A stretch of DNA of 64,000 nucleotides. It comes from a virus. Under the pieces are notes generated by a model that was not told where the DNA came from, did no database searches, and saw only the letters and a list, made by a program, of their open reading frames with translations. The DNA is taken from IMG/VR virus record IMGVR_UViG_3300045988_095776, positions 1 to 64,000 of that record, one strand, 5' to 3'. The translations under genes and the position numbers were made by a program. Below, piece after piece: positions 1 to 64,000 of the stretch (the first letter of the stretch is position 1; the number at the start of each line of letters is the position of its first letter).

Positions 1-6
1 ATTTCT

Positions 7-666
7 ATGACAAGAGAACAGGCAAAACAGGTACTTATTGGCTTTGGAATCGAGGAACCGTCTGAAGAGCAGGTGACTAAATATCTTGATTCTGTTGAAA
101 CAGAGACAAAAAAAGTGAAGGAAAAAAATACTTCTCTGAAAGAAAAAGCTGATAAAGCAGATTCCCTTCAAAAGGAGCTGGATGATTTGAAAGCCCAAAA
201 CATGACGGATGCTGAAAAACAGGAAGCAGAGCGGCAGAAGGAAAAAGCCGAAAACGAAAAGAGGATTTCCGACTTGGAAAAAGCACTTGCCGAATCCAAC
301 AGGAAAGCACTTTCCAGTGAGATTACATCTGCTTTTGCTAATGCGGGCCTTTCCGCAGAAACATACGCAAGCGCTATCAAAGCATTTTCATCTATGCCAG
401 CAGACAAGTCTGAAGACGTAATGAAGGAAGTCAATACTTTTGTTGATGGAATTTCCGAGGCAAATAAAGCGGCTCTGGATAACGCAAAATCCGAATGGGA
501 GAAATCAGTTCTTGATAATACTCCGAATCCGGGCGGCGGAAATCCGGATAAGGGACAGAAAAAAGATGACAACGATAGTCCAGCAGCTAAGTACGCAAAA
601 GCTTACTCGGCACGCATGAACCCTAAAACAGAACCGGCAGACGACAATGCACCGGTTAATTTTTAA
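7..666 (+). CDS. phage head scaffolding protein (charged coiled coil)
   Basis: 219-aa K/E/A-rich ORF immediately upstream of decoration and capsid genes; no enzymatic motif. Confidence 0.55.
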   Translation: MTREQAKQVLIGFGIEEPSEEQVTKYLDSVETETKKVKEKNTSLKEKADKADSLQKELDDLKAQNMTDAEKQEAERQKEKAENEKRISDLEKALAESNRKALSSEITSAFANAGLSAETYASAIKAFSSMPADKSEDVMKEVNTFVDGISEANKAALDNAKSEWEKSVLDNTPNPGGGNPDKGQKKDDNDSPAAKYAKAYSARMNPKTEPADDNAPVNF

Positions 667-688
667 TCAAGTAAAGGAGATTTAGATT

Positions 689-1033
689 ATGGCTTTTATG
701 AAAACAAAGCAGTATGAGTCCACTCCAAATATTCTCGAATCTGAGGTTGGGCTGGTACTGAAGACTTACACCGCAGACGCAACAAATGCAACGGCAGTAA
801 ATGATAAAAAAATCATCAAAGCAGGTTCCGTGTATCCGACAAATGGGACTGGTGCAAAAGGAATCGTATTTGAAGATGTTGATATGACAGATGATGCTAA
901 AAGACCGATTTCCGTGATCGTAGCAGGACGTGTCCTTGAGAAAAGGCTGCCAGTTGCAGTCGACGAAACTGCAAAAACAGAGCTTACCGCACAGGGAATT
1001 GTTTTTGTAACCACTACAGACCCAGTATTTTAA
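689..1033 (+). CDS. head decoration protein, lambda gpD-like
   Basis: 114 aa, RBS AAAGGAG upstream; lies between scaffold and capsid; C-terminus DETAKTELTAQGIVFV resembles the gpD C-terminus as I recall it. Confidence 0.55.
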   Translation: MAFMKTKQYESTPNILESEVGLVLKTYTADATNATAVNDKKIIKAGSVYPTNGTGAKGIVFEDVDMTDDAKRPISVIVAGRVLEKRLPVAVDETAKTELTAQGIVFVTTTDPVF

Positions 1034-1048
1034 GGAGGTATAACTACT

Positions 1049-2083
1049 ATGCCATACAATGTATTAGATGCTATCACAGCAGAAGAAAGATTAAATTTTG
1101 CTCAGAATTTTTCTGTAGCGAGACCTGGTATTCTTGATACCATTTTCCCGGATGTAAAAACACCGTATTGGAAAGCCGAGTATTACAGACTTATGGCTGG
1201 ACAGCGACTGCCAGAGGTAGCATTTGTTCACGCTCTTGATACTGAAGCAGAAATCGGCTCCAGACCGGGATTTGAGAAAGTTCTGACTGAAAAACTCTTT
1301 ATCAAGAGGAAAATCAATCAGTCCGAGCGTCTCCAGGAAGCTATCGAAAACGGTGTTCCAGATAATGAGACTCTCACAAACTTTGTTTTTGACGATGCCA
1401 CAAACCTGTTTGAAGGTGTTGTTGGAAGGGCAAACATCATGAAGGGTCAGTTCCTTTCAACCGGTATGGTAAAAATTGATGAAAACAATGTGAAAATGGA
1501 TATCGATTATGGCGTACCAAGTTCTGCAAAGGTCACTCTTACCAACTGGTCTACAGCAGATGCGGATATCATGGGCGATATTCAGAAGATGGTAACTGTA
1601 GCCGAGGATTCCGGATACGTAGTAACAAATGCAGTCACATCTCTGAAGATGATCAACTACATGAGAAACAACACAGCTATGCAGACAGCTGTTCTGGGAG
1701 CTGCGAATAAACGTCTCCTTACCAGACAGGAACTTGCAAATCTGCTCATGCAGGAGTACGGAATCACCGTTGGCCGTTGCGACGAGAAATTCCGTTACAG
1801 AAAAGCAGACGGAACTCTGATGACTGGAAGATACTTCAAAGAGGATGTGTTCACTCTCTACGAAGCTGATGCAGGCGGTTCCTTCGGTACTGGACTTTGG
1901 GGACCAACACCGGAAGAGAATGAATACAGACAGTTCATCCAGGAAGAGAATCGCTCTTTTGTTACTCTTTCCATGTGGGCTACACAGGATCCAGTTGCTG
2001 TTTGGACAAAAGCATCCGGTATGTTTATTCCGGTAGCACCGAAAGCCAACGGCGGTATCGTTATCGGTACAAAGGGGGAATAA
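1049..2083 (+). CDS. major capsid protein (lambda gpE-like)
   Basis: 344 aa, RBS AAGGAGG, position after scaffold/decoration genes; typical size and order. Confidence 0.75.
   Translation: MPYNVLDAITAEERLNFAQNFSVARPGILDTIFPDVKTPYWKAEYYRLMAGQRLPEVAFVHALDTEAEIGSRPGFEKVLTEKLFIKRKINQSERLQEAIENGVPDNETLTNFVFDDATNLFEGVVGRANIMKGQFLSTGMVKIDENNVKMDIDYGVPSSAKVTLTNWSTADADIMGDIQKMVTVAEDSGYVVTNAVTSLKMINYMRNNTAMQTAVLGAANKRLLTRQELANLLMQEYGITVGRCDEKFRYRKADGTLMTGRYFKEDVFTLYEADAGGSFGTGLWGPTPEENEYRQFIQEENRSFVTLSMWATQDPVAVWTKASGMFIPVAPKANGGIVIGTKGE
2071..2077 (+). promoter_or_regulatory. candidate -1 ribosomal slip site A_AAG_GGG at end of capsid ORF
   Basis: fits X_XXY_YYZ in the capsid frame, 4 nt before stop TAA 2081-2083; -1 frame stays open to 2286. 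Confidence 0.4.
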
Positions 2084-2286
2084 CCGGGCATAGTCTTGAC
2101 GAGAACAGCCAGTCACCAGCTGTAGCGAGTGTTGAAGATAATGATTTAACACATAAATACACAGAAAGCGAGCTGTCAAGCATGACTGTACCGCAGTTAA
2201 GACAGCTTGCGAGTGACAATGGCTATGCCCTGACTCAAACAAATAAGGCTGGCATAATCGCGGAAATTTTAACTCAACAAGGATAG
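2074..2286 (+). CDS. -1 frame ORF with Rho-N/SAP-like helix-extended-helix module; possible capsid C-terminal extension or 34-aa stand-alone peptide from ATG 2182
   Basis: no RBS-supported start; ends MTVPQLRQLASDNGYALTQTNKAGIIAEILTQQG. Confidence 0.4.
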   Translation, partial: GGITGHSLDENSQSPAVASVEDNDLTHKYTESELSSMTVPQLRQLASDNGYALTQTNKAGIIAEILTQQG

Positions 2287-2296
2287 GTGGTTTTGA

Positions 2297-2623
2297 ATGA
2301 ACGAAGAGCTTATTAATGATTTGATGAATTATTTATCTGATGACATAGAAAATCCTGAGATGGTTTCTCTATCTGTTAAACGGGCGATTCGTTCATTCAA
2401 GAAGAAGAGAAATTATCCTTCTGGTTATACAGACGAAAAAATTTGCAATGATATGGAAAACTGCTATGACTGTATATTTGACTTAGCACTTTTTTTTCTT
2501 GTAAAACAAGGTGCTGAGTTTCAAGGTTCGCATTCTGAATCTTCTGTAAACCGAAGTTGGGAATCTGAGACTGAAATCTATATCAATCATGGAGTTTTTC
2601 CATTTGCAGGAAGTTTGACATAA
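2297..2623 (+). CDS. head-tail connector / DNA-packaging adaptor (gp6-like)
   Basis: 108 aa, follows capsid gene; size and N-terminal acidic helix typical of connector family. Confidence 0.5.
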   Translation: MNEELINDLMNYLSDDIENPEMVSLSVKRAIRSFKKKRNYPSGYTDEKICNDMENCYDCIFDLALFFLVKQGAEFQGSHSESSVNRSWESETEIYINHGVFPFAGSLT

Positions 2624-2738
2624 AAAGATGGTTGGGACACGTGACGCACTATCAAGTCCTCCCGAAGCGTCGCTGGGTTGCTTTATTTTCGGATGGGAAG
2701 AAGCAAGAATCATGTAGGGAGTGAGAAATGGAGTGGCG

Positions 2739-3050
2739 ATGGGATGTGAACATGAATGTTTTAACGAACACCGCATAGAAGAACTTGAAAAAAATCTTCA
2801 ACAGATGCAGGAAAGACAATCCGAACGCCATAAGGAATTTTATGAGCGTATCGGAGAACTGGAAAGAAAAACTGCTTTAAGCGAGAATGATTTGAACCAT
2901 ATCAAGTCAACTTTGGATGAGATGAATAACAATATAAAGACTCTCATGGCAGTTCCAGGTAAACGCTACGACACAATCATTGTATGTATCATTACTGCGA
3001 TTGTTAGTGCAGCGGTAGGATTTATAATAAACGGTATTCTTCCAGTTTAA
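2739..3050 (+). CDS. XhlA-like coiled-coil protein with C-terminal membrane anchor
   Basis: coiled coil plus C-terminal TM (IIVCIITAIVSAAVGFIINGIL); start moved to ATG 2739 preceded by GGAG. Confidence 0.45.
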   Translation: MGCEHECFNEHRIEELEKNLQQMQERQSERHKEFYERIGELERKTALSENDLNHIKSTLDEMNNNIKTLMAVPGKRYDTIIVCIITAIVSAAVGFIINGILPV

Positions 3051-3074
3051 TTCCACTTGTACGGGAGGACGGTG

Positions 3075-3332
3075 GATATGAATTATACAGACTTTTCAGA
3101 AGATGAAAGAAAATATTATCTGAGTCAATCGGGATTTGATTCACGTGAAAAAGAATTTTTTCGGTTAAGAGTTTATGAGGAAAAAACTTTGCTTGAAGCA
3201 GCGGAGATTATGGGGTATAGCCCACGAACTATTGACCGAATAAATAGAAAAATTAAACAGAAAATTCAGAAAGTTGCCCCGTCTTATGAACGGGGCTTTT
3301 CTTTGTATTGTGGCGAAAATATGGCGAAATAG
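3075..3332 (+). CDS. small sigma-70 region-4-like HTH regulator
   Basis: RBS GGGAGGA; LLEAAEIMGYSPRTIDRINRKIKQKI resembles a sigma r4 HTH. Confidence 0.5.
   Translation, partial: DMNYTDFSEDERKYYLSQSGFDSREKEFFRLRVYEEKTLLEAAEIMGYSPRTIDRINRKIKQKIQKVAPSYERGFSLYCGENMAK
3276..3305 (+). terminator. rho-independent terminator-like hairpin inside the 3' end of the HTH ORF
   Basis: gccccg-tcttatgaa-cggggc followed by ttttcttt. Confidence 0.45.
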
Positions 3333-3388
3333 TGACGTTCAAATGAAGAGTTCCTTCCTATATAATGTAAGCATAAGGAGAAAACAAT

Positions 3389-3586
3389 ATGCTTATGTTA
3401 GAGAACCCTTATGAAGGTTTATGGGAAAAGCATCTGTCAGTTGATGACATGGATGTAATTCTCGAAGCAAAAAGAATGGGAGGAACAGACTATGGCAGGT
3501 TATCCGTATTACCCACAGCCAATTATAAACAATCCATACGGACAAATACAGCCGTATCAGGACAGGCTGGCACAATTGCAGAGTAA
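3389..3586 (+). CDS. hypothetical small protein (overlaps next gene by 95 nt; extent uncertain)
   Basis: strong RBS AAGGAGAAAA before ATG 3389, but overlaps the better-supported ORF 3492. Confidence 0.3.
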   Translation: MLMLENPYEGLWEKHLSVDDMDVILEAKRMGGTDYGRLSVLPTANYKQSIRTNTAVSGQAGTIAE

Positions 3587-3995
3587 CTATCAGCAGACAA
3601 TGCCATATGGACAAATGCAGATGCAACAACCCGTACAGCAAATACCACAAGTCCCAATGATACAAGGACAAATGGTTGATGGTATTGACACTGTAAAGGC
3701 GAAAGATGTGGATATGTCCGGTAATCCTGTTTATTATCCGAAGACAGACGGAACCGAAATCTACAGAAAACAGCTTCAATCCGATGGAAGAAGCAGGATC
3801 TTTGTTTACCGACTTGTAAATTCAGACGAACAGCAACCAAAACAGGAAGGAAAACAGATTGATATTGAAGCAATGTTTAAACAGCTTCATGATGACGTTT
3901 GCTCTGAGATTTCTGGAATAAAAGATTTGCTACCGACACAAATGTCGTTCACAAATGATTCCCCAAGACAGCAGAACGGAGGAAAACAGAGATGA
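3492..3995 (+). CDS. hypothetical Q/P/Y-rich protein
   Basis: RBS GGGAGGA 8 nt upstream; N-terminal 60 aa are Q/P/Y low complexity, globular C-terminal half. Confidence 0.7.
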   Translation: MAGYPYYPQPIINNPYGQIQPYQDRLAQLQSNYQQTMPYGQMQMQQPVQQIPQVPMIQGQMVDGIDTVKAKDVDMSGNPVYYPKTDGTEIYRKQLQSDGRSRIFVYRLVNSDEQQPKQEGKQIDIEAMFKQLHDDVCSEISGIKDLLPTQMSFTNDSPRQQNGGKQR

Positions 3996-4237
3996 GTTTC
4001 AATCCAAATGCCATGATGCAAAAACAAGTTGAAAAAATGATTTCTCAGAGGTTCGGAAGTGTTGATAACATGATGAACGATATGAGTAAATTTGCAGGAA
4101 ATAATCCAACATTGAAAAATGCTTTGGATTTGTATAAAAAAGGTGATACAGATCAGTTGCATCAAATACAGCAAAATGTATTTAACGAAAAGCACTTATC
4201 ACCAGATGGAATTATTCAAAAATTCCTTGGATTATAA
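3992..4237 (+). CDS. hypothetical protein
   Basis: ATGA start/stop overlap with upstream gene. Confidence 0.6.
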   Translation: MSFNPNAMMQKQVEKMISQRFGSVDNMMNDMSKFAGNNPTLKNALDLYKKGDTDQLHQIQQNVFNEKHLSPDGIIQKFLGL

Positions 4238-4333
4238 TACTTCCCCATAATTGGGTGATTCAAAATCGCTACAATTTGGGATGACAGCCGCGGATGTCTC
4301 CTATTGTAAATAAAATTTAAGGAGACTAAAAAC

Positions 4334-5146
4334 ATGATGAATGGTTCAAATTACAGTCTTAGTGACATCGCTGCCGCTACAGGCTCTAATAATCGCGCCA
4401 ATGATATGTGGGGCGGTGATGGTTTTTCACTTATCTGGCTCGTACTGATCTTCGCAATCTTCGGATGGGGAGGTTTCGGCGGCTGGGGCGGTGGCTTCGG
4501 TGGTAATGGTGGAAACGGTGCAAATGGCGCAGGATTCCAAGGATGGGCAACCCGTTCAGATATTAGCGAGAGTTTTGCTCTTAATGATATTCAGAACGGT
4601 ATCAGAGGCATTCAGCAGGGTATCTGTGACAGCACATATGCACTCAACAATACCATGCAGAGTGGCTTCAATGGCGTGAACGTTGGAATGCTTCAGGGCT
4701 TCAATGGCGTTCAGCAGGCAATTAACGCTGACACTGTAGCCAACATGCAGAACACAAACGCATTACAGTCTCAGTTAGCAAATTGTTGCTGCGAAACAAG
4801 GGAAGCTATCCAGGGTATCAACTACAACCTGGCAACCAACACTTGTGCTCTTCAGAACACAATGAACAACAATACCAGAGATATTCTGGACAATCAGAAC
4901 AGCAATACCCGTGCCATTCTTGATTATCTTTGCCAGAAAGAGACAGCAGACCTCAGAGCAGAGAATTCTGATCTGAAACGTGCTGCATCCCAGGATCGCC
5001 AGTCTGCACTGCTTACAACTGCTATGGCTTCACAGACTCAGCAGTTAATCAATGCAATTAATCCGGCAGCCATCCCGGCATACGTTGTTCCGAATCCGAA
5101 TACCTACTACGGCGGATGCAATGGATACAACAACGGTTGCTGCTAA
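4334..5146 (+). CDS. hypothetical membrane-anchored Gly/Trp-rich, N/Q-rich, Cys-tailed protein
   Basis: RBS AAGGAGA; TM helix then GWGGFGGWGGGFGGNGGNGANG; internal CCC; ends GGCNGYNNGCC; own terminator. Confidence 0.75.
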   Translation: MMNGSNYSLSDIAAATGSNNRANDMWGGDGFSLIWLVLIFAIFGWGGFGGWGGGFGGNGGNGANGAGFQGWATRSDISESFALNDIQNGIRGIQQGICDSTYALNNTMQSGFNGVNVGMLQGFNGVQQAINADTVANMQNTNALQSQLANCCCETREAIQGINYNLATNTCALQNTMNNNTRDILDNQNSNTRAILDYLCQKETADLRAENSDLKRAASQDRQSALLTTAMASQTQQLINAINPAAIPAYVVPNPNTYYGGCNGYNNGCC

Positions 5147-5177
5147 GTAACTCACCCTTAGAGGTTGACTAATTCTA

Positions 5178-5208
5178 AGAGGTGGGTTGCGGCTCACCTC
5201 TTATTTGA
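5178..5208 (+). terminator. rho-independent terminator
   Basis: agaggtg-N10-cacctct followed by tatttg. Confidence 0.6.
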
Positions 5209-5223
5209 TTGAGAGGTAGAAAT

Positions 5224-5649
5224 ATGAGTTGTAAAAATGTATGTTCGCTTTGTTCGAAACTGATTCTGTCAACGTCTGTATCGTTTACTGGGGGCAATCT
5301 TGTAATCACACTTCCGGCAGGCAGTTATTCCAATGGAGAAAAGTATTGCATTGTGATCGCACAAAGTATACCAGAAGCCACCACAATTACCGCCCCGGTA
5401 ATGATTCAGATAGGAACAGGAACAACTTTGTATCCGCTAGAGAATCGTTGCTGTGCACAGGTTACGGCTTGCGGAATAAGAACTAGAACGAAGTATGCAA
5501 CCAGAGTAGCTACAAGTGCAACTGGTGGAGTATTCAAGATGTTAGGAAATCCAGCTTGTAGTCCGAGTAACAATTTAACAGCAATTAATGGTACAGCCCC
5601 AACGACAGACACACCTGTTACACAGGCTGTTAGAAAGGGGGCACTGTAA
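5224..5649 (+). CDS. hypothetical Cys/Thr-rich protein
   Basis: RBS GAGAGG before ATG 5224; MSCKNVCSLCSK... N-terminus. Confidence 0.6.
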   Translation: MSCKNVCSLCSKLILSTSVSFTGGNLVITLPAGSYSNGEKYCIVIAQSIPEATTITAPVMIQIGTGTTLYPLENRCCAQVTACGIRTRTKYATRVATSATGGVFKMLGNPACSPSNNLTAINGTAPTTDTPVTQAVRKGAL

Positions 5650-6275
5650 TGCATAAAGTTGCAATGGAAATGGGAAAATGGGCTATGGAAAAAGCCAAAA
5701 CACATGGCTTCGACAATCTCAGTGCTCAAGACTGGGACGATCTGAAAGACTGTATGGAATCCGTAAAGTGCGCGATTTGTGCAGATAAAGATTACAGAAT
5801 CGTAGAAGCCATGGACGAATGTGAACAGGAAGAGAAGTATCTTGGACGCATGGGATACGACAGATATCGTTATTCCAACGGCAGATTTGCTCCAAAAGGC
5901 AGAGGAAGCCGTATGGGATATAAACCATATCTGTACATGGAAGATGATGACTGGATGGACGAGTATCTGAACAATCCAGAGTTTGAACGCAATATGTACC
6001 GCATGGGATATCATCCAGATCGTAGTGATATGAGGATGGATGGAATGAACCATAAGCAGTCCAGATACGGTGAAACCTACGACAGATACAGCGAAAATCG
6101 CAGGCATTACCACGATTCCAACGACACGGAATCCAAAAAGAAAATGGACGAGTCCATGAAAGAGTATACACAAGATGTTATCCGCACGATGTCTGAGATG
6201 TGGTCGGATGCAGACGCAAATCTTAAGCAGCAGATAAGAACTGATCTGACCCGTCTGATACAGCAGATGAATTAA
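5649..6275 (+). CDS. hypothetical acidic/aromatic protein with three RMGY repeats
   Basis: TAATG overlap with upstream gene; RMGY occurs 3 times; D/E/R/Y/H/M-rich. Confidence 0.65.
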   Translation: MHKVAMEMGKWAMEKAKTHGFDNLSAQDWDDLKDCMESVKCAICADKDYRIVEAMDECEQEEKYLGRMGYDRYRYSNGRFAPKGRGSRMGYKPYLYMEDDDWMDEYLNNPEFERNMYRMGYHPDRSDMRMDGMNHKQSRYGETYDRYSENRRHYHDSNDTESKKKMDESMKEYTQDVIRTMSEMWSDADANLKQQIRTDLTRLIQQMN

Positions 6276-6294
6276 CAAATAAGAATTAAATTTA

Positions 6295-6327
6295 GTCCTT
6301 GTTGCAGAAATGTGACAGGGACTTTTT
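6295..6327 (+). terminator. rho-independent terminator
   Basis: gtccttg-N14-cagggac followed by ttttt. Confidence 0.6.
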
Positions 6328-6344
6328 AATTACGGAGATTGATT

Positions 6345-6671
6345 ATGGAGAAATGCAAAATAAATGTTCTTGGAACGGATTACAGAATTATTCCGAAAGA
6401 ATTAAAAAATGCAGATGTTGATGGTTATACAGACAATACATCAAAAGAAATTGTCATTAGAATAGACAATGCGAATAATGTTGGAGATTTTGATTTCTTA
6501 CAGAAAAAACAGTTGAGGCATGAAATTATTCATGCATTCTTGTCGGAAAGCGGATTGCAGTGTAATTGGCAACATACAGAACAGTTCGGACATGACGAAA
6601 CTACTGTTGACTGGTTTGCAATTCAATCTCCAAAGATTTTTGAAGTATTCAAAGAGCTTGATTTAATTTGA
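6345..6671 (+). CDS. small HExxH metallopeptidase (ImmA/IrrE-like)
   Basis: motif HEIIH; RBS ACGGAG before ATG 6345. Confidence 0.55.
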   Translation: MEKCKINVLGTDYRIIPKELKNADVDGYTDNTSKEIVIRIDNANNVGDFDFLQKKQLRHEIIHAFLSESGLQCNWQHTEQFGHDETTVDWFAIQSPKIFEVFKELDLI

Positions 6672-6689
6672 AAAGGATGGTGATAAACC

Positions 6690-7076
6690 ATGCTAAGACA
6701 ATTCTATATGAACGGGGACTTATGGAAAGTCCGCTTTGTTTCGCCTTATGATAGTGTTTTAATTGACCGTACAGGGCAGAGGACACTTGCGGTATCAGAT
6801 TATTCTACAATGACAATTTCGATCGCAAATAATTTGTACGGAGAACTTCTGAACCGGGTGTTTATTCATGAGTTAGGACATTGCGTGATGTTCAGCTACG
6901 GCCTATTGCCAGAACTTCACCGCATGGTTAAAAAACGGTATTGGGTCGAAGCAGAGGAATTTGTGTGCAATATGCTTGCCGATTATGGATGCTTTGTAAT
7001 TGGTGTTGCAAAAGATATTTTAGGAAACCAGTTCACATATGTGGCTCCTATCGGGGCAGAAAGGATGATTGCATAG
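6690..7076 (+). CDS. small HExxH metallopeptidase (ImmA/IrrE- or SprT-like)
   Basis: motif HELGH; RBS AAAGGATGG. Confidence 0.55.
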   Translation: MLRQFYMNGDLWKVRFVSPYDSVLIDRTGQRTLAVSDYSTMTISIANNLYGELLNRVFIHELGHCVMFSYGLLPELHRMVKKRYWVEAEEFVCNMLADYGCFVIGVAKDILGNQFTYVAPIGAERMIA

Positions 7077-7319
7077 ATGGCAAAAGCAGAAAACACAGTT
7101 ATTTTTGATGGAATCAAGTACAATCCCGGTGAGGAATTGCCAGATTTAGGCAGTTGGGTATGTACAGGGGCAAAAGGCATGGTTCGTGATTATGAAGGCC
7201 TGTCAAAGGACGTATCGAAACTTCCACATTACGTACAAAGCGGTTCTTCGGCGTTGTGTCTTGATACTTCTGAATTGTACGAATATCACAAACCTACCGA
7301 TACATGGTACAAACTGTAG
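7077..7319 (+). CDS. small tail-fibre-cluster protein
   Basis: 80 aa, starts directly after the upstream stop; ...GSSALCLDTSELYEYHKPTDTWYKL type C-terminus common next to fibre genes. Confidence 0.55.
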   Translation: MAKAENTVIFDGIKYNPGEELPDLGSWVCTGAKGMVRDYEGLSKDVSKLPHYVQSGSSALCLDTSELYEYHKPTDTWYKL

Positions 7320-7332
7320 GAGGGCGTGGAAT

Positions 7333-7665
7333 ATGGCATTAACAGCGAAAAAAGTATATGCGGTTTTAAGCAGCAAGATTAAGGCTATGGAAGAAAAAAT
7401 GAAGCAGCCGATCACTTATAAAGGAAAAGTAGATACGGTTGATTTACTTCCATTAAGCCCGTCAATTGGTGATATGTACAACATCAGTCAGGCTTCTATA
7501 TATGGTGGTGCAAACACCAATGTTGTATGGAATGGCACGATATGGGATTCATTAGGCACTATTACGGATGTGACAGACGAACAGGTACAAGAAGCTGTTA
7601 ACCAATTTTTAACTCAGAACCCTATCGCACCGACATTGACAGATGATGGTGTTCTTATCTTGTAA
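7333..7665 (+). CDS. tail-fibre tip-like protein
   Basis: start at ATG 7333 after GGAGGG; motif LPLSPSIGDMYNI...VVWNGTIWDSLG; ends DDGVLIL. Confidence 0.55.
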   Translation: MALTAKKVYAVLSSKIKAMEEKMKQPITYKGKVDTVDLLPLSPSIGDMYNISQASIYGGANTNVVWNGTIWDSLGTITDVTDEQVQEAVNQFLTQNPIAPTLTDDGVLIL

Positions 7666-7680
7666 CAGAGGGAGATTAAA

Positions 7681-7998
7681 ATGCGTATATTAAAATTTAT
7701 CGTAAACAAACAAAAGATAAGACCAGACCCGAATTGCGATTTTAGTGGTTTGGTAAAAGGCACGTCGGGGTACTTAAAAGCATCGTTCTCGTTTTCGCCA
7801 GAATGGAATGGGTGCAAAGTTGCTGCATCGTTCTGGAGAATGGATCACGAATACCCAGTCCTTGTTCAAAATGGACAGTGCGAAATTCCGCCAGAAGCAT
7901 TGTCATGGGATTATTTTTCTTTATCCCTCATGGGGATGAAGGACAATGGCAAATATATTTTAACAACAGACAAAATATTAGTATCTCAAAAGGGGTGA
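7681..7998 (+). CDS. hypothetical fibre-cluster protein
   Basis: RBS GAGGGAG; same-strand gene train. Confidence 0.55.
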   Translation: MRILKFIVNKQKIRPDPNCDFSGLVKGTSGYLKASFSFSPEWNGCKVAASFWRMDHEYPVLVQNGQCEIPPEALSWDYFSLSLMGMKDNGKYILTTDKILVSQKG

Positions 7999-8007
7999 TG
8001 AATACAC

Positions 8008-8655
8008 ATGGCAACAGCTTACGAAATGCTCTTAGAGTCCCAGACAACAGAAGATTCTACTGCAAATGCCGGTGATGTATGCCTGATTAGCCCTGATACA
8101 CGACGGATTATAATTCCAGAAACACTTGTAATTGGCGGTGTAGAATCGGATAAAAATTCCGAGCGAATAAAGTTTTCATGTCCCAAAGTGGTTGGAGATA
8201 ATCTGGATTTATCAGAATTTCAAATCAGAATAAATTTCAGAAATATCAGCGCAACAATACCGCCGATAATTGTTAAAGATCAGTATATCTGCGAAGATGT
8301 AACTGTAGATGGTGACAATATTTCATTTTCATGGTTGATCGGACGAAATGCTGCGAAGAATAGAGGAATCTTACAGTTTATTGTGTGTGCAGTAAAGGTA
8401 AATTCGGATTCAGAAATCCTGATTGAGTGGAATACCACCTTGACGCAGTTAGAAGTACTTGAAGGTATTGAGGTAGGTGAAGTACAGCCTACCGAATCAG
8501 AAAAAGATGTGATTGCACAGCTCTTGAAAATAACAAAAGAAACATCTGACCAAGCAGTGACAGCGGTAAACGAAGCAAAGAAACAGGCACTCAAAGAAAT
8601 CGAAACAGCAAAAGTACTTCCTCGTCTTAGCGATGATGGCGTACTTATTTTTTAG
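8008..8655 (+). CDS. hypothetical fibre-cluster protein
   Basis: 215 aa; ends LSDDGVLIF, the same tail motif as 7333-7665. Confidence 0.6.
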   Translation: MATAYEMLLESQTTEDSTANAGDVCLISPDTRRIIIPETLVIGGVESDKNSERIKFSCPKVVGDNLDLSEFQIRINFRNISATIPPIIVKDQYICEDVTVDGDNISFSWLIGRNAAKNRGILQFIVCAVKVNSDSEILIEWNTTLTQLEVLEGIEVGEVQPTESEKDVIAQLLKITKETSDQAVTAVNEAKKQALKEIETAKVLPRLSDDGVLIF

Positions 8656-8666
8656 GAGGTTAGAGA

Positions 8667-10331
8667 ATGGCAGATTCTATTTTAAAAATACGTACACAAG
8701 ACGGGGATAAACCCATAGGCTATCCGGGACTTGCGGATAAGCCCGTAGCGAACAAAACACTTGATATCGAGGGTGCATTCGCAGATGCTAAAGTAGTAGG
8801 GGACAAATTCAAAGAAGTAAAGGCAGAAACTGATTCGCTAAAGGAAGGTATGGGTGATTTGTCTGTTGGCAACTATATCATCAGCCTAGATTACCATAGT
8901 GGAAAAATCAACCTATCAACTGGGGAAGAAGTTGCACCATATGACACAGCACGGATTTCTGAAAAACTCAATTTTGACAATTATGAAAGTGTAATTGTCG
9001 GAACAACTGCAAGTAAAGACTCAGACTATTGGTTATATATTTCAGTATTTGAATTTGATTCATCTGGGAAATATATCAAACAAATTGCAAATACACTTGA
9101 TAAATATACTATAACTCCAACGAATGGACATTTATATGTTTTGCAATGGTGGTATGGTGGTAATGATTTTAAAAATAGGCTTCCATATACAAAGGTTTCG
9201 GCAAAGTCCTTGCTTAATAAAAAAGATAAAGAAAAAATTTATATAGATTTATCTCCAAAAACAGAAGCAAAACTAGATTTGCCGGATAAATTATTTATCG
9301 TAAAAGGAGAAAGCCTTGAACTGTTTAAATATGGGATGTACTACACTGATACTGAATTTATAAATAATCAGTATAATGTACGTGTTGTAAATATTGACAA
9401 ATATACTACGCAATACGATGATAAAATTGTTATTTCGTGCCCTAAAGATTATTCAAAACCAATTTTACAAGGGGACAATGATTTAGCATTATTCCAATTG
9501 ATTGACACTTACGGTAAAATAATTGAACAAAAGCGTGTAAAAATTTTTGTCGCTGATAAAGCTACTATATCAGATACTGATAGAAATATTATGTATCTTG
9601 GTGATAGCTTTACAGGCTTAGGATTCAGAACACAAGAAATTGCGAATCTTATCTCGCAAGAACCAAAATTATCTAATACAAAATTAATTGGAAAATTTAT
9701 TGGACAGGGTAGCGGAAATAGGTTTACAGGAACAGGCGGTTACAGTTGGGCGAATTATACTGAAAACCCTAATACATTACCTAGTACGTTCCCAAATAAT
9801 TATTTGTGGGATCCAGCCTATAACCAAATCAGTATGCAATACTTAGTAAACTCTTTAGGAGAAAGCCATCTGGAATATGCCGTTATTTTGCTAGGGTGGA
9901 ACGACTACGAAAGTGGAGCGTTTGCACCATCTTTCAGTTGGGATGTTATGAAACAACGTGCCAAAAAAGTAATAGAAAATATTCATAATTATTATCCTAC
10001 TTGTAAAATTATTTTAGAAAGTTATCACTATATGTATCCATTACACAGAAAGTCATATGGCAATGCATTACCACAAGTAAGACAAAACAAATATATTTAT
10101 GAACTAAATAAATTTTATCAAGAAATTGCAAATGAATATGATTATGTTGAATTTGTTCAAATGTCCATTCAGATTGATGTACTTCACAATATGGGATTCG
10201 AAGAAGAAAAAGTAAATAAACGAAGTGAAGAAATTGTCAAATATTGCAAAGATGTTGTTCACCCAGCTGACATTGGTTTTTATCAGTATTCAGACGCAGA
10301 ATTTAATGCACTGTTGTATCTTATGCAGTAA
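8667..10331 (+). CDS. tail fibre / receptor-binding protein with C-terminal SGNH (GDSL) esterase domain
   Basis: N-terminus LDIEGAFADAKVVGDKF is fibre-like; YLGDSFTG, LLGWNDY and DVVHPAD match SGNH blocks I, III and V. Confidence 0.65.
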   Translation: MADSILKIRTQDGDKPIGYPGLADKPVANKTLDIEGAFADAKVVGDKFKEVKAETDSLKEGMGDLSVGNYIISLDYHSGKINLSTGEEVAPYDTARISEKLNFDNYESVIVGTTASKDSDYWLYISVFEFDSSGKYIKQIANTLDKYTITPTNGHLYVLQWWYGGNDFKNRLPYTKVSAKSLLNKKDKEKIYIDLSPKTEAKLDLPDKLFIVKGESLELFKYGMYYTDTEFINNQYNVRVVNIDKYTTQYDDKIVISCPKDYSKPILQGDNDLALFQLIDTYGKIIEQKRVKIFVADKATISDTDRNIMYLGDSFTGLGFRTQEIANLISQEPKLSNTKLIGKFIGQGSGNRFTGTGGYSWANYTENPNTLPSTFPNNYLWDPAYNQISMQYLVNSLGESHLEYAVILLGWNDYESGAFAPSFSWDVMKQRAKKVIENIHNYYPTCKIILESYHYMYPLHRKSYGNALPQVRQNKYIYELNKFYQEIANEYDYVEFVQMSIQIDVLHNMGFEEEKVNKRSEEIVKYCKDVVHPADIGFYQYSDAEFNALLYLMQ

Positions 10332-10555
10332 TTAACTAAAGAGGGCTTTAGTTAACGAAAAAATCTCTCATAAATTCGCTAAAATATCTATTCAGATAGA
10401 ACGAACAGTGCTATAATCACTATAACAGAACACAAAAAAGAGGAGCTGGACTCCCGACTACCAATCAAAAAGTCCAACTCCAAGCACCACAAAGGGTACG
10501 GGTATATTATAGCACAGTACTCTCCCTTTGTGAACCCAAAAGGAGGGTATTTTTT

Positions 10556-11551
10556 ATGAGAGAAAAATTTTTGAATGGGTTCATGACAAAACTGTATGGA
10601 GAAATTCCGGAAGAGTATCTGGAAACGATCAAAAACAAACTGGCGTTGTATGTAAATGATTTTGATATCAGTCAAAGGGAAACTGCAGTTGTAAAGTATA
10701 CTGGATATTTACCAGATTTCTACAAAACTTACATTGTAAGTAGGAAAATCGAGAGTTTGAGTAAAAAGACACTCGAACTCTACAATCTTTATCTGGATGA
10801 TTTCTTTTTTACAGTCAATAAAAACGCAGAAGACATTACTGCAAATGATATCCGCGTATATCTGTATAACGCTCAGGAGAGCAGAGGATTAAGTAATCGA
10901 ACGCTTGATAGTAGAAGAACTGCCATACACGCTTTCTTTGAGTGGGCTGCAAATGAGGGATATATAGGCAAGAATCCGTGCAGAGTTATCGAAAATATCA
11001 AGTATGAACGTGTAGAGAAGAAACCTCTGACAGATATGGAGTTGGAGAGAATCAGACAGGTATGCGAAACGGTACGCGAAAAAGCACTGGTTGAATTTCT
11101 GTACAGTACCGGAGCCAGGGTTACAGAAGTGTGTGGTGTGAAGAAAACAGATATAGACTTCTACAAAGGTGAAGTGATTGTTTTGGGGAAAGGAAATAAG
11201 CATAGAAAAGTATACCTAAATGCTCGCAGCAAACTTCTTTTAGGACAGTACCTTACATCCAGAGATGATGATTCGGAATATCTTTTTGTAAGTGAAAGAA
11301 AACCACATAATGTATTGAAAAAAGAAGCAATTGAAAGAAACATTCGACTGATAGGTGAACGGGCAGAACTGGATAGACCGTTAACGCCACATCTATTCAG
11401 ACATACCCTTGCGACGCTTATGCTTCAGAGGGGAACTCCTATCACGGAAGTACAGAAGATTTTAGGGCATGTAAATATCAACACGACCATGATTTATGCC
11501 AAGGTGTCAGACGAAGATGTAAAAGCATCTCATATGAAATATGCAATTTAA
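10556..11551 (+). CDS. tyrosine recombinase / integrase (XerC/D-like), full length
   Basis: ARVTE (R), HLFRHT (HxxR), GHVNINTTMIYAKV (H..Y); RBS GGAGGG. Confidence 0.85.
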   Translation: MREKFLNGFMTKLYGEIPEEYLETIKNKLALYVNDFDISQRETAVVKYTGYLPDFYKTYIVSRKIESLSKKTLELYNLYLDDFFFTVNKNAEDITANDIRVYLYNAQESRGLSNRTLDSRRTAIHAFFEWAANEGYIGKNPCRVIENIKYERVEKKPLTDMELERIRQVCETVREKALVEFLYSTGARVTEVCGVKKTDIDFYKGEVIVLGKGNKHRKVYLNARSKLLLGQYLTSRDDDSEYLFVSERKPHNVLKKEAIERNIRLIGERAELDRPLTPHLFRHTLATLMLQRGTPITEVQKILGHVNINTTMIYAKVSDEDVKASHMKYAI

Positions 11552-11610
11552 AGAGAATTTCGATTCTCTTTTCAATTGCAAAAAAATATTTATGTAAATA
11601 AAAAAATAGA

Positions 11611-11641
11611 ATATGGGGAGGATTAATAGTCCTCCCCATAT
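11611..11641. terminator. bidirectional hairpin between convergent genes
   Basis: atatggggagg-N9-cctccccatat, perfect 11-bp stem. Confidence 0.6.
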
Positions 11642-11663
11642 TCTTAATCATTGAATGAAATTG

Positions 11664-11894
11664 TCAGTATTCATTTGCATCTTCTTTCTTAGAAATAACA
11701 AATGTTTTTATTTTTTTTGATCCAGGAACGTCACCATCGTCAATATGCTTGGCCATACGAAGCATAGACCTTATTTTGGATGAAGACAGATGCTCCTTGC
11801 CGCAGTTCGGACACATTATTTTTTCCGTGTTAATTTGTTCGTTTACGTAATAGTTGCAATTACAAGTGCAATGGACTTTTAATTTTAAAAACAT
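11664..11894 (-). CDS. small zinc-ribbon protein
   Basis: 76 aa, CTCNC...CPNCG; RBS GGGAGGTG upstream on the minus strand. Confidence 0.6.
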   Translation of the reverse strand: MFLKLKVHCTCNCNYYVNEQINTEKIMCPNCGKEHLSSSKIRSMLRMAKHIDDGDVPGSKKIKTFVISKKEDANEY

Positions 11895-11968
11895 TTTGCG
11901 ACACCTCCCTAATAGGTTGATTGTACCACAGTGTATGAAGATATGCCATAGAGTTAAGGCTAAAAGGA

Positions 11969-12139
11969 TTAAAACTCTTTTCCTCTTTTACAAAAATATT
12001 CGTTCAAAGCCCGTTCGACTACCTGTGATATTTCTTTTTCCTCTTTCTGGCAATGAAACAGAAGATGTATGTACTGCACAGGGGTTAATTTAATTTTTAC
12101 GCTGATATTTCTTTCGTCTTTCTTTTTTATAGCAATCAC
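11969..12139 (-). CDS. ribbon-helix-helix-like small protein (56 aa, GTG start uncertain)
   Basis: not in ORF track (<60 aa); NISVKIKLTPVQYIHLLFHCQKEEKEISQVVERALNEYF has an RHH-like pattern; start codon poorly defined. Confidence 0.35.
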   Translation of the reverse strand: MIAIKKKDERNISVKIKLTPVQYIHLLFHCQKEEKEISQVVERALNEYFCKRGKEF

Positions 12140-12214
12140 CTCCCCATATAACTATATCATGCAGTATTTGTTAAAGTAAGTAATATATAAAGTATTATTT
12201 CGAAAGGAATCGAC

Positions 12215-12604
12215 ATGAGAGGATTAAAACGTCAAAAACAGACAGTGTATTGGTCAAAAGTAACTGAAATTCTTAACGATATTAATACAGTTACGAAATA
12301 CAGTAAACCAGAGTTGCACAATTTCTCTGTATCGGCAACTGCCGGAACCCCGGAGGAGATATCGTCCGGTATCGTGCCTGACTATGATAGATACATCACT
12401 TCTTTTGATCGTGAATTTAGGCCACAGGAAGGAGATGTATTTTGGATTGATACAGTCCCCGAATTAGACTACGCAGGAGATCTTATTCTGACAGACAGTG
12501 TTCCAACTATCATGCCAGATTACCGGTTAAAAAAGATTTTGGATACTCAACGGGGGAATATTGCCAGATACGGAATTTCGAGAATAGGAGCTGAAAATGA
12601 GTAA
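12215..12604 (+). CDS. head-tail joining protein (head-closure/adaptor-like)
   Basis: 129 aa; size and position; overlaps the next gene start. Confidence 0.45.
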   Translation: MRGLKRQKQTVYWSKVTEILNDINTVTKYSKPELHNFSVSATAGTPEEISSGIVPDYDRYITSFDREFRPQEGDVFWIDTVPELDYAGDLILTDSVPTIMPDYRLKKILDTQRGNIARYGISRIGAENE

Positions 12605-13115
12605 AAAGATAATCAAGTGCGGATTAAGTCAGAAGTCAATTCAGGATGCAATAGATCAACTCAAAGTTTATCAAACTGAATTAAACAACAAGAATGAGTT
12701 ATTTGTTAAACGGCTATCTGAACTTGGACTTGAAGTTGTACAGACTACAATGGAATCAATACCGGATGAGGAAAAAGGAAGTTATTACACTGAAATTATC
12801 TATGACAAACAGGGCAATATAATTGGTTCTTCTATACGATTGTCAGGAAACAATGTACTTTTTATCGAATTTTCGGCAGGAATAACGTATGGGACGAATG
12901 ATTATCCTTTACCTAGCGGAAATTCTTACGGAATGGGGACGTATCCTTCCAAAAAAGAAAAATCAGACTGGGACAATCCAAATGGTTGGTGGTACACAGA
13001 TGAAAGCGGACAGTCACACCATTCGTACGGAAATAGAGCGTATATGCCGATGTATCACGCAGAACAAGCTATTGTTATTGCTGTTCGTAAAATCGCTAAG
13101 GAAGTTTTTGGTTAA
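12597..13115 (+). CDS. head-tail joining protein (HK97 gp10-like)
   Basis: 172 aa, overlapping start; N-terminal pattern I.CGLS...I..AI.QL resembles the gp10 family. Confidence 0.45.
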   Translation: MSKKIIKCGLSQKSIQDAIDQLKVYQTELNNKNELFVKRLSELGLEVVQTTMESIPDEEKGSYYTEIIYDKQGNIIGSSIRLSGNNVLFIEFSAGITYGTNDYPLPSGNSYGMGTYPSKKEKSDWDNPNGWWYTDESGQSHHSYGNRAYMPMYHAEQAIVIAVRKIAKEVFG

Positions 13116-13318
13116 TTTTTTATCCACTCAATCCGATAACCAACGATATTTAAAATTTCCTCGATTTCAGAATACGAAAAAGTTTCTTTTCTGAAACGAT
13201 TGCTAAAATTTTGAAACGTAAAGCTTGTTCCGTGCCTGCGATTTAATTCATCGTTAACTTGGCTCATAGTAAACCCTTGTGAAATAATTATTGCTTTTAA
13301 TTTGGATTTTAGTTCCAT
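13112..13318 (-). CDS. small HTH DNA-binding protein (moron)
   Basis: 68 aa on the opposite strand inside the late operon; ISQGFTMSQVNDELN HTH-like. Confidence 0.5.
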   Translation of the reverse strand: MELKSKLKAIIISQGFTMSQVNDELNRRHGTSFTFQNFSNRFRKETFSYSEIEEILNIVGYRIEWIKN

Positions 13319-13445
13319 AAAATACTCCTAGTGATTATTTGTTAAATTATAACATTATAAATATAAATTGTAAATTTTAATCTTCTTGAAAAATAAATTA
13401 TATAGTTTATAATTAAATTAAACAATTTATATAGGAGATGATTGT

Positions 13446-14330
13446 ATGCCAAGACCTACGCCTGACTTTACTGGAATGAAATTCGGAAAATTAACTGCCC
13501 TTTACAGAATTAAATCGGAAAAAACTACAGGTAGTGGAAAACATGCTATGTGGATGTGCAAATGTGATTGTGGGAATGCCAAAATCATAAGTTCCACAAG
13601 GCTTGCACATGGAAAGATAGATAATTGTGGGTGCATGGATTCTAAATGTAGGAATAAAAAAGGACAATTTACAAAGGGTGAAAATGTAAAAGATATTTCT
13701 GGTAAGAAATTTGGAAAATTAACAGTACTGAAATTAGATAAAATTGTTAATAGAAAATCTTATTGGATTGTAAAGTGCGAGTGCGGAACAATAAAAACGG
13801 TAAGAAGTGATACTCTTAAAGTTATTACTTCTTGCGGATGTGACAAGAAAAAACAAGATATTATTAATTTCGACATAACGAATCACCATGAATTGACCCA
13901 CCATCCTGTTTACAGCATATGGAATGCAATGATTAATAGATGTGAAAATCCACATAATAAGAATTACAATAATTATGGTGGACGTGGCATTAAAATTTGC
14001 GAAGAGTGGAAGGATATACGAAATTTTTCAAAATGGGCTGATGAAACCGGATTTGAATTAGGCAAAAACCTTTCTATCGAAAGAAAGGATGTGAACGGTA
14101 ATTATTGCCCCGAAAATTGTTGCTGGATTGACAGAAAATTGCAATCTCGCAATAGAAGAAATACCGTTAGACTTGATATAAACGGAGACAATAAATCACT
14201 TTCAGAATGGTGCGAAGTATACAATGTACCATATAAAAAAGTTATTGGAAGATATTATAGGGGAATACGAGAAATAGATGATTTATTTTATAAAGGCAAT
14301 TTGCAGATGAGAGATTTAGGAAGAGAGTAA
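13446..14330 (+). CDS. free-standing DNA-binding / homing-endonuclease-like protein
   Basis: two FGKLT..-W.CKC.CG...SCGC zinc-ribbon repeats plus YNNYGGRGIKICEEW motif; very AT-rich flanks. Confidence 0.45.
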   Translation: MPRPTPDFTGMKFGKLTALYRIKSEKTTGSGKHAMWMCKCDCGNAKIISSTRLAHGKIDNCGCMDSKCRNKKGQFTKGENVKDISGKKFGKLTVLKLDKIVNRKSYWIVKCECGTIKTVRSDTLKVITSCGCDKKKQDIINFDITNHHELTHHPVYSIWNAMINRCENPHNKNYNNYGGRGIKICEEWKDIRNFSKWADETGFELGKNLSIERKDVNGNYCPENCCWIDRKLQSRNRRNTVRLDINGDNKSLSEWCEVYNVPYKKVIGRYYRGIREIDDLFYKGNLQMRDLGRE

Positions 14331-14470
14331 GTACAAAAACTACTATGCCCGTGTACAAAGCAACTGTAGAAATCATACAGAACATTCGGAAAATCGGAAA
14401 AGAAGTCTTTAGTTCCTGATAAATTCCATACTGAAACATACACAACAAAATGATATACTATAACATATAA

Positions 14471-14501
14471 AAGCATCTACCTGAGTGGTGGGTGCTTTTT
14501 T
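14471..14501 (+). terminator. terminator-like hairpin plus T-run
   Basis: aagcatct-N11-gggtgctt (G-U pairs) followed by tttt. Confidence 0.45.
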
Positions 14502-14527
14502 CATGATTAAAATAAGGCGGTGATAAC

Positions 14528-14932
14528 ATGCCAGACACAATAAAAAATCCAATTTCAGAAGTCTTTAACCGATGGTCAAAAGCAGTTGAGCCTGTTGTTG
14601 GAAAATATAATTATTCTATGGATAAAAGCCAGACAATAGCGTCTACAAAAAAGGCATATGCTCGCTTGTTGATGCTCGGGAATACAACGATAAATAGTGA
14701 CCTTGAGGGCGATGAATGCGCTACGCTGATATCATTTCAAACCGAATCATATGCATCCGGTGCAAAAGCCTTATCAAAAGTATATGACGAAATCGACGAA
14801 GCAAGCCACAAAGCCATGGTCGGCATGGGATTTCGGAGGATATATGGCCCTGAATTACAAAACAATGCAGAAAACAGCATAAAACGTGTCATTAGCAGAT
14901 ACAGCCGGACCTATACCGGACAATTTCTCTAA
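14528..14932 (+). CDS. tail completion / neck protein (putative)
   Basis: 134 aa between head-tail joining genes and major tail gene. Confidence 0.4.
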   Translation: MPDTIKNPISEVFNRWSKAVEPVVGKYNYSMDKSQTIASTKKAYARLLMLGNTTINSDLEGDECATLISFQTESYASGAKALSKVYDEIDEASHKAMVGMGFRRIYGPELQNNAENSIKRVISRYSRTYTGQFL

Positions 14933-14951
14933 AAAAAGGGGGTGAGAAACT

Positions 14952-15245
14952 ATGGAACAGATTCTGAGCTATGTAAAACCAGAACTTCTGACTGTTGCAG
15001 TAGTCCTGTATTTTGCAGGAGTATTTTTAAAGCAGACAGAAACAGTATCCGACAAATACATTCCTGGAATTTTAGGAGTCCTTGGAATGGTAATTTGTGG
15101 AATTTATGTATTTGCAACATCTACCGTATCTAACGGGCAGGAAATTGCAATGGCGGTATTTACCGCTATCACACAGGGAATTCTTGTCGCAGGATTAAGT
15201 AATTATGTAAATCAGATTATTAAGCAAGCAAGCAAAGAAGAATAG
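14952..15245 (+). CDS. phage holin (LL-H / phi-LC3-like family)
   Basis: 97 aa, three hydrophobic segments, YVKPELLTVAVVLYF...KYIPGILGVLG...ITQGILVAGLSNYVNQIIKQ, charged C-terminus. Confidence 0.65.
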   Translation: MEQILSYVKPELLTVAVVLYFAGVFLKQTETVSDKYIPGILGVLGMVICGIYVFATSTVSNGQEIAMAVFTAITQGILVAGLSNYVNQIIKQASKEE

Positions 15246-15351
15246 AAAGGACGGTGATCCTTTTATCTCCCGAGCACAGGGTTACGTGCAGAGAGCCAGA
15301 GAGCCATTGATAAAGCAAATTTAAGCTAATATTAGCAGAAAGGAGCCTAAA

Positions 15352-15873
15352 ATGGCAGATTTAACTACACTTGGCGTAACCATTCATTATGGCGTTGAGA
15401 CAAAAGCAGGATCAAAACCAACAACATTCACATGGCTCAAAAGATGTAATGCGATTGGCGGCATTTCTCTTGATACAGAACAGATCGATGTTTCTGCGTT
15501 GGAAGACTACATTACACAATATGCATCCGGCAGACAGGATACAGGTGGTACATGGGAACTTACATTCAATTTAAGTGCGGATGTCATCACAGCAATTAAA
15601 AAACTTTTCTCAGATGCAAAAACCGGAAAAGCCACAGGATTACGAACCTGGTTCGAAGTTGTTTTTCCAGATCTTTCAGATGCATTTTTCATCGTGGCAG
15701 AACCGGGGCGTGAAATACCACTTCCAGAGATCGGACAAAATGAAGCAGCTACAATCCCTCTCACTCTTATCATCAACGAGTATAAAGGACTTGACACAAA
15801 AGTTGTTTCCGAAGAACTTGCGCAAACTTTAAATGAAGCAAAAGCGGCAGCTGCAAACATGAATACATTTTGA
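15352..15873 (+). CDS. major tail protein
   Basis: 173 aa, RBS AAAGGAG, directly upstream of the chaperone pair and tape measure. Confidence 0.7.
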   Translation: MADLTTLGVTIHYGVETKAGSKPTTFTWLKRCNAIGGISLDTEQIDVSALEDYITQYASGRQDTGGTWELTFNLSADVITAIKKLFSDAKTGKATGLRTWFEVVFPDLSDAFFIVAEPGREIPLPEIGQNEAATIPLTLIINEYKGLDTKVVSEELAQTLNEAKAAAANMNTF

Positions 15874-15898
15874 TTATTAAATTTAGGGAGGACATATA

Positions 15899-16318
15899 AT
15901 GTTTAGTTTTAAAGTAGGCGGGAAAGAATACAAGATCAAATTTGGATACAAGGTGCTGTCCGAATCAGACGTTTTGCTTAAAGCTTCTGACATTTCGAAT
16001 ATTGCTGATCCGAGATCACTCATTGCACTTTTGCCAGAGCTGATTCTTATAGGGCTTCAAACCAAGCATAAAGATGAATTTGGATACGAAACAGAAGAAG
16101 AAAAGAAAGTGGCGTTTGGAAAAGTGTGTGATCTGCTTGACGATTATGAAGATGAATCTACAGAAGAACATCCTCATGATGGATTTACATTATTCCAGAA
16201 AGTAAACGATGAGCTTGAGAAAAACGGTTTTTTATCCGGAATTCTGAAAAAGATGGAAGAAGCAGAGGAGAAACAGAAGATAACGAAGGCACCGCAGGAC
16301 CACAAGAAGAAATCCTGA
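15899..16318 (+). CDS. tail assembly chaperone (gpG analogue)
   Basis: 139 aa acidic protein between major tail and tape measure genes. Confidence 0.65.
   Translation: MFSFKVGGKEYKIKFGYKVLSESDVLLKASDISNIADPRSLIALLPELILIGLQTKHKDEFGYETEEEKKVAFGKVCDLLDDYEDESTEEHPHDGFTLFQKVNDELEKNGFLSGILKKMEEAEEKQKITKAPQDHKKKS
16228..16234 (+). promoter_or_regulatory. -1 slip site T_TTT_TTA for the G/GT chaperone frameshift
   Basis: heptamer in the G frame; -1 frame open from 16219 to 16722. Confidence 0.6.
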
Positions 16319-16722
16319 GTTTTGGCGAAATAGTACATAAGAAATTACTTCCGTTGTATTTATCCATTGGCGTTCCAGAAGAAAAATTTTGGGATTCCAC
16401 TCCTTATGATTTGGAACCATACATGGAAGCCTACAAATTAAAACAAAAAATGGAAGATTCGCAAGCATGGCAGTTCAACATGTACACGATGTGTGCAGTT
16501 CAGACTGCGGTCGCAAATGTGCTTATTGGTAAAAAGTCAAAGGCTGAATACCTTAAAGAACCATTTTTACAAACAGCTGAAAAGCAGAAGCAAGAGGATG
16601 AAGAGAATCTTTCTGAAGCAGAAAAGAAACGGCAACGTGACAGGTTGCTCATGACATTGCAACTCATGCAAGCAAATTTTGAGCTGAATCATGGTAATAA
16701 TGACGAGGGCAGGCAGGATTAA
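16234..16722 (+). CDS. gpT-like part of the GT fusion chaperone (read in -1 frame after the slip)
   Basis: -1 frame continuous across the G stop; conserved-looking FGEIVHKKLLPLYLSIGVPEEKFWDSTP lies upstream of the first ATG (16354). Confidence 0.55.
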   Translation: MRNSEKDGRSRGETEDNEGTAGPQEEILSFGEIVHKKLLPLYLSIGVPEEKFWDSTPYDLEPYMEAYKLKQKMEDSQAWQFNMYTMCAVQTAVANVLIGKKSKAEYLKEPFLQTAEKQKQEDEENLSEAEKKRQRDRLLMTLQLMQANFELNHGNNDEGRQD

Positions 16723-16768
16723 AAGTCTTGTCTGCCCTTTATTTTTTTGATTAAAAGGAGGTGCTTTA

Positions 16769-18325
16769 ATGGCCGATAATACCATAGATACCCTCAATAT
16801 ACAAATAGGCAGTAGCACAACTCAGGCGGTACGGTCTATTAATAACCTTGTGAAAAAATTAGATACATTAAACACTGCCCTTGGAAATCTTGACATAAGT
16901 CGGTTAAATAATTTTTCCAATTCTTTAAAAAGTTTAGGTAGCGTGAATTTTAAAGCAAATGGATTGAATGCGGCTATAAACGCCATCAATCGTCTTGGTA
17001 AATCTGATTTTAGCCAGTTTGATACAGGAAAATTAGGTGAAATTCTTACTGAGATGCAGAAACTTGATTCTATTCCAGATGTTTCTCCGAGCGTTAGCCG
17101 GTTCACGACCGCTATAGCTAAACTTGCCGGTACAGGACAGTATATCGGCAATGTATCAAAGGAACTTCCGAATCTTGCGACAGGTTTAAATAATGCGTCT
17201 ACTAAATTAGGCTCTATGAGCGAAGTATCAGCATCCACCAATGCTTTTATTACTTCTCTTGGAAAATTAGCTAGTGCAGGAGATAAAACTGGAAAGACTG
17301 CAAATCAATTATCAACTCTCGCGCAAGAGGTTTTGAAGTTTTTTGACGTAATGAAAAGCGCACCAGATATCAGTTCGAGCACAATAAGAATGACAGAGGC
17401 ATTGGCTGTACTTGCTTCGTCTGGAAGTAAAGTCGGAAGAGCTACAAGCAGTGTTTCAAGCTCACTCAATAATTTGTCGTCTGTTGGCTCTAAAGTCAGT
17501 TCCGTAATGCATGGTGTTGCTAATGCGTTCCAGGCTTTTGCTTCAAAAACAATATCTCTTGGGGCAAAAGTAGTATCAGCCATAGCCGGAATAGGCAATG
17601 CTTCGTCCGAAACAGGTGAAAAAATAAGAAAACTGTCAAATCCGTTAAGCTCATTGACAAATAAGTTGAGTGCTTTATATGCAAAAGGATTTTTAGTAAA
17701 ACGGGCCCTTGAAGTTTTATCATCGCCTGTAGAATCTGCGATGAATTACGTAGAGACTTTGAATTATTTCAACTCTGCATTTAATCAAGTTGCAGAAGGA
17801 ATCGACACAGACGAATGGAAGAAGAGCGGTATTAAATCCGCAGAAGCATATGCCAATTCATTTCAAGAGAGAGCAAAACAACTTTCTCAGAAATTGACAG
17901 GATTTGAAATTTCCGATACTGGGGAACTTACTAGAACAAATACTGCAAGCCTTGGACTTGACCCTGAAAAGGCCATGCAGTATCAGGCAACATTCGCACA
18001 GATGTCATCATCTATGGGCGATACCTCCGAGACTGCATTGAAGTTGTCAAATGCTTTGACAATGATTGGTTCTGACCTTGCATCTGTAAGGAACATGGAT
18101 TTTGAAGATGTATGGGAAGACATGGCATCCGGATTGACTGGCATGAGCCGTACAATGGACAAGTATGGCATCAATATCCGTAATGCCAATATGCAACAGG
18201 AATTATACAATCTGGGAATCAACACCAGCATATCAAATTTATCTCAGGCAGATAAAACGATCTTACGTACAATTATTTTGCTGAATAATTCTAAATATGC
18301 ATGGGGTGATTTGGCTAATACGATT
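16769..18325 (+). CDS. tape measure protein, exon 1 (519 codons)
   Basis: RBS AAAGGAGG; S/A/L-rich helical repeats; standard-code ORF runs into the insert and stops at 18341. Confidence 0.7.
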
Positions 18326-18654
18326 AACCAGTCAGCGGCGTGATAAATGCATAGCTGTTGATTTAGTCGCCTATATCGAAACCGACAAGTAGGATATGGG
18401 TTATAAGTGATGAAATAAGCTGGAAAGCCGTTTGCAACGGTAATCAGAGAGTGAAGGCTATGGGCAAAAACATAGTCAACCGCAACGCGTAGGAAGTGAA
18501 CCTGTCGCTGAGATGCTACAGAATATAATCTTCCCAAGAGGCATCACTATCGGTCGGTACGGGTGCAGAACCCGTGGTAAAAAGGTACGCTGGACTGCAT
18601 TATAATGATGCAGAAGTAAGGATAAAAAGCCTTACGATAACAATTCGAAATCAG
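18326..18654 (+). ncRNA. candidate self-splicing group I intron interrupting the tape-measure gene (boundaries approximate)
   Basis: exon 1 ends in U 18325, insert ends in G 18654; removal joins ...DLANTI to PANQIRMLQSNF in frame; P1-like pairing 18322-18328/18357-18363 with a U-G wobble; several hairpins. Confidence 0.5.
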
Positions 18655-21600
18655 CCAGCAAACCAGATTCGTATGCTGCAATCCAATTTTGCATCTCTTG
18701 GTAGAACAATAGGCTCCTTGTTCATTCCTATACTGCGAACAGTTCTTCCGTATATCAATGCAATAGTCATTGCACTTCAAAGAATGTTTGCTTATATTGC
18801 AAAATTGCTTGGAATCAAACTGTCAAACTTTGTATCATCTACTGGCGGTATTTCTGTAGATACAAGTAACATTGCGGATGATATGGATAATGCCAGTGAT
18901 TCTATTGATACTGCAAATAAGAATGCAAAAAAACTCGAAAAAACATTGTCAGTTCTTTCATTTGATGAACTGAATCAGCTTAATGACAATTCTGATTCTG
19001 GTAGTACAAGTAATCCTTCTTCCGGTTCTGGAAATGGTGGATTAGGACATATAGGAGCGCTTGATGCTGCATTAGATGATGCTTTGTCTGCATATCAAAA
19101 AGCATGGGATGAAGCTTTTAAAAAGATGTCCAACAGGGCAAATAAAATGGCAGATGCCATTGTAAATGCCTTTAAGAGAAAAGACTGGAAAGGTCTTGGA
19201 AAAATCATGGCTGATGGCATCAACTGGGGTATGCAAAAACTCTATGATGCTATTAACTGGAACAAAGTAGGCCCTTACATCACTAAATTCACCAGTGCAT
19301 TCACCCAGACTTTCAACAGCCTTGTTGATAATATCAACTGGAATTTGATGGGACGCACTGTTGGCGCTGGATTAAATACTATTGTCAATATGGCAAATCA
19401 GCTTCTGGAAGGAACAGACTTCAAAAACCTTGGAAAGAAATTTGCTGAAGGCGTCACAGGATTTATTCGCGAAGTTGAATGGACTAATTTTGGCAACATG
19501 CTTGGAAACAATTTCATGAAAGCATGGGATGTGTTTACAGGATTTGTAGAAAATCTTCCGTATAACGAAATCGGTCAGGCCGTTGCGAATGGTTTAAATG
19601 GTATTTTTGAAAAAGTAGATTTTGGTGAAATCGCACATGCGCTTGCAACCGGTTTGAATGGTGCATTTGATTCACTAGCGGCATTTACCAGTAACTTCAA
19701 TTGGAATGATTTTGTTGATAACATCACAAGTGGCATCGTGACATTTATGCAGGAATTTGACTGGAAAGAAAACGGGCAGAAACTTGAAAACTTTATCAAT
19801 CATCTCTTGACGTCATTGATTGACATTGCAAAAGGCGTCGATTGGGAATCATTCGGACATAATGTAGGGGTTTTTCTGAGCCAGATAGAATGGGGCAAAC
19901 ATCTTTCTCGGCTTTTGACGGTTGTTGGTGATGTGCTTGGTGGAATTTGGGAAGGGCTTGGAACAACATCTGCCGGCACGTTTGTACAGGCAATGGCTGT
20001 TTTTGCTATTGGTGATAAATTAATGCCACTTGTGGATACTATCACCAAATTCTTTACAGGCGATACAGTTTTTGGAAATCTTTCTACAGCTGTGCAAAGT
20101 ATGCTGAATCCCGCAATCACTGAGGCGGTAAAGACAACTATTCCAGCACTTGGAACTTCTTTAGGAAGCCTTGTTGCAACAGGCGGTGGAATTGCTCTTG
20201 CTGTAGGCGGAGCAGTATTACTTACCAAGAAATTAGCAGGACTTTTTGAGACCATGCAAGGCGGCAATGGAATGACTACGCAATATGGCGGCTATCTGCA
20301 TGATTACGCAACACAGTTGACTGATGTGGCAAATCTTACAAACGATCAATCAGAAGCATTATGGCAGTTGATTGAAAAGGACGAAGAGCTTGGAAAGACC
20401 CACGATGAAATGTATTCTGATATGGTTGAAAAGCTAAAAGAATATGGTGTTTCAGCAGATCAGGCAAAAACAGCTCTTGAAAATTATGGTGCTCAGGCGG
20501 GTGTTTCGGCAGATTTTGTTGAGGGTATGACTAATAAAATATCGGCACTTGGAGACGGCATGTCAGAAGCAGCATCCAAATTCGACACTTCGAAAATCAG
20601 CATTTCTGATTTGAAAGATGAGTTGTATATGCTGAGCTTGAAATCTGATGAATTTGGCGGTTCGTATAAAACTGCTATGGACGAACTTGACAATGCTAAC
20701 AATGGTGGAGCAATAACCAATACTAAAGATGCTCTGGATAAAGTTTACACATCACTCAAAAATGCAGGTGTTCCACTTGATGAACTTGATAAGAAATTAC
20801 GAGAAGATTTTCCAAATGCAACTGTTGTAACCAAAACGGCTGTTGAGCAGAATATAGTCGGGGCTCAGGAAACTATTTCGTCATCCGTTGCAAAAGCATC
20901 AAAAGATACCAAAACAGCTACAAGCGAAATGACAAAAAATGCAACTGACGACTTTGCAGAAATTCAAAAGCAAGCTGATACTTATATGGGAAATGTCGCT
21001 ACCACAACGTCTATGAATTGGGGAAATTCTTCACGAGAAGCAACCATAAAGGCCAGAGAGATGAAAGTAGCGGTCAGCACAGAACTTGGTAATATGGACA
21101 AATCTGTCAGAAGCCATTTCGAAAGCCAATATAACATCGCTTATGTGAAATGGGAAAATATTGGAAGAGACATATCCAATTATATTTCCGGTACGATGAA
21201 TAGTGATATAGGCAGTGCACTGGATAGCTTTGTTGATACAATCCGAAATTCTTTCAGTAATATGTATGATATTGGATACAATGCAGCACAAAGTCTTTAT
21301 AGCGGCATGAAAAATGTTTCTATGCCAACATTATCATATCGTATATCAGAATGGAAAACACATAATCTTGGAAACGGTAAAACCAGTCAAACTCCTGTTT
21401 ACAGTCCTAATTGGTACGCAACAGGTGGAGTATTTACAAAGGCGTCTGTAATCGGCGTTGGCGAAGCAGGACAGGAAGCTGTTCTCCCACTGACAAACCG
21501 TAAGGTAATGAAAAGTATTGCTGATAATATCATGTCTAGCTATGACGGTAGTGCAGGTCTTTCAAAGGAAGAACTTGCAGCAGCTGTTGAACGCGGCGTG

Positions 21601-21753
21601 GTTACTGCGATGATGAACAACGGTGGATTTGGTGGATCTTCGCCAGAGTACATCATGAACAGCATCAAGGTCAACGAACGTGAGCTGGCACGAATTGTCA
21701 CAAAAGCACAAAGCAATACAGAATATCGTATGAATCCATCACCGGCATATTGA
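18655..21753 (+). CDS. tape measure protein, exon 2 (1032 aa)
   Basis: continues the TMP-type sequence; the track ORF 18574 start is a GTG inside the insert with no RBS. Confidence 0.7.
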   Translation, partial: PANQIRMLQSNFASLGRTIGSLFIPILRTVLPYINAIVIALQRMFAYIAKLLGIKLSNFVSSTGGISVDTSNIADDMDNASDSIDTANKNAKKLEKTLSVLSFDELNQLNDNSDSGSTSNPSSGSGNGGLGHIGALDAALDDALSAYQKAWDEAFKKMSNRANKMADAIVNAFKRKDWKGLGKIMADGINWGMQKLYDAINWNKVGPYITKFTSAFTQTFNSLVDNINWNLMGRTVGAGLNTIVNMANQLLEGTDFKNLGKKFAEGVTGFIREVEWTNFGNMLGNNFMKAWDVFTGFVENLPYNEIGQAVANGLNGIFEKVDFGEIAHALATGLNGAFDSLAAFTSNFNWNDFVDNITSGIVTFMQEFDWKENGQKLENFINHLLTSLIDIAKGVDWESFGHNVGVFLSQIEWGKHLSRLLTVVGDVLGGIWEGLGTTSAGTFVQAMAVFAIGDKLMPLVDTITKFFTGDTVFGNLSTAVQSMLNPAITEAVKTTIPALGTSLGSLVATGGGIALAVGGAVLLTKKLAGLFETMQGGNGMTTQYGGYLHDYATQLTDVANLTNDQSEALWQLIEKDEELGKTHDEMYSDMVEKLKEYGVSADQAKTALENYGAQAGVSADFVEGMTNKISALGDGMSEAASKFDTSKISISDLKDELYMLSLKSDEFGGSYKTAMDELDNANNGGAITNTKDALDKVYTSLKNAGVPLDELDKKLREDFPNATVVTKTAVEQNIVGAQETISSSVAKASKDTKTATSEMTKNATDDFAEIQKQADTYMGNVATTTSMNWGNSSREATIKAREMKVAVSTELGNMDKSVRSHFESQYNIAYVKWENIGRDISNYISGTMNSDIGSALDSFVDTIRNSFSNMYDIGYNAAQSLYSGMKNVSMPTLSYRISEWKTHNLGNGKTSQTPVYSPNWYATGGVFTKASVIGVGEAGQEAVLPLTNRKVMKSIADNIMSSYDGSAGLSKEELAAAVERGVVTAMMNNGGFGGSSPEYIMNSIKVNERELARIVTKAQSNTEYRMNPSPAY

Positions 21754-22139
21754 TATAACAATTGTTGTAAATGATATAATGGCGCCCCAAAAAAGTATCG
21801 GATTGAATGAATTTCGGCACTGATCGGGGCACACTTTTTTATGATTAAAGTTTAAAAAAAGCAGTACAATTTGTACTATTTTATTCTTATTTAAAACAAA
21901 AAACAGAAAATAAGAGTATGATTTTTCAAAAAAATGGAATAAGCCCTTATTTGGCAAAATAACGCTAAAAATCCAGAACGAGCAGTGCTAAAATGTAAAT
22001 ACACCGAAACTAATTTATGAATAATTTGTAAACTGTAATTTTCATTGATTTCGAAATAATTAGTTTATTTTGAAAAATAAAATTTTTTAGAAGCAAATAT
22101 TCTGTCAACAATGCATTTTTGTTTACATAATATCTCAAT

Positions 22140-22263
22140 GTAACGTTACAATAACGTTACGTGTAACGCGCTGTAACGCAATAGAATAAGAATAAGAGTA
22201 AGAATAAGAATATTAATTAATATATATGAGATATATATTAATCGTCGAATAAGAGCTTATTCG
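22140..22263. repeat. repeat cluster: five GTAACG/CGTTAC hexamers, four GAATAA units, 11-bp and 8-bp perfect inverted repeats
   Basis: gtaacgttac 22140-22149; IR ttaatatatat/atatatattaa 22217-22241; IR cgaataag/cttattcg 22246-22263. Confidence 0.8.
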
Positions 22264-22583
22264 CCCCTGCTAAATCACTTGATCTCGTATTTGACTTTTA
22301 AAACGATTTTAAGTTTGATTCGATAAAATCCTTGATAAAAGGATAAAAATTGATTTTAGGCATAAATTTCGAACGCACAAGGGCATTATAGAACATAAAA
22401 CATGTTGCCGAATTAATTTTCCGTAGTCTTTCAAATTGCTTTACTATTCATACTGAAACATACTTCATGTATGTGATAAAATGAAAAATCATAAAGCGTC
22501 TATCAGAGTAAGAACAATAGGCGCTATTTTTATGCATGTAACGTCCTTTATAGGGCGTTTTTTATTTTTATGAGGTATTTAGC

Positions 22584-22946
22584 ATGGCAGAGATATTTTT
22601 AAAAGTGGACAATGTTTCAATGCCCTGTCCATCTGCTTATACATGGGGGTTAAATGATATATCAGCGTCAAAATCAGGCAGGTCTGACGATTCGATTATG
22701 CATAAAAACAGGGTGGCTCAAAAAAGAAAATTATCTTTACGGTGGAACGGCAAGGACTGGGCGACTACTGCGAAAATATTACAAGCATTTAATCCCGAAT
22801 ACATACAGATAACATACCCGGACATGATGTCAGGAACATATGAAACAAGAACGTTTTACGTTGGCGATAGAAGTGCACCAGTCAAATGGTGGTGGGCTGG
22901 AAATCAGAGGACGGAATCTATCAGTTTTGATGTGATCGAGAGGTAA
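22584..22946 (+). CDS. distal tail protein-like
   Basis: 120 aa, first gene after tape measure, tightly followed by the large tail protein. Confidence 0.45.
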   Translation: MAEIFLKVDNVSMPCPSAYTWGLNDISASKSGRSDDSIMHKNRVAQKRKLSLRWNGKDWATTAKILQAFNPEYIQITYPDMMSGTYETRTFYVGDRSAPVKWWWAGNQRTESISFDVIER

Positions 22947-22949
22947 GGC

Positions 22950-25900
22950 ATGAGAAATTTATCATCTAGGTGGAAAGAAAAAGTTAAAAATGGAATGGAT
23001 GTGCATTATCTCAAGTATGCCGATATCACTCTTACTGATGGGACTGTATTAAACTTGACGAATGCCGACTTGTGGCAAAATGGAATGACGTTTGAGGATT
23101 CTGTATCCGGAGATAGCAGTTTTGATATTGGATCTGCGATTATTAATGTTTTAACGCTGAGTATTAATAACTTTGAAGGTCAGTATTTCGATTACGATTT
23201 TGAGGGAGCAGAAGTCATATGTTACGTTGGATTACAGATCGAAGATGAGGACACAAGTGAACTGTTAGATTCAGCCGGAGAACAAATACTGGATTCAACT
23301 GGCGATACAATCATAGTTCATAAAAATACGGTTATTGAAAAAACACGTATTTGTACAGCAACAGTAGTTGAACAGCCGGAAGACGAAACGGTGACCATAG
23401 ACCTTACGTGCGAAGATAATATGCGGAAGTTTGACCGCAATTATTCCGACAGCAAATTGAAGTATCCGGCGACCAGAGGGCAGATCATTCGTGATGCGTG
23501 CGAAGTATGTGGCGTTGCATTACAAACGTATCATTTTGATCACGATGATTATATCGTACAGACCAGACCATCAGATGATGCACTGACGTTCCGACAAGTA
23601 TTACAGTGGGTTGCTCAAATTGGCTGTCAGTGGTTACGATGTGATGAATATGGCAGACTTTGCGTAAAGTGGTACGATACAGAAAAAGCAGATGCGCAGG
23701 AAATTGATACGACTTATAGTTTTACGCCACAACACACAGATGTTGTAATTACAGGTATTCAAGTAACTGAATATAGCGATTCTTCCGATGAAGAACCAGA
23801 AAGTTATATGGCCGGTACACAGGGATATGTACTGGCCATTTCTGACAATAAATTGATTCGTAAAGGTGACGGACAAACAGTTGCTTCAATGATCGCCGAA
23901 AAATGTGTCGGGATGTCATTTCGACCATTTGAATCGGAATGTCCAACAGATGTTGCATTGGAAGCCGGTGATGCAATTACGATTGAAGATCGTAATGGAT
24001 ATTTGTACAGTACTTACCTTACGACTACAACCTTGCAGCCGGGAGCTGGACAGAATATTGCTTGCAATGCTAAAAGTACTGCTAAAAATAGCAGCACTCG
24101 TTACAGTCAAATCACGCAGGTATATGTGACTGCCCGAAAAATGGTAAAAGTTGAAAAGACAGCCAGAGAAAAAGCTCTTGAAGAATTTGGAAAAAGAATT
24201 GATTCAGCCACAGGAGTTTATACCACAGTCCAGAAACAGGCAGATGGTAGCGACATTTTCTATTTGCACGACAAACCAACTCTGGCAGAATCCAAAGCTA
24301 TCTGGAAAATGACTTCTGAGGCATGGGGAGTTTCTACAGATGGTGGACAGACATGGAATGGTGGTATGACTGTTGACGGCGATACTATTGTAAGAATCTT
24401 GAATGCGGTCGGAGTGAATGCTGATTGGATTAATGCCGGAGCGATTACAGTAAAAGATGCCAATGGAAATATTCTTTTCCAAGTAGATATGGATACCAAA
24501 AAAGTTATCATCAGCGGAGATTCCGTAGTTATTGGAGGAAAAACAGCAAGTAAGGCACTGTCCGATAATTTGCAGGAAAGCAAAGATTATTCTGACGGTA
24601 AATTAGCTGATTACGCAAACACAATAGCAGAGTCGCTGTCTGGTTTACAATCCCAAATAGACGGACAAATAGAATCGTTTTTCTATGATTATGAGCCGTC
24701 TTTACAGAATATACCGGCATCTCAATGGACTACAACAGAAGAACGAAAAAAACATGAGGGTGATTTATTCTACTGGAAAACGACAGGGTATGCGTATCGC
24801 TTTATGCAAGACGGTGCTACGTGGAAGTGGCAGTTAATCCAAGACAATGATATTTCTAAGGCACTTGCAACAGCAGAAAAAGCAAAGGATACAGCGGATG
24901 GAAAACGAAGAACATTTGTGGTTCAACCATCTCCTCCATACGACATTGGCGATTTATGGTCACAAGAAGGTGGAGATATTCTGACTTGTGTGGTTTCGAG
25001 ATCACAGGGCAGTGTATATGTATCATCAGACTGGCGGAAATTAAATAAATACACTGATGATACTACTGCAAATAAAGCCCTTGAAGCAGCATCATTAGCC
25101 AAAAACATGACCTTACAGCTTTCCAACGACATGCAGACAATCGCATCCGATGCAGATGGCAACATTACGACATTTCCTACAGTCGCAACAGCGGCAACCG
25201 TCATGTATGGAACACAGGACATCACGGATGATTGTAGTTTTACAATTACAAAATCTGCAAGCGTAACTGGCTCTTGGAATGATGCGACACATGTTTACAA
25301 TGTTACAGGACTGACTTCCGATAATGGCTGGGTAGACATCAAGGCAACGTACCTGGTCAATCTGGCAATAACAAAAAGATTCACAATTTCTAAACAGAAA
25401 CAAGGTAAGCAAGGCATACAAGGCGTTGGAAAAGACGGAAAAACTACTTACCTGCATATCAGATATGCGCCAGTACAGAATCCTACTGCTAGTCAGATGA
25501 CTACTGTGCCAGACAATAATACAGTATATATCGGCACATACAGTGATTTTAACGGAGTTCCTAGCACCAATCCATCTGCTTATACATGGGCGAAATTCAA
25601 GGGCGACCAGGGCGTTCAAGGCCCGCAGGGCGAGCAAGGCGAAAGAGGAATTCAAGGTCTGCAAGGAGAAAAAGGAGATCCTGGCGAGCGTGGCCTGCAA
25701 GGAATACAGGGCGAAAAGGGTGAACAGGGTGTACCGGGTGTAGGAATTGATGGAAAGACAAGTTACCTGCATATTGCTTACGCTAATTCCGCTGATGGTA
25801 AAACGGACTTTTCAATTTCGGACGCGTCAGGCAAAACATACATCGGTCAATACACGGACTTTGAAGTGAATGACAGCACTGACCCAACGAAATACACATG

Positions 25901-27863
25901 GTCATTGATTAAGGGCATGGACGGAAAAGATGGCAAATCCTCATACACATGGATGAAATACGCAACCAGAGCGGACGGACTTGACCTGTCAGATTCGCCT
26001 GATTATGTGCCACTTCTGGACAGCGCAGGGGCATTTGTTCTTGATTCGAACGGAAACAAGATATTCACGGCAACACAGGCAACTTACATCGGTATTGCTA
26101 CGAATAAGGATACACCGACAGAAAGTGAAGACCCGTCAGATTATATCTGGTCAAGATTCAGGGGTGTTGATGGATATGACGGAAAAGATGGTGCACAGGG
26201 CATTCCGGGAAAAGATGGAGTCGATGGAAAAACTCAGTATACACATCTTGCGTATGCGAATAGTGCTGATGGAAAGACCGATTTCTCTGTAGATGATCCA
26301 AACCGTGAGTACATCGGAATGTATGTAGACTTCGCAGAAGAAGACAGCACAAACCCCGAGGACTATGCGTGGTCACTCATCAAAGGTGCAAATGGAGCAC
26401 AAGGGGTACCCGGAACTCCGGGCAAAGATGGAAAGACGCCATACCTCCATATAGCCTATGCCAATTCCGCTGATGGAAAGACAGATTTCTCTGTAGACAA
26501 TAGCGTAGATAAACAGTACATTGGTCAATACACGGATTACACAGAAGAAGACAGCACGAACCCGGCTGATTACAGCTGGACAAAAATAAAAGGAGAGCAG
26601 GGAAATCCGGGACGCACATATTTTATCGAACTTTCTTGCAGCACTTTAAAAAGAAATCCTGATGATTTAAGTGTAACACCGTCTTCTGTGACAGCTTATG
26701 CATATTATCGAGACGGAAACGGAGAGAAAATAGCATATGCAGGAAGGTGGAGGATTCAATATTCATTAGACGGCAACAGTTGGACCAATATGGGAAGCGC
26801 CGCAGAAGCAAAATCAGTTGCAAAGGTGTTTTACTCAACAGACAAATTTAATTTTGTACAATTTGTATTGTACAGAAGCGGCGGCTATACAGAAGTTTTA
26901 GATACGCAAAGCATTTCGGTACTAACCGACGTTTCTGAATTGACGCAGGAACAGATTGTAAAAATTCTTTCAGCCGATGGCGCATGGAAAGGGTTGTATT
27001 ACGATAATGGACATTTGTACATCAGCTTCGATGCGGCATTAGGTGGAACACTGATGCTCGGTGGCAAAAACAATGGGAACGGAAAACTCAGCATATTTGA
27101 TGCCGATGGAAATGAAGTTGGACACATTGACAATACAGGTGTTAATTTCACCACGGGAACATTCTCAGGGAAACTCGAAGCCGCGTCAGGAACGTTCAAA
27201 GGAGACATCACCGGAGCATCGGGAACATTCTCAGGGAAACTCAGCTCCAAATCCGGAAGTCTTGCCGGATGGACGATTAAAGATGATTACATCGAATCAG
27301 CTGACGGTGGAATCAAAATTCGGTCAGATGGACATATCCAAATTGGTAATGTTGTGCTTAATCAGGCGTCTGATTTGAAATCGTTACAGGTCAAATACGG
27401 TATGCAGGTTCATGCGCGAAGAGGTGTGGGAGAATTCACAGATGGTTCGGGCGAATTTAAGCTAATTGGCATCGGCAGCACATCCGCGAATTATAACAAT
27501 CTCTGCATTGCAAGTAATATCGTATCAAAGGTTTCGTCATCCTCAAAAAGGTACAAAAACCACGTTCGGGACATGAGTATTGAAGAAGCCGAAAAACTTT
27601 TGGATGTTCCGGTTGTGTGGTTCAAGTACAAGGGCGGATATCTGATGCCGGGTGATCGATTCGAGGGAAAACCACTTCCGGGATTCTACGCAGAAGATGT
27701 ATACGATGCATTCCCGGAGGGCGCAATGCTCAACGAAGACGGGCAGGTAGAGGACTGGAATTACAGAACCATGATACCGGCAATGATGAAACTGATACAG
27801 AATCAGCAGGAAACTATTAACAACCTCACTGAGAGGATAGAAAAATTAGAAAAGGAGATATGA
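22950..27863 (+). CDS. tail-associated / fibre protein with collagen-like repeats and C-terminal S74-type intramolecular chaperone
   Basis: 1637 aa; G-X-Y runs; five repeats of GKT.Y.H.AYANSADGKTDFS...Y.W..IKG; C-terminus SSSKRYKNHVRDMSIEEAEKLLDVPVVWFKYK...coiled coil. Confidence 0.75.
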   Translation: MRNLSSRWKEKVKNGMDVHYLKYADITLTDGTVLNLTNADLWQNGMTFEDSVSGDSSFDIGSAIINVLTLSINNFEGQYFDYDFEGAEVICYVGLQIEDEDTSELLDSAGEQILDSTGDTIIVHKNTVIEKTRICTATVVEQPEDETVTIDLTCEDNMRKFDRNYSDSKLKYPATRGQIIRDACEVCGVALQTYHFDHDDYIVQTRPSDDALTFRQVLQWVAQIGCQWLRCDEYGRLCVKWYDTEKADAQEIDTTYSFTPQHTDVVITGIQVTEYSDSSDEEPESYMAGTQGYVLAISDNKLIRKGDGQTVASMIAEKCVGMSFRPFESECPTDVALEAGDAITIEDRNGYLYSTYLTTTTLQPGAGQNIACNAKSTAKNSSTRYSQITQVYVTARKMVKVEKTAREKALEEFGKRIDSATGVYTTVQKQADGSDIFYLHDKPTLAESKAIWKMTSEAWGVSTDGGQTWNGGMTVDGDTIVRILNAVGVNADWINAGAITVKDANGNILFQVDMDTKKVIISGDSVVIGGKTASKALSDNLQESKDYSDGKLADYANTIAESLSGLQSQIDGQIESFFYDYEPSLQNIPASQWTTTEERKKHEGDLFYWKTTGYAYRFMQDGATWKWQLIQDNDISKALATAEKAKDTADGKRRTFVVQPSPPYDIGDLWSQEGGDILTCVVSRSQGSVYVSSDWRKLNKYTDDTTANKALEAASLAKNMTLQLSNDMQTIASDADGNITTFPTVATAATVMYGTQDITDDCSFTITKSASVTGSWNDATHVYNVTGLTSDNGWVDIKATYLVNLAITKRFTISKQKQGKQGIQGVGKDGKTTYLHIRYAPVQNPTASQMTTVPDNNTVYIGTYSDFNGVPSTNPSAYTWAKFKGDQGVQGPQGEQGERGIQGLQGEKGDPGERGLQGIQGEKGEQGVPGVGIDGKTSYLHIAYANSADGKTDFSISDASGKTYIGQYTDFEVNDSTDPTKYTWSLIKGMDGKDGKSSYTWMKYATRADGLDLSDSPDYVPLLDSAGAFVLDSNGNKIFTATQATYIGIATNKDTPTESEDPSDYIWSRFRGVDGYDGKDGAQGIPGKDGVDGKTQYTHLAYANSADGKTDFSVDDPNREYIGMYVDFAEEDSTNPEDYAWSLIKGANGAQGVPGTPGKDGKTPYLHIAYANSADGKTDFSVDNSVDKQYIGQYTDYTEEDSTNPADYSWTKIKGEQGNPGRTYFIELSCSTLKRNPDDLSVTPSSVTAYAYYRDGNGEKIAYAGRWRIQYSLDGNSWTNMGSAAEAKSVAKVFYSTDKFNFVQFVLYRSGGYTEVLDTQSISVLTDVSELTQEQIVKILSADGAWKGLYYDNGHLYISFDAALGGTLMLGGKNNGNGKLSIFDADGNEVGHIDNTGVNFTTGTFSGKLEAASGTFKGDITGASGTFSGKLSSKSGSLAGWTIKDDYIESADGGIKIRSDGHIQIGNVVLNQASDLKSLQVKYGMQVHARRGVGEFTDGSGEFKLIGIGSTSANYNNLCIASNIVSKVSSSSKRYKNHVRDMSIEEAEKLLDVPVVWFKYKGGYLMPGDRFEGKPLPGFYAEDVYDAFPEGAMLNEDGQVEDWNYRTMIPAMMKLIQNQQETINNLTERIEKLEKEI
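25404..26613 (+). repeat. in-gene collagen-like G-X-Y tracts alternating with five copies of an approximately 80-aa module
   Basis: read from translation of 22950-27863. Confidence 0.8.
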
Positions 27864-28384
27864 TTATGGGACTTTGGACAGATTACACAAAAAAAGACAC
27901 ACCGGAGGATAATGACACATTGATGCTTTACGACGCGGCAGGAAAGGCGAACAAGCAGACACTTTTCAGTGGCTTTTGGAAGTGGGTGGCGAAGAAGCTG
28001 AAAGAAGCAACACTGTCGGATTTAGAGACCACGAACAAGACTATGATTGGAGCTATTAATGAATTAAATAGTAATATGACATCAAAAACATACGATGGAA
28101 AAAACTATTCTTCTCAATTTTGTCGGATGTACGTAAGTAAAAATCTAGGTATAGGAAAACCCTCAAGCATAATTGTATTTGGCTATGAAGGAATAGGAGT
28201 TGCATTCTTTGACACCATGTATTCCACGTCCAATCCTGCACCAAGTAGAGCAATTAATATATATGGAGAAATATTTAAAATAGAGGATAAAACAATTCTT
28301 GTTAATTTTAACACTGATAGAAATCGGCAGATAGTTATTATATCTCCGCAAGGTGTAGAAATAGAATTAGAACCTGTTGAGTAA
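27860..28384 (+). CDS. tail-fibre-associated protein
   Basis: 174 aa, ATGA-type overlap with the fibre gene; N-terminus DNDTLMLYDAAGKANKQTLF typical of fibre accessory proteins. Confidence 0.5.
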   Translation: MIMGLWTDYTKKDTPEDNDTLMLYDAAGKANKQTLFSGFWKWVAKKLKEATLSDLETTNKTMIGAINELNSNMTSKTYDGKNYSSQFCRMYVSKNLGIGKPSSIIVFGYEGIGVAFFDTMYSTSNPAPSRAINIYGEIFKIEDKTILVNFNTDRNRQIVIISPQGVEIELEPVE

Positions 28385-28410
28385 CTTTTTTATTCCTCTT
28401 CCCACAGTCA

Positions 28411-29187
28411 TTGAGAACGTACAAGTGCAACCTTGACGACTTCTTCCAGACGGTCAACAAACCGCTGAATCAGATAACCACCAACGATATCCGTGTGTAC
28501 CTGTTCGGGCTGTCGGCAAAAGGCAACACTAACCGGACGATTGACGGAAAGCGCCTTATCATTCACACGTTTCTGGACTGGTGCGTCAAGGAAGAGTATC
28601 TGACTAAAAATGTTTGTAGCCGAATAAATCCAATCAAGTTTAAAGCCAAACCACGTGAGCCGTTGTCTGATATCGAATTGGAATTAGTTCGCGATGCTTG
28701 CAAGGATTATCGAGAAAAAGCCCTTGTTGAACTGTTCTACAGTACCGGATGCCGTGTTTCGGAAATGGTGATTCTGAAGAAAGCTGACATTGACTTTCGG
28801 ACGAAAGAAGTTCATCTGTTCGGAAAAGGCAGTAAACACCGGATATCGTACATCAACGCCAGAGCCGAAGTTGCTCTGAAGAAATACTGGCTCAGTCGGA
28901 AAGGTGATTCTGACAGCGTGATATCCACCGGACGTCAGCCGTATCGGGGCATCACAAAGACACAAATCGAACAAATAGTCCGGCAGATTGGAGAGCGTTC
29001 CGGCATCGGTAGACACTTATATCCACATCTGATAAGGCACACAACGGCAAGCATGGCGTTTGAGCGGGGAATGAACGTCACCGACTTGCAGAAGATGCTC
29101 GGACACGAGAAACTTGACACGACTATGATTTACGCAAAAGTAGCACAGGAATCTGTACGCTACAGTCACCACAAGTATGTTTCATGA
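28411..29187 (+). pseudogene. 5'-truncated tyrosine recombinase (catalytic domain only, TTG start)
   Basis: aligns to aa ~75-331 of integrase 10556-11551; retains CRVSE, HLIRHT and GHEKLDTTMIYAKV; no upstream N-terminal coding sequence (stop at 28378). Confidence 0.6.
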
Positions 29188-29193
29188 AAGGAG

Positions 29194-30594
29194 TTGACAG
29201 AATTGGAGATTAAAGGAATTGACGTCTCTGCCTGGCAGGGACAGATCGACTGGAAGACAGTGGCAGCCTATGGAATGGACTTTGCTATCCTTCGGATCAC
29301 AGAATCCGGAAACGTAACAGACAAATATTTCGAAAGAAATTATACAGAATGCCAGAAATATAATATTCCAACAGGTGTATATAAATACTCCTATGCAATG
29401 ACCATATCAGAGATCCAGAGTGAAGCCAGGAAAGTCGTATCCGTCCTGAATGGAAGAGAACTTCAGTATCCCGTATGGTTGGATCTGGAACATCATAAAC
29501 AGAGAGTGCTTGGAGCAGAGAACATCCATAAGATGACAGAAGCATTTGAAAAGATTATTACAGCAGCGGGTTATAAGTTTGGCATCTACTGTAATGTAGA
29601 CTGGTACATGAACGTGATCTGCAGTCATCTGAAGAAATACGACTTCTGGATCGCACGCTATCCGGCAAATGATGATGGATGGATTCAGGAACGTCTCCGT
29701 CCGGACTTCGGCGTCGGCTGGCAGTACAGCTCCAAGGCCAAGATTCCTGGAATCAATGGAACTGTAGACCGAAGCGTATTCTATAAAGACTATAAGGAGG
29801 TTTCGACAGTGGACAAAAATATTGAAAAGCTGATTCTTATTGCGAAAAACGAAATTGGTTATCTTGAAAAGAAATCAAACATTCAGCTTGATGATAAGAC
29901 TGCAAATGCAGGTTCAAACAATTATACGAAGTACTGGCGGGATATAAAATCATCCTATCAGGGACAGCCTTGGTGTGCAGCATTCGTGAGCTGGTGTTTC
30001 ATGAAAGCATTCGGTTTGGACAAGGCTAAAAAACTTTTAAAGCACTGGCCTTATGTATACTGTCCGACCATGAGTGAATTATTTACACTTAATTCGTACC
30101 CCAAAATTGGAGACATTGTTATCTTTTATCATAACGGTACATTTACTCATACAGGAGTTGTTACTGCCGTGATCGGAGACAAATTTTATACCATCGAAGG
30201 AAATACCTCCGGAGCATCCGGGATCATAGCAAATGGCGGTGGTGTCTGCGCAAAGAGCTACTATAACAGCAAGCTTCCGGGAACAAAGTTCTGTACACCA
30301 GACTATTCACTCGTCACATCTTCCACAGAGACAACTAATACAGAAGGAGGCAGCTATATGTTCACACCAGAAACCGTAAAATCAGGAGACAAAAACACAT
30401 CCGTATTATTGCTTCAGGAGATTTTAAGAGCTAGAGGATTTAAGGGAAAAACCGGAAAAGCCCTGAAACTCACCTGGAAAGCAGATGCCAACACCATCTA
30501 TGCTCTCAAAGCCTACCAGGAATCCAGAAAAGAGGTTCTTGCCGTAGATGGCGTATGCGGCCCTGCGACTTGGAAAGACTTGATCGCGATTTAA
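29194..30594 (+). CDS. endolysin: GH25 muramidase + CHAP-like amidase/peptidase + PG-binding domain
   Basis: GIDVSAWQGQIDW...DLEHH (GH25); QPWCAAFVSWCF...HTGVV...EGNTS (CHAP-like); C-terminal LQEILRARGF...VDGVCGPATW (PG_binding_1-like). Confidence 0.8.
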   Translation: MTELEIKGIDVSAWQGQIDWKTVAAYGMDFAILRITESGNVTDKYFERNYTECQKYNIPTGVYKYSYAMTISEIQSEARKVVSVLNGRELQYPVWLDLEHHKQRVLGAENIHKMTEAFEKIITAAGYKFGIYCNVDWYMNVICSHLKKYDFWIARYPANDDGWIQERLRPDFGVGWQYSSKAKIPGINGTVDRSVFYKDYKEVSTVDKNIEKLILIAKNEIGYLEKKSNIQLDDKTANAGSNNYTKYWRDIKSSYQGQPWCAAFVSWCFMKAFGLDKAKKLLKHWPYVYCPTMSELFTLNSYPKIGDIVIFYHNGTFTHTGVVTAVIGDKFYTIEGNTSGASGIIANGGGVCAKSYYNSKLPGTKFCTPDYSLVTSSTETTNTEGGSYMFTPETVKSGDKNTSVLLLQEILRARGFKGKTGKALKLTWKADANTIYALKAYQESRKEVLAVDGVCGPATWKDLIAI

Positions 30595-30686
30595 ATTCAA
30601 AGTGGTACTTGATATATAACGAATAGAATGATATAATAAACATGTTCAGTGAATCCTTATTTCTTAAAAGTTTTCAATTCCTCGAA

Positions 30687-30719
30687 AAGACCGCCAGTCT
30701 CACATCGCTGGCGGTCTTT
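30687..30719. terminator. bidirectional terminator between convergent lysin and regulator genes
   Basis: aagaccgccag-N10-ctggcggtctt, perfect 11-bp stem. Confidence 0.7.
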
Positions 30720-30725
30720 GTAATA

Positions 30726-31430
30726 TCAATTTATATAATTTTCGTATTTATCCTTGATTTCGTTGTGGTTCCGGCGGCGTATCTGGACAATATCGCCAGA
30801 TTCCATGATGAAGTTCTCGTTCACGGACTGAATGTGATCCATGTTAACCAAATAACTCTGATGGCATCGCAAAAATCTTTTATCACACAATTCTTCTTCA
30901 ATATCATCAAGCTTTCCAAGTGTTACAAAGCACTGGTTATCGGTCGTGTAGATATGGCATGAACGGCCTTTACTCTCAACATATTCAATCTGTCTGTATT
31001 CCAACCGATGTAATTCTCCGTGCGTTTTGAATGTCAGAACCTCATCCCTCATATGTGACAGAATCTCGTTGATTGCGCTGTACATCCTGCCATATTCCTT
31101 GCCTTTGATGGCATATTGCACCGCACCAACATCGAATGCTTCCCGGAAATGCTCCTTGTCGGATGTCCAGAAAATGATATTTCCCTTATATCCTGCATCC
31201 CGGAGCCGGTGCGCAATTTCCAGACCATTTTCCTTTTCTAAGATCATGTCAAGGACAATTATATCAAACCACATACCGTCCTTAACATCGTCAATCAACG
31301 GGTTACCTCTGCGGTAGTCTTTGATTTCGTACCGCCAGTCGCCTTTGCGCTTCAGAAAGCCTGCGACTCTTTCTTTGAAAATCTCAATATCCAGTTCGTC
31401 ATCATCACAAATAGCTATCCTCATACGCAA
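30726..31430 (-). CDS. LytTR-family response regulator (orphan, no kinase in window)
   Basis: receiver domain (CDDDE, IVLDM, FWTSD) plus C-terminal LytTR-like FLRCHQSYLVNMDHI. Confidence 0.75.
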   Translation of the reverse strand: MRMRIAICDDDELDIEIFKERVAGFLKRKGDWRYEIKDYRRGNPLIDDVKDGMWFDIIVLDMILEKENGLEIAHRLRDAGYKGNIIFWTSDKEHFREAFDVGAVQYAIKGKEYGRMYSAINEILSHMRDEVLTFKTHGELHRLEYRQIEYVESKGRSCHIYTTDNQCFVTLGKLDDIEEELCDKRFLRCHQSYLVNMDHIQSVNENFIMESGDIVQIRRRNHNEIKDKYENYIN

Positions 31431-31675
31431 TTCCTCCTTTCAAATTCTCAATTTTGTCAAAAATTTCCGCGTTTTTGACAATACACACAATTTTCCTGTG
31501 AGTTGTGATAGTATTCTATACAACATCACAAATATATTTTAGCACGGCACTTTTATAGTGTAAAGTGTTGAGGAATGAATAAAAACTAAAAAAATCGACA
31601 AATTGATGAATACAGGGTTTCTGGAATCCCGGAATCGGGAGGATGTGTGTATAGAAACCGCCTACGGGCAAAAAG

Positions 31676-31709
31676 AAAAGGAAGGGGACGTTAATCTCCT
31701 TCCTTTTCC
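31676..31709 (-). terminator. rho-independent terminator (minus strand)
   Basis: aaaggaagg-N12-ccttccttt, followed on the minus strand by tcttttt. Confidence 0.6.
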
Positions 31710-31722
31710 TGACTTTGAATAA

Positions 31723-32898
31723 TTATTTTACAGAAACCTTTACTTTCTTTTTTGCATTTCCTGATTTTATCGTAATATAAGCAGTACCTTTCTTTAGGCC
31801 TGTGACAGTTCCATTTTTACTTACGATAGCAACTTTCTTATTAGAGGTAGAAAATGATATATTACTTTGCGAAGTAAATGGAGTTTTAGATACTTTGATT
31901 TTATAAGCCTTTCCTTTCGAAATACTGATTTTATCTTTCTTAACGGTTAAATCCGTCGTAGAAACAGATGAATTTTGCACTTTAACATTTATATTTATAG
32001 TTTTGCCACTTGCTAATTTAACTTGAATTGTGGTTTTTCCAGTGATTTTTAATGCGGCAATCTTAAATGTTCCGTTCGGCTTGACATTTGTGATTTTTAT
32101 AATCTTTTTATTTTTGACTGCGACATCAGCTAAATAATCTCCATTTGCCATTCCAACGATTTTTACTGAAGATGTTGTCTGACCCTTTTTTAGAGTAACA
32201 TTTTTGTGATTTGCTGTTCCAGTAGGAGTTAAAACATCATTTCCCTCGGCTTTTATTCTCGATCCACAGCGGGAACATTTTGTTTGCTTTACAGACGGTT
32301 CGAATACAGTTGCCTTTTGAATAAGCTTCCAGTCAGACCATTTGTGCCCTAATGCAGGACTCAATGTTTCACCACAGTCTAAGCATTTTGAAGAGCTAGT
32401 GCAAGTTGCTTTTGTGCGATTTTTGTGTTCGCATTTAAGATATATGAGCGGCGGGTCAATCCATGCGTATTTTGCATCGGTAACAACGGATTTAGAGGTT
32501 GCATCTCCGTAGTTGTAAAATCTTCCGTGATCAAAAACCTGAATGGTTCCGTCACTTAAAGAGTTTGAAGCCCTTTTGACAAGCACATTTCCTTCATAGT
32601 AATTTAAACAAATGATATCTCCATGTACGTTTACAGTTCCGTGATTCTTGAACGTCCCCAGAACATACAGATTTCCTTTAATTGTCAGTTTTCCATAAAA
32701 TGTATATTCAGCATTTCTGCCAACATACATATCCTTGTCAACTGTCTGGTAGCTATATGTTTGCATAGTTTTTCCGACTACGTAATCCCCGTCATCAGTA
32801 ACTCCAATTTGAATTGGTGAAAGATTTGCGGCAGATACTGGGATTACAGAGATTAATGATAAAACCAGTGATAATAACAATGCTTTAAATTTCTTCAT
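31723..32898 (-). CDS. secreted protein: signal peptide, beta-helix-like N-domain, Cys-rich linker, Ig-like (Big_2-like) repeats
   Basis: MKKFKALLLSLVLSLISVIPVSA signal; repeated K/T/V-rich beta modules at the C-terminus; RBS AAGGAGGAAA. Confidence 0.65.
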   Translation of the reverse strand: MKKFKALLLSLVLSLISVIPVSAANLSPIQIGVTDDGDYVVGKTMQTYSYQTVDKDMYVGRNAEYTFYGKLTIKGNLYVLGTFKNHGTVNVHGDIICLNYYEGNVLVKRASNSLSDGTIQVFDHGRFYNYGDATSKSVVTDAKYAWIDPPLIYLKCEHKNRTKATCTSSSKCLDCGETLSPALGHKWSDWKLIQKATVFEPSVKQTKCSRCGSRIKAEGNDVLTPTGTANHKNVTLKKGQTTSSVKIVGMANGDYLADVAVKNKKIIKITNVKPNGTFKIAALKITGKTTIQVKLASGKTININVKVQNSSVSTTDLTVKKDKISISKGKAYKIKVSKTPFTSQSNISFSTSNKKVAIVSKNGTVTGLKKGTAYITIKSGNAKKKVKVSVK

Positions 32899-33066
32899 AC
32901 TCGTTTCCTCCTTGTATAATTTTTACATATTATACCGCTTCTTACGAGAAAATCATAGTAGAAAATGATATTTTTTACATTTTTCCTGCCATTTATACCA
33001 AAATCCGCATTACACGGTGAAATATGCTATTATTATGTGCATCATTTAAAGGGAAGAATTGGTTTT

Positions 33067-33387
33067 ATGAGTAGAAAAAGAAGGATATTTATAGCACTTG
33101 TATTGGCGTTCTGTCAGTTATTCTGCGTACTGCATATTCCGTTCAAGGTTGTGCCGGATAGTCAGAAAGACGTACAAATTAGCAATACGGTACACCATAT
33201 GCAGTGTATGCAGAATCACCAGAACCTATACGGAGATCAAAAAGTTTACAATGCTGCATATTTTATTTGCGAGAGCATAACAATATTTGAAATCGCAAAG
33301 TTTATATTCGAGAACACAAAAGCCCATGTGTATATTTGGCAGTTGCCAAGAGGGAACATAGGTGGTATAATAGCGAAAACGAACTAA
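33067..33387 (+). CDS. hypothetical membrane-anchored protein
   Basis: start moved to ATG 33067; N-terminal hydrophobic segment; weak support. Confidence 0.3.
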   Translation: MSRKRRIFIALVLAFCQLFCVLHIPFKVVPDSQKDVQISNTVHHMQCMQNHQNLYGDQKVYNAAYFICESITIFEIAKFIFENTKAHVYIWQLPRGNIGGIIAKTN

Positions 33388-33456
33388 TGTTCGGTTCTAT
33401 TTCCCACGGCCGGACATATACTGTTGTCAGAAAACCGCTGATCGGAGGTATGCTTT

Positions 33457-33576
33457 ATGGATTATAAGAAGGAAATTATAAAAATAATAGATGAAATTGA
33501 AAGTCAAAAGATTTTACGTTATATTTATATTATCGTAGCTGATATTTACAATGATTTACGGAGGCAGGACATATGA
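33457..33576 (+). CDS. hypothetical 39-aa protein
   Basis: not in track; RBS GGAGGT; ATGA overlap with the next ORF. Confidence 0.4.
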   Translation: MDYKKEIIKIIDEIESQKILRYIYIIVADIYNDLRRQDI

Positions 33577-33764
33577 GCAAAGATTTATTATATTCCGAAG
33601 AAGAGCAAAAGAAAATAATCGCAAAAATGGAAGATCCATCAAATAAAACGGGTCTTCCACCGGCATCGCTTATATACGCATTAATCGACATGATTGGAGT
33701 TCAGACAAATATGATTCAATCATTGCAGGAATCTATTCAACGGTTGGAGGCAAAAATCCAATAG
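33573..33764 (+). CDS. hypothetical small protein
   Basis: 63 aa, RBS GGAGGCAGG; 3' end overlaps a convergent gene by 32 nt. Confidence 0.5.
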   Translation: MSKDLLYSEEEQKKIIAKMEDPSNKTGLPPASLIYALIDMIGVQTNMIQSLQESIQRLEAKIQ

Positions 33765-34134
33765 GTCTTTTTGGACGATCATTTTCTTTCGGAACTGACG
33801 TGAGTAAAAAGTTCAGCTGACTAATGTGCTGAATAAGTGTTGACATCTTTCCGTTAACATATCCTTTAAAAATCATAAGTACGGACTTCTCGTATCCGAT
33901 TTCAGTAACATGCATAGTAACTGAATGACCAAAATTGGTAAGTAGAAGTCCTACTTCATGTTCAGAGTCAAGCCCAGATTCAAAATCCTTGATATATTTG
34001 CAGAGAATCTCGAACTGAGTATCCGAATATGAATATGTCAATGGAACTGGCTCAATATTGTCAAGTTGTTCTGAAACTATTTTATTAATTGCATTGAAAT
34101 CGAAATTATTATACATAACATCTACCTCACTCAC
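33733..34134 (-). CDS. hypothetical protein co-transcribed with the repressor
   Basis: 133 aa, start overlaps the repressor stop; no motif recognised. Confidence 0.6.
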   Translation of the reverse strand: MSEVDVMYNNFDFNAINKIVSEQLDNIEPVPLTYSYSDTQFEILCKYIKDFESGLDSEHEVGLLLTNFGHSVTMHVTEIGYEKSVLMIFKGYVNGKMSTLIQHISQLNFLLTSVPKENDRPKRPIGFLPPTVE

Positions 34135-34471
34135 TTAAAAGATTAATCAATTCAATAACGTGTTTCTTTTTGGCATCGGACAGCCCGAAGTATTTCTTTA
34201 ATGCATCGGACAGTTCGGTGTCTTTTCTTATTTGCGCGATCAAATGTGCAGACTCATCGGAAAAATCTTCCTCCGGCTCTTTCCCTGTCATCAGATAATC
34301 TACAGATACATTGAAGAAATCTGCGATTTTTTGGAGTTTATCTTGTTTTGGAGTATACTTTCCCTTTTTCCAACTGGTTAATGTGGCAGTAGAAATATCA
34401 GTTCCTCTTGAAACCTGACTGGGAGTTACTTCTCTTTCTTTGCATAATCGTTCAAAGTTCTCATAATACAT
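34127..34471 (-). CDS. CI-like XRE-family repressor
   Basis: HTH_XRE (VTPSQVSRGTDISTATLTSWKKG); divergent from a cro-like gene across an operator-rich region. Confidence 0.8.
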   Translation of the reverse strand: MYYENFERLCKEREVTPSQVSRGTDISTATLTSWKKGKYTPKQDKLQKIADFFNVSVDYLMTGKEPEEDFSDESAHLIAQIRKDTELSDALKKYFGLSDAKKKHVIELINLLSE

Positions 34472-34495
34472 GGATTTTCTCCTTTGTGAAAAGAA

Positions 34496-34641
34496 CTAAG
34501 AAATCTTAATTTAATTATTGACATACTAAGAAAACTGTGCTATTCTTTAGAAGAACTAAGAAACCTTAGAAATATCGCAGTAAAAAATTAAGAAATCTAT
34601 ATAATTGTTTGTTGGTAGCTTCATTATATAAGAAATCTTAG
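34496..34641. promoter_or_regulatory. immunity-region operators: five copies of (C/T)TAAGAAAyCTTA-type half-palindromes with divergent promoters
   Basis: copies at 34496, 34526, 34556, 34588, 34628; TTGACA 34518-34523 + 17 nt + TATTCT. Confidence 0.65.
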
Positions 34642-34666
34642 TTACTGTCAAGAAAGGAGTGAGAAT

Positions 34667-34882
34667 TTGTTTAACTATATGGTTTTCGAAAAACTTTGCA
34701 AGGATGCAGGAGAAACTACTTATCAGGTTTGCAAAGATACGGGGATTAAATCTTCTACAATCGCTAATTGGAAAAAACATTCAGAAACAAATGGAAAAAA
34801 TGGATATGTTCCAAAAGCGGATAAGATTCTGTTAATCGCAAATCATTTTAATGTTCCTTTGGAAAAATTTATAGAGCCATAG
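34667..34882 (+). CDS. Cro-like XRE HTH protein (TTG start)
   Basis: AAAGGAG 8 nt before TTG 34667; TTYQVCKDTGIKSSTIANWKK HTH. Confidence 0.7.
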   Translation: MFNYMVFEKLCKDAGETTYQVCKDTGIKSSTIANWKKHSETNGKNGYVPKADKILLIANHFNVPLEKFIEP

Positions 34883-34893
34883 AAAGGAGAAGT

Positions 34894-35586
34894 ATGAACA
34901 AATTACAGATTTTCAATTCAGAGGAGTTCGGAGAAATTCGAACAGTGACTATTGACAATGAACCTTGGTTCGTTGGAATTGACGTAGCGAAATCATTAGG
35001 ATATGCAAATCCTAAGAATGCAGTTCCCAAACATGTGAGTGAAGAAGATAAGCTGGGTACCCAAATTGAGTACGCAGGTCAGAGACGTGAAGTGACGGTA
35101 ATCAACGAATCCGGATTATATGCATTAATATTCGGAAGTAAGCTCGATTCGGCTAAGAGATTCAAACATTGGGTAACGGCAGAGGTTCTCCCTTCCATCC
35201 GCAAGACGGGTTCATACCAGAAACCGATGACCGTAGCAGAACAGATTCAGTTACTGGCTCAGGGCAATCAAGACCATGAGGAGCGAATCGAGAAACTTGA
35301 GAACACAATGACCATTGATTACGGTCAGCAGAAGTACATCAGTGATCTGGTTTCCAAGGTGGTAATCGAGGTATTAGGTGGAAAGAAATCCAATGCTTAT
35401 GATGAGATTGGAAAGAAAGTATTTGCAGAATGCAACAGGGATGTAAAGACTTACTTCGATGTAAATGCCAGAAATAACATTCCCAAACTAAGGTATCAGG
35501 AAGCAGTGGAATACATCAAAGAGTGGACACCTTGTACCAATACCAAAATGATGATTCGTGACTGTAATGCTCAGATGACAATGTAG
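34894..35586 (+). CDS. antirepressor (Bro-N + KilAC/ORF6C-like)
   Basis: FNSEEFGEIRTVTIDNEPWFVGIDVAKSLGY is a typical Bro-N motif. Confidence 0.75.
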   Translation: MNKLQIFNSEEFGEIRTVTIDNEPWFVGIDVAKSLGYANPKNAVPKHVSEEDKLGTQIEYAGQRREVTVINESGLYALIFGSKLDSAKRFKHWVTAEVLPSIRKTGSYQKPMTVAEQIQLLAQGNQDHEERIEKLENTMTIDYGQQKYISDLVSKVVIEVLGGKKSNAYDEIGKKVFAECNRDVKTYFDVNARNNIPKLRYQEAVEYIKEWTPCTNTKMMIRDCNAQMTM

Positions 35587-35597
35587 GAGGTGGGAAT

Positions 35598-35873
35598 GTG
35601 AAAACACCTAAAATTGAAATCCGCCAGGTGGACGGCGAAAAAGGAATCTTCACAGAAATCCTTGTGGACGGTCATAAACTTGAGGGAGTAAGAAGCTTCG
35701 AACTGAAGCAGGAGGTTGGAAACTCAATACCGATACTTTCCGTTGATTTGAACGCTTTAGATTTATCAACAGATTTAAAGCTGTTACAGGTGAACCAGAA
35801 AGGTATCGGAGAAATCGAAAGCATTAAATTCAAGGGACAGGAAATGCCAGTTGAGTTTGGCACAAAAGAATAG
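35598..35873 (+). CDS. hypothetical protein (GTG start)
   Basis: RBS GGAGGTGGG. Confidence 0.55.
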   Translation: MKTPKIEIRQVDGEKGIFTEILVDGHKLEGVRSFELKQEVGNSIPILSVDLNALDLSTDLKLLQVNQKGIGEIESIKFKGQEMPVEFGTKE

Positions 35874-35901
35874 GCTCCCATATTTCAGAGAGCCGTGAGG
35901 A

Positions 35902-36093
35902 TTACTTACTGAGATTTTGCAGAATTGAACAATCGCTGGCACGATTACAACAACCTGTAAAACCGGCATATTTACATTTTAATCTTCCGTTAATAGATTT
36001 TGGACTCTTATCTTCTAAAGAAGAAACGGAAATTTGAGTAAATTCGACAAAATAATCCTTGTTCTGTTTTACACAAAAACCAGAATACACCAT
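35902..36093 (-). CDS. hypothetical Cys-rich small protein
   Basis: strong minus-strand RBS GGAAGGAGGTG 8 nt before the ATG. Confidence 0.55.
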   Translation of the reverse strand: MVYSGFCVKQNKDYFVEFTQISVSSLEDKSPKSINGRLKCKYAGFTGCCNRASDCSILQNLSK

Positions 36094-36429
36094 TAAACAA
36101 ACACCTCCTTCCCATAAGGAAAGTATACCACATAAAAATGGAGGTAACCAAAATTAAAAACTTCATATATGAATTATTTTTCAAGAAAAGATATTCGGTA
36201 ATTGACATAGTGAGCATTTGCGTTGGAATTGTTATCGGAATCCATATTTTCGATAGTCTTGTTTAAAAAAATGTTTAGGGATGGTTTCACAGGATTGATG
36301 AAAACCATCAATATGCGGTAATAATTGCAAAATTTTATCTTTTTCATTTTAATCGGCATGGCGGTGCCTGTAAGGACATTATAAGGAGATGCAGAATAAA
36401 ACTCAATATCATATCGGAGGGACATAAAA

Positions 36430-36603
36430 ATGGCAAAATCATTAATCCTGTCAGCTCTGATCGGCGGTATGTCACCGTACCTGCCGTTCTGGAGATTTGA
36501 CAGTGCATCACAGCCGGTTGCAGTAGCAATCGCAATATTCGCATTATCATTCGTGGTTATTTACCCGGATGAAATTAAAAGAATCGGAGGAAAAGAAAGA
36601 TGA
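36430..36603 (+). CDS. small membrane protein (57 aa)
   Basis: not in track; RBS GGAGGGA; two hydrophobic segments; ATGA overlap with the next ORF. Confidence 0.5.
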   Translation: MAKSLILSALIGGMSPYLPFWRFDSASQPVAVAIAIFALSFVVIYPDEIKRIGGKER

Positions 36604-36872
36604 TTGAGACAAAAATGGGGGAAATCACACTTAAAGGCAGTAAAGCAGAATTAATAGCTGACTTAGCTGTTATCGTTCGTGGAATCAAAGAAACCATTAT
36701 GGAAGATGGCAAAAAAACAGAGGAATCTGTGAAGCAGGAGATTGACGAAGCGGTCAAAATCGGGCTGATGAACGAAGAAGAATTTAAAACTATTCAAAAA
36801 GAAAAAATCAAAGAAGTTGTAAAAACATTATTTGGCGAATTACTTGGAGGGCTTTTCGATGAAGATAAATGA
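36600..36872 (+). CDS. hypothetical protein
   Basis: 90 aa, coupled start. Confidence 0.6.
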   Translation: MIETKMGEITLKGSKAELIADLAVIVRGIKETIMEDGKKTEESVKQEIDEAVKIGLMNEEEFKTIQKEKIKEVVKTLFGELLGGLFDEDK

Positions 36873-37155
36873 TTTTGATAAGACCGTAGATGAGTTGTAT
36901 CAGTTGTGCCGGAGAGTTCAGAAAGAAACCGGCAGAACGGTAGCATTTCATTTTGCAAACTACAAGATCGGATGCAGCTTGCACATCAACATATATAAGA
37001 AAGAATCCTTAAGAGAATTTGATATGTACAGCATTGCAGAGGGCGGTTATCAGCAGGAAGAGAATGTAAAGAAAGTAACTGACCATTTAAACAAAATTTT
37101 GATGGACAACAAATGTCCGTATTGTGAGGGAGATTGCAATGGAGAAAGAAAATAA
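36859..37155 (+). CDS. hypothetical protein with C-terminal CPYCEGDC
   Basis: start moved to ATG 36859 after TGGAGGG. Confidence 0.55.
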   Translation: MKINDFDKTVDELYQLCRRVQKETGRTVAFHFANYKIGCSLHINIYKKESLREFDMYSIAEGGYQQEENVKKVTDHLNKILMDNKCPYCEGDCNGERK

Positions 37156-37156
37156 G

Positions 37157-37312
37157 ATGGATTTCAGAGCAGAGACCGTAGCCGAAGAGTATGCAGAGCT
37201 GGTAGGCAGATTAAAGGCATTTGAAGCGTATCTCAGAACAGAGGAAGGCGCCTTAGTTGAGAAGAAAGTGTGCTTCGCAATGCTGGGCCTCTGCACCAAA
37301 GAAAGCGAATAA
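37157..37312 (+). CDS. hypothetical small protein
   Basis: start moved to ATG 37157 after GGAGAAAG. Confidence 0.45.
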   Translation: MDFRAETVAEEYAELVGRLKAFEAYLRTEEGALVEKKVCFAMLGLCTKESE

Positions 37313-37443
37313 AAGTTGGCTCCACAGGTACCGACATACCACATGGAGCCACGTATCTAACTTAATTTGGCTAAGTTAAATACAGGGCTAGTATAACACA
37401 CCTTCCTGTATTTATCAATAAATAATTTAGGAGGGCATTTTTT

Positions 37444-37638
37444 ATGTCAAAAACACACACATCCAACGAACAGAAACCACTTGCAAGCGAGATTATTTGT
37501 GATCTGGAAGCAGAAAACGCAAAACTCGAAGCAAGAAACAAGAAACTCAGTAACATTGTTTTAAAGCAGGCAGCAGTTCTTGTGGAGACATTATTGCTGT
37601 TGAATGAAGAAGGTGATTTAGGAAATGAAAATTCGTGA
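37444..37638 (+). CDS. hypothetical coiled-coil protein
   Basis: RBS AGGAGGG. Confidence 0.55.
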   Translation: MSKTHTSNEQKPLASEIICDLEAENAKLEARNKKLSNIVLKQAAVLVETLLLLNEEGDLGNENS

Positions 37639-38242
37639 CGAAAACCAGGTGCTTTTATCTGGTGATATCCCGGCGGGATTCGTATTCTCACATGAAGAAT
37701 ACGGCGGAACCAAGATGTACGAGGGAAGAATGACAATATTCAGAAAGAATGCATCCTATGACATTCTTCCAATTATTGTACCAGAATACATGATTTCAAG
37801 AGAAACAGAGTTGATTGCTAGTGTATATGGTGAAATGCGAAGTCGTACAGTCCGGGAAGATGGTAAAAAAAGCCTTGCGGCGTATGTAAGAGCAATGAAT
37901 ATTCAGTATCTTGAAAGACTAGAAGAACACGACGCAAACGAAGTTTATCTGACCGGTTACCTGATTAAAAAGCCGACAATAAAGATGATTGGCACAAACA
38001 ACGACAGGAAGCTGGCAAGAATACTTCTGGCAGTAAACAGAAAGAAGAAAGCCGGATATACCAGATCAGACGCAATCAGTTGTTTATGCTGGGAGGAAAA
38101 CGCAGATGCCGTAGAAAATCTGAAAAAGGGAACAAAAATCAAACTCCGTGGAAGATTCCAAAGCCGTGAACTGTGGTCTGATCAGAGTCAATCATGGGTA
38201 ACAGTGTTGGAGGTATCAGTAAAAAGATTGGAGATTTTGTAA
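37625..38242 (+). CDS. hypothetical protein, possible OB-fold ssDNA-binding protein
   Basis: 205 aa upstream of the ATPase and RecT genes; assignment by context only. Confidence 0.3.
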   Translation: MKIRDENQVLLSGDIPAGFVFSHEEYGGTKMYEGRMTIFRKNASYDILPIIVPEYMISRETELIASVYGEMRSRTVREDGKKSLAAYVRAMNIQYLERLEEHDANEVYLTGYLIKKPTIKMIGTNNDRKLARILLAVNRKKKAGYTRSDAISCLCWEENADAVENLKKGTKIKLRGRFQSRELWSDQSQSWVTVLEVSVKRLEIL

Positions 38243-38243
38243 T

Positions 38244-40271
38244 ATGAAGAAAATCGAAGTAAGAGAAATTAGATTGACCGATTTTAAAGGCCAGTCAGAA
38301 AAGAAAATAGAGTTCGGACACAGAACAGTCGTTTCCGGTAAGAACGGATGCGGAAAAACCACACTGGCAGACGCTTTTATGTGGGTGTTCTGTGACAAGG
38401 ACTACAGCTTAAAAAGTAACCCGGATATCAGACCGGATGATGGTAGAGAATGTCTCCCAAGAGTTGACATTGACCTTTTGATTGACGGAAAACCAGTAAG
38501 CGTTTCTAAGTACCAGAAACGCACAGAAAGCAAGCCAAAGGACGGAAAACCGGGCAAGGTTGCATTATCCAACAAGTACGAAATCAACGGCGTTCCGAAA
38601 GCTGAAAGAGATTTTAAAGCCGATTTGAAAGAACGCGGATTTGATTTTGATAATTTCCTGAGGCTGTCTCACATGGAAATCTTCACAGACTTGAAAGATG
38701 CAGATGCCAGAAAGATTCTGTTTTCCATGTCAGACGGTGCCGGGAAATCAGATTTAGAGATTGCCAAGACAGTTCCAGATTGTGCCGAGTTAGTACCACT
38801 TCTGGAAACCTACAAAGCAGACGAAATTAAGGCCATGAACAGTGCAACACTGAAAAAGGCAGAGGAACAGTTGAAAGCCATTCCAAACCAGATTATCGGT
38901 ATGGAGCAGGCGAAAGTCGATGCTGATACCGCCGAATTGGAATTGCAGAAGAATGCCTTGCAGGAACAGATTTCAGACCTCGAAAAGCAGATTGCGCAGG
39001 CAGGGAACGAGAAAGCTGGAGAGATTAAAGCGGAACTGGCAGGGTTAAGAACCAAACTGTTAGAGACGGAATCAAAGGCTAAAGCGAACTTGTTAGAGCA
39101 GAAATCATCGGTTTGCAATAAAGTTAGCAGTTTTGAATTAGACAGGAATATCAAAACATCAGAGTTGAACAGAAAGACTTCTACATTGGAAAGCCTGAGA
39201 GCGCAGAAAAAAGATCTTCTTGAAAAATTACAGAACGCCAGAACACAGTATCCCAAAATCAAAGACACAGAATGGGACAACACAGTTCTGGAAAGCATTA
39301 AATCCGAGGCATTCAAGGACGCAGATACCATTTGCCCGACTTGTGGTCATAGTCTTCCACCAGAGCAGATTGAGCAGTTAAAGAGCAGATTTGAACAGAA
39401 GAAGCAGGAAAGAATCAATCAGCAGTTAAAAGCCAAGGAAGAATGGGAACAGGACAAGAAACGCAAACTTGATGAAGTTATTCAGGTTGGAAACAAAGCG
39501 TCTGCCGATATGAAAGAAGCGCATAAGCAAGAAGAAACCCTCACATCTGAGATTTCCAAACTGACAGATGAATTAGAGCAGATCAAAACTTCTCTGGATG
39601 CAGAAAACAAAAATTTGGAATCCATACCGAAAGAGCCAGATTTCTCAGAAAACGCCGAATATCAGCAAATTCTTGTATCAATCAAAGAGAAAGAGCAGGA
39701 ACTTAATTCTCTGGACGATGGCGAAGAAGCAAAGAAACAGCTTTCAGAGCAGTTATCCGGCAAGAAACAGGAATTGGAAGCAGTTAATCAGAAAATCGGA
39801 GAAGCCAACAACAACGTCCGAATTGACGAGCAGATTGCGGAACTGGAAGCCAGCAGGACGGAATATTCTCAGAAGAAAGCTGATGCACAGATGATTCTGG
39901 ATGAACTGAAATCACTGAGTATGGCAAAAAATACAGCCCTTGAAGATACGGTGAACCAGTATTTTGACGGTGTTAAGGTGAAACTGTTCGATACGCAGAA
40001 AAACGGCGAAGTCGTAGATGCTTGCATCTGGTACGTGCAGGACAAGGATGGTAACTGGAAGAAATTAATCGGGAATGCCAATACAGCCCTGATGATGAAA
40101 GGCAAAATTGCCATCATGTACGGCTTACAGAAGTTTTACGGCGTGAGTTATCCAATATTCGTAGACTGCGCAGCAGAACTGGATAACATCAGTCTGGCAG
40201 GAATTAAGGCAGATGCGCAGTTAATTTTCTTGAAAGTTGCTGAATGGGATATGAAGGTAGCGGAGATTTGA
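38244..40271 (+). CDS. AAA/SMC-like ATPase with long coiled coil (SbcC/RecF-like)
   Basis: Walker A GKNGCGKTT; central coiled coil with CPTCGH zinc hook-like motif. Confidence 0.65.
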   Translation: MKKIEVREIRLTDFKGQSEKKIEFGHRTVVSGKNGCGKTTLADAFMWVFCDKDYSLKSNPDIRPDDGRECLPRVDIDLLIDGKPVSVSKYQKRTESKPKDGKPGKVALSNKYEINGVPKAERDFKADLKERGFDFDNFLRLSHMEIFTDLKDADARKILFSMSDGAGKSDLEIAKTVPDCAELVPLLETYKADEIKAMNSATLKKAEEQLKAIPNQIIGMEQAKVDADTAELELQKNALQEQISDLEKQIAQAGNEKAGEIKAELAGLRTKLLETESKAKANLLEQKSSVCNKVSSFELDRNIKTSELNRKTSTLESLRAQKKDLLEKLQNARTQYPKIKDTEWDNTVLESIKSEAFKDADTICPTCGHSLPPEQIEQLKSRFEQKKQERINQQLKAKEEWEQDKKRKLDEVIQVGNKASADMKEAHKQEETLTSEISKLTDELEQIKTSLDAENKNLESIPKEPDFSENAEYQQILVSIKEKEQELNSLDDGEEAKKQLSEQLSGKKQELEAVNQKIGEANNNVRIDEQIAELEASRTEYSQKKADAQMILDELKSLSMAKNTALEDTVNQYFDGVKVKLFDTQKNGEVVDACIWYVQDKDGNWKKLIGNANTALMMKGKIAIMYGLQKFYGVSYPIFVDCAAELDNISLAGIKADAQLIFLKVAEWDMKVAEI

Positions 40272-40619
40272 GAAAAGTGGAACAGCTAGGAACTTGTTTG
40301 GCGACAGCCTAGCTGCTCCACACAAAATATAGAGCAAACTATATTTGCTAATAGCATAACAGATAATTTTAGCTTAATCAAGCTACAGGTGATTTTGCAC
40401 CTGCAAAGTGAGGAACGTGTTAACTCACTAGAACCTATATAAATTTAATATTTGAGGTTTGACAAGCCTATGAATTTACATGGGTACAAAACTTCCATTC
40501 TTTTTTATCGCTAAACTCCGGTGGTTTGAAACCCTACAAAACAGCACAGGTACGAAACGATGCAATCACGCAAATAGCGTGTTAGCAAATATATAAAAAT
40601 ATAGAAAAGGAGAATTGTT

Positions 40620-41567
40620 ATGGCAAATAAAACACAGTTAGCAACAGCAGGAGAACAGCAGGCGGCAATCGTAATCAACAACTCATTCATTGATGGATTG
40701 GTCAAGCAGCTTGAAAAAAAATGTGAATATGGTCTTTCGTTCCCAAAAGACTACAACCTCAGTAATGCACTCATGGGGGCATATCTGACTCTGAAAGAGA
40801 CAAAAGACAGAAACAATAAGCCAATTCTGGAATCTTGCACAGCTACAAGCATTGCAAACAGCCTTATGAACATGGCAACGCTCGGACTTTCAGTTCAGAA
40901 AAAACAGGGTTATTTCATTGCCTATTCCGGTCAGTGCCAGTTCCAGAGGTCTTACTTCGGAAACATTACAATCGCCAGAAGATATGGAATGAAAGATATT
41001 CATGCTGAGATCATCTACGATGGCGACAAGTTCAAATATCATATCGAAGATGGAAACAAGGTTCTGAATTCTCATGAACAGGATTTTATGAACATTGACA
41101 ACGATAAGATTCTTGGGGCATATGCAGTAGTACTGATGGAAGATGGAACAAAACATCTAGAAGTAATGAACATAAAGCAGATCAAACAGGCTTGGTCACA
41201 GGGTTATGGTTACAAGGAAAACGGCAATGGAACACATCAGAAATTTACTGACCAGATGGCAAAGAAAACAGTTATCAATCGTGCATTAAAGCAGATTATC
41301 AATAGTCATGGTGATATTTTTATTCAGGAAGTCGAGGAAGCTACAGAAGAAATTCCAAAGCAGGACATTATTGAGCATGAAGTCGCTTATGAAATCGAGC
41401 AGAACGCCAATGCAGAAGAATTTATCCCAGATGAGCCAGTGGCAATCGAAGAGCAGCCGAAACAGCCAACAGTCGCAGAAGTTGTAAAGACTGCCGAGAA
41501 AGAACCAGTTCCGGCAGCAGGTAAAGAACCAGAAATTCCGGATTTTATGAAGCAGGAGGAGATGTGA
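40620..41567 (+). CDS. recT: RecT-family single-strand annealing recombinase
   Basis: 315 aa, RBS AAAGGAG; sequence pattern of the RecT family; recombination-module context. Confidence 0.65.
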   Translation: MANKTQLATAGEQQAAIVINNSFIDGLVKQLEKKCEYGLSFPKDYNLSNALMGAYLTLKETKDRNNKPILESCTATSIANSLMNMATLGLSVQKKQGYFIAYSGQCQFQRSYFGNITIARRYGMKDIHAEIIYDGDKFKYHIEDGNKVLNSHEQDFMNIDNDKILGAYAVVLMEDGTKHLEVMNIKQIKQAWSQGYGYKENGNGTHQKFTDQMAKKTVINRALKQIINSHGDIFIQEVEEATEEIPKQDIIEHEVAYEIEQNANAEEFIPDEPVAIEEQPKQPTVAEVVKTAEKEPVPAAGKEPEIPDFMKQEEM

Positions 41568-41568
41568 T

Positions 41569-42174
41569 ATGAACAATAAAGAAATTTTACAGAAAGCAAA
41601 GGAACTGGTTGAACTTCTGGAACAACAGGAAGAAACCGGAAAGGTTGAGTTGTCAACACTGAAACGAGGAGATGTGTTCCAGACTACAGGGAAACGCAAA
41701 TACAAAGTGTTGCAGCAGTATGGCGATACAACGAAAATTATTTCGCTTGATCTGGTGAAAGAAAATGTAGAGTTTGGTGATACCTCAGATTACAAAACAT
41801 CAAAGGTAAAGAAACTGTGTGACACTGAAATCCTGAAAGACTTCGAAGAAGAATTCGGGGCAGGAAATATCAAGACACACACAGCAGATATTATCACTGC
41901 GGATGGACAGAAAGTCGGAAATGTAAAATGCAAAATCCGTCCAATTACGTTTGATGAAGCACGAGAATACACAGATATTACACCGAACAATGATCTGAAC
42001 GACTGGTATTGGACGTTGTCGCCATGGTCGACAGAAGAGCACGGATGGAGTAGAAGCTTATCCGTTGTTTCCCCTTCGGGCTGTATCGGCGTCTACATTT
42101 ACAGCAACGGTTATGGTGTTCGCCCAGTTTGTATCTTAAAATCTAATATCTTTGTATCTAAGGTGGAGGAATGA
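41569..42174 (+). CDS. DGR target protein 1 (C-terminal variable C-type-lectin-like region)
   Basis: VR1 in the last ~35 codons; WYWTLSPWS...GVRPVCI. Confidence 0.85.
   Translation: MNNKEILQKAKELVELLEQQEETGKVELSTLKRGDVFQTTGKRKYKVLQQYGDTTKIISLDLVKENVEFGDTSDYKTSKVKKLCDTEILKDFEEEFGAGNIKTHTADIITADGQKVGNVKCKIRPITFDEAREYTDITPNNDLNDWYWTLSPWSTEEHGWSRSLSVVSPSGCIGVYIYSNGYGVRPVCILKSNIFVSKVEE
42062..42126 (+). repeat. DGR variable repeat VR1
   Basis: 65 nt; 11 differences from TR, all at TR adenines. Confidence 0.9.
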
Positions 42175-42176
42175 TT

Positions 42177-42776
42177 ATGAAGAAAAATCTGAAATATTTT
42201 GAGGATGAATTATCCAGATTAAGTAAAGAGTCCACAGAATTCAAGAAAAAGCACATCGGAAAGCCGGAAATCGGAAAAGCTATTAAGCTTGCTGGCATGG
42301 AATGGCTGATTCTGGATAATACAGAAAAAGGATATTTTGCCATTTTGAATGGATTTGATGGAAAAGAAAGAGCATTTGATTCAGATTCAAATAACTGGAT
42401 TTCAAGTAAACTGAGAAATGAGTTAAATACTCGTTTTCTTAAAAAAATTACTGACGAGTTTGGAGAAGATGCAGTTATTGAGTTTGATCGAGATTTGCTT
42501 TCTTTGGACGGTCAGACAGAATATGGACATTGTAAAGATAAGATTTCGATTTTGACGATGGACGAATACCGAAAATACAGAAAATTCCTTCCAAATATGG
42601 GTAAATGGTGGTGGTTGCTTACTCCATGGAGTACACCAGCAAATGATTACAGTAAAACACTTACCGTTGTTTCCCCTTCGGGCTATGTCAACCGCAACTT
42701 TTGCAGCAGCGGAAGTGGTGTTCGCCCAGTTTGTATCTTTTCTTCTTCAATCTTTGAATCGGGGAATGATGATTGA
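42177..42776 (+). CDS. DGR target protein 2 (paralog of target 1)
   Basis: VR2 at the 3' end; WWWLLTPWS...GVRPVCI; start moved to ATG 42177 (7 nt after GGAGG). Confidence 0.85.
   Translation: MKKNLKYFEDELSRLSKESTEFKKKHIGKPEIGKAIKLAGMEWLILDNTEKGYFAILNGFDGKERAFDSDSNNWISSKLRNELNTRFLKKITDEFGEDAVIEFDRDLLSLDGQTEYGHCKDKISILTMDEYRKYRKFLPNMGKWWWLLTPWSTPANDYSKTLTVVSPSGYVNRNFCSSGSGVRPVCIFSSSIFESGNDD
42664..42728 (+). repeat. DGR variable repeat VR2
   Basis: 65 nt; 10 differences from TR, all at TR adenines. Confidence 0.9.
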
Positions 42777-43147
42777 TGGCAAATGAAGATTTAAAGGTAA
42801 TAACAAAGGCCAAGCAGCTTGCAAAGCATACATTAATAGTTACGAGCAATGCCAGACGATACCCGAAAAAATATAGGTTTTCACTTGTAGATAAAATGCA
42901 AAATAAAGCATTGGAAATTTATGAGTCACTATTTGAAGCCAACCGAACTGATCTGAAAGATTATAAAGGAGAACGATTAGAACTTCAAACAAAAGCCATT
43001 ACTCATTGTGATGAGTTGATGTACTTTATAGAACTTTCATATGAATTGGGAATTATCAATTCCGGTGGAATGGAAGCATGGTCGCAAATGGTAAAAGATA
43101 TAAAGTATATGACTATTTCATGGAGAACAAAAGACAGAAAAAGATAA
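42776..43147 (+). CDS. avd: DGR accessory variability determinant (Avd, four-helix-bundle type)
   Basis: 123-aa basic helical protein between targets and TR; TGATG overlap with target 2. Confidence 0.75.
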   Translation: MANEDLKVITKAKQLAKHTLIVTSNARRYPKKYRFSLVDKMQNKALEIYESLFEANRTDLKDYKGERLELQTKAITHCDELMYFIELSYELGIINSGGMEAWSQMVKDIKYMTISWRTKDRKR

Positions 43148-43173
43148 TTTTCACAGGTTATGCACTGCGAATA

Positions 43174-43238
43174 CCGTTGTTTCCCCTTCGGGCTATATCA
43201 ACAACAACAATTACAACAACGAAAATGGTGTTCGCCCA
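43174..43238 (+). repeat. DGR template repeat (TR)
   Basis: ccgttgtttccccttcgggctatatcaacaacaacaattacaacaacgaaaatggtgttcgccca; 20 adenines, AAC/AAT-rich. Confidence 0.9.
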
Positions 43239-43342
43239 ACATGGATCACATGCAGACAGAGTAAGCGTAAAGCTGAAATCAGAAAAGATACAAGCAAATG
43301 CATAACCTTTCCGCAATGGACAAACATAAAGGAACAAAATAA

Positions 43343-44362
43343 ATGGATAAAGAAATTGTTGCAAATTTTGAGAATTTATATCGTTCTTACAAAAAGGTTA
43401 AGAGCGGTAAAAAATTTAATTCAGGTACTGCAAGATTTTCTAATTTGTCTCTTGAAGGCATTCATCTCTTGAAGGAACAATTAGAAAGTCAAACGTATAC
43501 CATAAATCCGTATAATAAATTTCAAATTCATGAGCCAAAAGAGCGAACGATAGAATCATGTGCATTTAAGGACAAAGTAGTGCAGAGATGCTTTTCTGAT
43601 TACATTCTGACGCCGAATCTTGAAAATATCCTGATTAAATGGAATACTGCCGGGCAGCAAGGAAAAGGGCAACATATGGCAATGGACGGGTTAAGAAATC
43701 AAATGTTGGATGTCTATAAAAGAAATGGAATGAATAGTTGGATTGTAAAATGTGATATTCACAAATACTTTTATTGCATAGACCATGAAATCATGAAAGA
43801 TGTTTTGGATTATTACTTTGATGATGATTTTACAGTCTGGTTGAACCATTTGTTTATCGATAGTACAGATAATCCGGGACTTCCATTAGGGAATCAGGTA
43901 AATCAGAAATACGCTCTTTTGTTGTTACATTCATTGGATCAAATGATAACGATTGAATTTGGAAATCCATATTACGGACGATACAACGATGATTTTTATG
44001 TGATTTGTAAAACGAAAGAAGATGCCAGAGAAATTCTCGAAGCAATCCGAATGATGATTGAAAGTCTTAGACTGGAATTAAACCCTAAATCACAAATTGT
44101 ACCATTTCGCATGGGCTTGTGTTACCTGGGCTTTCATCATTACGTAACTGATGAAGGAAAATACATCAGAAAATTGCGTGGTGATAAGAAAAGAAAAACA
44201 CAGAGAAAAATCCGAAGATGGGTACGGTCAGTGAATGACGGGAAGATGTCGATAGAAAAATTCCATGAAAAATACGGAGCATGCAAGAATCATATGCTTC
44301 ATGGAAATTGCACCAAACTATGTCATAGTATTGATTTAGAAATTGAAAGGAGAATGAAATGA
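43343..44362 (+). CDS. DGR reverse transcriptase
   Basis: GLPLGNQVNQ (DGR-specific motif) and YGRYNDDF (YxDD). Confidence 0.9.
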   Translation: MDKEIVANFENLYRSYKKVKSGKKFNSGTARFSNLSLEGIHLLKEQLESQTYTINPYNKFQIHEPKERTIESCAFKDKVVQRCFSDYILTPNLENILIKWNTAGQQGKGQHMAMDGLRNQMLDVYKRNGMNSWIVKCDIHKYFYCIDHEIMKDVLDYYFDDDFTVWLNHLFIDSTDNPGLPLGNQVNQKYALLLLHSLDQMITIEFGNPYYGRYNDDFYVICKTKEDAREILEAIRMMIESLRLELNPKSQIVPFRMGLCYLGFHHYVTDEGKYIRKLRGDKKRKTQRKIRRWVRSVNDGKMSIEKFHEKYGACKNHMLHGNCTKLCHSIDLEIERRMK

Positions 44363-44700
44363 GATTAGTAAGTCAGAATGGGGAATTTGATGTCCCTTAT
44401 GAAATCGCAGCATTAAGCAGAACTGGAAATATCATAAAAGCATATGTGCCAATGGTAGGTGAAAAAGGAACAATTATGGCTCGTTATTCGACAAATGAAA
44501 AAGCCCAAAAAGCTATGAAAGCGTTGCATAAAGTGTATGCAGGAATGTTTTTTGCGCAAAACGTTGAAATGAGCGATGATGATTACGAGGAATTTATAAA
44601 AATGGCTGCAAGAGGTTTTGATGATTCAAAAACCATGGTTAGCAGTCCAGATATGAAATTTGAACCAGCAAACATTGTATTCAGATTTCCAAAGGATTGA
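44359..44700 (+). CDS. hypothetical protein
   Basis: ATGA overlap with the RT gene. Confidence 0.6.
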   Translation: MRLVSQNGEFDVPYEIAALSRTGNIIKAYVPMVGEKGTIMARYSTNEKAQKAMKALHKVYAGMFFAQNVEMSDDDYEEFIKMAARGFDDSKTMVSSPDMKFEPANIVFRFPKD

Positions 44701-44712
44701 GAGGTATAAAAA

Positions 44713-45333
44713 ATGAGTTATAGCAGTTTATATGGAATTGATAAGGATTACAAAGGAGAGGTTATAGAATAGTTCGGAAATTCATGGCTGTTTGCACCTA
44801 TTGTGTGGGATGTCTTGACAGAAAAATATATCCCGCCAAGTAAATTAATAAGTCATGGATTTAAGAGAAATATCATTCATGATACTTCTCTTTGGAACGA
44901 AGTAAACAATGAAATTAACAATTGTGACAATGCGGTAGACAGGATTTGCTGGGAATTTTCTGGACAACAGGTTTTCTTCACAAAAGATAAGAGCTGTGTG
45001 GCAAATGCAATAAGAGACTTTATTAAGCAAAATAATAATTATTGCAGAGACACCGAAGATAATATCCCGGTGCTGGAAAGAGAGCACATCATTGAAAGAT
45101 TCGAAAAGATTGCTAGTGAAATAGAACTGTTATCGGAAGATACACCGTATTTTGTAATGAAGAACACTTCTGTTGATGACAGCGTAGAAAGATGGTTTGA
45201 AAAATACGATGATAAGCAAGATGAATATATAGAAACTGGTCTTAATCAGGTTGATGAATTTGTTACAGAATTTGTTGTGATCGAAGATGGGAAAATTGTG
45301 AATTTCATAAGCAATTTGGATTTTGAGTATTGA
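44713..45333 (+). pseudogene. hypothetical gene with in-frame TAG at 44770-44772
   Basis: RBS GAGAGG before ATG 44713; same frame continues through TAG into track ORF 44803-45333. Confidence 0.55.
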
Positions 45334-45348
45334 AAGTGAGGTGGCGAA

Positions 45349-46086
45349 ATGTTCATGAGAGTGATAAACACAGGCAGTCAACTCGGAAACTGCTATACGC
45401 TCAAGACCGAATCCGGCGAAATCTTGCTTTTGGATTGTGGATGCAAGTATTCAGAGATTTTAAAAGGAATCTCTTACAGAATATCGGATGTTTCTGGCTG
45501 TCTGCTGACCCATGGACATGGGGATCACCTGAAATCGTTCCAGAATCTTATGCAGTCCGGTATTCAGATTTACACCAATGACGAGACAGTTGAGAGTGTA
45601 AACACAATCTCTGGCGAGCTGATGATCGGCTTACCAGAAAAGAAATCGAAGGACATAGGTTCATTTCGGGTAACGCCTTTCTACGTCCCACACGACAAGA
45701 CACCAAACTTTGCATACCTGATATCTCACGAAGAATGTGGACGACTGATATATGCGACAGACTTCTCATATTTGCCGTTCACATTCAAGAACATGAGAAT
45801 AAATCACTTCCTTATAGAATGTAATCATCTTGACGAATCGCCGGAGCAGGATTCATTTAAATTTGAACACTCCATCCGGGGGCACAGCAGCTTATCTACT
45901 GTAAAAGAGATTATCCGAGTGAACAATACCGCTTCGCTCAGGACTATAACGCTGTGCCACCTGTCAGAGGGATGGGGGAACCCGGAAGTGATGCAGAAAG
46001 AGATACAGGACGTTGTCGGAGATGATGTTCTGGTGCAGATCGCAAGACCGGGACTGGATGTTGATTTGAATTTATGTCCGTTTTGA
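45349..46086 (+). CDS. MBL-fold metallo-hydrolase (recombination-associated nuclease-like)
   Basis: THGHGDH (HxHxDH) motif. Confidence 0.75.
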   Translation: MFMRVINTGSQLGNCYTLKTESGEILLLDCGCKYSEILKGISYRISDVSGCLLTHGHGDHLKSFQNLMQSGIQIYTNDETVESVNTISGELMIGLPEKKSKDIGSFRVTPFYVPHDKTPNFAYLISHEECGRLIYATDFSYLPFTFKNMRINHFLIECNHLDESPEQDSFKFEHSIRGHSSLSTVKEIIRVNNTASLRTITLCHLSEGWGNPEVMQKEIQDVVGDDVLVQIARPGLDVDLNLCPF

Positions 46087-46098
46087 AAGGAGAAAGAT

Positions 46099-46809
46099 AT
46101 GCCAAATCATGTAAGAAACATAATCAAAATGGAAGGAATAGAGAAACTTTCACTTATCAAAGTAAATGATGAGGGAGAAAAGTTCTTTGACTTTAATGAA
46201 CTTATTCCGATGCCAGAAAGTTTAAATATGAAATCTGGAACGATTGAAGAAATAGCGATTGAAGCAGCAATTAGAAAACTCGCCAAGAGAAGATACGATT
46301 TTCAAAGACCGTACGCAACGCCGGCAATGACCGATAAAAAATATTGGGAAAGAGTTTCAAACTGCAGAGAAAGTCAAGACGAGTTAATAGAACTGGGGTT
46401 GCAATATATAACAAACAAAATTAAATACGGAGCAACTACATGGTATGACTGGAATGTTGAAAACTGGGGCACAAAATGGAATTCATATGATAATGAAATC
46501 GAAAAGAATTGTGTGAAATTCAGTACAGCATGGTCAGACCCAACGCCTATAATTAGAAAACTTTCAGAAAAATATCCAGACGTAAAAGTTGAGCACTGGT
46601 GGGCTGATGAAGACATGGGGAATAATACGGGACACAGAATTTTGATTGCAGGAAAAGAAATACAAAATGTGTCTGCCGAATACGCAAACGAATCACAGGA
46701 TGCCTACGAATGTTATGTATTCTGCTGGGGAGAATCCAAGTGTCTTCATAAAGATGAGAGTGGTAATTGGGTACGCAATGAATGCGAAGAATGCGACGGG
46801 TGTGATTAA
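46099..46809 (+). CDS. DUF1281 / Api92-like protein
   Basis: N-terminal MPNHVRNIIKMEG pattern and W-rich core; C-terminal CEECDGCD. Confidence 0.4.
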   Translation: MPNHVRNIIKMEGIEKLSLIKVNDEGEKFFDFNELIPMPESLNMKSGTIEEIAIEAAIRKLAKRRYDFQRPYATPAMTDKKYWERVSNCRESQDELIELGLQYITNKIKYGATTWYDWNVENWGTKWNSYDNEIEKNCVKFSTAWSDPTPIIRKLSEKYPDVKVEHWWADEDMGNNTGHRILIAGKEIQNVSAEYANESQDAYECYVFCWGESKCLHKDESGNWVRNECEECDGCD

Positions 46810-46823
46810 TAAAAAAGCACCGA

Positions 46824-46976
46824 CTATTTATCGGCACTTTTTACAAAATCTTGGAGAACAGTAATGACCAGATTATTAAAACTCCTGTTCTCCTGCTTGG
46901 CAATTTGCTCAAGTTGTTCTTTAAGCTGTATCGGGAACGTGATGTTAGTTCTGGTCTTATCAGACTTGACGGTCAT
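46824..46976 (-). CDS. ribbon-helix-helix (CopG/Arc-like) protein, 50 aa
   Basis: not in track; RBS AGGGAGGG; TNITFPIQLKEQLEQIAKQENRSFNNLVITVLQDF. Confidence 0.65.
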   Translation of the reverse strand: MTVKSDKTRTNITFPIQLKEQLEQIAKQENRSFNNLVITVLQDFVKSADK

Positions 46977-47035
46977 GTGAAATCCCTCCCTTGTTTTTAG
47001 AACATTGTAGCATTTTTGCCTGTCGGTGTCAATTA

Positions 47036-47100
47036 GGTATCAAAGTGGTATCATTTTTATCTTGCAATATAGGTATCAAAATGGTATCATAATGGTATCA
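47036..47100. promoter_or_regulatory. five phased GGTATCA repeats (putative RHH operator array)
   Basis: copies start at 47036, 47047, 47072, 47083, 47094 (spacings 11, 25, 11, 11). Confidence 0.7.
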
Positions 47101-47114
47101 GAGATACACCGAGA

Positions 47115-47732
47115 ATGAATCGAGGTGATAAGTTTTTGAATAGTAACTATAAAAATTTTGTAAAAGCCAAGGCGATTGAAACTGAGAACCGTAAGAGATG
47201 GCTGAAAGTCGACCCGCATCTGAACGACAATCCTGGAATCTACATTTTGACAAGAATTGATGAAGATGGTTTTAAGTTTGGGTATGCAGGCCAGGCAAAG
47301 AAACTAATTACCAGATTATGTCAACATAGTGCAGGGCATCAACAACACATTGATCTTAGCTTGAAAAAACATGGATTATATTCAGAAAAAAATCCATATG
47401 GTTGGCGTGTAGTACATACTAATTGTCCAGAATCAGAACTTGACGAAAAGGAACAGTATTATATCAGATGGCTTGCAGATCAAGGGTATCAACTTAGAAA
47501 CAAGACTGGTGGTTCTCAGGGAGCAGGCAAGAAACAGATTGATGAGTACAGACCGGCAAAAGGTTATTATGATGGTTTAAATCAGGGAAAGAAATCACTC
47601 GCCAGAGAACTGTCGCACATCATAGATACACACTTGCAAGTTTCACTGAAACCAGAAAAGCAGAGCAATAAAGTATCAATCCGGGCTTTTGAAAAGTTTC
47701 AGAACTTGATTGATGAGAAAACATACGAATAA
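47115..47732 (+). CDS. GIY-YIG domain nuclease
   Basis: GIYILT...FGYAGQA..L..R...H...EKEQYYI...LRNKTGG. Confidence 0.65.
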   Translation: MNRGDKFLNSNYKNFVKAKAIETENRKRWLKVDPHLNDNPGIYILTRIDEDGFKFGYAGQAKKLITRLCQHSAGHQQHIDLSLKKHGLYSEKNPYGWRVVHTNCPESELDEKEQYYIRWLADQGYQLRNKTGGSQGAGKKQIDEYRPAKGYYDGLNQGKKSLARELSHIIDTHLQVSLKPEKQSNKVSIRAFEKFQNLIDEKTYE

Positions 47733-47789
47733 AAAATGAAAGGAGCTTGCCTTCATGTGACGTAAGGGTGCACCGGGCTTCTTTGAAAT

Positions 47790-48623
47790 ATGAAATTAAA
47801 ATGTGAAATATACAGAGACTCAATGCAAAATTACAAGAAATATGCAATTCCAAGAGCACAGCTTGTTATAGCTGATGTTCCGTATAATGTAGCGAATAAT
47901 TTTTACGGGAGCAACCCTATGTGGTATGTAGGTGGGGATAATAAAAATGGCGAAAGTAAACTAGCAGGAAAAGCTGCCTTTAATTCAGATTTTAATTTTA
48001 ACTTATATGAATACTTTCACTTTTGTTCAAGAATGTTAAAAAAAGAAGATACAACACCTGTGCCAAGAGGAAGAAGTAGCAATTCTCCATGCATGATTGT
48101 ATTTTGCTCGTTTGAACAAACACAAACATTGATTAAAGCTGCTGAAAAACATGGTTTTGTACATTATATCCCACTTGTTTTCATAAAAAATTACAGCCCT
48201 CAAGTATTAAAAGCGAATATGCGTGTAGTTGGAGCTACGGAGTACGCTTTATTGTTTTATAGAGACAGGCTTCCTAAGTTTAGGAACGGCGTTCAGACTG
48301 ATGAAAACGGAAAAACAATCAGAGGTACAGGACACATGGTTTTTAATTGGTTTGAATGGGAGAAAGATGGAAAAGATATTCCTAAAATTCATCCGGCACA
48401 AAAGCCGGTCAAACTTTTAAAAAGATTGATTGAAACGTTTACTGATCCCGGAGATGTAGTAATAGACCCATGTTGCGGAAGCGGGACAACGTTAAGAGCT
48501 GCACACGAAATAGGAAGAAATGCTTTCGGCTTTGAAATTGATAGAAATTTCTTTAAGAGGGCAAAAGAAGAAATGCTTGTTTTTGAGGAAAACAGTCAGA
48601 TAAGCATAGAAGATTTTTTATAA
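47790..48623 (+). CDS. DNA methyltransferase (N6-A/N4-C, beta class)
   Basis: ADVPYN (DPPY-like) precedes DPCCGSGTT (SAM-binding). Confidence 0.75.
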   Translation: MKLKCEIYRDSMQNYKKYAIPRAQLVIADVPYNVANNFYGSNPMWYVGGDNKNGESKLAGKAAFNSDFNFNLYEYFHFCSRMLKKEDTTPVPRGRSSNSPCMIVFCSFEQTQTLIKAAEKHGFVHYIPLVFIKNYSPQVLKANMRVVGATEYALLFYRDRLPKFRNGVQTDENGKTIRGTGHMVFNWFEWEKDGKDIPKIHPAQKPVKLLKRLIETFTDPGDVVIDPCCGSGTTLRAAHEIGRNAFGFEIDRNFFKRAKEEMLVFEENSQISIEDFL

Positions 48624-48637
48624 AGGAATCGTGAAAT

Positions 48638-48895
48638 ATGGATAATTTTAAACACCAAAAACATATGGAATGGAAGCAGAACCGACGGGATATTTATTAT
48701 TTTATTTTAAAATACTCAAAATCGCATAAAGACACACCTTCGACAAGAATTATATCTGATGAACTGGAAATTAGCATGACAGCCGTTCAAAGGCATCTAA
48801 GGCAGTTCGAGGACGATGGATTGATCGTATTTCACGGAACTGGTTCGCACAGGACATACGAACTGATAGGAGTAAAGAAAAATGAAACTGTATGA
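48638..48895 (+). CDS. winged-helix DNA-binding protein
   Basis: ISDELEISMTAVQRHLRQFEDDGLI. Confidence 0.45.
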   Translation: MDNFKHQKHMEWKQNRRDIYYFILKYSKSHKDTPSTRIISDELEISMTAVQRHLRQFEDDGLIVFHGTGSHRTYELIGVKKNETV

Positions 48896-49139
48896 TGTAT
48901 ATGACGGAATGAAGTATATTGGAGAAATGACCATTGATCAGATTTCAGAGCTGACGGGAAAAACAAGGAGCCAGGTATCAAGGGCGATTTGTTCGGCCTG
49001 CCTGCTCGATGAAAGATATGCAATTGTGTATGATGGGCGGGACACAATCTGCAAAACAAATAAAAACGATATGAGAATGCTGATGGAGTTTGATGCTCTG
49101 ACAGGCAACATAAGGAGGGCTGTTGGATGGGAAAGTTGA
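48882..49139 (+). CDS. hypothetical protein (possible HTH)
   Basis: overlapping gene train. Confidence 0.5.
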   Translation: MKLYDVYDGMKYIGEMTIDQISELTGKTRSQVSRAICSACLLDERYAIVYDGRDTICKTNKNDMRMLMEFDALTGNIRRAVGWES

Positions 49140-49507
49140 AAATCAAACAAAAAAAGAAAGCATTCATTCCGTACACGAATCAGCAGGCTCATATGTTTGC
49201 ACAGTCTATCCAGAACTGCCAGAAAGAGTTAAAAGAGATGGAGCTGAAAGCCTTTGATGATGGGTTCGAGGATGGAAAGAACTGGTCTGACGTGCTGAAT
49301 TTTGTGATTTTGTTTTATGTAATGCACGAATTGCATGGATGGGGATGGAAACGCTACATGAAGTCTGTAAAAAGAATTAATAACTACATCAATGATATTA
49401 ATTCTGGAAAAACATCATTGTCTGAAATGGTTGATGATTTGGAAAAGAAGCATCACATTCGGATTTGTGATGATTATAAGGAGTTAATTAAGAGATATGG
49501 AGTGTAA
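49127..49507 (+). CDS. hypothetical protein
   Basis: overlapping gene train. Confidence 0.55.
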   Translation: MGKLKIKQKKKAFIPYTNQQAHMFAQSIQNCQKELKEMELKAFDDGFEDGKNWSDVLNFVILFYVMHELHGWGWKRYMKSVKRINNYINDINSGKTSLSEMVDDLEKKHHIRICDDYKELIKRYGV

Positions 49508-49568
49508 AGCTGCACCGGTGATTTATTTGCAGAATAAAGGACAAGTAGCGTTTGGATAGGAGAAATAA

Positions 49569-50449
49569 ATGGATTTAGAGCAAAAAGCAATTGAGAGAAT
49601 TCGACTTGCATCTGATCTCTCGTTGAAACATTATGGAAAGCCACTTGTGTGCACATATTCCGGTGGGAAAGATTCTGACGTGATGTTAGAACTCTTTCGT
49701 AGGGCGGGCATACCATTTGAGGCACACAATAGTCACCCACGGCAGATGCACCGCAAACTGTGCGGCACATACGAAATGTATTTAAAAGTTTGGAAGAAAA
49801 AGGAATTAAATGTGAAATAGAAATGCCGAAGTATAAAGGTGAACATATCACGATGTGGAAATTGATTCCATTAAAATTGATGCCACCAACAAGACAAGTT
49901 CGCTACTGCTGTCAAGTTCTTAAAGAAACAGGGTGCACAAATAGATATATTGGTACTGGTATAAGATGGGCTGAAAGCAGGCAGAGAAAAGAAAGAGAAG
50001 AATTTGAAAAAATTGGTGCGACAAAGGCAGCTAAAGAAAAATTCACATCAGTTATGCTAATGAACGACAATGACGCCAATCGCAGAATGAATGAGCTTTG
50101 TATGCAGAAAAACAAAATGGTTGTCAATCCAATCATTGACTGGAAAGATTCTGATATATGGGAATTTATCAATTCGGAGCATATAGAAACTTGTGAGTTG
50201 TACCAATGTGGATATGATCGTGTTGGCTGTATCGGCTGTCCTATGGCCGGGAAAAAGAGATATAAAGAATTTGCAGATTTTCCTAAGTACAAACAGTCTT
50301 ATATTAGAGCTTTTGAAAGAATGTTAGATGCTCGAAAAGAAAAAGAATTAGAAACTCAATGGGAGACCGGAGAGGATGTATTTAGGTGGTGGATGAACGA
50401 CGACAATTTAGATGGTCAGATGGAATTATCTGATTTTATTGAGTATTAA
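49569..50449 (+). pseudogene. PAPS-reductase-like (PP-loop ATPase) gene carrying a -1 frame break near 49734-49738
   Basis: SGGKDS PP-loop in frame A (49569-49820); family continues as TADAPQTVRHIRNVF... in frame B (to 50449); break at CACCCAC. Confidence 0.6.
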
Positions 50450-50510
50450 AATCATGGAGAACTGCACAATAGCGTGTCAGTTGCTTACATGGGGAAAGTG
50501 AGGATGGGAA

Positions 50511-50696
50511 ATGGATTATAAACACTGTAGATGTGAATGCGGTGGAATTATAGGACAATACAGTAAAGCGAAAGGATTTACCTGTGAAAAATGCAATAAA
50601 GAGTATCAATTATCAGAGCTAAATTTTGATTGGATTGCATTGAACGAAAAGACCGGATGGCTATTTCCGATGTTGGAAAAGGAGGACACAAAATGA
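50511..50696 (+). CDS. small zinc-ribbon protein
   Basis: CRCECGG...CEKCN. Confidence 0.55.
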   Translation: MDYKHCRCECGGIIGQYSKAKGFTCEKCNKEYQLSELNFDWIALNEKTGWLFPMLEKEDTK

Positions 50697-51031
50697 AATT
50701 ATATTTCTACATTTTGTACAGTGACAGAAAAACAAAAAAATGGAATCTTCGCCTTGAAGAATGTAAAGTAATAGAAAAACCGAAGACATACAAACCAGTA
50801 ACTAAATTCCCTGATGGAGTCTACGCTTCGTTTATAAAAAAAGAATCAATAGGCAATTTCATTAGTGAATACAGCAAAGTGGTTGTACTATATGCACCTA
50901 ATTATGAAAAAGCAAAGGAAGTATTTTTAAAAAAATACGATAATGAATTAAACACGCTAAGAGAAAGAATTGATTTCTATGAGCAACTTAAATCTGCGAT
51001 CGAAGATTACAAGGAGGACGCAAAATGTTAA
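50693..51031 (+). CDS. hypothetical protein
   Basis: start moved to ATG 50693 after AAAGGAGG; ATGA overlap. Confidence 0.55.
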   Translation: MKLYFYILYSDRKTKKWNLRLEECKVIEKPKTYKPVTKFPDGVYASFIKKESIGNFISEYSKVVVLYAPNYEKAKEVFLKKYDNELNTLRERIDFYEQLKSAIEDYKEDAKC

Positions 51032-51384
51032 TCAGAAGTCAGGATAAAACAGCACTGGTAAAGTTTGAAAACATTGTAGTAAATCTAAAACTTCCAGATT
51101 CATTAACCATTATATGTTGGAGTCTTCAGGATGCACAGAGAAATGGAGGATATCTTATTTTAGGAAAATATTCCACCAAAGAAAAATCCATGAAAGTATT
51201 GGATATGATTCAGGAAGCCTATGCAGATGCAAAATTAAATAAAATTCTTCTTCCTGATGTCTGCAAATCGGCTAGTGAATCTCAGATGGGAAAAGATAAT
51301 ACATTAATTGCAAAAACTATTAGAAAAGATTTTATGAAAAAAATGATATTCCAGATGCCAGAAGATTCGGAGGTGGTAGTATGA
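51025..51384 (+). CDS. hypothetical protein
   Basis: gene train. Confidence 0.55.
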   Translation: MLIRSQDKTALVKFENIVVNLKLPDSLTIICWSLQDAQRNGGYLILGKYSTKEKSMKVLDMIQEAYADAKLNKILLPDVCKSASESQMGKDNTLIAKTIRKDFMKKMIFQMPEDSEVVV

Positions 51385-51680
51385 AGTACAGAAAGAAGCC
51401 GGTTGTAATTGATGCATTCAAGTATGAGGGGGATTTGAAAAATTCAGACGGCGGATATTGCGTTCCTGATTGGGCGGTGGCAGCATTTGAATCAGGAGTT
51501 ATGCATCATTATTCGCCATATAAATATCCTGATGATACGACTCTTGAGCTGTTTATTGATACGCTGGAAGGAACATATCATGTATCTGTAGGCGATTATA
51601 TTATCAAAGGAGTCAATGGCGAGCTTTATCCCTGCAAGCCAGATATATTCAGAGAAACTTATGAGGAGGTGGAAGTATGA
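51381..51680 (+). CDS. hypothetical protein
   Basis: ATGA overlap; RBS GGAGGTGG. Confidence 0.6.
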   Translation: MKYRKKPVVIDAFKYEGDLKNSDGGYCVPDWAVAAFESGVMHHYSPYKYPDDTTLELFIDTLEGTYHVSVGDYIIKGVNGELYPCKPDIFRETYEEVEV

Positions 51681-52243
51681 AAAGATCTGAAACAACAAAA
51701 TTTCTTAGTCAATTGCTGGAAAAAAGCTGTTTTTCTGGCCCAGGTAAATACTGGGCTAGAGAAGTAAGCCTTGATTATGACTACGCAGCAGGAAAGCCAA
51801 GAAGAGTAAATTACATGCAGTTTATTCCGGAAAACCAGTGTTCTATCTCATCAATCGAAAAAGGAATATTTACATGCTATGAAATCAAAAGCTGCAAAGA
51901 GGATATTTACAGCGGAAATGGATTAAATTTTATTGGCGAAAAAAACTATCTTGTAACAACAATGGAGTGCTACAAAGAGATTTTACCTGATTTAAAAAAT
52001 GGAAAATTTGCCCAACACATACGTGAGAATTTTCCAGAATGTTACGCGGAAATAGGTAACATGGGAGTAATGGTTGCAGTTCCGTATCAGAGAGATGTTG
52101 CCGAAGAATTTGAAAACCCAACACCACTAGATGGAGATGTGGAAAAATGGAGATTATCAGTTATTTTGAAGTGTGGACACAATGGGTCAAGAAAAAGATC
52201 CATGACAGAACTGTTGTTTCACATGGTAAGAAGCTGGAATTGA
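51677..52243 (+). CDS. possible PD-(D/E)xK-fold nuclease
   Basis: YEIKSCKED resembles an E-x-K motif; weak. Confidence 0.3.
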   Translation: MKRSETTKFLSQLLEKSCFSGPGKYWAREVSLDYDYAAGKPRRVNYMQFIPENQCSISSIEKGIFTCYEIKSCKEDIYSGNGLNFIGEKNYLVTTMECYKEILPDLKNGKFAQHIRENFPECYAEIGNMGVMVAVPYQRDVAEEFENPTPLDGDVEKWRLSVILKCGHNGSRKRSMTELLFHMVRSWN

Positions 52244-52259
52244 GAAAGGATGGAATAAT

Positions 52260-52583
52260 ATGAGCCATATCAAAGACAGATTATCGGATTATCATGATTT
52301 CATGAAGAAGCTTGTGGATGACCACCAGATGCTTTTGGCAAGCGATGTTCTGGAAATGATAGAACAGCTTAAGGATGATCTAGAACAGGATGAGAAAGAA
52401 AACGGATGGATTCCTGTCAGTGAGAGATTACCGGAAGATGGTGAGACGGTTCTTGTATCATGCAAGACCAGCAGAGGAACGACATTTGTTCGCACTGGGT
52501 ATTGTATAAACGGTTCATGGCATTTAAACTGCTATGGCGTCACGGCATGGCAGCCTCTTCCGAAACCATACAAGGAGGATTAA
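52260..52583 (+). CDS. DUF551-like protein
   Basis: GWIPVSERLPEDGETVLVS motif. Confidence 0.5.
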   Translation: MSHIKDRLSDYHDFMKKLVDDHQMLLASDVLEMIEQLKDDLEQDEKENGWIPVSERLPEDGETVLVSCKTSRGTTFVRTGYCINGSWHLNCYGVTAWQPLPKPYKED

Positions 52584-52585
52584 AC

Positions 52586-52774
52586 ATGGAAATGTCAATT
52601 TTCAAAAAGGGCGGGAAGACCTACACCAGATTCAAGGTCGCGCTAAAAGAGTTTAAATCTTGGCAGGCTTTACTCGAAATAAAGTATTGTATTGATACAT
52701 CAAATCCGGCCAAGAAAAACAGTAGATACATTTACTTCGAGAAAGAGGGAGACTGGATTAATGGGATATTGTAA
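52586..52774 (+). CDS. hypothetical protein
   Basis: start moved to ATG 52586 after AAGGAGG. Confidence 0.5.
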   Translation: MEMSIFKKGGKTYTRFKVALKEFKSWQALLEIKYCIDTSNPAKKNSRYIYFEKEGDWINGIL

Positions 52775-52904
52775 ATTATACTGCCCGGATAGTGAAACAG
52801 AGTGCTACATCTGCTGTACTAAGCAGGATTCCTGCCAGTGCAGATGTGATGATATGGACAGTTATGAATATGCGGAGGAGTGTGAAGATTATGAGACTGA
52901 TTGA
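52761..52904 (+). CDS. hypothetical Cys-rich acidic mini-protein (47 aa)
   Basis: ATG 52761 after GAGGGAG. Confidence 0.4.
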   Translation: MGYCKLYCPDSETECYICCTKQDSCQCRCDDMDSYEYAEECEDYETD

Positions 52905-53127
52905 TGCGAATGCAATGAATGAAGAGTTATTTTACAAGCAAGTTGGAGGAAAAGACAGTTTAATTACGGCAGAAAGTGCGTTTAAAATGATTGACGCGCA
53001 GCCGACCGCCTATGATGTGGAAGCAGTTGTGGAGCAGTTGGACACATACATAACAAAACTGGTTGGAAGAAATGCTGCACTATATCAGACGGTTATGCAA
53101 ATCGTGAAAGGCGGTGGAATTGAATGA
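52891..53127 (+). CDS. hypothetical protein, paralog A (RLIDAN...YDVEAVVEQL)
   Basis: start moved to ATG 52891. Confidence 0.5.
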   Translation: MRLIDANAMNEELFYKQVGGKDSLITAESAFKMIDAQPTAYDVEAVVEQLDTYITKLVGRNAALYQTVMQIVKGGGIE

Positions 53128-53417
53128 GTAGATTAATTGACGCTGATAAATTAATTCAAGAAATGAGCGAATGGTATTGGGATAAAGAAAAGCAGAAAGC
53201 TGCGGAAAATGATGTTTCTCCGATGGATTTATTTACACATCTTGCAATTACAACTGTTCAAGAACAGCCGACAGTTTTTGATGTGGACAAGGTTGTGGAG
53301 CAGTTGAAAACAAAAAAGACAAGAACTGCTGCATTACAGAAAGCATCGGAGTATTTCGAGGGTGAAACTGATGCGTTTGAAGTTGCAATCAAAATCGTGA
53401 AGGATGGGGAGAGTTGA
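53124..53417 (+). CDS. hypothetical protein, paralog B (RLIDAD...FDVDKVVEQL)
   Basis: ATGA overlap; shares N-terminal and central motifs with 52891-53127. Confidence 0.55.
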   Translation: MSRLIDADKLIQEMSEWYWDKEKQKAAENDVSPMDLFTHLAITTVQEQPTVFDVDKVVEQLKTKKTRTAALQKASEYFEGETDAFEVAIKIVKDGES

Positions 53418-53660
53418 ATGAGCAGTGCAAGTACAATATTCGGAACAAAAGCGTATGTATGCGCAAGATATTTTCTTAGACCGGGAAAGTGCTTCAAATA
53501 TATCGACCAGCGTGGCGACGATGTTACAGAACACGTCTACGAGGTCATAGCATTATATCCTTATTGCGTATTGTTAAGAGATACCAGAAACGGAGTCAGA
53601 ACTTGTCCGGGATATAACACGCTGAGTCTGATGTTGAGAGGAAGTGAAACGTATGAGTAA
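53418..53660 (+). CDS. hypothetical protein
   Basis: gene train. Confidence 0.55.
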   Translation: MSSASTIFGTKAYVCARYFLRPGKCFKYIDQRGDDVTEHVYEVIALYPYCVLLRDTRNGVRTCPGYNTLSLMLRGSETYE

Positions 53661-53901
53661 ATCAGTATTAGTGATTGATACACCAAAATATTGTGCTTTA
53701 TGCGTTTTACGCAGTGGAGTGCTTCACCCGTTCTGTAGAGTAAACAATAGAGATATTACAGATTTGAGTATTAGACCTGATTGATGTCCGCTGAAGCCAT
53801 TGCCAGAGAAAAACACTATCGAGAATGATATGACGGATTACCAGTGTGGGATGGTCGATGGGCGAAACCAGTGCATTGATGAGATTGCAGGAAGAGAATG
53901 A
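53653..53901 (+). pseudogene. hypothetical Cys-rich gene with in-frame TGA at 53782-53784 (RPD-TGA-CPLKPLPEK)
   Basis: not in track; ATG 53653 after GGAAGTGA; one frame open on both sides of the TGA to stop 53899. Confidence 0.55.
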
Positions 53902-53904
53902 TGC

Positions 53905-54099
53905 ATGGTGATGAATATAAACGAAACTGTAAAAAAGTGTAATGTTTGTGGCAAATGGAAAACCACAGCATATGAACCGGATTATCCGATACTTAATGAT
54001 AGCTGTTTTAGGTATCCGAAAGCAATTTTTGTTTGCGAAGAATGCGCGAAAAAGCGCGAAGAAAAGAATATATTTTTGCGAGGTGAAGTAGATGATTAA
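53905..54099 (+). CDS. small zinc-ribbon protein
   Basis: CNVCG...CEEC. Confidence 0.5.
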   Translation: MVMNINETVKKCNVCGKWKTTAYEPDYPILNDSCFRYPKAIFVCEECAKKREEKNIFLRGEVDD

Positions 54100-54454
54100 T
54101 TTAACTGGAAAAAGCGTATTTGTAAAGACACAGGAAGAATATGAAAATATTCTTAACATTGCAAGGTTACAAGGTTTTGATAAATGGCCTGATAAAGTCA
54201 GCTTGTCGTCTAGGAATATCAAACTGCCAAATATTTTGATTTTTAAGGATAATGGAACAGTTGCTTACTGGAGTGATAAAGGAGTGCTTGAAGCATCCGA
54301 AATTATCGAATATGAAGAAAAAATCAAGGATGCAGTAAACCTTGTCAGAACGTTCGCTAAATACCCAGACAAAACAGCATTGACGGACTCATTTATTAAG
54401 TCCTTGAAGCTACTTGCAGATACTGTAGAAAGCCAGATGGAAGAGGTGAAGTAG
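54092..54454 (+). CDS. hypothetical protein
   Basis: gene train. Confidence 0.55.
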   Translation: MINLTGKSVFVKTQEEYENILNIARLQGFDKWPDKVSLSSRNIKLPNILIFKDNGTVAYWSDKGVLEASEIIEYEEKIKDAVNLVRTFAKYPDKTALTDSFIKSLKLLADTVESQMEEVK

Positions 54455-54868
54455 ATGGAGAGATTAACTGAAAGAGTGAATGACAGGCTCATAATGATGA
54501 AGCAGGATAGCGGCGATAATGTGCCGTATTACTGGGACGAGGGAAATTTTAAAGTGGCTGAAAAGCTTGCCGCTTATGAAGACTTAGAAGAACAGGGCTT
54601 GCTTGTGAGATTGCCGTGTAAGGTCGGAGATGATGTGTATATTATTCCAAGTCCACCTATATGCGGATTAAATATTTTTTACGGATGCGAAAATGTTAAT
54701 AGGGTATATCATCAGCATATCGAATCAATTACATTTGCCGGTAGCCACTGGTATGCGACAGGCCGTAATGAATATAAGGAAAAAGTGCTTAATGATACTG
54801 CTTATGGAATAACTTGGTTCACAGATTATGAAGAAGCTGAGAAGAAGTTGGAGGTGATGAAGAAATGA
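54455..54868 (+). CDS. hypothetical protein
   Basis: gene train. Confidence 0.55.
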   Translation: MERLTERVNDRLIMMKQDSGDNVPYYWDEGNFKVAEKLAAYEDLEEQGLLVRLPCKVGDDVYIIPSPPICGLNIFYGCENVNRVYHQHIESITFAGSHWYATGRNEYKEKVLNDTAYGITWFTDYEEAEKKLEVMKK

Positions 54869-55032
54869 AAGAATATAGTTGCCCGAAATGCAACAGCACA
54901 GATCTTTTTATCAGAAAATCCGGAAATAACACTGGATTGTACTGCGGAGATTGTGGAGCATGGATTAAATGGATTGGAAAGAAAGAGATTCCGTTGGTTG
55001 AACATTTTCTGAAACAACATAAGGAGCGGTAA
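54865..55032 (+). CDS. small zinc-ribbon protein (55 aa)
   Basis: not in track; CPKCN...CGDCG; ATGA overlap. Confidence 0.5.
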   Translation: MKEYSCPKCNSTDLFIRKSGNNTGLYCGDCGAWIKWIGKKEIPLVEHFLKQHKER

Positions 55033-55034
55033 CC

Positions 55035-55355
55035 ATGGACGCTAAAGAAGCAAAAGAAATCTTATCCGATATGAGAGACCAGCATTTATGTTTCTTGGGA
55101 AATTCAGAAATCAAAGAAGAATGGCAAAAGGAATATTTAAAAGAATCATGGGCGTGTGATTTTGGGGCAAAGGCATTAAAAAAGCAGATTCCAATGAAAC
55201 CAAATAATATAAAATCTATTCTTGATTTTTCTGGCAGATATTATACGGCAAAAGGCAATTGCCCAGTTTGCAATAGCGAGGGACTTAATAAATTAGATTT
55301 TTATTGCAATAAGTGTGGACAGAAATTAGATTGGAGTGAGAAAAATGGCAGATAA
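55035..55355 (+). CDS. hypothetical protein with C-terminal zinc ribbon
   Basis: CPVCN...CNKCG. Confidence 0.55.
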   Translation: MDAKEAKEILSDMRDQHLCFLGNSEIKEEWQKEYLKESWACDFGAKALKKQIPMKPNNIKSILDFSGRYYTAKGNCPVCNSEGLNKLDFYCNKCGQKLDWSEKNGR

Positions 55356-55500
55356 AACATGCAAAACTTGTATTGAAAACGACAACGGGCTGTGTGATCG
55401 CAAAGGCATCCTGATAGAGGAAGATGATAGCTGTGAAAATCACACAAAAAACCGGATGGACTCTTCAATGGAGAAATTCATTCGAAAATCAATGCGGTAA
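55345..55500 (+). CDS. hypothetical Cys-containing mini-protein (51 aa)
   Basis: not in track; overlaps upstream 3' end. Confidence 0.4.
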   Translation: MADKTCKTCIENDNGLCDRKGILIEEDDSCENHTKNRMDSSMEKFIRKSMR

Positions 55501-55537
55501 GGGCGGAAATGTCCTTACCAGACGGGAAGGTGGCTAA

Positions 55538-56359
55538 ATGACAAAGGTGAGTTGGATTCGATTAGAAATTGATATGTTTGACAACAAGAAAATCCGACAT
55601 ATCAGAAAACTTCCAGAGGGGAACAACATCGTTCTGATCTGGATGATGCTCCTGACGATGGCAGGACGTTGTAATTCAAACGGGATTATATTTCTGACAG
55701 AGAATATTCCATATACAAATAAAATGTTGGCTGACGAACTGGACTTTGATGAAAGTGTGATCGAACTTGCGCTTACAATTCTTGAAAAGTTTGGAATGAT
55801 AACCAGAGACGGAACATTACTTTCAATTCCCGGATGGGAAGAGCATCAGAATATTGATGGGCTTGAAAAAATCAGAGAGCAGACAAGAAAACGGGTTGCC
55901 GAGCACAGAAAACGTCAGAAAGAATTATCAGAGGAAGAACGTATGCCAGAGATTCCAGAGCAGATTTCTTGTGAAAAAGATTTAGTCAAGCCCGGTGACG
56001 TGCAGAAAGTAGTTGATGAATGGAATAAGCTTCAGCAGTTTGGTATTCAGCCAATTGCAAGAATGACATCAAGGCGAACTCAAATGCTGAAAGCAAGAAT
56101 CCGAGAATATGGCATGGATAAAGTAATGGAAGCACTGAAAAATGTACAAAATAGTGACTTCCTTATGGGAAAGAAAACTGATTTTATGATAAATTTTGAA
56201 TGGTTCGTGAAACCAAACAACTTCTTAAAGATACTCGAAAACAAATACCACAACAGGGAGGATATGCGAAATGGAACTGACGCAACTCAAAGAAATGTCG
56301 AACCACTCGTCCCACTTGGAGAATGGAATGGAGAAGAATCAGACACCCCATTCGCTTGA
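55538..56359 (+). CDS. phage replisome organiser / replication initiation protein
   Basis: N-terminus VSWIRLEIDMFDNKKIRHIRKLPEGNNIVLIWMMLL typical of the replisome-organiser N-domain. Confidence 0.65.
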   Translation: MTKVSWIRLEIDMFDNKKIRHIRKLPEGNNIVLIWMMLLTMAGRCNSNGIIFLTENIPYTNKMLADELDFDESVIELALTILEKFGMITRDGTLLSIPGWEEHQNIDGLEKIREQTRKRVAEHRKRQKELSEEERMPEIPEQISCEKDLVKPGDVQKVVDEWNKLQQFGIQPIARMTSRRTQMLKARIREYGMDKVMEALKNVQNSDFLMGKKTDFMINFEWFVKPNNFLKILENKYHNREDMRNGTDATQRNVEPLVPLGEWNGEESDTPFA

Positions 56360-57095
56360 ATGCCCTGAATGTGGGAACAGCGGGTGGAGATGGGTAAGAG
56401 ATGCAAGCGGTATTCCCTATTGTGAGGAATGCCCTTGCGGAATCAGAAAAAGAATAATCCTTGAAAATCAATTGAAATTTGCAGAGCTTCCAAACGTGTT
56501 TAAAGGCTCAAATTTCAACGATTTGAAGTCAAGTGTATATTTGAACACCGAGAGCCGAAAAGTATTTTCTCAGGCGGCTCAGGCGGTAAATTACTGGTTT
56601 AAAAATCTTCCAGATATGCAGAAGAAAGGGATAGGATTATATCTTTTCTCAAACACAAAAGGCTCTGGCAAAACCAAAACAGTATGCAGCTTGGCGAATG
56701 AAATCATGAAGAAATACCAGAAGCCAGTCAAGTTCACCACATCCCTAAGAATCCTCGATGAGATCAAGAACACATGGGGAGACAAAGGGAATACGGAGGG
56801 AAAGTTGATAGAGGATTTGTCCAGAACAGAAATCCTTATCATTGACGACTTCGGCGCTGATTCTGGAAAAGAATGGATTAACGAAAGGTTCTATAGCATT
56901 ATCAACGGGCGGTATGTTGATAGGAAGATTACTATATTCACAAGCAACTGCCAGATATCAGAACTGAAATATGATGAGAGAATCACAAACAGAATTCTGG
57001 AACGGTCACTGGAAATTCCGTTCCCGGAAGAATCCGTCCGGGCACATATGGCACAGCGTATCAGAATGGAAATGGTACAGGGGATGCAAAAATGA
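56328..57095 (+). CDS. DnaC/IstB-like helicase loader ATPase with N-terminal zinc finger
   Basis: Walker A GSGKTK, Walker B LIIDDFG; start set at ATG 56328 after GGAGAA. Confidence 0.7.
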   Translation: MEKNQTPHSLECPECGNSGWRWVRDASGIPYCEECPCGIRKRIILENQLKFAELPNVFKGSNFNDLKSSVYLNTESRKVFSQAAQAVNYWFKNLPDMQKKGIGLYLFSNTKGSGKTKTVCSLANEIMKKYQKPVKFTTSLRILDEIKNTWGDKGNTEGKLIEDLSRTEILIIDDFGADSGKEWINERFYSIINGRYVDRKITIFTSNCQISELKYDERITNRILERSLEIPFPEESVRAHMAQRIRMEMVQGMQK

Positions 57096-57304
57096 GAACG
57101 ATAAGTGAAATGTATAAACGTTCCGGCGGAACTGCGTATCAGCATAAATGTTCTGAATGCAGATTTTATAGGGACGGAAAGAGAGGAAAATGTCTGATGT
57201 ACGGCGCTGATCGGGACTGACATGGAAATTTTATTGCCTGTAAATTCTTCAATCTTGAAGATGATATGCCGGAAGGACAGATGAATATTTTTGATTATGT
57301 GTGA
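57092..57304 (+). pseudogene. hypothetical Cys-rich gene with in-frame TGA at 57218-57220 (ADRD-TGA-HGNFIACKFF)
   Basis: not in track; ATGA overlap with the loader gene; frame open to 57304 apart from one TGA. Confidence 0.5.
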
Positions 57305-57327
57305 ATAAGATTAATTGAGGTGATTGC

Positions 57328-57435
57328 ATGGAAAAAGTTATTTTGATTGCCATAAACGAAAGGCTTTTTAAACTCGGACTAATCAATGAAGAAACCAGAA
57401 ATAAAGTATTGGCAGAAATTAATGCAACAAAATAA
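57328..57435 (+). CDS. hypothetical 35-aa protein
   Basis: RBS GAGGTGA before ATG 57328. Confidence 0.35.
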   Translation: MEKVILIAINERLFKLGLINEETRNKVLAEINATK

Positions 57436-57448
57436 CGAAAAAACTATT

Positions 57449-57492
57449 GAATGGAGTCGAGAATAACGATTATAATATTCTTGATTCCATTC
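57449..57492. repeat. 44-bp imperfect inverted repeat (17-bp arms, 10-bp core) overlapping the recombinase promoter; attP- or operator-like
   Basis: gaatggagtcgagaata-acgattataa-tattcttgattccattc; arms match 15/17. Confidence 0.7.
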
Positions 57493-57517
57493 CTGCAATT
57501 ACAAAGGGGAATGATTT

Positions 57518-59188
57518 ATGAACATATATTATGCAAGGGAAAGATTAAGGACAGGATCTATTTTTGACCTAAAGTTAAAAGTGGCATATTACGCAAGAGT
57601 TAGCACGGAAAAAGTGGAGCAGCAGGTATCTATCAAGCACCAGCAAGAATATTACGAGGAATTTATTCGTTCAAATCAGAATTGGACTTTTTCGGGAGCA
57701 TATATTGACGATGGAATATCTGGAATCCATGCCGAAAAGAGAGAGGAATTTCAGAATATGATTCGAGATGCAAAGCTCGGAAGAGTAGATATGATCATCA
57801 CGAAAGAGATTTCCAGATTTGCCAGAAACACGCTTGACAGCATTCAATATACCAGAGAACTACTGTCCTATGGAGTTTGTGTATGGTTTCAAAACGACGG
57901 GATTAATACCATTGACGAGGACAGCGAATTACGTTTGACAATTATGGCAGGCGTTGCGCAAGATGAACTTCGAAAACTTTCGAGCCGTATCAAATTCGGA
58001 CATGCAAGGTCAATTCAGAACGGAGTTGTGCTTGGAAATCGAATATACGGATATCACAAGAAAGACGGGAAACTCACTATAGTTCCTGAAGAAGCTGAAA
58101 TGATTAGGATGATATTCAGAGATTACGCATCGGGAACCATGTCTACCCCTAAATTAGAAAAGAAATTATGGGACATGGGGTACAGGAACTTCAAGGGTGG
58201 AAAAATAAACAGAGATGTTATCAGGAATATTATCAAAAACCCCAAATATAAAGGATATTTTTGCGGTGGAAAAGTGAAGATTGTCGATATGTTTACCAAA
58301 AAGCAAGAATTCCTGCCAGAATCCAAATGGGTAATATTTAAGGATGACGGGAGCCGGGTACCTCAAATCATAGACGAAGAAACATGGGAAAAGGCGAATG
58401 AGTATATGAAGAAGAGAAGTGAAGCTATAAAATCTCATCGAACTTCGTTTAAAAACGGAAATCTCTTCACGGGTAAAATTTTTTGCGCTAATGATGGCGC
58501 TCCGTACTGGATGAAGCAGCATTATGTACGCGGAAAAGAAGATGTGAGATGGGTATGCAGTTACAAAATCAAAAATGGAGCGGATTCTTGCAGTTCACAC
58601 GGTATCAGAGAGTCTGATTTAAAGAAAGTGGTCGCAAGCCTTATCAACGAATCTTCATGTAATATAGATGAAGTTATCAAGGAATACTTAAATATAATAA
58701 GAAAAGTTATTAATAATAAGCCGGATACGGGCATTGAAAAAGAAAGGCTTCAAAACCAGATTGATGCAATAAAAAAGAAGAAAGAAAAAATACTGGAATA
58801 TAACCTTAATGGAAATATTCCGGACGAAGAGTTTATATCAAGGAATAAGGACTACACAAAACAAATCATTGATTTGGAGATGGAAATTTCGAAATTAGTC
58901 CCGGAAGATGTCGAACTACAAATAACAGAAAAACAACTTTCGAAAATCACAGAGGAACTAAAAAGTTTTAAAGAAGTAAAAGAAGAAGATATAAATCGCC
59001 AAATTATTGATAAGCTTTTTGACAAAATAGTTGTGTCGTTGTCGGCGGATAAACAAACCGTGTGCAAATTCTATTTAAGCACTGGATGCTTGAAAATACG
59101 GGATTTGGGTGGGGTTGTTCTGAATACATGTTATTTAACAATACGTAAGAACGACACAAGGCATTTTATAGGCGAACTTGTAGCTTAA
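57518..59188 (+). CDS. large serine recombinase (phage integrase type)
   Basis: 556 aa; YARVST catalytic Ser region, recombinase domain, Cys-rich zinc-ribbon region, C-terminal coiled coil. Confidence 0.85.
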   Translation: MNIYYARERLRTGSIFDLKLKVAYYARVSTEKVEQQVSIKHQQEYYEEFIRSNQNWTFSGAYIDDGISGIHAEKREEFQNMIRDAKLGRVDMIITKEISRFARNTLDSIQYTRELLSYGVCVWFQNDGINTIDEDSELRLTIMAGVAQDELRKLSSRIKFGHARSIQNGVVLGNRIYGYHKKDGKLTIVPEEAEMIRMIFRDYASGTMSTPKLEKKLWDMGYRNFKGGKINRDVIRNIIKNPKYKGYFCGGKVKIVDMFTKKQEFLPESKWVIFKDDGSRVPQIIDEETWEKANEYMKKRSEAIKSHRTSFKNGNLFTGKIFCANDGAPYWMKQHYVRGKEDVRWVCSYKIKNGADSCSSHGIRESDLKKVVASLINESSCNIDEVIKEYLNIIRKVINNKPDTGIEKERLQNQIDAIKKKKEKILEYNLNGNIPDEEFISRNKDYTKQIIDLEMEISKLVPEDVELQITEKQLSKITEELKSFKEVKEEDINRQIIDKLFDKIVVSLSADKQTVCKFYLSTGCLKIRDLGGVVLNTCYLTIRKNDTRHFIGELVA

Positions 59189-59249
59189 AAATAGCCCGCA
59201 AACACTGATATTTACTGGTTTTTTAACACATTTAACAGGAGTGGAATCA

Positions 59250-59996
59250 ATGAATAATACGCATACCGCATATGACGTAATGAAAGAATATTTAATAACC
59301 GATGCAGAGCTTGACGGGCTGTACCAGATACCGATGTTGCCGAAGTCAGATGCCGTACCGGGCAAAGGAATAGATTTCGTATCTTCAAAAGCCAGATCAT
59401 TGAAAGGCCATAAGGACCTGACCGTGAATTTCTATATCGACGATAAAAGTTTCTTGCAGGTATGGAATCAACCGGATCAGTATATCGAACACCTGAAATG
59501 TTTCAATTCAGTTTGCAGCCCAGATTTCACAATTGCTTCCGGGATGCCAAGTGCGTTGAATATCTACAACCTATACCGTAATCATGCGTTGGGGTATTAC
59601 TGGTCGATGATGGACGTTAACATCATTCCGTCCGTAAATATTATTAGTCCAAAGGAAATGCCATGGATATTTGACGGCACGCCGCATAGAAGTGTAGTAT
59701 CGTGCTGCACGAATGGCAGAGTACGGTCGAAATCTGCCAGAATGGAATTTTGCGAGAATTTTAAGGAAATGCTGGATGCGATTAAACCAACTAAGGTTGT
59801 GATCGTGGGTATCGTGCCGGATGAATTAAATGTAGACGTACCAATTATCAATCTTAACTCAAGGAGTCAGAATATGAAAGAAATATATGGAAAGGAGCAG
59901 CAGGCATGGGAACAATCAGCCAAGATGCGGCAAAACGCAGAAAAAAAGAAACAAGCCGGCAGAAGAGAAGAAGAACCAAGATTGCTGGTGCCGTAA
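59250..59996 (+). CDS. DUF4417-like protein
   Basis: VNFYIDDKSF..VWNQPDQY...SPDF...NIYNLYRNHALGYYW...IIPSV pattern; start moved to ATG 59250 after AGGAG. Confidence 0.5.
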   Translation: MNNTHTAYDVMKEYLITDAELDGLYQIPMLPKSDAVPGKGIDFVSSKARSLKGHKDLTVNFYIDDKSFLQVWNQPDQYIEHLKCFNSVCSPDFTIASGMPSALNIYNLYRNHALGYYWSMMDVNIIPSVNIISPKEMPWIFDGTPHRSVVSCCTNGRVRSKSARMEFCENFKEMLDAIKPTKVVIVGIVPDELNVDVPIINLNSRSQNMKEIYGKEQQAWEQSAKMRQNAEKKKQAGRREEEPRLLVP

Positions 59997-60096
59997 GAAG
60001 AAAAAATATGAAAAATGATGAGCTGAATGTGTTAAAATGAAAAATTCACATCGCGCCGAGATACATTATAGAAAATTATATACAAAATGCACAAAA

Positions 60097-60667
60097 TAAA
60101 AAAGTCGCAGGTCTGAATTAGTCTCAGATTTCTGCGATTTTTTTCAGATTTTTCCAGTTCAAACCACCCCGATTTTGATGATGTTTCTGACTTGTCGTAC
60201 ATTTCCTTGGTGTTCTCGTTCCGTCCCGGAGCTATCCCGGGAACCTTCAGCCGATCAGGAACAGACCGCCCAGTGAACCAATATAAGCTCCGCCGCCCGG
60301 CATGATCTGGCGGACTAGAGCCAAGCAGAGAGTCAACAGTACAGCCCACCGGGGATGACCCGAGAGCAGCCCGGGAACAGCTGTGGAAGTGCAGAGCCAG
60401 CGCCAATGCCAATTCTGATATAGCGTTGTAAAACGCGTTTAAAAGCGTTTTTGCGCAACCACGGTAAAATATACAGAAAACGAATAAAACACGCTTAAAA
60501 ATCCAAATACGGCGTTATAGAAGCATTTAAGGCACAACCGCCCAAGCAAAAACGCCTAAAGCGTACAGAAATAAGACCGCCGGAGCGATCACGAACAAAC
60601 CCCCGCATAGCTTCGTACGATCCGGAAGCATAAAGACCAGACCGGGCAAAGCGTCCGCGCAACTATA
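60097..60667 (-). ncRNA. candidate large structured ncRNA (~570 nt) bounded by a promoter and a terminator
   Basis: minus-strand TTGACG(60703-60698)-17 nt-TATTAT(60680-75); terminator hairpin 60135-60107 plus U6; no credible ORF; many G+C-rich hairpins. Confidence 0.45.
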
Positions 60668-60882
60668 CAGAATAATAATAACCCCGTTGTGCTCTGCCGT
60701 CAATCCTTGTTATCAATTCGATATTTGAAGATTTAAGGCGGTTTTATATACTTATGATAAAATATACCAGAATCACGCTAAAAGCCGTTAAAACGTCAAA
60801 TAGAAGCCAATGCAACTATACGGCTACAATCTCAATCGCAGCCTGTTCTAATTTTTTTCTTTTAGCTTTTGACATAATACCA

Positions 60883-60891
60883 CCCCCCCCC
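60883..60891. repeat. C9/G9 homopolymer tract
   Basis: 9 consecutive C on plus, 3 nt beyond the stop of the 60895-61194(-) gene. Confidence 0.9.
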
Positions 60892-60894
60892 TAT

Positions 60895-61194
60895 TTAACA
60901 AATGCCAAGTGATGCCAAAAAATCAGTATTAACATTTTCCCAGTAACCCGGAATAAGAGAAGAACGGCCACAAATATGCATAAGCCCGTATAAGTGCCGC
61001 CGCAGGTTTTTGACGCCGCACCAGACAGACGCACCGCAGCCGGAGCCTTCGACAGGAATACTATACACAGTCCCGCCATGTTCCCATAAATCCCAATTAC
61101 TGCCATCATTGGCAATAAAAACGCCATTTTCGACTATTTCCCGGGCATGATCGCACCAAATAGCGCCCATTTCTGAATAATTATATTTTCTCAT
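60895..61194 (-). CDS. hypothetical protein
   Basis: 99 aa; minus-strand RBS GGAAGAAGGAAAG. Confidence 0.6.
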   Translation of the reverse strand: MRKYNYSEMGAIWCDHAREIVENGVFIANDGSNWDLWEHGGTVYSIPVEGSGCGASVWCGVKNLRRHLYGLMHICGRSSLIPGYWENVNTDFLASLGIC

Positions 61195-61241
61195 TTCTTT
61201 CTTTCCTTCTTCCTTTTACCCATGGGAGCCGGGTTATAAAA

Positions 61242-61281
61242 GGCGTTGCCGGGAATCGAACCCGGTGGGAACCGTTACGCC
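61242..61281 (-). other. tRNA-like acceptor/T-arm minihelix (not a complete tRNA)
   Basis: minus strand ggcgtaacggttcccaCCGGGTTCGATTCCCGGcaacgcc followed by tttt; canonical T-loop but no D or anticodon arms. Confidence 0.6.
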
Positions 61282-61287
61282 TGAAAA

Positions 61288-61656
61288 CTAAATCCTTTTT
61301 GTAAACTCGATTTCCGTATATTTTTCCCCGGTCACCTCGTTTACAAATGCCAAAATTCCGGTTCTTGTGAAATCCAAACGTGAAAAATCAAATCCCTTTT
61401 GCGCAAGTCTATATTCATAAGAACGCCCGCAGCCCTCAGTGTCGTAGTATGTGCCGTCGACATGTAACGCGTTAGGTTGCACCATTGGGCACCCTTTTTT
61501 ATTTGCGTCGCGTCTCTGGTAGCCGCCAAAATCTGCAACAACGTGCAGACCGTCCAGCGTGTCAAATTCTGCACGAACTCTACAATTCGGCACGTCTGAG
61601 CCGTTTCCGTAGCCTGTTCCCGTGCATCCATATTCTACTAATGTTAATTTTTTCAT
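61288..61656 (-). CDS. hypothetical protein
   Basis: start set at the internal ATG (61656) preceded by TAAGGAGGA; the longer track ORF N-terminus spans a terminator hairpin. Confidence 0.55.
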   Translation of the reverse strand: MKKLTLVEYGCTGTGYGNGSDVPNCRVRAEFDTLDGLHVVADFGGYQRRDANKKGCPMVQPNALHVDGTYYDTEGCGRSYEYRLAQKGFDFSRLDFTRTGILAFVNEVTGEKYTEIEFTKRI

Positions 61657-61723
61657 GTTTTTAATCCTCCTTAATAACCAATTAAAATATAATGAGCAAC
61701 CAACAGGAACGGGAAAGAAACAG

Positions 61724-61753
61724 CCGCAAAGCCTAACAAGTAGGCTTTTGCGG
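61724..61753 (-). terminator. terminator-like hairpin
   Basis: ccgcaaagcct-N7-aggcttttgcgg; T-rich tail on the minus strand. Confidence 0.5.
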
Positions 61754-61814
61754 TATGAATAACTTTTCTTCGATGGATTCGCTGCCACTGGGAATAGGTA
61801 TATTTTTTCACGGT

Positions 61815-62210
61815 TCATACCTCCATTTCTTTGTGTGCTTCGTCAAAATCTTCTTCGAGATCGTCCAGCACTTCAGAAATTGCGGAGCCTAATAAGTAAC
61901 ATCTAATAGAAACGTCAATAGATTCGAAATTATCATTCATCCACCAGTCACACACTTGTTTTTTACAATCAAATTCGCTAACCATTTCGTTAACAAGTTC
62001 TTTGTTACTGTTTACGTAATTTTCAGCTGTGGCACGATTAAAGGTATAACTTCCGCTTGCATTACCTGTCACGCTGTCTTCTGCCCAAAGTTCATCATTC
62101 AATTTTTCTTCCAGTTCTTCCAGGCTGTCAAAATCTGTGAAATCAATTTCACAATCAATATAATTTTTAACATCTTCTTTTACTGCTTCCATGTAATTGT
62201 ATTTTGTCAT
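61815..62210 (-). CDS. hypothetical acidic protein
   Basis: 131 aa; WAEDSVTGNASGSYTFN motif seen in mobile-element proteins; function unknown. Confidence 0.55.
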   Translation of the reverse strand: MTKYNYMEAVKEDVKNYIDCEIDFTDFDSLEELEEKLNDELWAEDSVTGNASGSYTFNRATAENYVNSNKELVNEMVSEFDCKKQVCDWWMNDNFESIDVSIRCYLLGSAISEVLDDLEEDFDEAHKEMEV

Positions 62211-62451
62211 TGTTTTTTACCTTGCGCCCTGTTACAATAAGAACGCCCTTTCTTTTTTATTTTTGGGTGCCGGTTGTCTGTCTTGGTAGGATGCAACCGG
62301 CTTTTTTATTTCCTTTGATGGTTATATAATAGCATAGTTTAATAATAATGTCAATAGCATAGTTTAATAAAATGTATTATTTTTAAAATAGTGTTTTTTC
62401 TGCACATATAATAGGAAATAAAAAAATATCGAAATAAAAACCCATAGCCGA

Positions 62452-62480
62452 TTGACGCATAGTTTAATAAATGATATAAT
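62452..62480 (+). promoter_or_regulatory. sigma-70-type promoter with embedded operator repeat
   Basis: TTGACG-17 nt (catagtttaataaatga)-TATAAT. Confidence 0.7.
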
Positions 62481-62510
62481 CAAAGCAAACAATAACAGGA
62501 GGGTTAATAA

Positions 62511-62705
62511 ATGGCATTTAAAGAGAAAGAAAAGGAACTTTCATATATTGCACAATATCAAAAAGACAAGTACGACCGTATAACAGTAATGGCACCAAAG
62601 GGAACCAAGGAAGACGTAAAAAGAGCAGCCGATCTAAAAGGCGTCAAGATGTCTGCATTCGTTCTGGAGTGCATACAGAAAGAATTGGAAAGAATGAAAA
62701 ATTAG
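62511..62705 (+). CDS. Arc/CopG-like (RHH) small DNA-binding protein
   Basis: YDRITVMAPKGTKEDVKRAADLKGVKMSAFVLECIQKEL; RBS AGGAGGG. Confidence 0.55.
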   Translation: MAFKEKEKELSYIAQYQKDKYDRITVMAPKGTKEDVKRAADLKGVKMSAFVLECIQKELERMKN

Positions 62706-62726
62706 AAGAATAGTTTAATAAAATAC

Positions 62727-62755
62727 TTGACGCATAGTTTAATAAATGATATACT
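62727..62755 (+). promoter_or_regulatory. second copy of the same promoter/operator
   Basis: TTGACG-17 nt (catagtttaataaatga)-TATACT. Confidence 0.65.
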
Positions 62756-62781
62756 GTAACCATAGAAAGGAAGTGGTTGCA

Positions 62782-63279
62782 GTGAAAACAGAACAATTTA
62801 GGATTAATGAAAATTCTGATTTCCCGGGTGTCTATATAATTGTAAATATGGACAATCAAAAAGTATATATTGGCTCAACTAGAAATATACACAAAAGATT
62901 GAAAACGCATTTATATAGCCTAAAAAAAGGGAAACATTCGTCAAGTAGTTTTCAAAAAGATTTTGATAATGGTAATTCATTTATCGCATATCCTCTAACA
63001 AGAGTTGAGCTATTGCCAAAGTATTTAAAGGACCATAATTTAAGACATTTTGAATACATGGCGATTAAAATGTTTGATTCTACGAATCCAGAAAAAGGAT
63101 ACAACAAAGTAAACCACAAAGCAGAATCATACGAATTAGGAAATATAAAGCAAGCGAATTCTTTATTTAACGATTTCTTTGAAGTGAAAGAAAAATACAA
63201 AACGAGAACAGACTTGGAATATTATAAAGAATACTACGAAGAAGAATTAGAATTTTTCTTAAATCAGGCTATGCGTTAA
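62782..63279 (+). CDS. GIY-YIG nuclease (I-TevI-like catalytic domain), GTG start
   Basis: GVYIIVN...KVYIGSTRNIHKRLKTH; the track ATG 62746 lies upstream of the -10 box, so GTG 62782 after AAGGAAG is preferred. Confidence 0.6.
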   Translation: MKTEQFRINENSDFPGVYIIVNMDNQKVYIGSTRNIHKRLKTHLYSLKKGKHSSSSFQKDFDNGNSFIAYPLTRVELLPKYLKDHNLRHFEYMAIKMFDSTNPEKGYNKVNHKAESYELGNIKQANSLFNDFFEVKEKYKTRTDLEYYKEYYEEELEFFLNQAMR

Positions 63280-63324
63280 AGAAACCAATCACACAGCCCC
63301 AGGAGGGGCGGAAAGGAGGGGAAA

Positions 63325-63606
63325 ATGGAATATTTAGTTAATGAGAAACGCAACAACCAGTTCTTTCCGAGAAACTGTATTTACATCCCGGAAAACTACC
63401 CGGAGGACTGGCGGGAACGCCTTGAAGCTGGCGAGGTTGTCAGCTACGAGGAGGACGGCGAGCAGTGCGAAATCTGGCTCGATATGGAACAAGAAGAAAG
63501 TCATAAACCATGTATACATGTACTTGATAATATGATATGTGGGAAAGGCGTAAAAAGCTCTGGAAAATGTGAGCCACCATGTAGTTACTATGAAAGTGGC
63601 AGATAA
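63325..63606 (+). CDS. hypothetical acidic, Cys-containing protein
   Basis: RBS AAAGGAGGGG. Confidence 0.55.
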   Translation: MEYLVNEKRNNQFFPRNCIYIPENYPEDWRERLEAGEVVSYEEDGEQCEIWLDMEQEESHKPCIHVLDNMICGKGVKSSGKCEPPCSYYESGR

Positions 63607-63668
63607 AATTTAGCTTTTAAGTCACTTTTATATGCGATATAAATATATTAAAAGATTGGAGAATAATT

Positions 63669-63863
63669 GTGAAGAAAACAATTGATTTATTAAATGAAGT
63701 TGTAGCAATGGGATTCAACAGAGAACAGGCACTTGCAGACATCGACGCAAGCCTTGACGCAGAACTCGAAGAAAGAAAGCCATTGATGGAGGAAGAAATA
63801 CCAGAAAATTTGTACAATAATATCCTTGAAGGATTCCGAGAAGATAAGGAAATGAACGCATGA
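63669..63863 (+). CDS. hypothetical acidic small protein (GTG start)
   Basis: RBS TGGAGA; ATGA overlap with the next gene. Confidence 0.5.
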   Translation: MKKTIDLLNEVVAMGFNREQALADIDASLDAELEERKPLMEEEIPENLYNNILEGFREDKEMNA

Positions 63864-64000
63864 AAGCAGTGATGATACAAGGGCATATGGACGTCGCCCG
63901 GTTTTCAATACTGGGATGGAATGGCAAGCGGGGCGAAACATACCCGCTTCCGCCTTTCTCTACAGTTGCTGGGATGGTTCATTTTCTTTGCAGGTGGGAC
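63860..64000 (+). CDS. 5' end (47 codons) of a Cas5-like gene, truncated by the window edge
   Basis: MKAVMIQGHMDVARFSILGWNGKRGETYPLPPFSTVAGMVHFLC; the (S/T)YP.PP.ST..G motif after an A.F strand is typical of Cas5 N-termini. Confidence 0.35.
   Translation, partial: MKAVMIQGHMDVARFSILGWNGKRGETYPLPPFSTVAGMVHFLCRWD

Follow-up and report, generated by a model that had tools for sequence, protein, structure and literature searches.

Genes and features between the adaptor-like and stopper genes

The region analysed here covers positions 2624 to 12214 of a 64-kb stretch of viral DNA (the window) and is flanked by two head-tail joining genes. The right flank (12215-12604, plus strand) encodes a stopper (head-completion) protein. 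Its AF2 model (pLDDT 85.5) is predicted to have the stopper fold, an SPP1 gp16-like beta-barrel, and Foldseek matched it with SPP1 gp16 and with the stoppers of phages 812 and T1 (probability 0.99–1.0, TM 0.44–0.56, E = 6e-3 to 7e-2). The gene product of the left flank (2297-2623, plus strand) is a 108 aa adaptor-like head-tail connector, for which neither a Pfam nor a PHROG family was matched. Its model is all-helical (pLDDT 82.7) and weakly resembles the HK97 gp6 adaptor, the top PDB fold match (E = 1.1, probability 0.44, TM 0.41–0.45). Size and position of this protein fit an adaptor. In SPP1/HK97-like phages, the adaptor gene normally has the stopper gene as its neighbour. The initial annotation, of which the open reading frame coordinates, the gene content and the head-tail joining flanks were confirmed, had described the 9.6 kb between the two genes as a unit of its own. 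Instead, 2624-12214 consists of two parts, a conserved 4.4-kb block (2721-7076) and a hypervariable 5.1-kb slot (7077-12214).

The conserved block (plus strand) encodes an XhlA-like protein, a sigma-r4 HTH protein, Q/G/Cys-rich proteins and HExxH proteins. The genes from 2721 to 6275 and the one at 6690-7076 were present in 144 to 151 of 161 related loci on gut-phage contigs with median identities of 77 to 91%, a conservation on par with that of the capsid gene, while 6339-6671 is facultative (33 of 161 loci). Most assignments made earlier for this part were reproduced: the XhlA-like protein (2721-3050) matched the PHROG 'hemolysin' (3e-12), the sigma-r4-like HTH (3057-3332) matched Sigma70_r4, and terminator-like hairpins are located at 5176-5203 and 6294-6323. 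The two HExxH motifs were found by inspection (HEIIH in 6339-6671, HELGH in 6690-7076); a Pfam family search gave no family for either protein. The flanking genes 2297-2623 and 12215-12604 are not adjacent in any relative, and the block always lies between adaptor and stopper. Since the left-half genes are conserved like the capsid gene and the adaptor is never next to the stopper, the left half shows what the initial annotation itself had named as refuting an island. The best explanation is that a lineage-specific gene block separates the adaptor from the stopper and that the fibre slot sits inside this block.

The hypervariable fibre slot

The slot (7077-12214) is the sole varying part of 2624-12214 and ranges from 0 to 6.5 kb among relatives. 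It is empty in 25 loci, where the 6690-7076 homologue ends in a stop codon overlapping the stopper ATG (ATGA), exactly and without duplication or att repeats; with an empty slot, the genes 6690-7076 and 12215-12604 would be translationally coupled. The empty sites that had been proposed as a check on the region thus exist for the slot, but none was found for the whole 9.6 kb. In 86 distinct slots, the distal fibre ends fall into at least 40 unrelated types, among these SGNH, pectate-lyase-like and M14 domains. The recombinase, the antisense gene pair and the fibre genes described below each vary independently of the others across loci.

The first slot gene (7077-7319, plus strand) encodes a conserved N-terminal fibre anchor of 80 aa (type A), which is 93–97% identical across 86 loci and in some relatives is found fused to long fibres. 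Next comes a type-A anchor stub (7333-7665, plus strand) of 110 aa ending in TLTDDGVLIL, a length also called in near-identical contigs, the N-terminus of which is homologous to 500- to 900-aa fibres of relatives. The small protein encoded by 7681-7998 (plus strand, 105 aa, phrog_19695) belongs to a family that, in 28 distinct slot ORFs, lies upstream of the B-type fibre, and here, too, precedes a type-B anchor stub (8008-8655, plus strand, 215 aa, ending in RLSDDGVLIF), which is homologous to the first ~215 aa of 600- to 900-aa B-type fibres. The last fibre gene (8667-10331, plus strand; homologues in only 12 of 161 loci) encodes a type-C fibre, the distal part of which is SGNH/GDSL esterase-like. 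The SGNH esterase annotated here was recovered as a match to Pfam Lipase_GDSL_2 (E = 1.5e-6), at 29.3 bits just below the Pfam cut-off of 32.9. For several related fibres, the precomputed Pfam matches also list this family: without a mark (E-value at most 1e-5) in the case of the 456-aa variant of locus L244, and as 'weak' in that of the 554-aa variant of L245. The slot is best explained as an accessory hypervariable fibre (receptor-binding/depolymerase) locus, the products of which would presumably be placed on the virion as fibres.

At the right end of the slot, a two-gene antisense add-on (11664-12139, minus strand) comprises an RHH-like gene (12139-11969), recognised by inspection, and a Zn-ribbon gene (11894-11664, CxxC) with a weak Pfam Zn_ribbon match, as annotated before. 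This pair was found in only 6 to 8 loci; an 81%-identical copy is present in another 46-kb phage record. A strong hairpin terminator (11608-11644, 15-bp stem and T-run) separates the pair from the recombinase gene. The ORF 11478-11651 (minus strand) is probably spurious because it overlaps both the recombinase gene and this terminator.

Border sites and cassette swaps

Within the type-C fibre gene, a swappable distal (receptor-binding/esterase) cassette of 1482 nt (8850-10331, plus strand) is bordered by two short sites. The left one, J (8835-8849, plus strand, TCGCTAAAGGAAGGT), encodes SLKEG, while the J consensus TCRCTAAAGGAAGAY reads SLKED in frame. Each of 188 loci contains the exact consensus a single time, and the 64-kb window has a single J. 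Its codons are near-invariant on three to four unrelated anchor types, and nucleotide homology between fibres begins exactly at J. The right border, P (10332-10355), is a perfect 24-bp palindrome, TTAACTAAAG-AGGG-CTTTAGTTAA, located at the fibre stop codon and supplying stop codons in all three frames. Across loci it has the form TTAACTAAAG-N4-CTTTAGTTAA, with fixed arms and a variable spacer. It was found in 75 loci and more than 118 viral contigs, with one copy in the window (0 expected), and folds as a DNA hairpin (z = -5.3). Unrelated sequences lie to its left and at least four different modules to its right.

P can be read as a 9-6-9 site with 9-bp arms and a 6-bp spacer. Both arms of the coding J resemble the non-coding P, while the spacers differ (GGAAGA in J, GAGGGC in P). 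Broken copies of P break at the border of spacer and arm, right after the 6-bp spacer: in 8 of 22 distinct half-P sites, against 0.17 expected, the AGGG/CCCT spacer and a C are retained before the sequences diverge. Core sites of the lox/dif/FRT type have inverted arms of 9–13 bp around a spacer of 6–8 bp, with exchange at the spacer borders. From their sequences, P and the P-like J are candidate core sites of a tyrosine recombinase; alternatively, P might serve another purpose, for example as a protein-binding or RNA element.

The window and ten contigs with an identical recombinase protein contain five unrelated J-P cassettes, the window cassette being replaced by four others (1124–2121 nt) on otherwise identical flanks. 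Some swapped genomes (e.g. loci L248 and L253) are free of SNPs for ~1.2 kb upstream and 1.4 kb downstream, while L249 and L252 carry SNPs right up to J. The window cassette is also found, 99% identical at the protein level, in an unrelated 45.5-kb contig, where homology stops inside P, after the spacer. As read from these comparisons, cassettes have been replaced cleanly from J to P, between anchors as well as between phage families. A J-left/P-right deletion product was found only once (L053).

The recombinase, its leader and its paralogue

Directly 3' of P lies a 1.2-kb module consisting of a predicted small RNA and a tyrosine recombinase gene (int), the left border of which is P or a half-P. 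The gene product of 10556-11551 (plus strand, 331 aa, intact) had been called a full-length tyrosine recombinase; this is borne out by its PF00589 match (E = 1.6e-39), the catalytic residues R188, H279, R282, H305 and Y314 and a GKGNKHR lysine loop. A SAM-like domain was the only N-terminal domain found. By its R-K-H-R-H/W-Y residues, the protein is assigned to the tyrosine recombinase/phage integrase family. The gene is under purifying selection (median dN/dS 0.07, 45 distinct sequences), shares one orientation with all its homologues in 161 loci, with no flipped relative, and is always the last plus-strand gene before the stopper gene (14–45 nt to the next late gene in relatives). In many relatives it is gone or decayed, and 5'-truncated remnants are common; with about half of the P-bearing slots lacking it, the gene is therefore dispensable in cis.

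The 5' leader of int is better conserved than int itself and is overlapped by a predicted antisense small RNA (10432-10534, minus strand) with a near-consensus extended -10 promoter (10534-10506), a stem (10442-10481) and a U-run. In the hairpin, 98.7% of cells are paired, compensatory changes occur in 7 of 10 pairs and none of 500 shuffles was as good; its G-U pairs are formed on the minus strand only. The small RNA had no Rfam match.

A 5'-truncated paralogue (28411-29187, plus strand), 48% identical and lacking the first 72 residues, is located downstream of the main tail-fibre genes, with the endolysin gene on its other side. Relatives hold full-length copies 98% identical to it with the same leader, and in other contigs this type of recombinase occupies the slot. 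In Terrisporobacter phage TPELB_ph1 and Clostridium phage phiCp-D, too, a recombinase homologue comes after the last fibre gene, each phage having its own palindrome between fibre gene and int, which in TPELB_ph1 abuts the fibre stop codon.

The exact recombinase protein was found in 87 blocks of contigs, none larger than 200 kb, and its best match among 185,579 species genomes shares just 33% identity, so that there is no sign of chromosomal integration. A temperate-phage integrase (attP x attB) is not indicated by these searches, in which host genomes may be absent from the collections. Nor does the recombinase qualify as the integrase of an island, being part of a separate module after P that is absent or decayed in many relatives.

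Proposed mechanism and alternatives

The best reading, with an even chance of being correct, is a host-range cassette-exchange locus. The exchangeable host-range cassette suggested initially is retained for 7077-12214, most sharply for 8850-10331, on the basis of the empty sites, the J and P borders and the near-isogenic swaps, and is dropped for the rest. Each fibre combines a conserved anchor at its N-terminus with a distal module behaving as a cassette, which begins in frame at J (S-L-K-E-D) and ends at P. The cassette would be swapped when co-resident phage genomes undergo site-specific exchange at both borders (J x J, P x P), with the enzyme supplied in cis or trans by the module directly 3' of P, the recombinase with its leader overlapped by the antisense small RNA. 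The linked recombinase, whose connection to P and J we infer, is plausible as the exchange enzyme, a proposal about equally likely to hold or to fail. More tentatively, and with somewhat less than an even chance, the locus may represent natural recombinase-mediated cassette exchange for host range, in which an antisense-RNA-controlled enzyme recognises the 9-6-9 P and the P-like J and swaps receptor-binding domains in frame across phage families. If so, J and P would be a 'socket standard' that a guild of Firmicutes phages of the human gut has in common.

Some observations speak against a site-specific exchange. The spacer mismatch would hinder a classical tyrosine-recombinase J x P exchange, only the one J x P deletion was found, about half of the P-bearing slots have no recombinase gene, and a phage-encoded RecT can recombine short identities.

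An unlikely but serious alternative keeps the same architecture and assigns the exchange to general or RecT-type homologous recombination at short linkers (J on the left, P on the right), with the tyrosine recombinase as a passenger. RecT is encoded in the window (40620-41567), Rad52/RecT-like recombinases are established to make phage mosaics at short identities, cassettes vary also in slots without int, int decays frequently, and a shared anchor type gives long flanking homology, as in L249 and L252. Across anchor types or phage families, however, only 15–24 nt of identity are available, and a perfect palindrome with a variable spacer, the likeness of J and P in both arms and the repeated breaks exactly after the 6-bp P spacer would be left unexplained. 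An improbable reading is that small RNA and int are a selfish or housekeeping add-on with no part in the exchange, serving Cre/Xer-like multimer resolution or cyclisation of an episomal prophage, or forming a small integrative module landing at P or at the end of late fibre genes. This would suit a module that close relatives may have, lack or retain in decayed form and that occupies two alternative positions without signs of chromosomal integration, as well as the separate large serine recombinase (57518-59188) and the ParM encoded by phiCp-D; Tyroviruses likewise hold a tyrosine recombinase within the structural module (PMC9703825). Resolution, however, needs no linkage to the receptor-binding gene, which the recombinase always directly follows in several phage families; the left border of the module is P or a half-P, and many complete-length relatives seem to have no copy near the slot, which is odd for an essential resolution function. 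The earlier view of the whole 2624-12214 as a single integrative island that hitch-hikes is refuted, and its reading as a second, captured late-region fragment is very improbable. Although a recombinase and internal terminators lie inside the region and the established gene order would have adaptor and stopper side by side, the left 4.4 kb show core-gene identity across relatives, the empty sites cover 7077-12214 only, and recombinase, antisense pair and fibre genes do not vary together. A repeat search agreed with the initial annotation in finding no att-type repeats at the junctions, and no support was found for a captured fragment.

Comparison with known systems

As in integrons (IntI, attI, attC), a tyrosine recombinase adjoins promoterless exchangeable cassettes, which end in an imperfect or perfect palindrome and form huge repertoires on constant platforms. 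Unlike in integrons, each locus has one cassette and one P instead of an array, and the left site lies in frame within coding sequence, so that the cassette encodes a protein domain and not a whole gene. Hybrid sites (P-left/J-right), as circle insertion would leave, and tandem cassette arrays were not found among 529 loci; integron-like circle insertion is therefore unsupported. P is 24 bp long compared to 57–141 bp for attC, and the recombinase gene is co-oriented and downstream, whereas intI is divergent. With one P per locus, no hybrid sites and a co-oriented downstream recombinase gene, the locus was not classified as an integron.

Shufflons (Rci, sfx repeats, PilV of plasmid R64) and the Mu G and P1 C segments (Gin, Cin) also have an adhesin or fibre gene with a recombinase gene immediately downstream, and exchange the C-terminal receptor-binding part in frame at a conserved site that is short. 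In those systems, the alternative segments are kept in cis and inverted, whereas here the exchange is between genomes; moreover, Gin and Cin are serine recombinases. No significant inverted repeats were found in 1800-13600, and with a single P, a single J and no alternative segments in the 64 kb, a shufflon or invertible segment was discarded.

Modular exchange of receptor-binding proteins (tailspike phages of Klebsiella and E. coli; S. thermophilus phages with variable regions flanked by collagen-like repeats) likewise combines an anchor conserved at the N-terminus with distal domains, enzymatic or binding, that can be swapped and that pass horizontally from one phage to an unrelated one. In contrast to these cases, both borders are nucleotide-defined here, by a 15-nt in-frame site and a palindrome ending all three frames; they resemble each other, breakpoints lie at the spacer border and a putatively regulated tyrosine recombinase is linked.

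Tyrosine recombinases of unknown role are found inside the structural modules of Tyrovirus (gp50), Psychrobacillus phage Perkons as well as the Lactococcus 949-group (PMC9703825). The Tyrovirus-type enzyme is Xer-like and co-oriented with late structural genes, with a nearby palindromic site proposed, but gp50 lies between neck and tape-measure genes in all members (PMC9703825), whereas the recombinase described here comes after fibre genes, is facultative and is linked with a cassette border. Diversity-generating retroelements (DGRs) serve the same biological end, a diversified receptor-binding tip, by mutagenising a fixed scaffold, whereas whole domains are replaced here. RT and avd genes occupy the same slot in relatives, and a DGR is located in the window at 41.5–44.7 kb.

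A conserved core and a variable fibre slot between the neck genes

The window covers most of an approx. 78-kb siphovirus-like genome from the human gut. Genes for scaffold, decoration and capsid proteins (7–2083) are followed by an adaptor-like gene (2297–2623, 108 aa), the region in question (2624–12214), two small genes, namely the stopper gene and the next one (12215–13115), and an HNH endonuclease gene (13446–14330), after which the genes for the tail tube, chaperones and a split tape-measure protein are located. A tail fibre of 1637 aa is encoded at 22950–27863 and the endolysin at 29194–30594; a repressor/antirepressor region, RecT, a diversity-generating retroelement (DGR) and a methylase are found after the endolysin. 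A large serine recombinase (57518–59188; Resolvase, Recombinase and Zn_ribbon_recom) is likely the true integrase of the phage; an integrated copy of the phage was not seen. Only one close phage record is found in GenBank, an unannotated 6-kb fecal scaffold, and the nearest cultured relatives according to the capsid are Lactobacillus and Brevibacillus siphoviruses (approx. 32% identity). In human gut metagenomes, the phage lineage and its allies are common, with hundreds of contigs found.

The initial annotation described 2624–12214 as a 9.6-kb recombinase-bearing island splitting the head-tail joining genes. The gene content is largely as described there, and structure prediction bears out the assignment of the right flank as a stopper gene, with a weak resemblance to an adaptor for the left flank. 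The model of the 12215–12604 product is a confident beta-barrel (pLDDT 85.5) with phage stopper proteins as best PDB matches (phage 812, T1 and SPP1 gp16; probability 0.99–1.0), while that of the 2297–2623 product is helical and has the HK97 gp6 adaptor as its top, weak match. A sequence search of the PDB with the two neck proteins gave no match, and word-indexed homology searches with both returned close unannotated relatives only. An adaptor-like gene and the stopper gene are thus truly 9.6 kb apart.

The island is not a single unit. Conservation was assessed by tblastn of each window protein against related loci (161 loci counted; 160 related loci were obtained from two IMG/VR scans, with source contigs mostly of 40–85 kb), which separated a constant left from a patchy right part. 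The genes at 2721–6275 and 6690–7076 are kept in 144–151 of the 161 loci at a median identity of 77–91%, compared to 84.5% for the capsid protein. Because of this constant presence at capsid-like identity, the left 4.4 kb (2721–7076) are regarded as a lineage-specific core. Within 7077–11894, the 80-aa anchor is found in 86 loci, the recombinase in 46, the 8667–10331 fibre in 12 and the antisense genes in 6–8. Between the end of the 6690–7076 homologue and the beginning of the stopper gene, 0 to 6.5 kb are found (122 loci with both borders), with exactly 5138 nt in the window, and the adaptor and stopper genes are never less than 3.9 kb apart. The variable slot is thus 7077–12214 only. It is empty in 25 loci (11 distinct sequences shown), where the two border genes overlap in TGA/ATG (...GCATGAGAGG...), and no duplication or repeat marks the empty site. 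Neither at the two ends of the island nor near the recombinase gene did a search for direct or inverted repeats give anything above chance; the initial annotation had likewise seen no clear att-type direct repeats at the junctions by eye.

The core has small variable spots of its own within 5147–6671. The first HExxH gene (6339–6671) is present in only 33 of the 161 loci, and in a near-identical genome (L245, 3178–5531) the stretch corresponding to 5209–6275 is replaced by an antisense RHH_3 gene and two genes of approx. 340 codons. Small membrane proteins of the lysis type are encoded among the structural genes, both far from the endolysin: an XhlA-like protein directly 3' of the adaptor gene (2721–3050) and a 97-aa holin-family protein between the neck and tail-tube genes (14952–15245; PF16079 in identical relatives).

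Fibre content of the slot

Fibre-like proteins of up to 895 aa are the dominant family in 86 distinct slots. They carry three or four unrelated N-terminal anchor types, of which type A starts with the 80-aa protein at 7077–7319, type B corresponds to 8008–8655 (preceded by a small protein, 7681–7998) and type C to the start of 8667–10331; type D is rarer. The distal parts comprise at least 40 kinds unrelated to one another, with domains including SGNH/GDSL esterase, pectate-lyase-like and M14 peptidase domains, and by inspection some C-termini resemble DGR variable regions. A reverse transcriptase and an avd-like gene are present in the slots of some relatives, a tyrosine recombinase in other slots. 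Since genomes with an empty slot exist, the slot fibres are accessory; solely from the position of their genes between adaptor and stopper, they may be neck or head appendages.

The slot of the window contains two short anchor stubs and one full type-C fibre. Both stubs (7333–7665 and 8008–8655) end in the same peptide, L(T/S)DDGVLI(L/F). The type-C fibre has a conserved 25-aa N-terminus followed by a 'TL.IEG..A.AK' motif, which by inspection also occurs in full-length B-type fibres. From these features, the fibre may be split, with a single distal protein docking onto two different anchors.

Cassette borders

The exchangeable fibre cassettes are bounded at nucleotide precision by two sites, here termed J (left) and P (right), which delimit 8850–10331 in the window. 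P is a 24-bp perfect palindrome (TTAACTAAAG-NNNN-CTTTAGTTAA) with constant arms and a variable 4-nt centre. A single copy is present in the window (10332–10355; 0 expected by chance), directly 3' of the fibre stop codon. It occurs once per locus in 75 loci and altogether in more than 118 viral contigs, many of them of approx. 45 kb and without a detected homologue of the genes flanking the slot in the window. P overlaps or adjoins the stop codon of either the last fibre gene or a small gene that follows it, and carries stop codons in all three frames. Unrelated fibre ends are found to its left and at least four modules to its right, namely the stopper ribosome-binding site, the recombinase leader, a 63-aa ORF with the recombinase, or another fibre gene. 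A role of P as an intrinsic terminator is unlikely, as the stem is AT-rich and no T-run follows; moreover, in relatives devoid of the recombinase, the conserved stopper gene, which has the same orientation, begins directly after P with its ribosome-binding site and start.

J is located inside the fibre ORFs and encodes S-L-K-E-D (TCR-CTA-AAG-GAA-GAY), with codons nearly invariant on all anchor types. The exact consensus is found once per locus in 188 loci; the copy in the window (8835–8849) has one mismatch. Type-A anchors contain a second 'SLK' upstream, mostly with other codons. J resembles P in both arms (J consensus TTCRCTAAAG-GAAG-AT(T/A)TAG..AA).

Exchange at J and P

Cassettes have been swapped cleanly in recent time. 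Ten contigs from independent metagenome samples encode a recombinase 100% identical to that of the window, and the 1300 nt 3' of P are 99.9–100% identical. Among these contigs and the window, five unrelated J–P cassettes are present (1482, 1188, 2121, 1380/1383 and 1124 nt), which are either approx. 100% identical to each other or give no BLASTN match. Two of the related loci (L250 and L253) have the same mismatches to the window in the 2.5 kb upstream, and in the 4 kb downstream two positions distinguish them from each other; their cassettes are nevertheless unrelated. Several swapped genomes have zero SNPs within 1.2 kb upstream or 1.4 kb downstream.

Transfer was also found across anchor types and phage families. 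Where one distal module resides on different anchors (L020/L098 and L031/L052), nucleotide homology is at noise level upstream and approx. 95% from J onward. The cassette of the window is present in a 45.5-kb contig (99% identity at the protein level), the flanks of which otherwise share nothing with the window; the DNA match stops inside P, right after the spacer. One genome (L053) contains a precise fusion of J-left to P-right, leaving a 172-aa anchor stub.

Breakpoints cluster at the border of the P spacer. Eight of 22 distinct sites with only the left arm of P keep the canonical spacer (AGGG or CCCT) and the next C and then diverge, with 0.17 expected. When P is read as 9-6-9 (TTAACTAAA-GAGGGC-TTTAGTTAA), these half-site breakpoints coincide with the spacer/arm border. 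The left border of a paralogous recombinase module is a half-P as well (...CCC-ATTTAGTTGATTAA).

Two other modes of rearrangement were considered. The 19-nt inverted repeat 10120–10138/11668–11686 is at chance level and no relative is flipped; shufflon-like inversion is excluded for this genome. Insertion of circles, as in integron-like arrays, is disfavoured because the predicted P-left/J-right hybrid is absent from 529 loci.

A tyrosine recombinase module attached to P

The tyrosine recombinase gene downstream of P (int, 10556–11551, plus strand, 331 aa) is under selection, apparently regulated and attached to P. In relatives, int invariably closes the slot as a plus-strand gene, 14–45 nt before the stopper gene; in the window and its closest relatives, this gap contains an extra 0.66 kb, in which an antisense RHH/Zn-ribbon pair and a strong terminator are located. 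Intact int is subject to strong purifying selection (median dN/dS 0.07, 45 distinct sequences). The gene is absent in many relatives, and in others 3' remnants are present, always abutting the downstream gene. Homologues in Terrisporobacter phage TPELB_ph1 and Clostridium phage phiCp-D are encoded after the last fibre gene and before holin/endolysin, each with a palindrome of its own between fibre gene and int, directly 3' of the fibre stop codon in TPELB_ph1 and just upstream of the int start in phiCp-D.

A role as lysogeny integrase was rejected, as int was not found in any chromosome-sized contig and a large serine recombinase is encoded elsewhere in the window. The exact protein was found in 87 assembly blocks, in none of them on a contig larger than 200 kb, and its best match among 185,579 species genomes reaches 33% identity. 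From these data, int does not seem to be a chromosomal integrase.

The int leader of approx. 135 nt shows higher conservation than the protein itself, also between clades with as little as 47–56% identity. It is present in one copy in the window and is better explained by a convergent promoter and an antisense-RNA terminator than by a recombination site. Its minus strand contains a near-consensus extended -10 promoter, a hairpin and a U-run (10432–10534); seven of ten pairs in the hairpin are compensatory and the G-U pairs are minus-strand-specific. From this arrangement, an RNA of approx. 67 nt antisense to the int leader is predicted on the minus strand, running from approx. 10498 to 10432. 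The element lies upstream of int in every clade of the recombinase family examined and has no match in Rfam.

A paralogue with 48% identity to int (28411–29187) lacks the first 72 codons and lies between the main tail-fibre genes and the endolysin gene. Full-length copies (98% identical) are found at the same position in relatives, and the same type occurs in the slot of other relatives. The deletion in the window also includes the leader and begins at a conserved module border (ttcctcttccca), and the remnant directly abuts the endolysin gene.

The antisense pair (11664–12139, minus strand), an RHH-like gene followed by a Zn-ribbon gene, is self-contained, has its own terminator (11608–11644) and is found in few relatives only. 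A DNA copy with 81% identity is present in MT835739, a 46-kb fecal phage record, where its placement relative to the 4334–5146 homologue is different. The pair could be a moron or a toxin-antitoxin-like module.

Possible mechanism and significance

Exchange of J with J and of P with P may be catalysed by the recombinase, acting in cis or provided by a co-resident phage, a reading to which we would give an even chance. The main alternative is recombination of the RecT or RecA type at short linkers, which accounts for the swaps in genomes devoid of int but leaves the palindrome, the resemblance of J and P and the half-site breakpoints unexplained; we consider it rather unlikely. The recombinase could also be a passenger, either serving multimer resolution or being a selfish module that lands at P, which seems quite improbable.

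More than anything else, it is host range that hinders the understanding and use of gut phages. In the genomes compared here, receptor-binding domains change as discrete, precisely bounded cassettes in otherwise identical genomes. The J and P borders, exact and common to several phage families, offer a ready-made standard for fibre engineering and a marker by which switches of host range can be followed in metagenomes. The chance that the locus represents a new class of systems for site-specific diversification of host range is substantial; provided that the enzyme is the linked recombinase, this class would stand beside invertible fibre segments and DGRs in viruses.

Tyrosine recombinases of unknown role inside structural modules have been described for Tyroviruses and others (PMC9703825), and recombinase-mediated exchange, if true, might suggest a role for those of other Firmicutes phages. 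Beyond this, neither J/P nor tyrosine recombinases linked to fibres are described in the literature searched. Also not found there were the pairing of a junction site in frame with a similar palindrome terminating all frames, such sites common to several phage families, spacer-border breakpoints of this kind and such a linkage to an antisense-controlled tyrosine recombinase.

Other features of the genome

The HNH endonuclease gene (13446–14330) sits among the neck genes with a 21-nt inverted repeat 5' of it (13361–13381/13412–13432). No more than 44 of 161 related loci have a homologue, mostly with approx. 39% identity, and the gene resembles a mobile insertion of the homing type. Two ORFs (16769–18343 and 18574–21753), separated by a gap of 230 nt, make up the split tape-measure gene and match consecutive parts of phrog_28918 (positions 1–196 and 198–914). 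Near-identical relatives encode a single ORF of 1553–1911 aa or other split forms; the split could be due to an intron, another insertion or a frameshift. The region 3' of the endolysin (30726–34471) encodes a LytTR response regulator, a Big_2 protein and a cI-like repressor facing a Bro/ORF6C antirepressor. The DGR (41569–44700) comprises a reverse transcriptase (43343–44362, RVT_1), an A-rich template repeat (43172–43247) and two variable repeats (42060–42135 and 42662–42737), each at the 3' end of a 201-aa gene; of these two genes, the first (41569–42174) has a sub-threshold match to DUF6273.

Follow-up and report, generated by a model that had tools for sequence, protein, structure and literature searches.

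A probable IA-like group I intron in the tape-measure gene of a human-gut phage

The tape-measure protein (TMP) gene of a phage or prophage from human gut metagenomes is interrupted by an insert that, judging from its sequence and with a probability of about 0.9, is a group I intron of the phage-type IA class. The insert occupies positions 18325-18647 of the window (the whole stretch of 64,000 nucleotides that was analysed), so that exon 1 would end at U18324, the last base of the intron would be G18647 and exon 2 would begin at A18648. All features described here lie on the plus strand of the window unless stated otherwise. The element is 323 nt long and without an ORF, and it is matched by two family covariance models described below (R1, 122 bits for the 3′ half; R2, 56 bits for P4-P6). 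A sequence-only reading of the same DNA had proposed that a group I intron interrupts the TMP gene, and this central claim is borne out by a P1-P10 architecture, by covariation in more than 100 relatives, by similarity to the td and nrdB introns of phage T4 and by the existence of intron-less alleles.

The break in the frame is real. Specifically, the TMP ORF (16769-18343) is closed by a TGA at 18341-18343 and TMP-homologous coding restarts downstream in a different frame, as had been noted earlier and as both the ORF calls and homology now confirm. The insert between the two TMP exons has stops in all three frames, in agreement with the earlier remark that it holds no ORF; its G+C content is 0.44 (0.39-0.40 in the flanks) and the region folds better than 100 of 100 shuffles (z = -3.5). 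Exon 1 (16769-18324) ends in ...ACG AU, U18324 being the 5′ splice-site U, and exon 2 (18648-21753) starts with AAAUCAG (18648-18654), both junctions being taken from the alleles on contigs L004, L005 and L121 (see below). Removal of 18325-18647 would give the ligated sequence ACG AU/A AAU CAG CCA (here and below, a slash within a sequence marks the splice point) and a single TMP of 1553 aa containing ...DLANTINQPANQIRML, the predicted junction reading ...ACGAU/AAAUCAGCC; the length of about 1551 aa given previously is corrected accordingly. The PHROG tape-measure profile phrog_1535 aligns continuously over the spliced junction, and the open frame of exon 2 comprises 1035 codons. In terms of annotation, the ORFs 16769-18343 and 18574-21753 should be merged as one 1553-aa TMP gene with an intron at 18325-18647.

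The neighbourhood of the intron contains a major head gene, an HNH endonuclease gene, a major tail gene, chaperones, the TMP gene, a collagen-repeat fibre gene and an endolysin gene; looking up the exact endolysin sequence gave no match. The HNH endonuclease gene is free-standing (13446-14330, plus strand; phrog_374, E = 2e-78) and precedes the tail genes, with 4 kb between it and the ORF-less intron; a weak HNH gene is also found upstream on contig L005. Two tyrosine-recombinase (phage integrase family) genes (10556-11551 and 28411-29187, both on the plus strand) flank the tail module within the late region, and a large serine recombinase gene is located at 57518-59188; inversion systems or nested mobile elements are possible explanations for this unusual placement of recombinases. 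The non-structural part of the window includes a gene for a 675-aa AAA_15/AAA_13-type ATPase (38244-40271, plus strand), which could be a defence or exclusion gene.

The position of the insert is given by comparison with other alleles of the same gene. Searching with the spliced junction region retrieved homologues that cross the junction unbroken, and in all nine aligned TMP homologues ...NTI and PANQ... are separated by two residues, which are mostly NQ. The closest of them (P0001, encoded on contig L004; 89% amino acid identity) is intron-less, with a junction that reads ACG ATC AAT CAA CCG GCA (T I N Q P A; peptide NTINQPANQIRM) and an insertion site of ACGAUCAAUCAACCGGC; deletion of 18325-18647 from the window reproduces this intron-less junction sequence (TINQPANQ) exactly. 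An intron-bearing sister allele (L005, 87% nucleotide identity) has the 5′ end ...ACGAU/AAACAGG... and the 3′ end ...GAUAACAAAUCG/AAAUCAACCGG. A third allele (L121) carries a very different insert of 1253 nt at the identical TMP site, and its similarity to the other alleles restarts at AAAUCAACCGG after ...AAAGUG; the first 7 intron bases of L121 (AGACGAU) do not encode NQ, whereas the 7 bases past its terminal G do. Taken together, L004, L005 and L121 fix the intron at 18325-18647. Intron-less TMP alleles, which had been named among the things worth looking for, are therefore represented by L004 as well as by relatives in bacterial genomes, where a scan for TMP relatives returned three loci (a MAG, Caproiciproducens and a Gastranaerophilales MAG), all of them intron-less. 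The terminal G is also a family trait, in that nearly all of the 128 family tails listed have a G 3-5 nt 3′ of GAUAACAA; the search pattern behind this comparison itself fixes GAUAACAA, and the downstream G is not part of it.

At the 5′ end, a P1 stem-loop (18321-18369) pairs 18321-18327 with 18363-18369, all pairs being standard and a U18324-G18366 wobble falling at the splice site, and is continued by a P1 extension (18331-18339 with 18354-18362) that shows compensatory changes both in L005 and in L069, a relative in another gene. The guide sequence (18358-18369) also serves the other end of the intron, since the first seven bases of exon 2 (18648-18654) pair with 18358-18364 to form a P10 of 7 bp. 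The pairing of CGAU with GUCG, including the U-G wobble, is retained in L005 and L121. As a whole, L005 is left with a P1 of 4 bp and a P10 of about 3 bp, which is a point against the intron model. In two relatives from other phages the guide matches the exon of its own locus (GUUGGU with GUUAAC in L001, GACGCU with GGCGUC in L002), with a U-G wobble as the final pair in both cases. The intron and exon 2 open with similar heptamers (UAACCAG and AAAUCAG, respectively), a likeness that is to be expected because both pair with one guide sequence. The in-frame TGA (18341-18343) is reached 17 nt into the intron and falls in the P1-extension loop, so ribosomes on unspliced RNA would halt ahead of the catalytic core (P3 onwards); early stop codons of this kind are a normal feature of phage group I introns.

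Beyond P1, the remainder of a full P1-P10 architecture can be drawn for 18325-18647, in which P3 and P7 cross to form the pseudoknot typical of group I introns. The group I core (P3-P8), on which the original proposal had been made to depend, could thus be modelled, with covariation supporting P3-P9.1, and the four hairpins that had been picked out by eye are real, corresponding to P5 (18427-18441), the inner part of P8 (18559-18575), P9 (18595-18613) and P9.1 (18616-18635). The P2 hairpin (18370-18400; 18370-18377 with 18393-18400) differs in 6 of 8 pairs in L069 and in 3 pairs in L005, all of which are still paired. The 5′ strand of P3 (GUGAUG, 18407-18412) pairs with its 3′ strand (CAUCAC, 18542-18547), as recovered in a structure-blind alignment. 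P4 (18420-18423 with 18444-18447) encloses P5 (18427-18431 with 18437-18441) across A-rich J4/5 and J5/4 segments (18420-18447 overall), the two helices being 95% and 77% paired, respectively, in the 52 sequences of R2, and the P6 hairpin (18456-18477; 18456-18462 with 18471-18477) is 89% paired with covariation at 7 of 7 pairs.

The 5′ strand of P7 (18485-18491) consists of A18485, a bulged C18486 and G18487-A18491; its counterpart in the alignment to T4 is P7 of td and nrdB, and it pairs with the 3′ strand UACGCU (18586-18591), which is placed by RNAalifold and by the family alignment. In the family alignment P7 is 97.5% paired and its R-Y pair switches between AU (64) and GC (34), and the AACGC...GCUG of P7 is invariant in 23 sequences. 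More specifically, the candidate guanosine-binding pair G18487-C18590 adjoins the bulged C18486 and is, by sequence pattern, G-C in 101 of 106 relatives. P7.1 (18492-18496 with 18530-18534) encloses the P7.2 hairpin (18502-18508 with 18515-18521; 18492-18534 overall) and is 98% paired, with covariation at 5 of 5 pairs, and P7.2 shows compensatory changes in L005 and L069. In the Michel-Westhof classification, extra P7.1/P7.2 pairings between P7 and the 3′ strand of P3 mark subgroup IA, and P7.1 with a nested P7.2 occupies just this position here. The 3′ portion of the intron is completed by P8 (18548-18579; 18548-18551 with 18576-18579 and, inside, 18559-18564 with 18570-18575), which is 90% paired, covaries at 5 of 5 pairs and is found de novo by RNAalifold; by J8/7 (18580-18585); by the P9 hairpin (18595-18601 with 18607-18613), which is 95% paired with 5 of 5 pairs covarying and aligns to P9 of T4 td and nrdB; by the P9.1 hairpin (18616-18621 with 18630-18635; 99% paired, 6 of 6 covarying), which has the conserved loop AUAAAAAG; and by a 3′ tail GAUAACAAUUCG (18636-18647) leading to the terminal G18647, right past which the sequence held in common with L121 begins.

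Covariation was assessed both without and with a structural model. In a structure-blind MAFFT alignment of 17 members, 96% of P3 cells are paired and all six pairs are changed on both sides, while P7 and P7.1 are 100% paired; on 23 members, RNAalifold recovered P7, P7.1, P8, P9 and P9.1 de novo. The same program predicted nothing on a MAFFT alignment of P3-P6, because two subgroups had been aligned out of register, and this result was superseded by realignment with R2, which solved the problem. The family was described by two half-length covariance models, R1 for the 3′ half and R2 for P4-P5-P6. R1 finds 116 copies in 100 sources, in which 96.1% of cells are paired and both sides have changed in 24 of 26 pairs; this degree of 3′-half covariation was reached by none of 500 shuffles, and slid controls gave 30-55%. 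R2 finds 52 copies, which abut or overlap the R1 match of the same locus wherever coordinates were compared, and 88.5% of their P4-P6 cells are paired. Pairwise comparison gives a similar picture: there are 34 intron differences between the window and L005, every changed helix pair outside P1 staying paired, and the same holds for 35 of the 36 pairs outside P1 that differ from L069. The window intron moreover recurs without change in 5 further metagenome contigs, which come from several samples, and with one mismatch in a sixth; the identical copies together with the pair-keeping changes relative to L005 point to selection on this intron lineage. Within the 64-kb window, R1 has one copy only, namely the TMP intron.

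The established Rfam model for this class, RF00028, gave no match at the intron, either in the whole window at the gathering threshold or in 18200-18800 at E values up to 10, and none at the family element in the 36 distinct loci scanned. Its single match among related loci is a second intron at another position in L054, which scores above the threshold of RF00028 itself and is also matched by R1. Since RF00028 was silent, the link was tested in reverse by running the family model R1 against T4 (18 kb, both strands, no filters): the td core (8998-9135) came first (E = 1.3e-4) and the nrdB core (14090-14268) second (E = 3e-3), these E-values being only moderate and coming from a briefly calibrated model. 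In both matches P7, J8/7 and P9 line up in register, and the T4 record used lists each of the two introns as group IA. The covariance search that had been suggested as a check on the proposal consequently has a divided outcome, with no match from RF00028 and the two T4 introns as the top matches of R1. Two other candidates were set aside. RAGATH-33 (15 bits, E = 1.8) covers P9, P9.1 and the tail (18589-18675), and was treated as chance because it runs 28 nt into exon 2 and is absent in 20 family loci. Group II introns have domains I-VI, with a catalytic hairpin in domain V, and are usually longer than 600 nt, while the present element measures only 323 nt and has no Rfam group II match. According to a recent paper, RF00028 does not cover phage introns completely and IA2 is a heterogeneous subgroup (PMC11878797); the present case indicates that an entire lineage of phage group I introns, and a common one, can escape the model, and hence that Rfam-based surveys of phage introns undercount.

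Modelled on the established group I pathway, splicing would begin with the pairing of 18363-18369 of the guide to the last bases of exon 1 and the opening bases of the intron (P1), which would place the U18324-G18366 wobble at an active site built by P3-P9, where the P3/P7 pseudoknot and G18487-C18590 beside the bulged C18486 would form the guanosine pocket. An external guanosine would then attack after U18324, the exon-2 bases 18648-18654 would dock on 18358-18364 (P10) as the terminal G18647 enters the pocket, and exon ligation would yield one 1553-aa tape-measure protein. From these features we infer that the window copy splices, in vivo or in vitro.

An improbable reading, though the best surviving of the alternatives, is that the insert, a true group I intron by origin, has lost splicing in the copy found here, leaving TMP broken and the prophage either defective or reliant on a truncated product of 524 aa. 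Such a copy would be in keeping with the lack of an endonuclease gene and with the stop in frame 17 nt into the intron, and the extra recombinase genes in the late region might suggest a decaying element. However, every core helix has been preserved and P7 has its invariant AACGC...GCUG, exon 2 keeps its frame open for 1035 codons, the intron is identical in 5 other contigs, and the sister lineage, at 87% identity, keeps the structure by means of compensatory changes. The suggestion, made earlier as the alternative to an intron, that the TMP is truly split or inactivated finds no support.

Less probable still is the intron as it was originally delimited, at 18326-18654 with a P1 formed by 18322-18328 and 18357-18363. 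In this version the intron is preceded by a U and ends in a G, and a pairing of 7 bp can be drawn, and deleting 18326-18654 does restore the frame as had been claimed; the boundaries themselves do not hold, since the product reads NTI/PANQ instead of the NTINQPANQ of L004 and the nine homologues, losing the NQ present in all of them. In L005, the base before the splice point so defined is A, not U, and the intron would end in A; in L121, exon homology begins at AAAUCA directly past ...AAAGUG; and the G that nearly all of the 128 family tails listed have 3-5 nt past GAUAACAA corresponds to G18647, G18654 falling within exon 2. Both splice sites had therefore been misplaced, the 5′ site by 1 nt and the 3′ site by 7 nt, and the likeness between UAACCAG and AAAUCAG is what misled the first reading on the boundaries. 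The P1 that went with them is not conserved, and 18358-18364 have two other partners instead, namely the first part of the intron (in the P1 extension) and the first bases of exon 2 (in P10). Two further junctions were considered and rejected: 18331/18332...18654/18655 also gives TINQPANQ, but a G would precede the splice site, the L005 intron would end in A and L121 would give TIDD; U18332...G18658 is in frame, but one residue short.

Relatives of the intron are widespread. Parts of the insert have matches in other phages, in gaps that carry no annotation, at least 120 IMG/VR contigs contain the motif GATAAAAAGC-N(3-10)-GATAACAA, and at least 116 related introns are found in IMG/VR phage contigs, with host genes that include helicase, terminase-like and other TMP genes. 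For instance, in Bacillus phage vB_BauM_KLEB27-3 (L001, OM634661) an unannotated relative of 672 nt (1902-2573) splits the DnaB helicase gene into gp069 and gp070; predicted splicing (GGU/...AAAUCG/AAAUCA) regains the Walker A motif GQSNVGKS and leaves a single DnaB_C domain running across the junction, and exon 2 starts with AAAUCAG, the same 7 nt as exon 2 in the window. In the cultured Clostridium phage CB452P1 (L002, OP172752) an unannotated relative (1748-2683) splits the TMP gene at a different site, with the junction ...TEAMVDA/GVGEFERLKEFG; the two halves of the gene are annotated as two ‘hypothetical’ CDS, and a 212-aa ORF within the intron (CDS 1851-2489) has no Pfam match. The split helicase and TMP genes in these two deposited records need the same annotation correction as the window. 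A human faecal phage contig (L003, MT835481) has a relative in a terminase-like gene, with no U-G wobble P1 that could be modelled at the presumed 5′ splice site. Three family-model matches lie within 2 kb of this terminase-like gene (2556-2713, 3579-3714 and 4525-4606), which suggests several introns in one gene. In another locus (L067, 9188-9245, reverse strand) the 3′ strands of P5 and P4 are apparently missing and P3, P6 and the 3′ half are kept, and this may be a degenerate core or a misassembly.

That the insert is not an intron at all, being instead another structured insertion (a miniature mobile element or an RNA gene) or reflecting a TMP made as two proteins or by recoding, deserves hardly any credence: the missing Rfam group I match, with the chance-level RAGATH-33 (E = 1.8) as the sole Rfam hint, is set against an insert without terminal inverted repeats or target-site duplication, an exon 2 without a start codon or ribosome-binding context where homology begins, a 7-nt likeness of UAACCAG to AAAUCAG that is predicted by P1 and P10 sharing one guide, and an architecture, covariation, matches to T4 introns and in-frame restoration of motifs in three host genes that fit an intron.

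For the group I intron, mobility is suggested by the relatives that sit in frame in other genes and by the L121 allele. The 1253-nt intron of L121 (plus-strand 856-2108, the coding strand being the reverse) carries a 315-codon homing-endonuclease gene of the GIY-YIG + NUMOD1 type, placed after the 5′ strand of P4, in the P5 region; in the 323 nt of the window intron there is no homing-endonuclease gene and no ORF. One TMP site is thus seen in three states, i.e. empty, with an ORF-less copy and with a copy that has a GIY-YIG gene, and the window copy most likely descends from, or moves with the help of, endonuclease-bearing relatives such as L121. If true, this would make the site a natural series for following the cycle in which structural genes of gut phages gain and lose introns and homing endonucleases. 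On a wider scale, it is an even bet that the family constitutes a large and coherent phage IA-like lineage (P9.1 loop GAUAAAAAGC, tail GAUAACAA-N(3-5)-G, at least 116 members in IMG/VR) that Rfam misses and that, for this reason, is probably unannotated in most phage genomes, as in KLEB27-3 and CB452P1.

Among known systems, the td and nrdB introns of T4 (group IA; hosts of I-TevI and I-TevIII) share with the window intron the extra P7.1/P7.2 and a P9.1 followed by a short G-ended tail. The likeness to td includes an R-like element (UAACGACUA in td, CAACGCGUA in the window intron) and an S-like element (AUAUAGUCUG and AGGUACGCUG, respectively), and relatives of the window intron carry GIY-YIG genes like the I-TevI of T4. 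There are also clear differences: similarity is low (17-23 bits), the window copy has no ORF, P7.1 and the P7.2 inside it form a single extended arm, the window family has its own specific loop GAUAAAAAGC and tail GAUAACAA, and the host gene is structural and does not belong to nucleotide metabolism. RF00028 (Intron_gpI) and the window intron represent the same RNA class, yet RF00028 finds only the intron at the other position in L054. The introns of orf142 in phage Twort are small, of the IA2 type and without ORFs, and come from a phage of Firmicutes; the sequence GUAACAUAAUUG, which we take to be the 3′ tail of the Twort ribozyme, resembles the tail GAUAACAAUUCG of the window intron. In Staphylococcus phage Twort, orf142 is the tail tube protein gene (PMC11878797), and introns in other phage tail and capsid genes are known as well (PMC3706429; PMC11878797).

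The closest precedent in terms of the host gene was described by Tourasse and Kolsto in 2008, who found IA1/IA2 introns at three TMP sites in prophages of the Bacillus cereus group, including 11 of 11 B. anthracis isolates, and named them TMP-IVS1, IVS2, IVS3a and IVS3b (PMC2504315). The sequence-only reading had considered an intron in a tape-measure gene to be unusual, which this earlier description contradicts. Several of the B. cereus introns are without a complete homing-endonuclease gene, different introns share one site and similar introns occur at different sites (PMC2504315). They agree with the window intron in the kind of host gene, in the IA class and in being located in conserved gene stretches, and the patterns of site sharing are those seen with the window, L121 and L002; compared by published description, the window differs in that its host is a human-gut phage, with the nearest intron-less TMP relatives in Clostridia-type genomes. 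As TMP-gene introns are already documented (PMC2504315), the window intron is not new in kind and the understanding of TMP group I introns is unchanged by it; rather, it adds a gut-phage example to the known settling of group I introns in conserved stretches of TMP genes.

Follow-up and report, generated by a model that had tools for sequence, protein, structure and literature searches.

Diversity-generating retroelements (DGRs) are common in human-gut phages, and the segment 41569-44362 of the window (the whole 64,000-nt stretch of viral DNA analysed here) raised the question of whether it is a complete DGR, whether it still diversifies its targets, and what these targets are for. The sequence-only reading had described a complete element in which one template repeat (TR) feeds two variable repeats (VR1 and VR2) by adenine-only mutagenesis, and each of these points held when tested. 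ORF, profile and structure-database searches found all DGR parts. Two paralogous targets are followed by an Avd gene, the TR, which is non-coding, a strongly conserved spacer RNA and a reverse transcriptase (RT) gene that is intact; this is the canonical order target-avd-TR-RT, in a compact cassette of 2.8 kb (Table 1). We consider it very probable that the segment is a working DGR in a temperate siphovirus-like human-gut phage.

Table 1. Features of the DGR cassette, with positions counted from the first letter of the window
Feature	Coordinates	Strand	Description
Target gene 1	41569..42174	+	201-aa ORF, DUF6273 (C-type-lectin-like)
VR1	42062..42126	+	Residues 165-186 of target 1; 11 hypervariable codons
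VR1 3' boundary, IMH-like	42115..42137	+	GGTGTTCGCCCA in common with the TR, then VR-specific GTTTGTATCTT
Target gene 2	42171..42776	+	201-aa ORF, DUF6273
VR2	42664..42728	+	Residues 165-186 of target 2
VR2 3' boundary, IMH-like	42717..42739	+	Sequence identical to the VR1 boundary
avd	42776..43147	+	123 aa from the ATG used by orthologues; ORF start 42773/42776
Predicted long-range RNA duplex, 5' arm	43155..43168	+	AGGTTATGCA.TGC, just upstream of the TR
TR, non-coding template repeat	43174..43238	+	Possible start 43172
TR 3' boundary, IMH*-like	43227..43249	+	GGTGTTCGCCCA, then TR-specific ACATGGATCAC
Small hairpin directly 3' of the TR	43240..43252	+	CATG-GATCA-CATG, 4 bp
Spacer ('Sp' of the DGR RNA), TR to RT gene	43239..43342	+	32-sequence alignment
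Predicted long-range RNA duplex, 3' arm	43294..43308	+	GCA..TGCATAACCT
DGR reverse transcriptase	43343..44362	+	339 aa
113-aa ORF	44359..44700	+	Start overlaps the RT stop (ATGA); phrog_25456 at 1.5e-21

The three 65-nt copies were recovered at the positions that had been assigned to the TR, VR1 and VR2. The TR consists of 20 A, 19 C, 16 T and 10 G. The earlier counts of mismatches to it, 11 for VR1 and 10 for VR2, were reproduced, and each of the 21 is at a TR adenine. The hypergeometric chance of such adenine-only mismatches was 1.9e-7 for VR1, 1.0e-6 for VR2 and 1.9e-13 jointly. Moreover, the adenine-masked TR pattern matched only three sites in the 64-kb window and none in 100 shuffles. 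In the VR reading frame, 18 of the 20 TR adenines occupy codon positions 1-2, and no TR codon can be turned into a stop codon by adenine substitution. The TR itself has no conserved reading frame, since a 1-nt indel just upstream of it differs among lineages.

To compare the cassette with its relatives, 80 related IMG/VR loci were used, which gave 136 unique TR/VR pairs. The claim that identity ends abruptly after GGTGTTCGCCCA stood in part. Fixed TR-versus-VR differences were found at 43239-43241 and from 43248 onward in the 136 pairs, but an island, TG.ATC (43242-43247), is still shared. By analogy with the IMH of BPP-1, the Bordetella phage with the prototype DGR, GGTGTTCGCCCA, the fixed flank differences and this island would fit an IMH/IMH*-type boundary. 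No hairpin or cruciform was found 3' of the VRs; the 81-nt DNA folds gave z values of +0.94 and +0.76 against shuffles.

Among the 136 pairs, adenine sites were mismatched in 1471 of 2709 cases (54%), compared with 25/2617 for C, 21/1425 for G and 72/2225 for T (1-3%). Thus 1471 of the 1589 mismatches lie at adenines, and about half of the others are located at the ragged 5' edge of the repeat. The substitution spectrum comprised A>G (818, about 54%), A>T (573, about 40%) and A>C (80, about 6%). The sequence-only reading had proposed to look at VR polymorphism in related genomes for a restriction to TR adenines, and this check, run on the 80 loci, gave a DGR-like outcome. Inactivating changes in the RT, which had been named as a finding that would speak against activity, were not found, and the RT ORF was intact in 80/80 loci.

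Recent activity was assessed by comparing assembled (consensus) contigs. The window and the related locus L001 differ at 26 positions within 41505-45587 (4083 bp); 25 of these are in the VRs, and 25/25 are at TR-adenine positions. Furthermore, four locus sets (9 loci, 6 pairs) showed no difference over the 2.2-kb scaffold outside the VRs, and in three of these sets (5 pairs) 10-15 of the 34 positions compared per VR, which include the 19 adenines that vary, were different. The loci L031 and L033 differ only in VR2 and L076 and L077 only in VR1, indicating that the two VRs are rewritten independently. In 71 related loci, VR1 occurs as 66 different cores and VR2 as 67, as against 20 TR cores, and target 2 alone forms more than 4300 clusters at 90% identity. 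The suggestion that the element was active recently is thus borne out by near-identical cassettes of 2.2-4 kb with differing VRs, and this comparison of contigs supports a recently active DGR. In some related contigs (L015, L023, L066 and L074) the cassette is damaged or rearranged, so that activity is not certain for every copy.

The RT supports an assignment to the DGR clade as judged from its sequence relationships. Its best PDB match was 8ub7, the RT of Bordetella phage BPP-1 (bRT), with an E value of 3e-25, compared with 8e-12 for a group II intron RT; the catalytic motif was aligned and the residue corresponding to bRT R74 was conserved. It matched RVT_1 at 9e-12 and phrog_1423 at 1.5e-86, and its closest annotated phage relatives are gut-phage DGR RTs (nd12, nd4, Brigit, Lelie and Toutatis; 34-38% identical). 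The motifs that had been called DGR-type do align with the IGSLTSQ and YMDD of bRT, but they are not canonical, with GNQVNQ in place of GxxxSQ and YNDD in place of YMDD. Motif 4, canonically [LIV]GxxxSQ, reads LGNQVNQ, or LGNQVNL in 22/80 loci, and thus lacks SQ; the YxDD motif persists as YNDD, whereas the nearest described relatives keep both SQ and YMDD. Since the NQ and NL lineages show an equal level and spectrum of adenine mutagenesis, the deviation does not look inactivating. The NQ/NL difference falls at the position equivalent to bRT Q187, which contacts the incoming dNTP. The protein encoded at 42776-43147 had been proposed to be Avd-like, and this was confirmed by phrog_3206 ('Avd protein of DGR') at 9e-24. 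Sub-threshold matches were obtained to NCBIfam DivGenRetAVD (NF033474; 3.6e-10), Pfam 23S_rRNA_IVP (PF05635; 9e-7) and bAvd (PF22296; 3e-3), and there was no sequence match to solved Avd structures.

The cassette lies downstream of a CI/antirepressor switch, some 12 kb beyond the tail and lysis genes. Target 1 starts 2 nt past the recT stop, the ORF of target 2 overlaps both the target 1 stop and the avd start, and no + strand terminator was found between 34221 and 48000. In an early operon, both targets appear to belong to a single run of genes that also includes SSB, an SbcC-like ATPase and RecT. The 113-aa ORF that follows the RT gene is a doubtful DGR component and had no Pfam or NCBIfam match. 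A 116-aa ORF occupies the equivalent position in L082.

The spacer is nearly invariant among 32 distinct sequences, even between loci with RT proteins that have diverged to 80% amino acid identity. RNAalifold independently predicts a 13-bp long-range duplex that would bracket the TR by joining the sequence just upstream of it to that about 56-70 nt downstream. In the 32 sequences, 97.8% of the alignment cells were paired in this duplex, compared with 19-47% for a slid partner, and its 10-bp perfect complement was matched by 4 of 2000 shuffles. All changes observed in it led to wobble pairs, and no double compensatory change occurred. An upstream/downstream 'cPRT Stop' duplex, averaging 13 bp, has been reported for 207 DGRs (bioRxiv 10.1101/2023.10.23.563531), and by analogy the putative duplex bracketing the TR matches it. 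The hairpin directly 3' of the TR has one covarying pair (43241-43251; A-U, n = 11; C-G, n = 21), and its stem is 4 bp long, versus about 9 bp in typical Avd-binding stem-loops. Neither a 9-bp tetraloop stem nor a TR:spacer priming duplex or priming adenosine was found at the locus.

The spacer region also matched the Rfam family RT-2 (RF03077) at 43247-43351 with 23.9 bits and an E value of 0.0095, against a gathering score of 40. The loci L044 and L073 gave 24-26 bits (23.9-26.1 overall), which is likewise below gathering. The likeness consists in the most conserved block of the family, AGACAxAGUA-stem-GAAAUCAG, directly upstream of the RT gene; however, the model's outer stem does not form here, and the match disappears when the search is limited to 301 nt. 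No RF03077 match was present in nd4, nd12, Brigit or Lelie. Weinberg et al. 2017 (PMC5737381) speculated that the RT RNA motifs are parts of DGRs or retrons, and we treat RT-2 as a lead rather than as membership.

The two targets share 40% identity over 135 aa (E 7e-32). Target 2 matched Pfam DUF6273 (PF19789) at 4.1e-7 with 30.4 bits, above the 23.5-bit cut-off, and target 1 fell just below that cut-off (E 1.2e-4, 22.4 bits); phrog_9958 was matched by target 1 at 2.3e-25 and by target 2 at 6.7e-50. An AF2 model of target 2 (pLDDT 81) placed the variable residues 172-182, the hypervariable block of the alignment, on a predicted strand-loop-strand. With Foldseek, viral DUF6273 proteins (4e-7), the DUF6273 domain of 9qa6 (1.1e-5) and DUF1566 (2e-3) were retrieved; classical C-type lectins reached only E 0.25-1.5, and Mtd was absent among the 50 PDB matches listed. 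From the model, the VRs are predicted to lie at the C-terminus of a DUF6273, C-type-lectin-like fold, with the 11 variable residues as a surface patch, for which up to 5.5e10 variants per target are possible. At the N-terminus, each target has a charged helix about 22 residues long (3-22 in the model).

Two explanations other than a working DGR must be weighed. The cassette may be a relic, which diversified its targets in the past and no longer retrohomes, the VR differences being old polymorphism spread by recombination. The deviant RT motifs (NQ or NL for SQ, YNDD for YMDD), the VRs devoid of a downstream hairpin and the visibly broken cassettes in L066, L074 and L015 would agree with this, and turnover within a population is not directly visible in consensus assemblies. 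However, old polymorphism would also have accumulated flanking differences, whereas cassettes identical at about 2200-4083 flanking positions show differences at 10-15 VR sites, each a TR adenine. An RT ORF intact at every locus, a spacer RNA conserved in spite of RT divergence, and NQ and NL lineages with the same mutation level and spectrum likewise argue against a relic, which we regard as very unlikely. Still more improbable is that no retroelement is involved, so that the copies would be paralogous repeats varied by gene conversion, a deaminase or assembly noise, and the RT an unrelated defence or group II intron enzyme. TR/VR recombination products do occur in L023, L066 and L074, and in NCBIfam the RT matches group II intron and Drt families, but all far below cut-offs. 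A deaminase is ruled out because it could not produce changes of A to G, T and C. In addition, the non-coding copy is invariant at its adenines and both coding copies vary only there, a mismatch pattern with a chance of about 2e-13. Neither intron RNA nor a maturase or endonuclease domain was found, bRT is the best structural relative, and a bona fide Avd adjoins the TR. An origin without a retroelement is effectively refuted by the mutation spectrum, the invariant TR, the bRT-like RT and the Avd.

For the working DGR, the role of its targets is a more balanced matter. They may be virion-borne receptor-binding or adhesion proteins like Mtd, in which case the DGR would serve host-range switching or adherence to mucus or cells, and we lean slightly towards this assignment. 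The C-type-lectin-like fold with the VR at its C-terminus, as in Mtd, is consistent with it, as are a partial PHROG match to 'Hoc-like head decoration', Foldseek matches labelled receptor-binding protein and tail-collar fibre, and the hypotheses published for tgt2 of nd4 and nd12 (PMC10743442) and for the small targets of Lelie and CP11 (PMC11792537). Nevertheless, the targets have neither a signal peptide nor Mtd-type beta-prism or beta-sandwich attachment domains, and they are apparently co-transcribed with SSB, the SbcC-like ATPase and RecT, far from the tail and lysis genes. Furthermore, the small homologues examined (Brigit, nd4, nd12, Toutatis, Lelie and L092-L097; at least five lineages) all reside in early, replication or recombination neighbourhoods, and none adjoins tail genes. 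Among the genes of these neighbourhoods, some of which are anti-restriction ones, are Lar, Dam, methylases, exonucleases, Gam, ERF, SSB and RecT. We therefore also entertain, as a rather doubtful proposal, that the targets are not receptor-binding proteins of the virion but non-structural binders that act in the cytoplasm and are expressed early, along with the SSB/RecT recombination genes. Such intracellular proteins could possibly neutralise or recruit variable host factors, for example defence proteins. If so, this DGR and the branch with small DUF6273 targets generally would diversify host-takeover or counter-defence functions, not host range, and the accepted role of phage DGRs would be widened beyond host-range switching.

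Whichever role the targets have, a mechanism can be proposed for the working DGR. Since the genes overlap and terminators are lacking, we infer a single early transcript, which would be read rightward through target 1, target 2, avd, the TR, the spacer and the RT gene. The TR-plus-spacer RNA would fold through the 13-bp duplex, as prediction and conservation suggest, and, on the model of BPP-1, would be bound by an RT-Avd complex. The RT would then copy the TR into cDNA with misincorporation opposite adenines only, an outcome that the mismatch frequencies given above show. The cDNA would take the place of the 65-nt VR homologous to it, at the 3' end of one or the other target gene; the two VRs are rewritten in separate events, as the related loci show. 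Directionality may come from the fixed differences just 3' of GGTGTTCGCCCA, by analogy with IMH and IMH*. The targets are taken to be diversified binding proteins.

The locus is of value as a natural dataset of unusual clarity: in some 80 or more close relatives of the cassette, adenine mutagenesis can be followed site by site and two VRs are seen to be independently rewritten from one TR. It also offers natural RT motif variants, NQ and NL, with no visible effect on the mutagenesis outcome. The compact cassette, its near-invariant spacer RNA and the clear TR-bracketing duplex may be of use in engineering or in comparative work on DGR RNA.

Compared with the prototype DGR of BPP-1 (mtd-avd-TR-brt), the cassette shares the order target-avd-TR-RT, the Avd, adenine-only mutagenesis, a VR at the C-terminus of a C-type-lectin-like fold, a TR rich in AAC/AAT codons from which stop codons are unreachable, and a GC-rich 3' segment common to TR and VR that is followed by fixed differences (IMH-like versus IMH*-like here). 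However, it has two targets instead of one, each of 201 aa without the beta-prism and beta-sandwich of Mtd, and its VR/TR is 65 nt long (about 32 nt mutable) versus 134 nt in BPP-1. The VR hairpin/cruciform, a feature not universal among DGRs, is lacking, the RT carries NQ and YNDD where bRT has SQ and YMDD, and the cassette is situated in an early recombination operon and not at the end of the tail genes.

The closest annotated RTs are those of nd4 and nd12 (38% and 35% identical; Baykov et al. 2023, PMC10743442), and the nd4 ORF at the equivalent DGR position is about 36-37% identical to the Avd here. These phages likewise use one TR for two VRs in DUF6273, C-lec-like targets, and their small tgt2 proteins, encoded among early and replication genes, are homologous to both targets here (29-32% identity). 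Their cassettes, however, are arranged avd-TR-RT-tentaclin inside the structural/lysis region, the main target being a large Ig-domain 'tentaclin' with the VR near the 5' end and tgt2 being remote (PMC10743442), and SQ and YMDD are retained in their RTs. The present locus lacks a tentaclin; its cassette lies entirely within the early operon, with the small tandem targets immediately preceding avd. The Faecalibacterium phages Lelie, CP11, Toutatis and Brigit (PMC11792537, bioRxiv 10.1101/2024.10.15.618418) have RTs 34-35% identical and two-target systems with small DUF6273 targets and a C-terminal VR. The small target is in the early region in Toutatis (gp24) and Brigit (gp06), and Brigit gp06 adjoins exonucleases and RecT. 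In these phages, unlike here, a large Hoc-like/Ig target stands beside the RT with the small target more than 15 kb off, and the small targets have a C-terminal extension, in place of which the targets here have the charged N-terminal helix.

The position of the cassette among early recombination genes rather than tail genes is its one unusual feature. The small tandem-paralogue targets, the LGNQVNQ/YNDD motifs of the RT, the hairpin-less VR ends and the putative 13-bp duplex bracketing the TR are mildly unusual. Since two-target DUF6273 DGRs of gut phages have already been published for nd4/nd12, Lelie and Toutatis (PMC10743442, PMC11792537, bioRxiv 10.1101/2024.10.15.618418), the DGR described here is a further member of a described type; as a DGR it is nothing new in principle, but it illustrates a well-known type of system clearly.

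The window carries a complete and, judging from the comparison of contigs, very probably active diversity-generating retroelement (DGR) with one template repeat (TR) and two variable repeats (VR1 in target 1 and VR2 in target 2). The sequence-only reading had described such an element, and it was right in both its observation and its interpretation, as it was in the placement of the three repeats. All 21 differences between the TR and the two VRs were found at TR adenines, and none at C, G or T. With 20 adenines among 65 positions, the probability that both sets of differences fall on adenines alone is approximately 1.9e-13. When the TR adenines were masked, the resulting pattern matched at these repeats only in the 64-kb window and never in shuffled sequence; no further VR was found in the window with up to three mismatches allowed. 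Most TR adenines lie in AAC and AAT codons, as had been claimed, and 18 of the 20 occupy codon position 1 or 2 in the VR reading frame. No stop codon can be reached by any TR adenine substitution, and the coding capacity is approximately 5.5e10 protein variants per VR. The TR is non-coding, since a lineage-dependent 1-nt indel just upstream of it leaves no conserved reading frame.

Coordinates of the DGR cassette and of other features in the window
Feature	Position	Strand	Remarks
Late genes	1-30.6 kb		Major head protein, tape measure, 1637-aa tail protein, endolysin
Tyrosine recombinases (two)	10556-11551, 28411-29187		Within the structural region or at its end
LytTR-type response regulator and 391-aa protein with Big_2 Ig-like domains (cluster)	30726-32898	-	Just after the endolysin
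CI-type repressor	34127-34471	-	Faces Bro/ORF6C antirepressor
Target 1	41569-42174	+	201 aa; Pfam DUF6273 just below cut-off; phrog_9958 match
VR1	42062-42126	+	11 differences from TR
Target 2	42171-42776	+	201 aa; Pfam DUF6273 above cut-off; phrog_9958 match
VR2	42664-42728	+	10 differences from TR
avd	42776-43147	+	phrog_3206 'Avd protein of DGR' (9e-24)
TR	43174-43238	+	65 nt, 20 adenines
RT	43343-44362	+	Best solved relative Bordetella phage bRT (8ub7, E 3e-25)
PAPS-reductase-domain protein	49760-50449		Early region, downstream of DNA methylase
Large serine recombinase	57518-59188		End of early region

A scan of IMG/VR for related RTs gave 121 places, of which 80 were kept; their RTs were 80-100% identical, and they came mostly from human-gut data sets, in contigs of approximately 77-81 kb. 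The expectation that VR polymorphism is restricted to TR adenines was upheld in 136 unique TR/VR pairs, in which 1471 of 2709 adenine sites (54%) differed, compared with approximately 1-3% of the others (C, 25/2617; G, 21/1425; T, 72/2225). Approximately half of the non-adenine differences were located in the ragged 5' edge. The per-position profile was sharp: the adenines in 43194-43225 differed in 35-66% of the pairs and the non-adenines in 43177-43237 in 3% or fewer, with a single exceptional position because of a TR lineage polymorphism. The last TR adenine, 43238, was not mutated in these pairs.

Closely related loci were also compared. The window and locus L001 were identical over 41505-45587 (4083 bp) except for 26 sites, 25 of which were in the VRs, and all of those 25 at TR-adenine positions. 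Within four sets of loci (nine loci, six pairs), 2.2 kb of cassette scaffold was identical, and in three of these sets (five pairs) 10-15 of the 34 compared positions differed in each VR. The VRs vary independently, as VR2 alone differed between L031 and L033, and VR1 alone between L076 and L077. Moreover, 71 loci held 66 distinct VR1 cores, 67 distinct VR2 cores and 20 distinct TR cores, and the protein database contained over 4300 clusters for target 2 at a 90% identity level. These sequence comparisons among relatives support a DGR that would be active now or was so very recently, in agreement with the earlier claim.

The two targets are paralogues (40% identity, E 7e-32), and residues 165-186 of each are encoded by the VR. 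The protein that had been called Avd-like (Avd, accessory variability determinant) was confirmed as an Avd by its PHROG match, and weaker matches to NCBIfam DivGenRetAVD, Pfam 23S_rRNA_IVP and Pfam bAvd were obtained. Neither Avd nor target 2 had a meaningful match when its sequence was compared with the PDB; the calmodulin matches (E ~0.05) were regarded as noise. Among the candidate avd ORFs of the DGR-carrying gut phages, that of nd4 alone was homologous, and those of nd12 and Lelie were rejected.

The closest annotated relatives of the RT are the DGR RTs of the gut phages nd12, nd4, FP_Brigit, Lelie and FP_Toutatis (34-38% identity), and its ORF is intact in all 80 related loci. In the alignment with bRT, the RT of Bordetella phage BPP-1, both the catalytic motif and the position corresponding to R74 are conserved. 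The RT motifs had been described as DGR-type; they align with those of bRT but deviate from the canonical forms, with GNQVNQ instead of the canonical GxxxSQ in motif 4 and YNDD in place of YMDD. In contrast, the RTs of nd12, nd4, Brigit and Lelie have kept SQ and YMDD. In 22 of the 80 related RTs, the last motif-4 residue is Leu instead of Gln (GLPLGNQVNL; approximately 43913-43915 in the window). This position is aligned with bRT Q187, which contacts the incoming dNTP. An effect of the Q-to-L change on the mutation spectrum was rejected (chi-square P 0.92): the level of adenine mutagenesis and its spectrum (A>G 54%, A>T 40%, A>C 6%) were indistinguishable between the RT groups ending motif 4 in NQ and NL.

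The VRs and the TR have GGTGTTCGCCCA in common, after which the VRs continue with GTTTGTATC and the TR with ACATGGATC, or with AACCTG[G/T/C]ATC in other lineages. The 3' flanks thus differ in a fixed manner on both sides of a short island, TG.ATC, that they share. The identity had been said to end abruptly after the common sequence; fixed TR/VR differences do follow there, but the island is still shared. The differences resemble the arrangement of IMH and IMH*, the 3' boundary sequences of VR and TR in BPP-1, which directs retrohoming in that phage, and by analogy the 3' boundaries here may be IMH/IMH*-like. No hairpin was found 3' of either VR by DNA folding.

The 104-nt spacer that separates the TR from the RT gene was nearly invariant, even where the RTs had diverged to 80% amino-acid identity. 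A 13-bp long-range duplex was predicted independently by RNAalifold, in which 43155-43164 and 43166-43168, just upstream of the TR, pair with 43299-43308 and 43294-43296, respectively. This duplex was 98% paired in 32 distinct sequences, compared with 19-47% when the partner was slid, and its 10-bp perfect complement was equalled in 4 of 2000 shuffles; its covariation support consists of changes to wobble pairs only. It matches the upstream/downstream 'cPRT Stop' duplex, with an average of 13 bp, of 207 DGRs (bioRxiv 10.1101/2023.10.23.563531). The TR is followed by a 4-bp hairpin (43240-43252), in which one pair truly covaries: it is A-U in 11 sequences and C-G in the other 21. The Rfam search of the window gave no match at the gathering score. 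The sole Rfam match in the cassette was a sub-threshold one of the spacer to the RT-2 motif (24-26 bits; gathering score 40), which was lost in a 301-nt search and absent from nd4, nd12, Brigit and Lelie; a relationship to RT-2 is thus a lead only. As for a TR:spacer priming duplex, a complement of the TR 3' end was sought by eye in the spacer; none was convincing, and no priming adenosine was identified.

Some of the related loci had unusual repeats. In L007, L017, L029, L052, L067, L075 and others, some VRs differed from their own TR by in-frame indels of 3-6 nt in the AAC-repeat core, and in L007 the TR and both VRs were all 3 nt shorter. Such VR/TR indels may come from slippage on the AAC repeats, at reverse transcription or at replication. 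At the contig end of L023 (553-2242), the order was VR2, avd, TR body with VR1 3' flank, target 2, VR2, avd and TR, and therefore an unmutated TR copy is in the VR1 position; either the assembly looped through the repeats, or TR and VR1 really underwent recombination or duplication. At the TR position of L066 (3831-3895), a sequence with TR-type flanks is identical to the adenine-poor VR2 of the same locus. This suggests either that information flowed back from VR into TR, an event that would disable the element, or that the contig is misassembled. In L015 (3831-3909), the 3' flank of the TR is of the VR type (AGTTTGTATC...) and two TR adenine sites are occupied by G; this TR may have been partly converted by a VR; an RT motif-B pattern search of this locus gave no match. 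In L074 (~3781-3895), the target 1 coding sequence is directly 5' of the TR, and VR and avd were not found. This looks like a VR1-to-TR deletion by repeat recombination, with target 1 fused to the template.

An AlphaFold model of target 2 from a 26-sequence alignment (pLDDT 37) was discarded. After the alignment was deepened to 80 sequences by two more homologue searches seeded with distant relatives, the model reached a pLDDT of 81 and a pTM of 0.75. In the predicted fold, an alpha/beta domain follows an N-terminal helix, and the variable residues 172-182 lie on a strand-loop-strand. In the PDB, Foldseek gave a single strong match, to the DUF6273 domain at the N terminus of the IgA protease of Thomasclavelia ramosa (9qa6, E 1.1e-5; PMC12402451); classical C-type lectins matched weakly (E 0.25-1.5). 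Matches in predicted viral structures included DUF6273 proteins (4e-7) and DUF1566 proteins (2e-3). In their annotation, some small DUF6273 homologues (P0130, P0181, P0302) are joined with DUF3310, Dam methylase, esterase or other domains; these fusions may be real, or may be gene-calling joins in dense early operons.

The window is a temperate siphovirus-like phage. Its DNA similarity to catalogued phages was limited to three short matches (70-76%) to unannotated faecal contigs, and scans of the GTDB species-representative genomes for prophages or hosts, with an RT protein pattern and a conserved-spacer DNA pattern, gave no match. The tape-measure gene is apparently split into two ORFs (16769-18343 and 18574-21753), which match the same PHROG profiles one stretch after the other (phrog_28918 positions 1-196 and 198-914). 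The 230-nt ORF-free gap between them, tested as an intron, had no Rfam match and no unusual fold; it may stem from a small intron, from two genuinely separate genes, or from a break in the sequencing. Three recombinases are an unusual number for one phage. The GC skew reverses at the LytTR cluster, which looks like a moron or lysogenic-conversion module, and the PAPS-reductase-domain protein may have a role in DNA modification.

The cassette is placed in a rightward early string in the order SSB, SbcC-like ATPase, RecT, target 1, target 2, avd, TR and RT, followed by MBL hydrolase, GIY-YIG protein, methylase, replisome organiser, DnaC-like loader and the large serine recombinase. Target 1 starts 2 nt from the recT stop, the target 2 ORF overlaps those of target 1 and avd, and no terminator-like site was found on the + strand in 34221-48000. 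Given this gene order, the tight spacing and the lack of a terminator, the whole cassette, including the targets, apparently belongs to the early recombination operon. Approximately 12 kb separate it from the genes for tail and lysis. An Mtd-like role, after the receptor-binding target of BPP-1, has been suggested for such targets, in papers where early-gene placement is undiscussed (PMC10743442, PMC11792537). The small homologues of Toutatis, Lelie, Brigit, nd4, nd12 and six metagenomic contigs always had early, replication, recombination or anti-restriction genes as neighbours (exonucleases, RecT, ERF, Gam, SSB, Lar, Dam and other methylases, and replication initiators), and in no case a tail gene. 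It is conceivable, though rather doubtful, that the small targets are intracellular early proteins and not virion receptor-binding proteins.

DGRs of gut phages are common and active (e.g. bioRxiv 10.64898/2026.01.26.701711), and two-target DUF6273 DGR systems have already been published, so the kind is not new. The present element is distinguished by a short 65-nt TR, the absence of a hairpin after the VRs, RT motifs with NQ/NL and YNDD, a tandem pair of small paralogous targets immediately upstream of avd, and the placement of the whole cassette in an early operon. In the described relatives, however, avd-TR-RT is in the structural region beside a large Ig-domain target, named 'Hoc-like head decoration' in the Brigit annotation and 'tentaclin' in the nd4/nd12 paper (PMC10743442), and the small DUF6273 target is far away.
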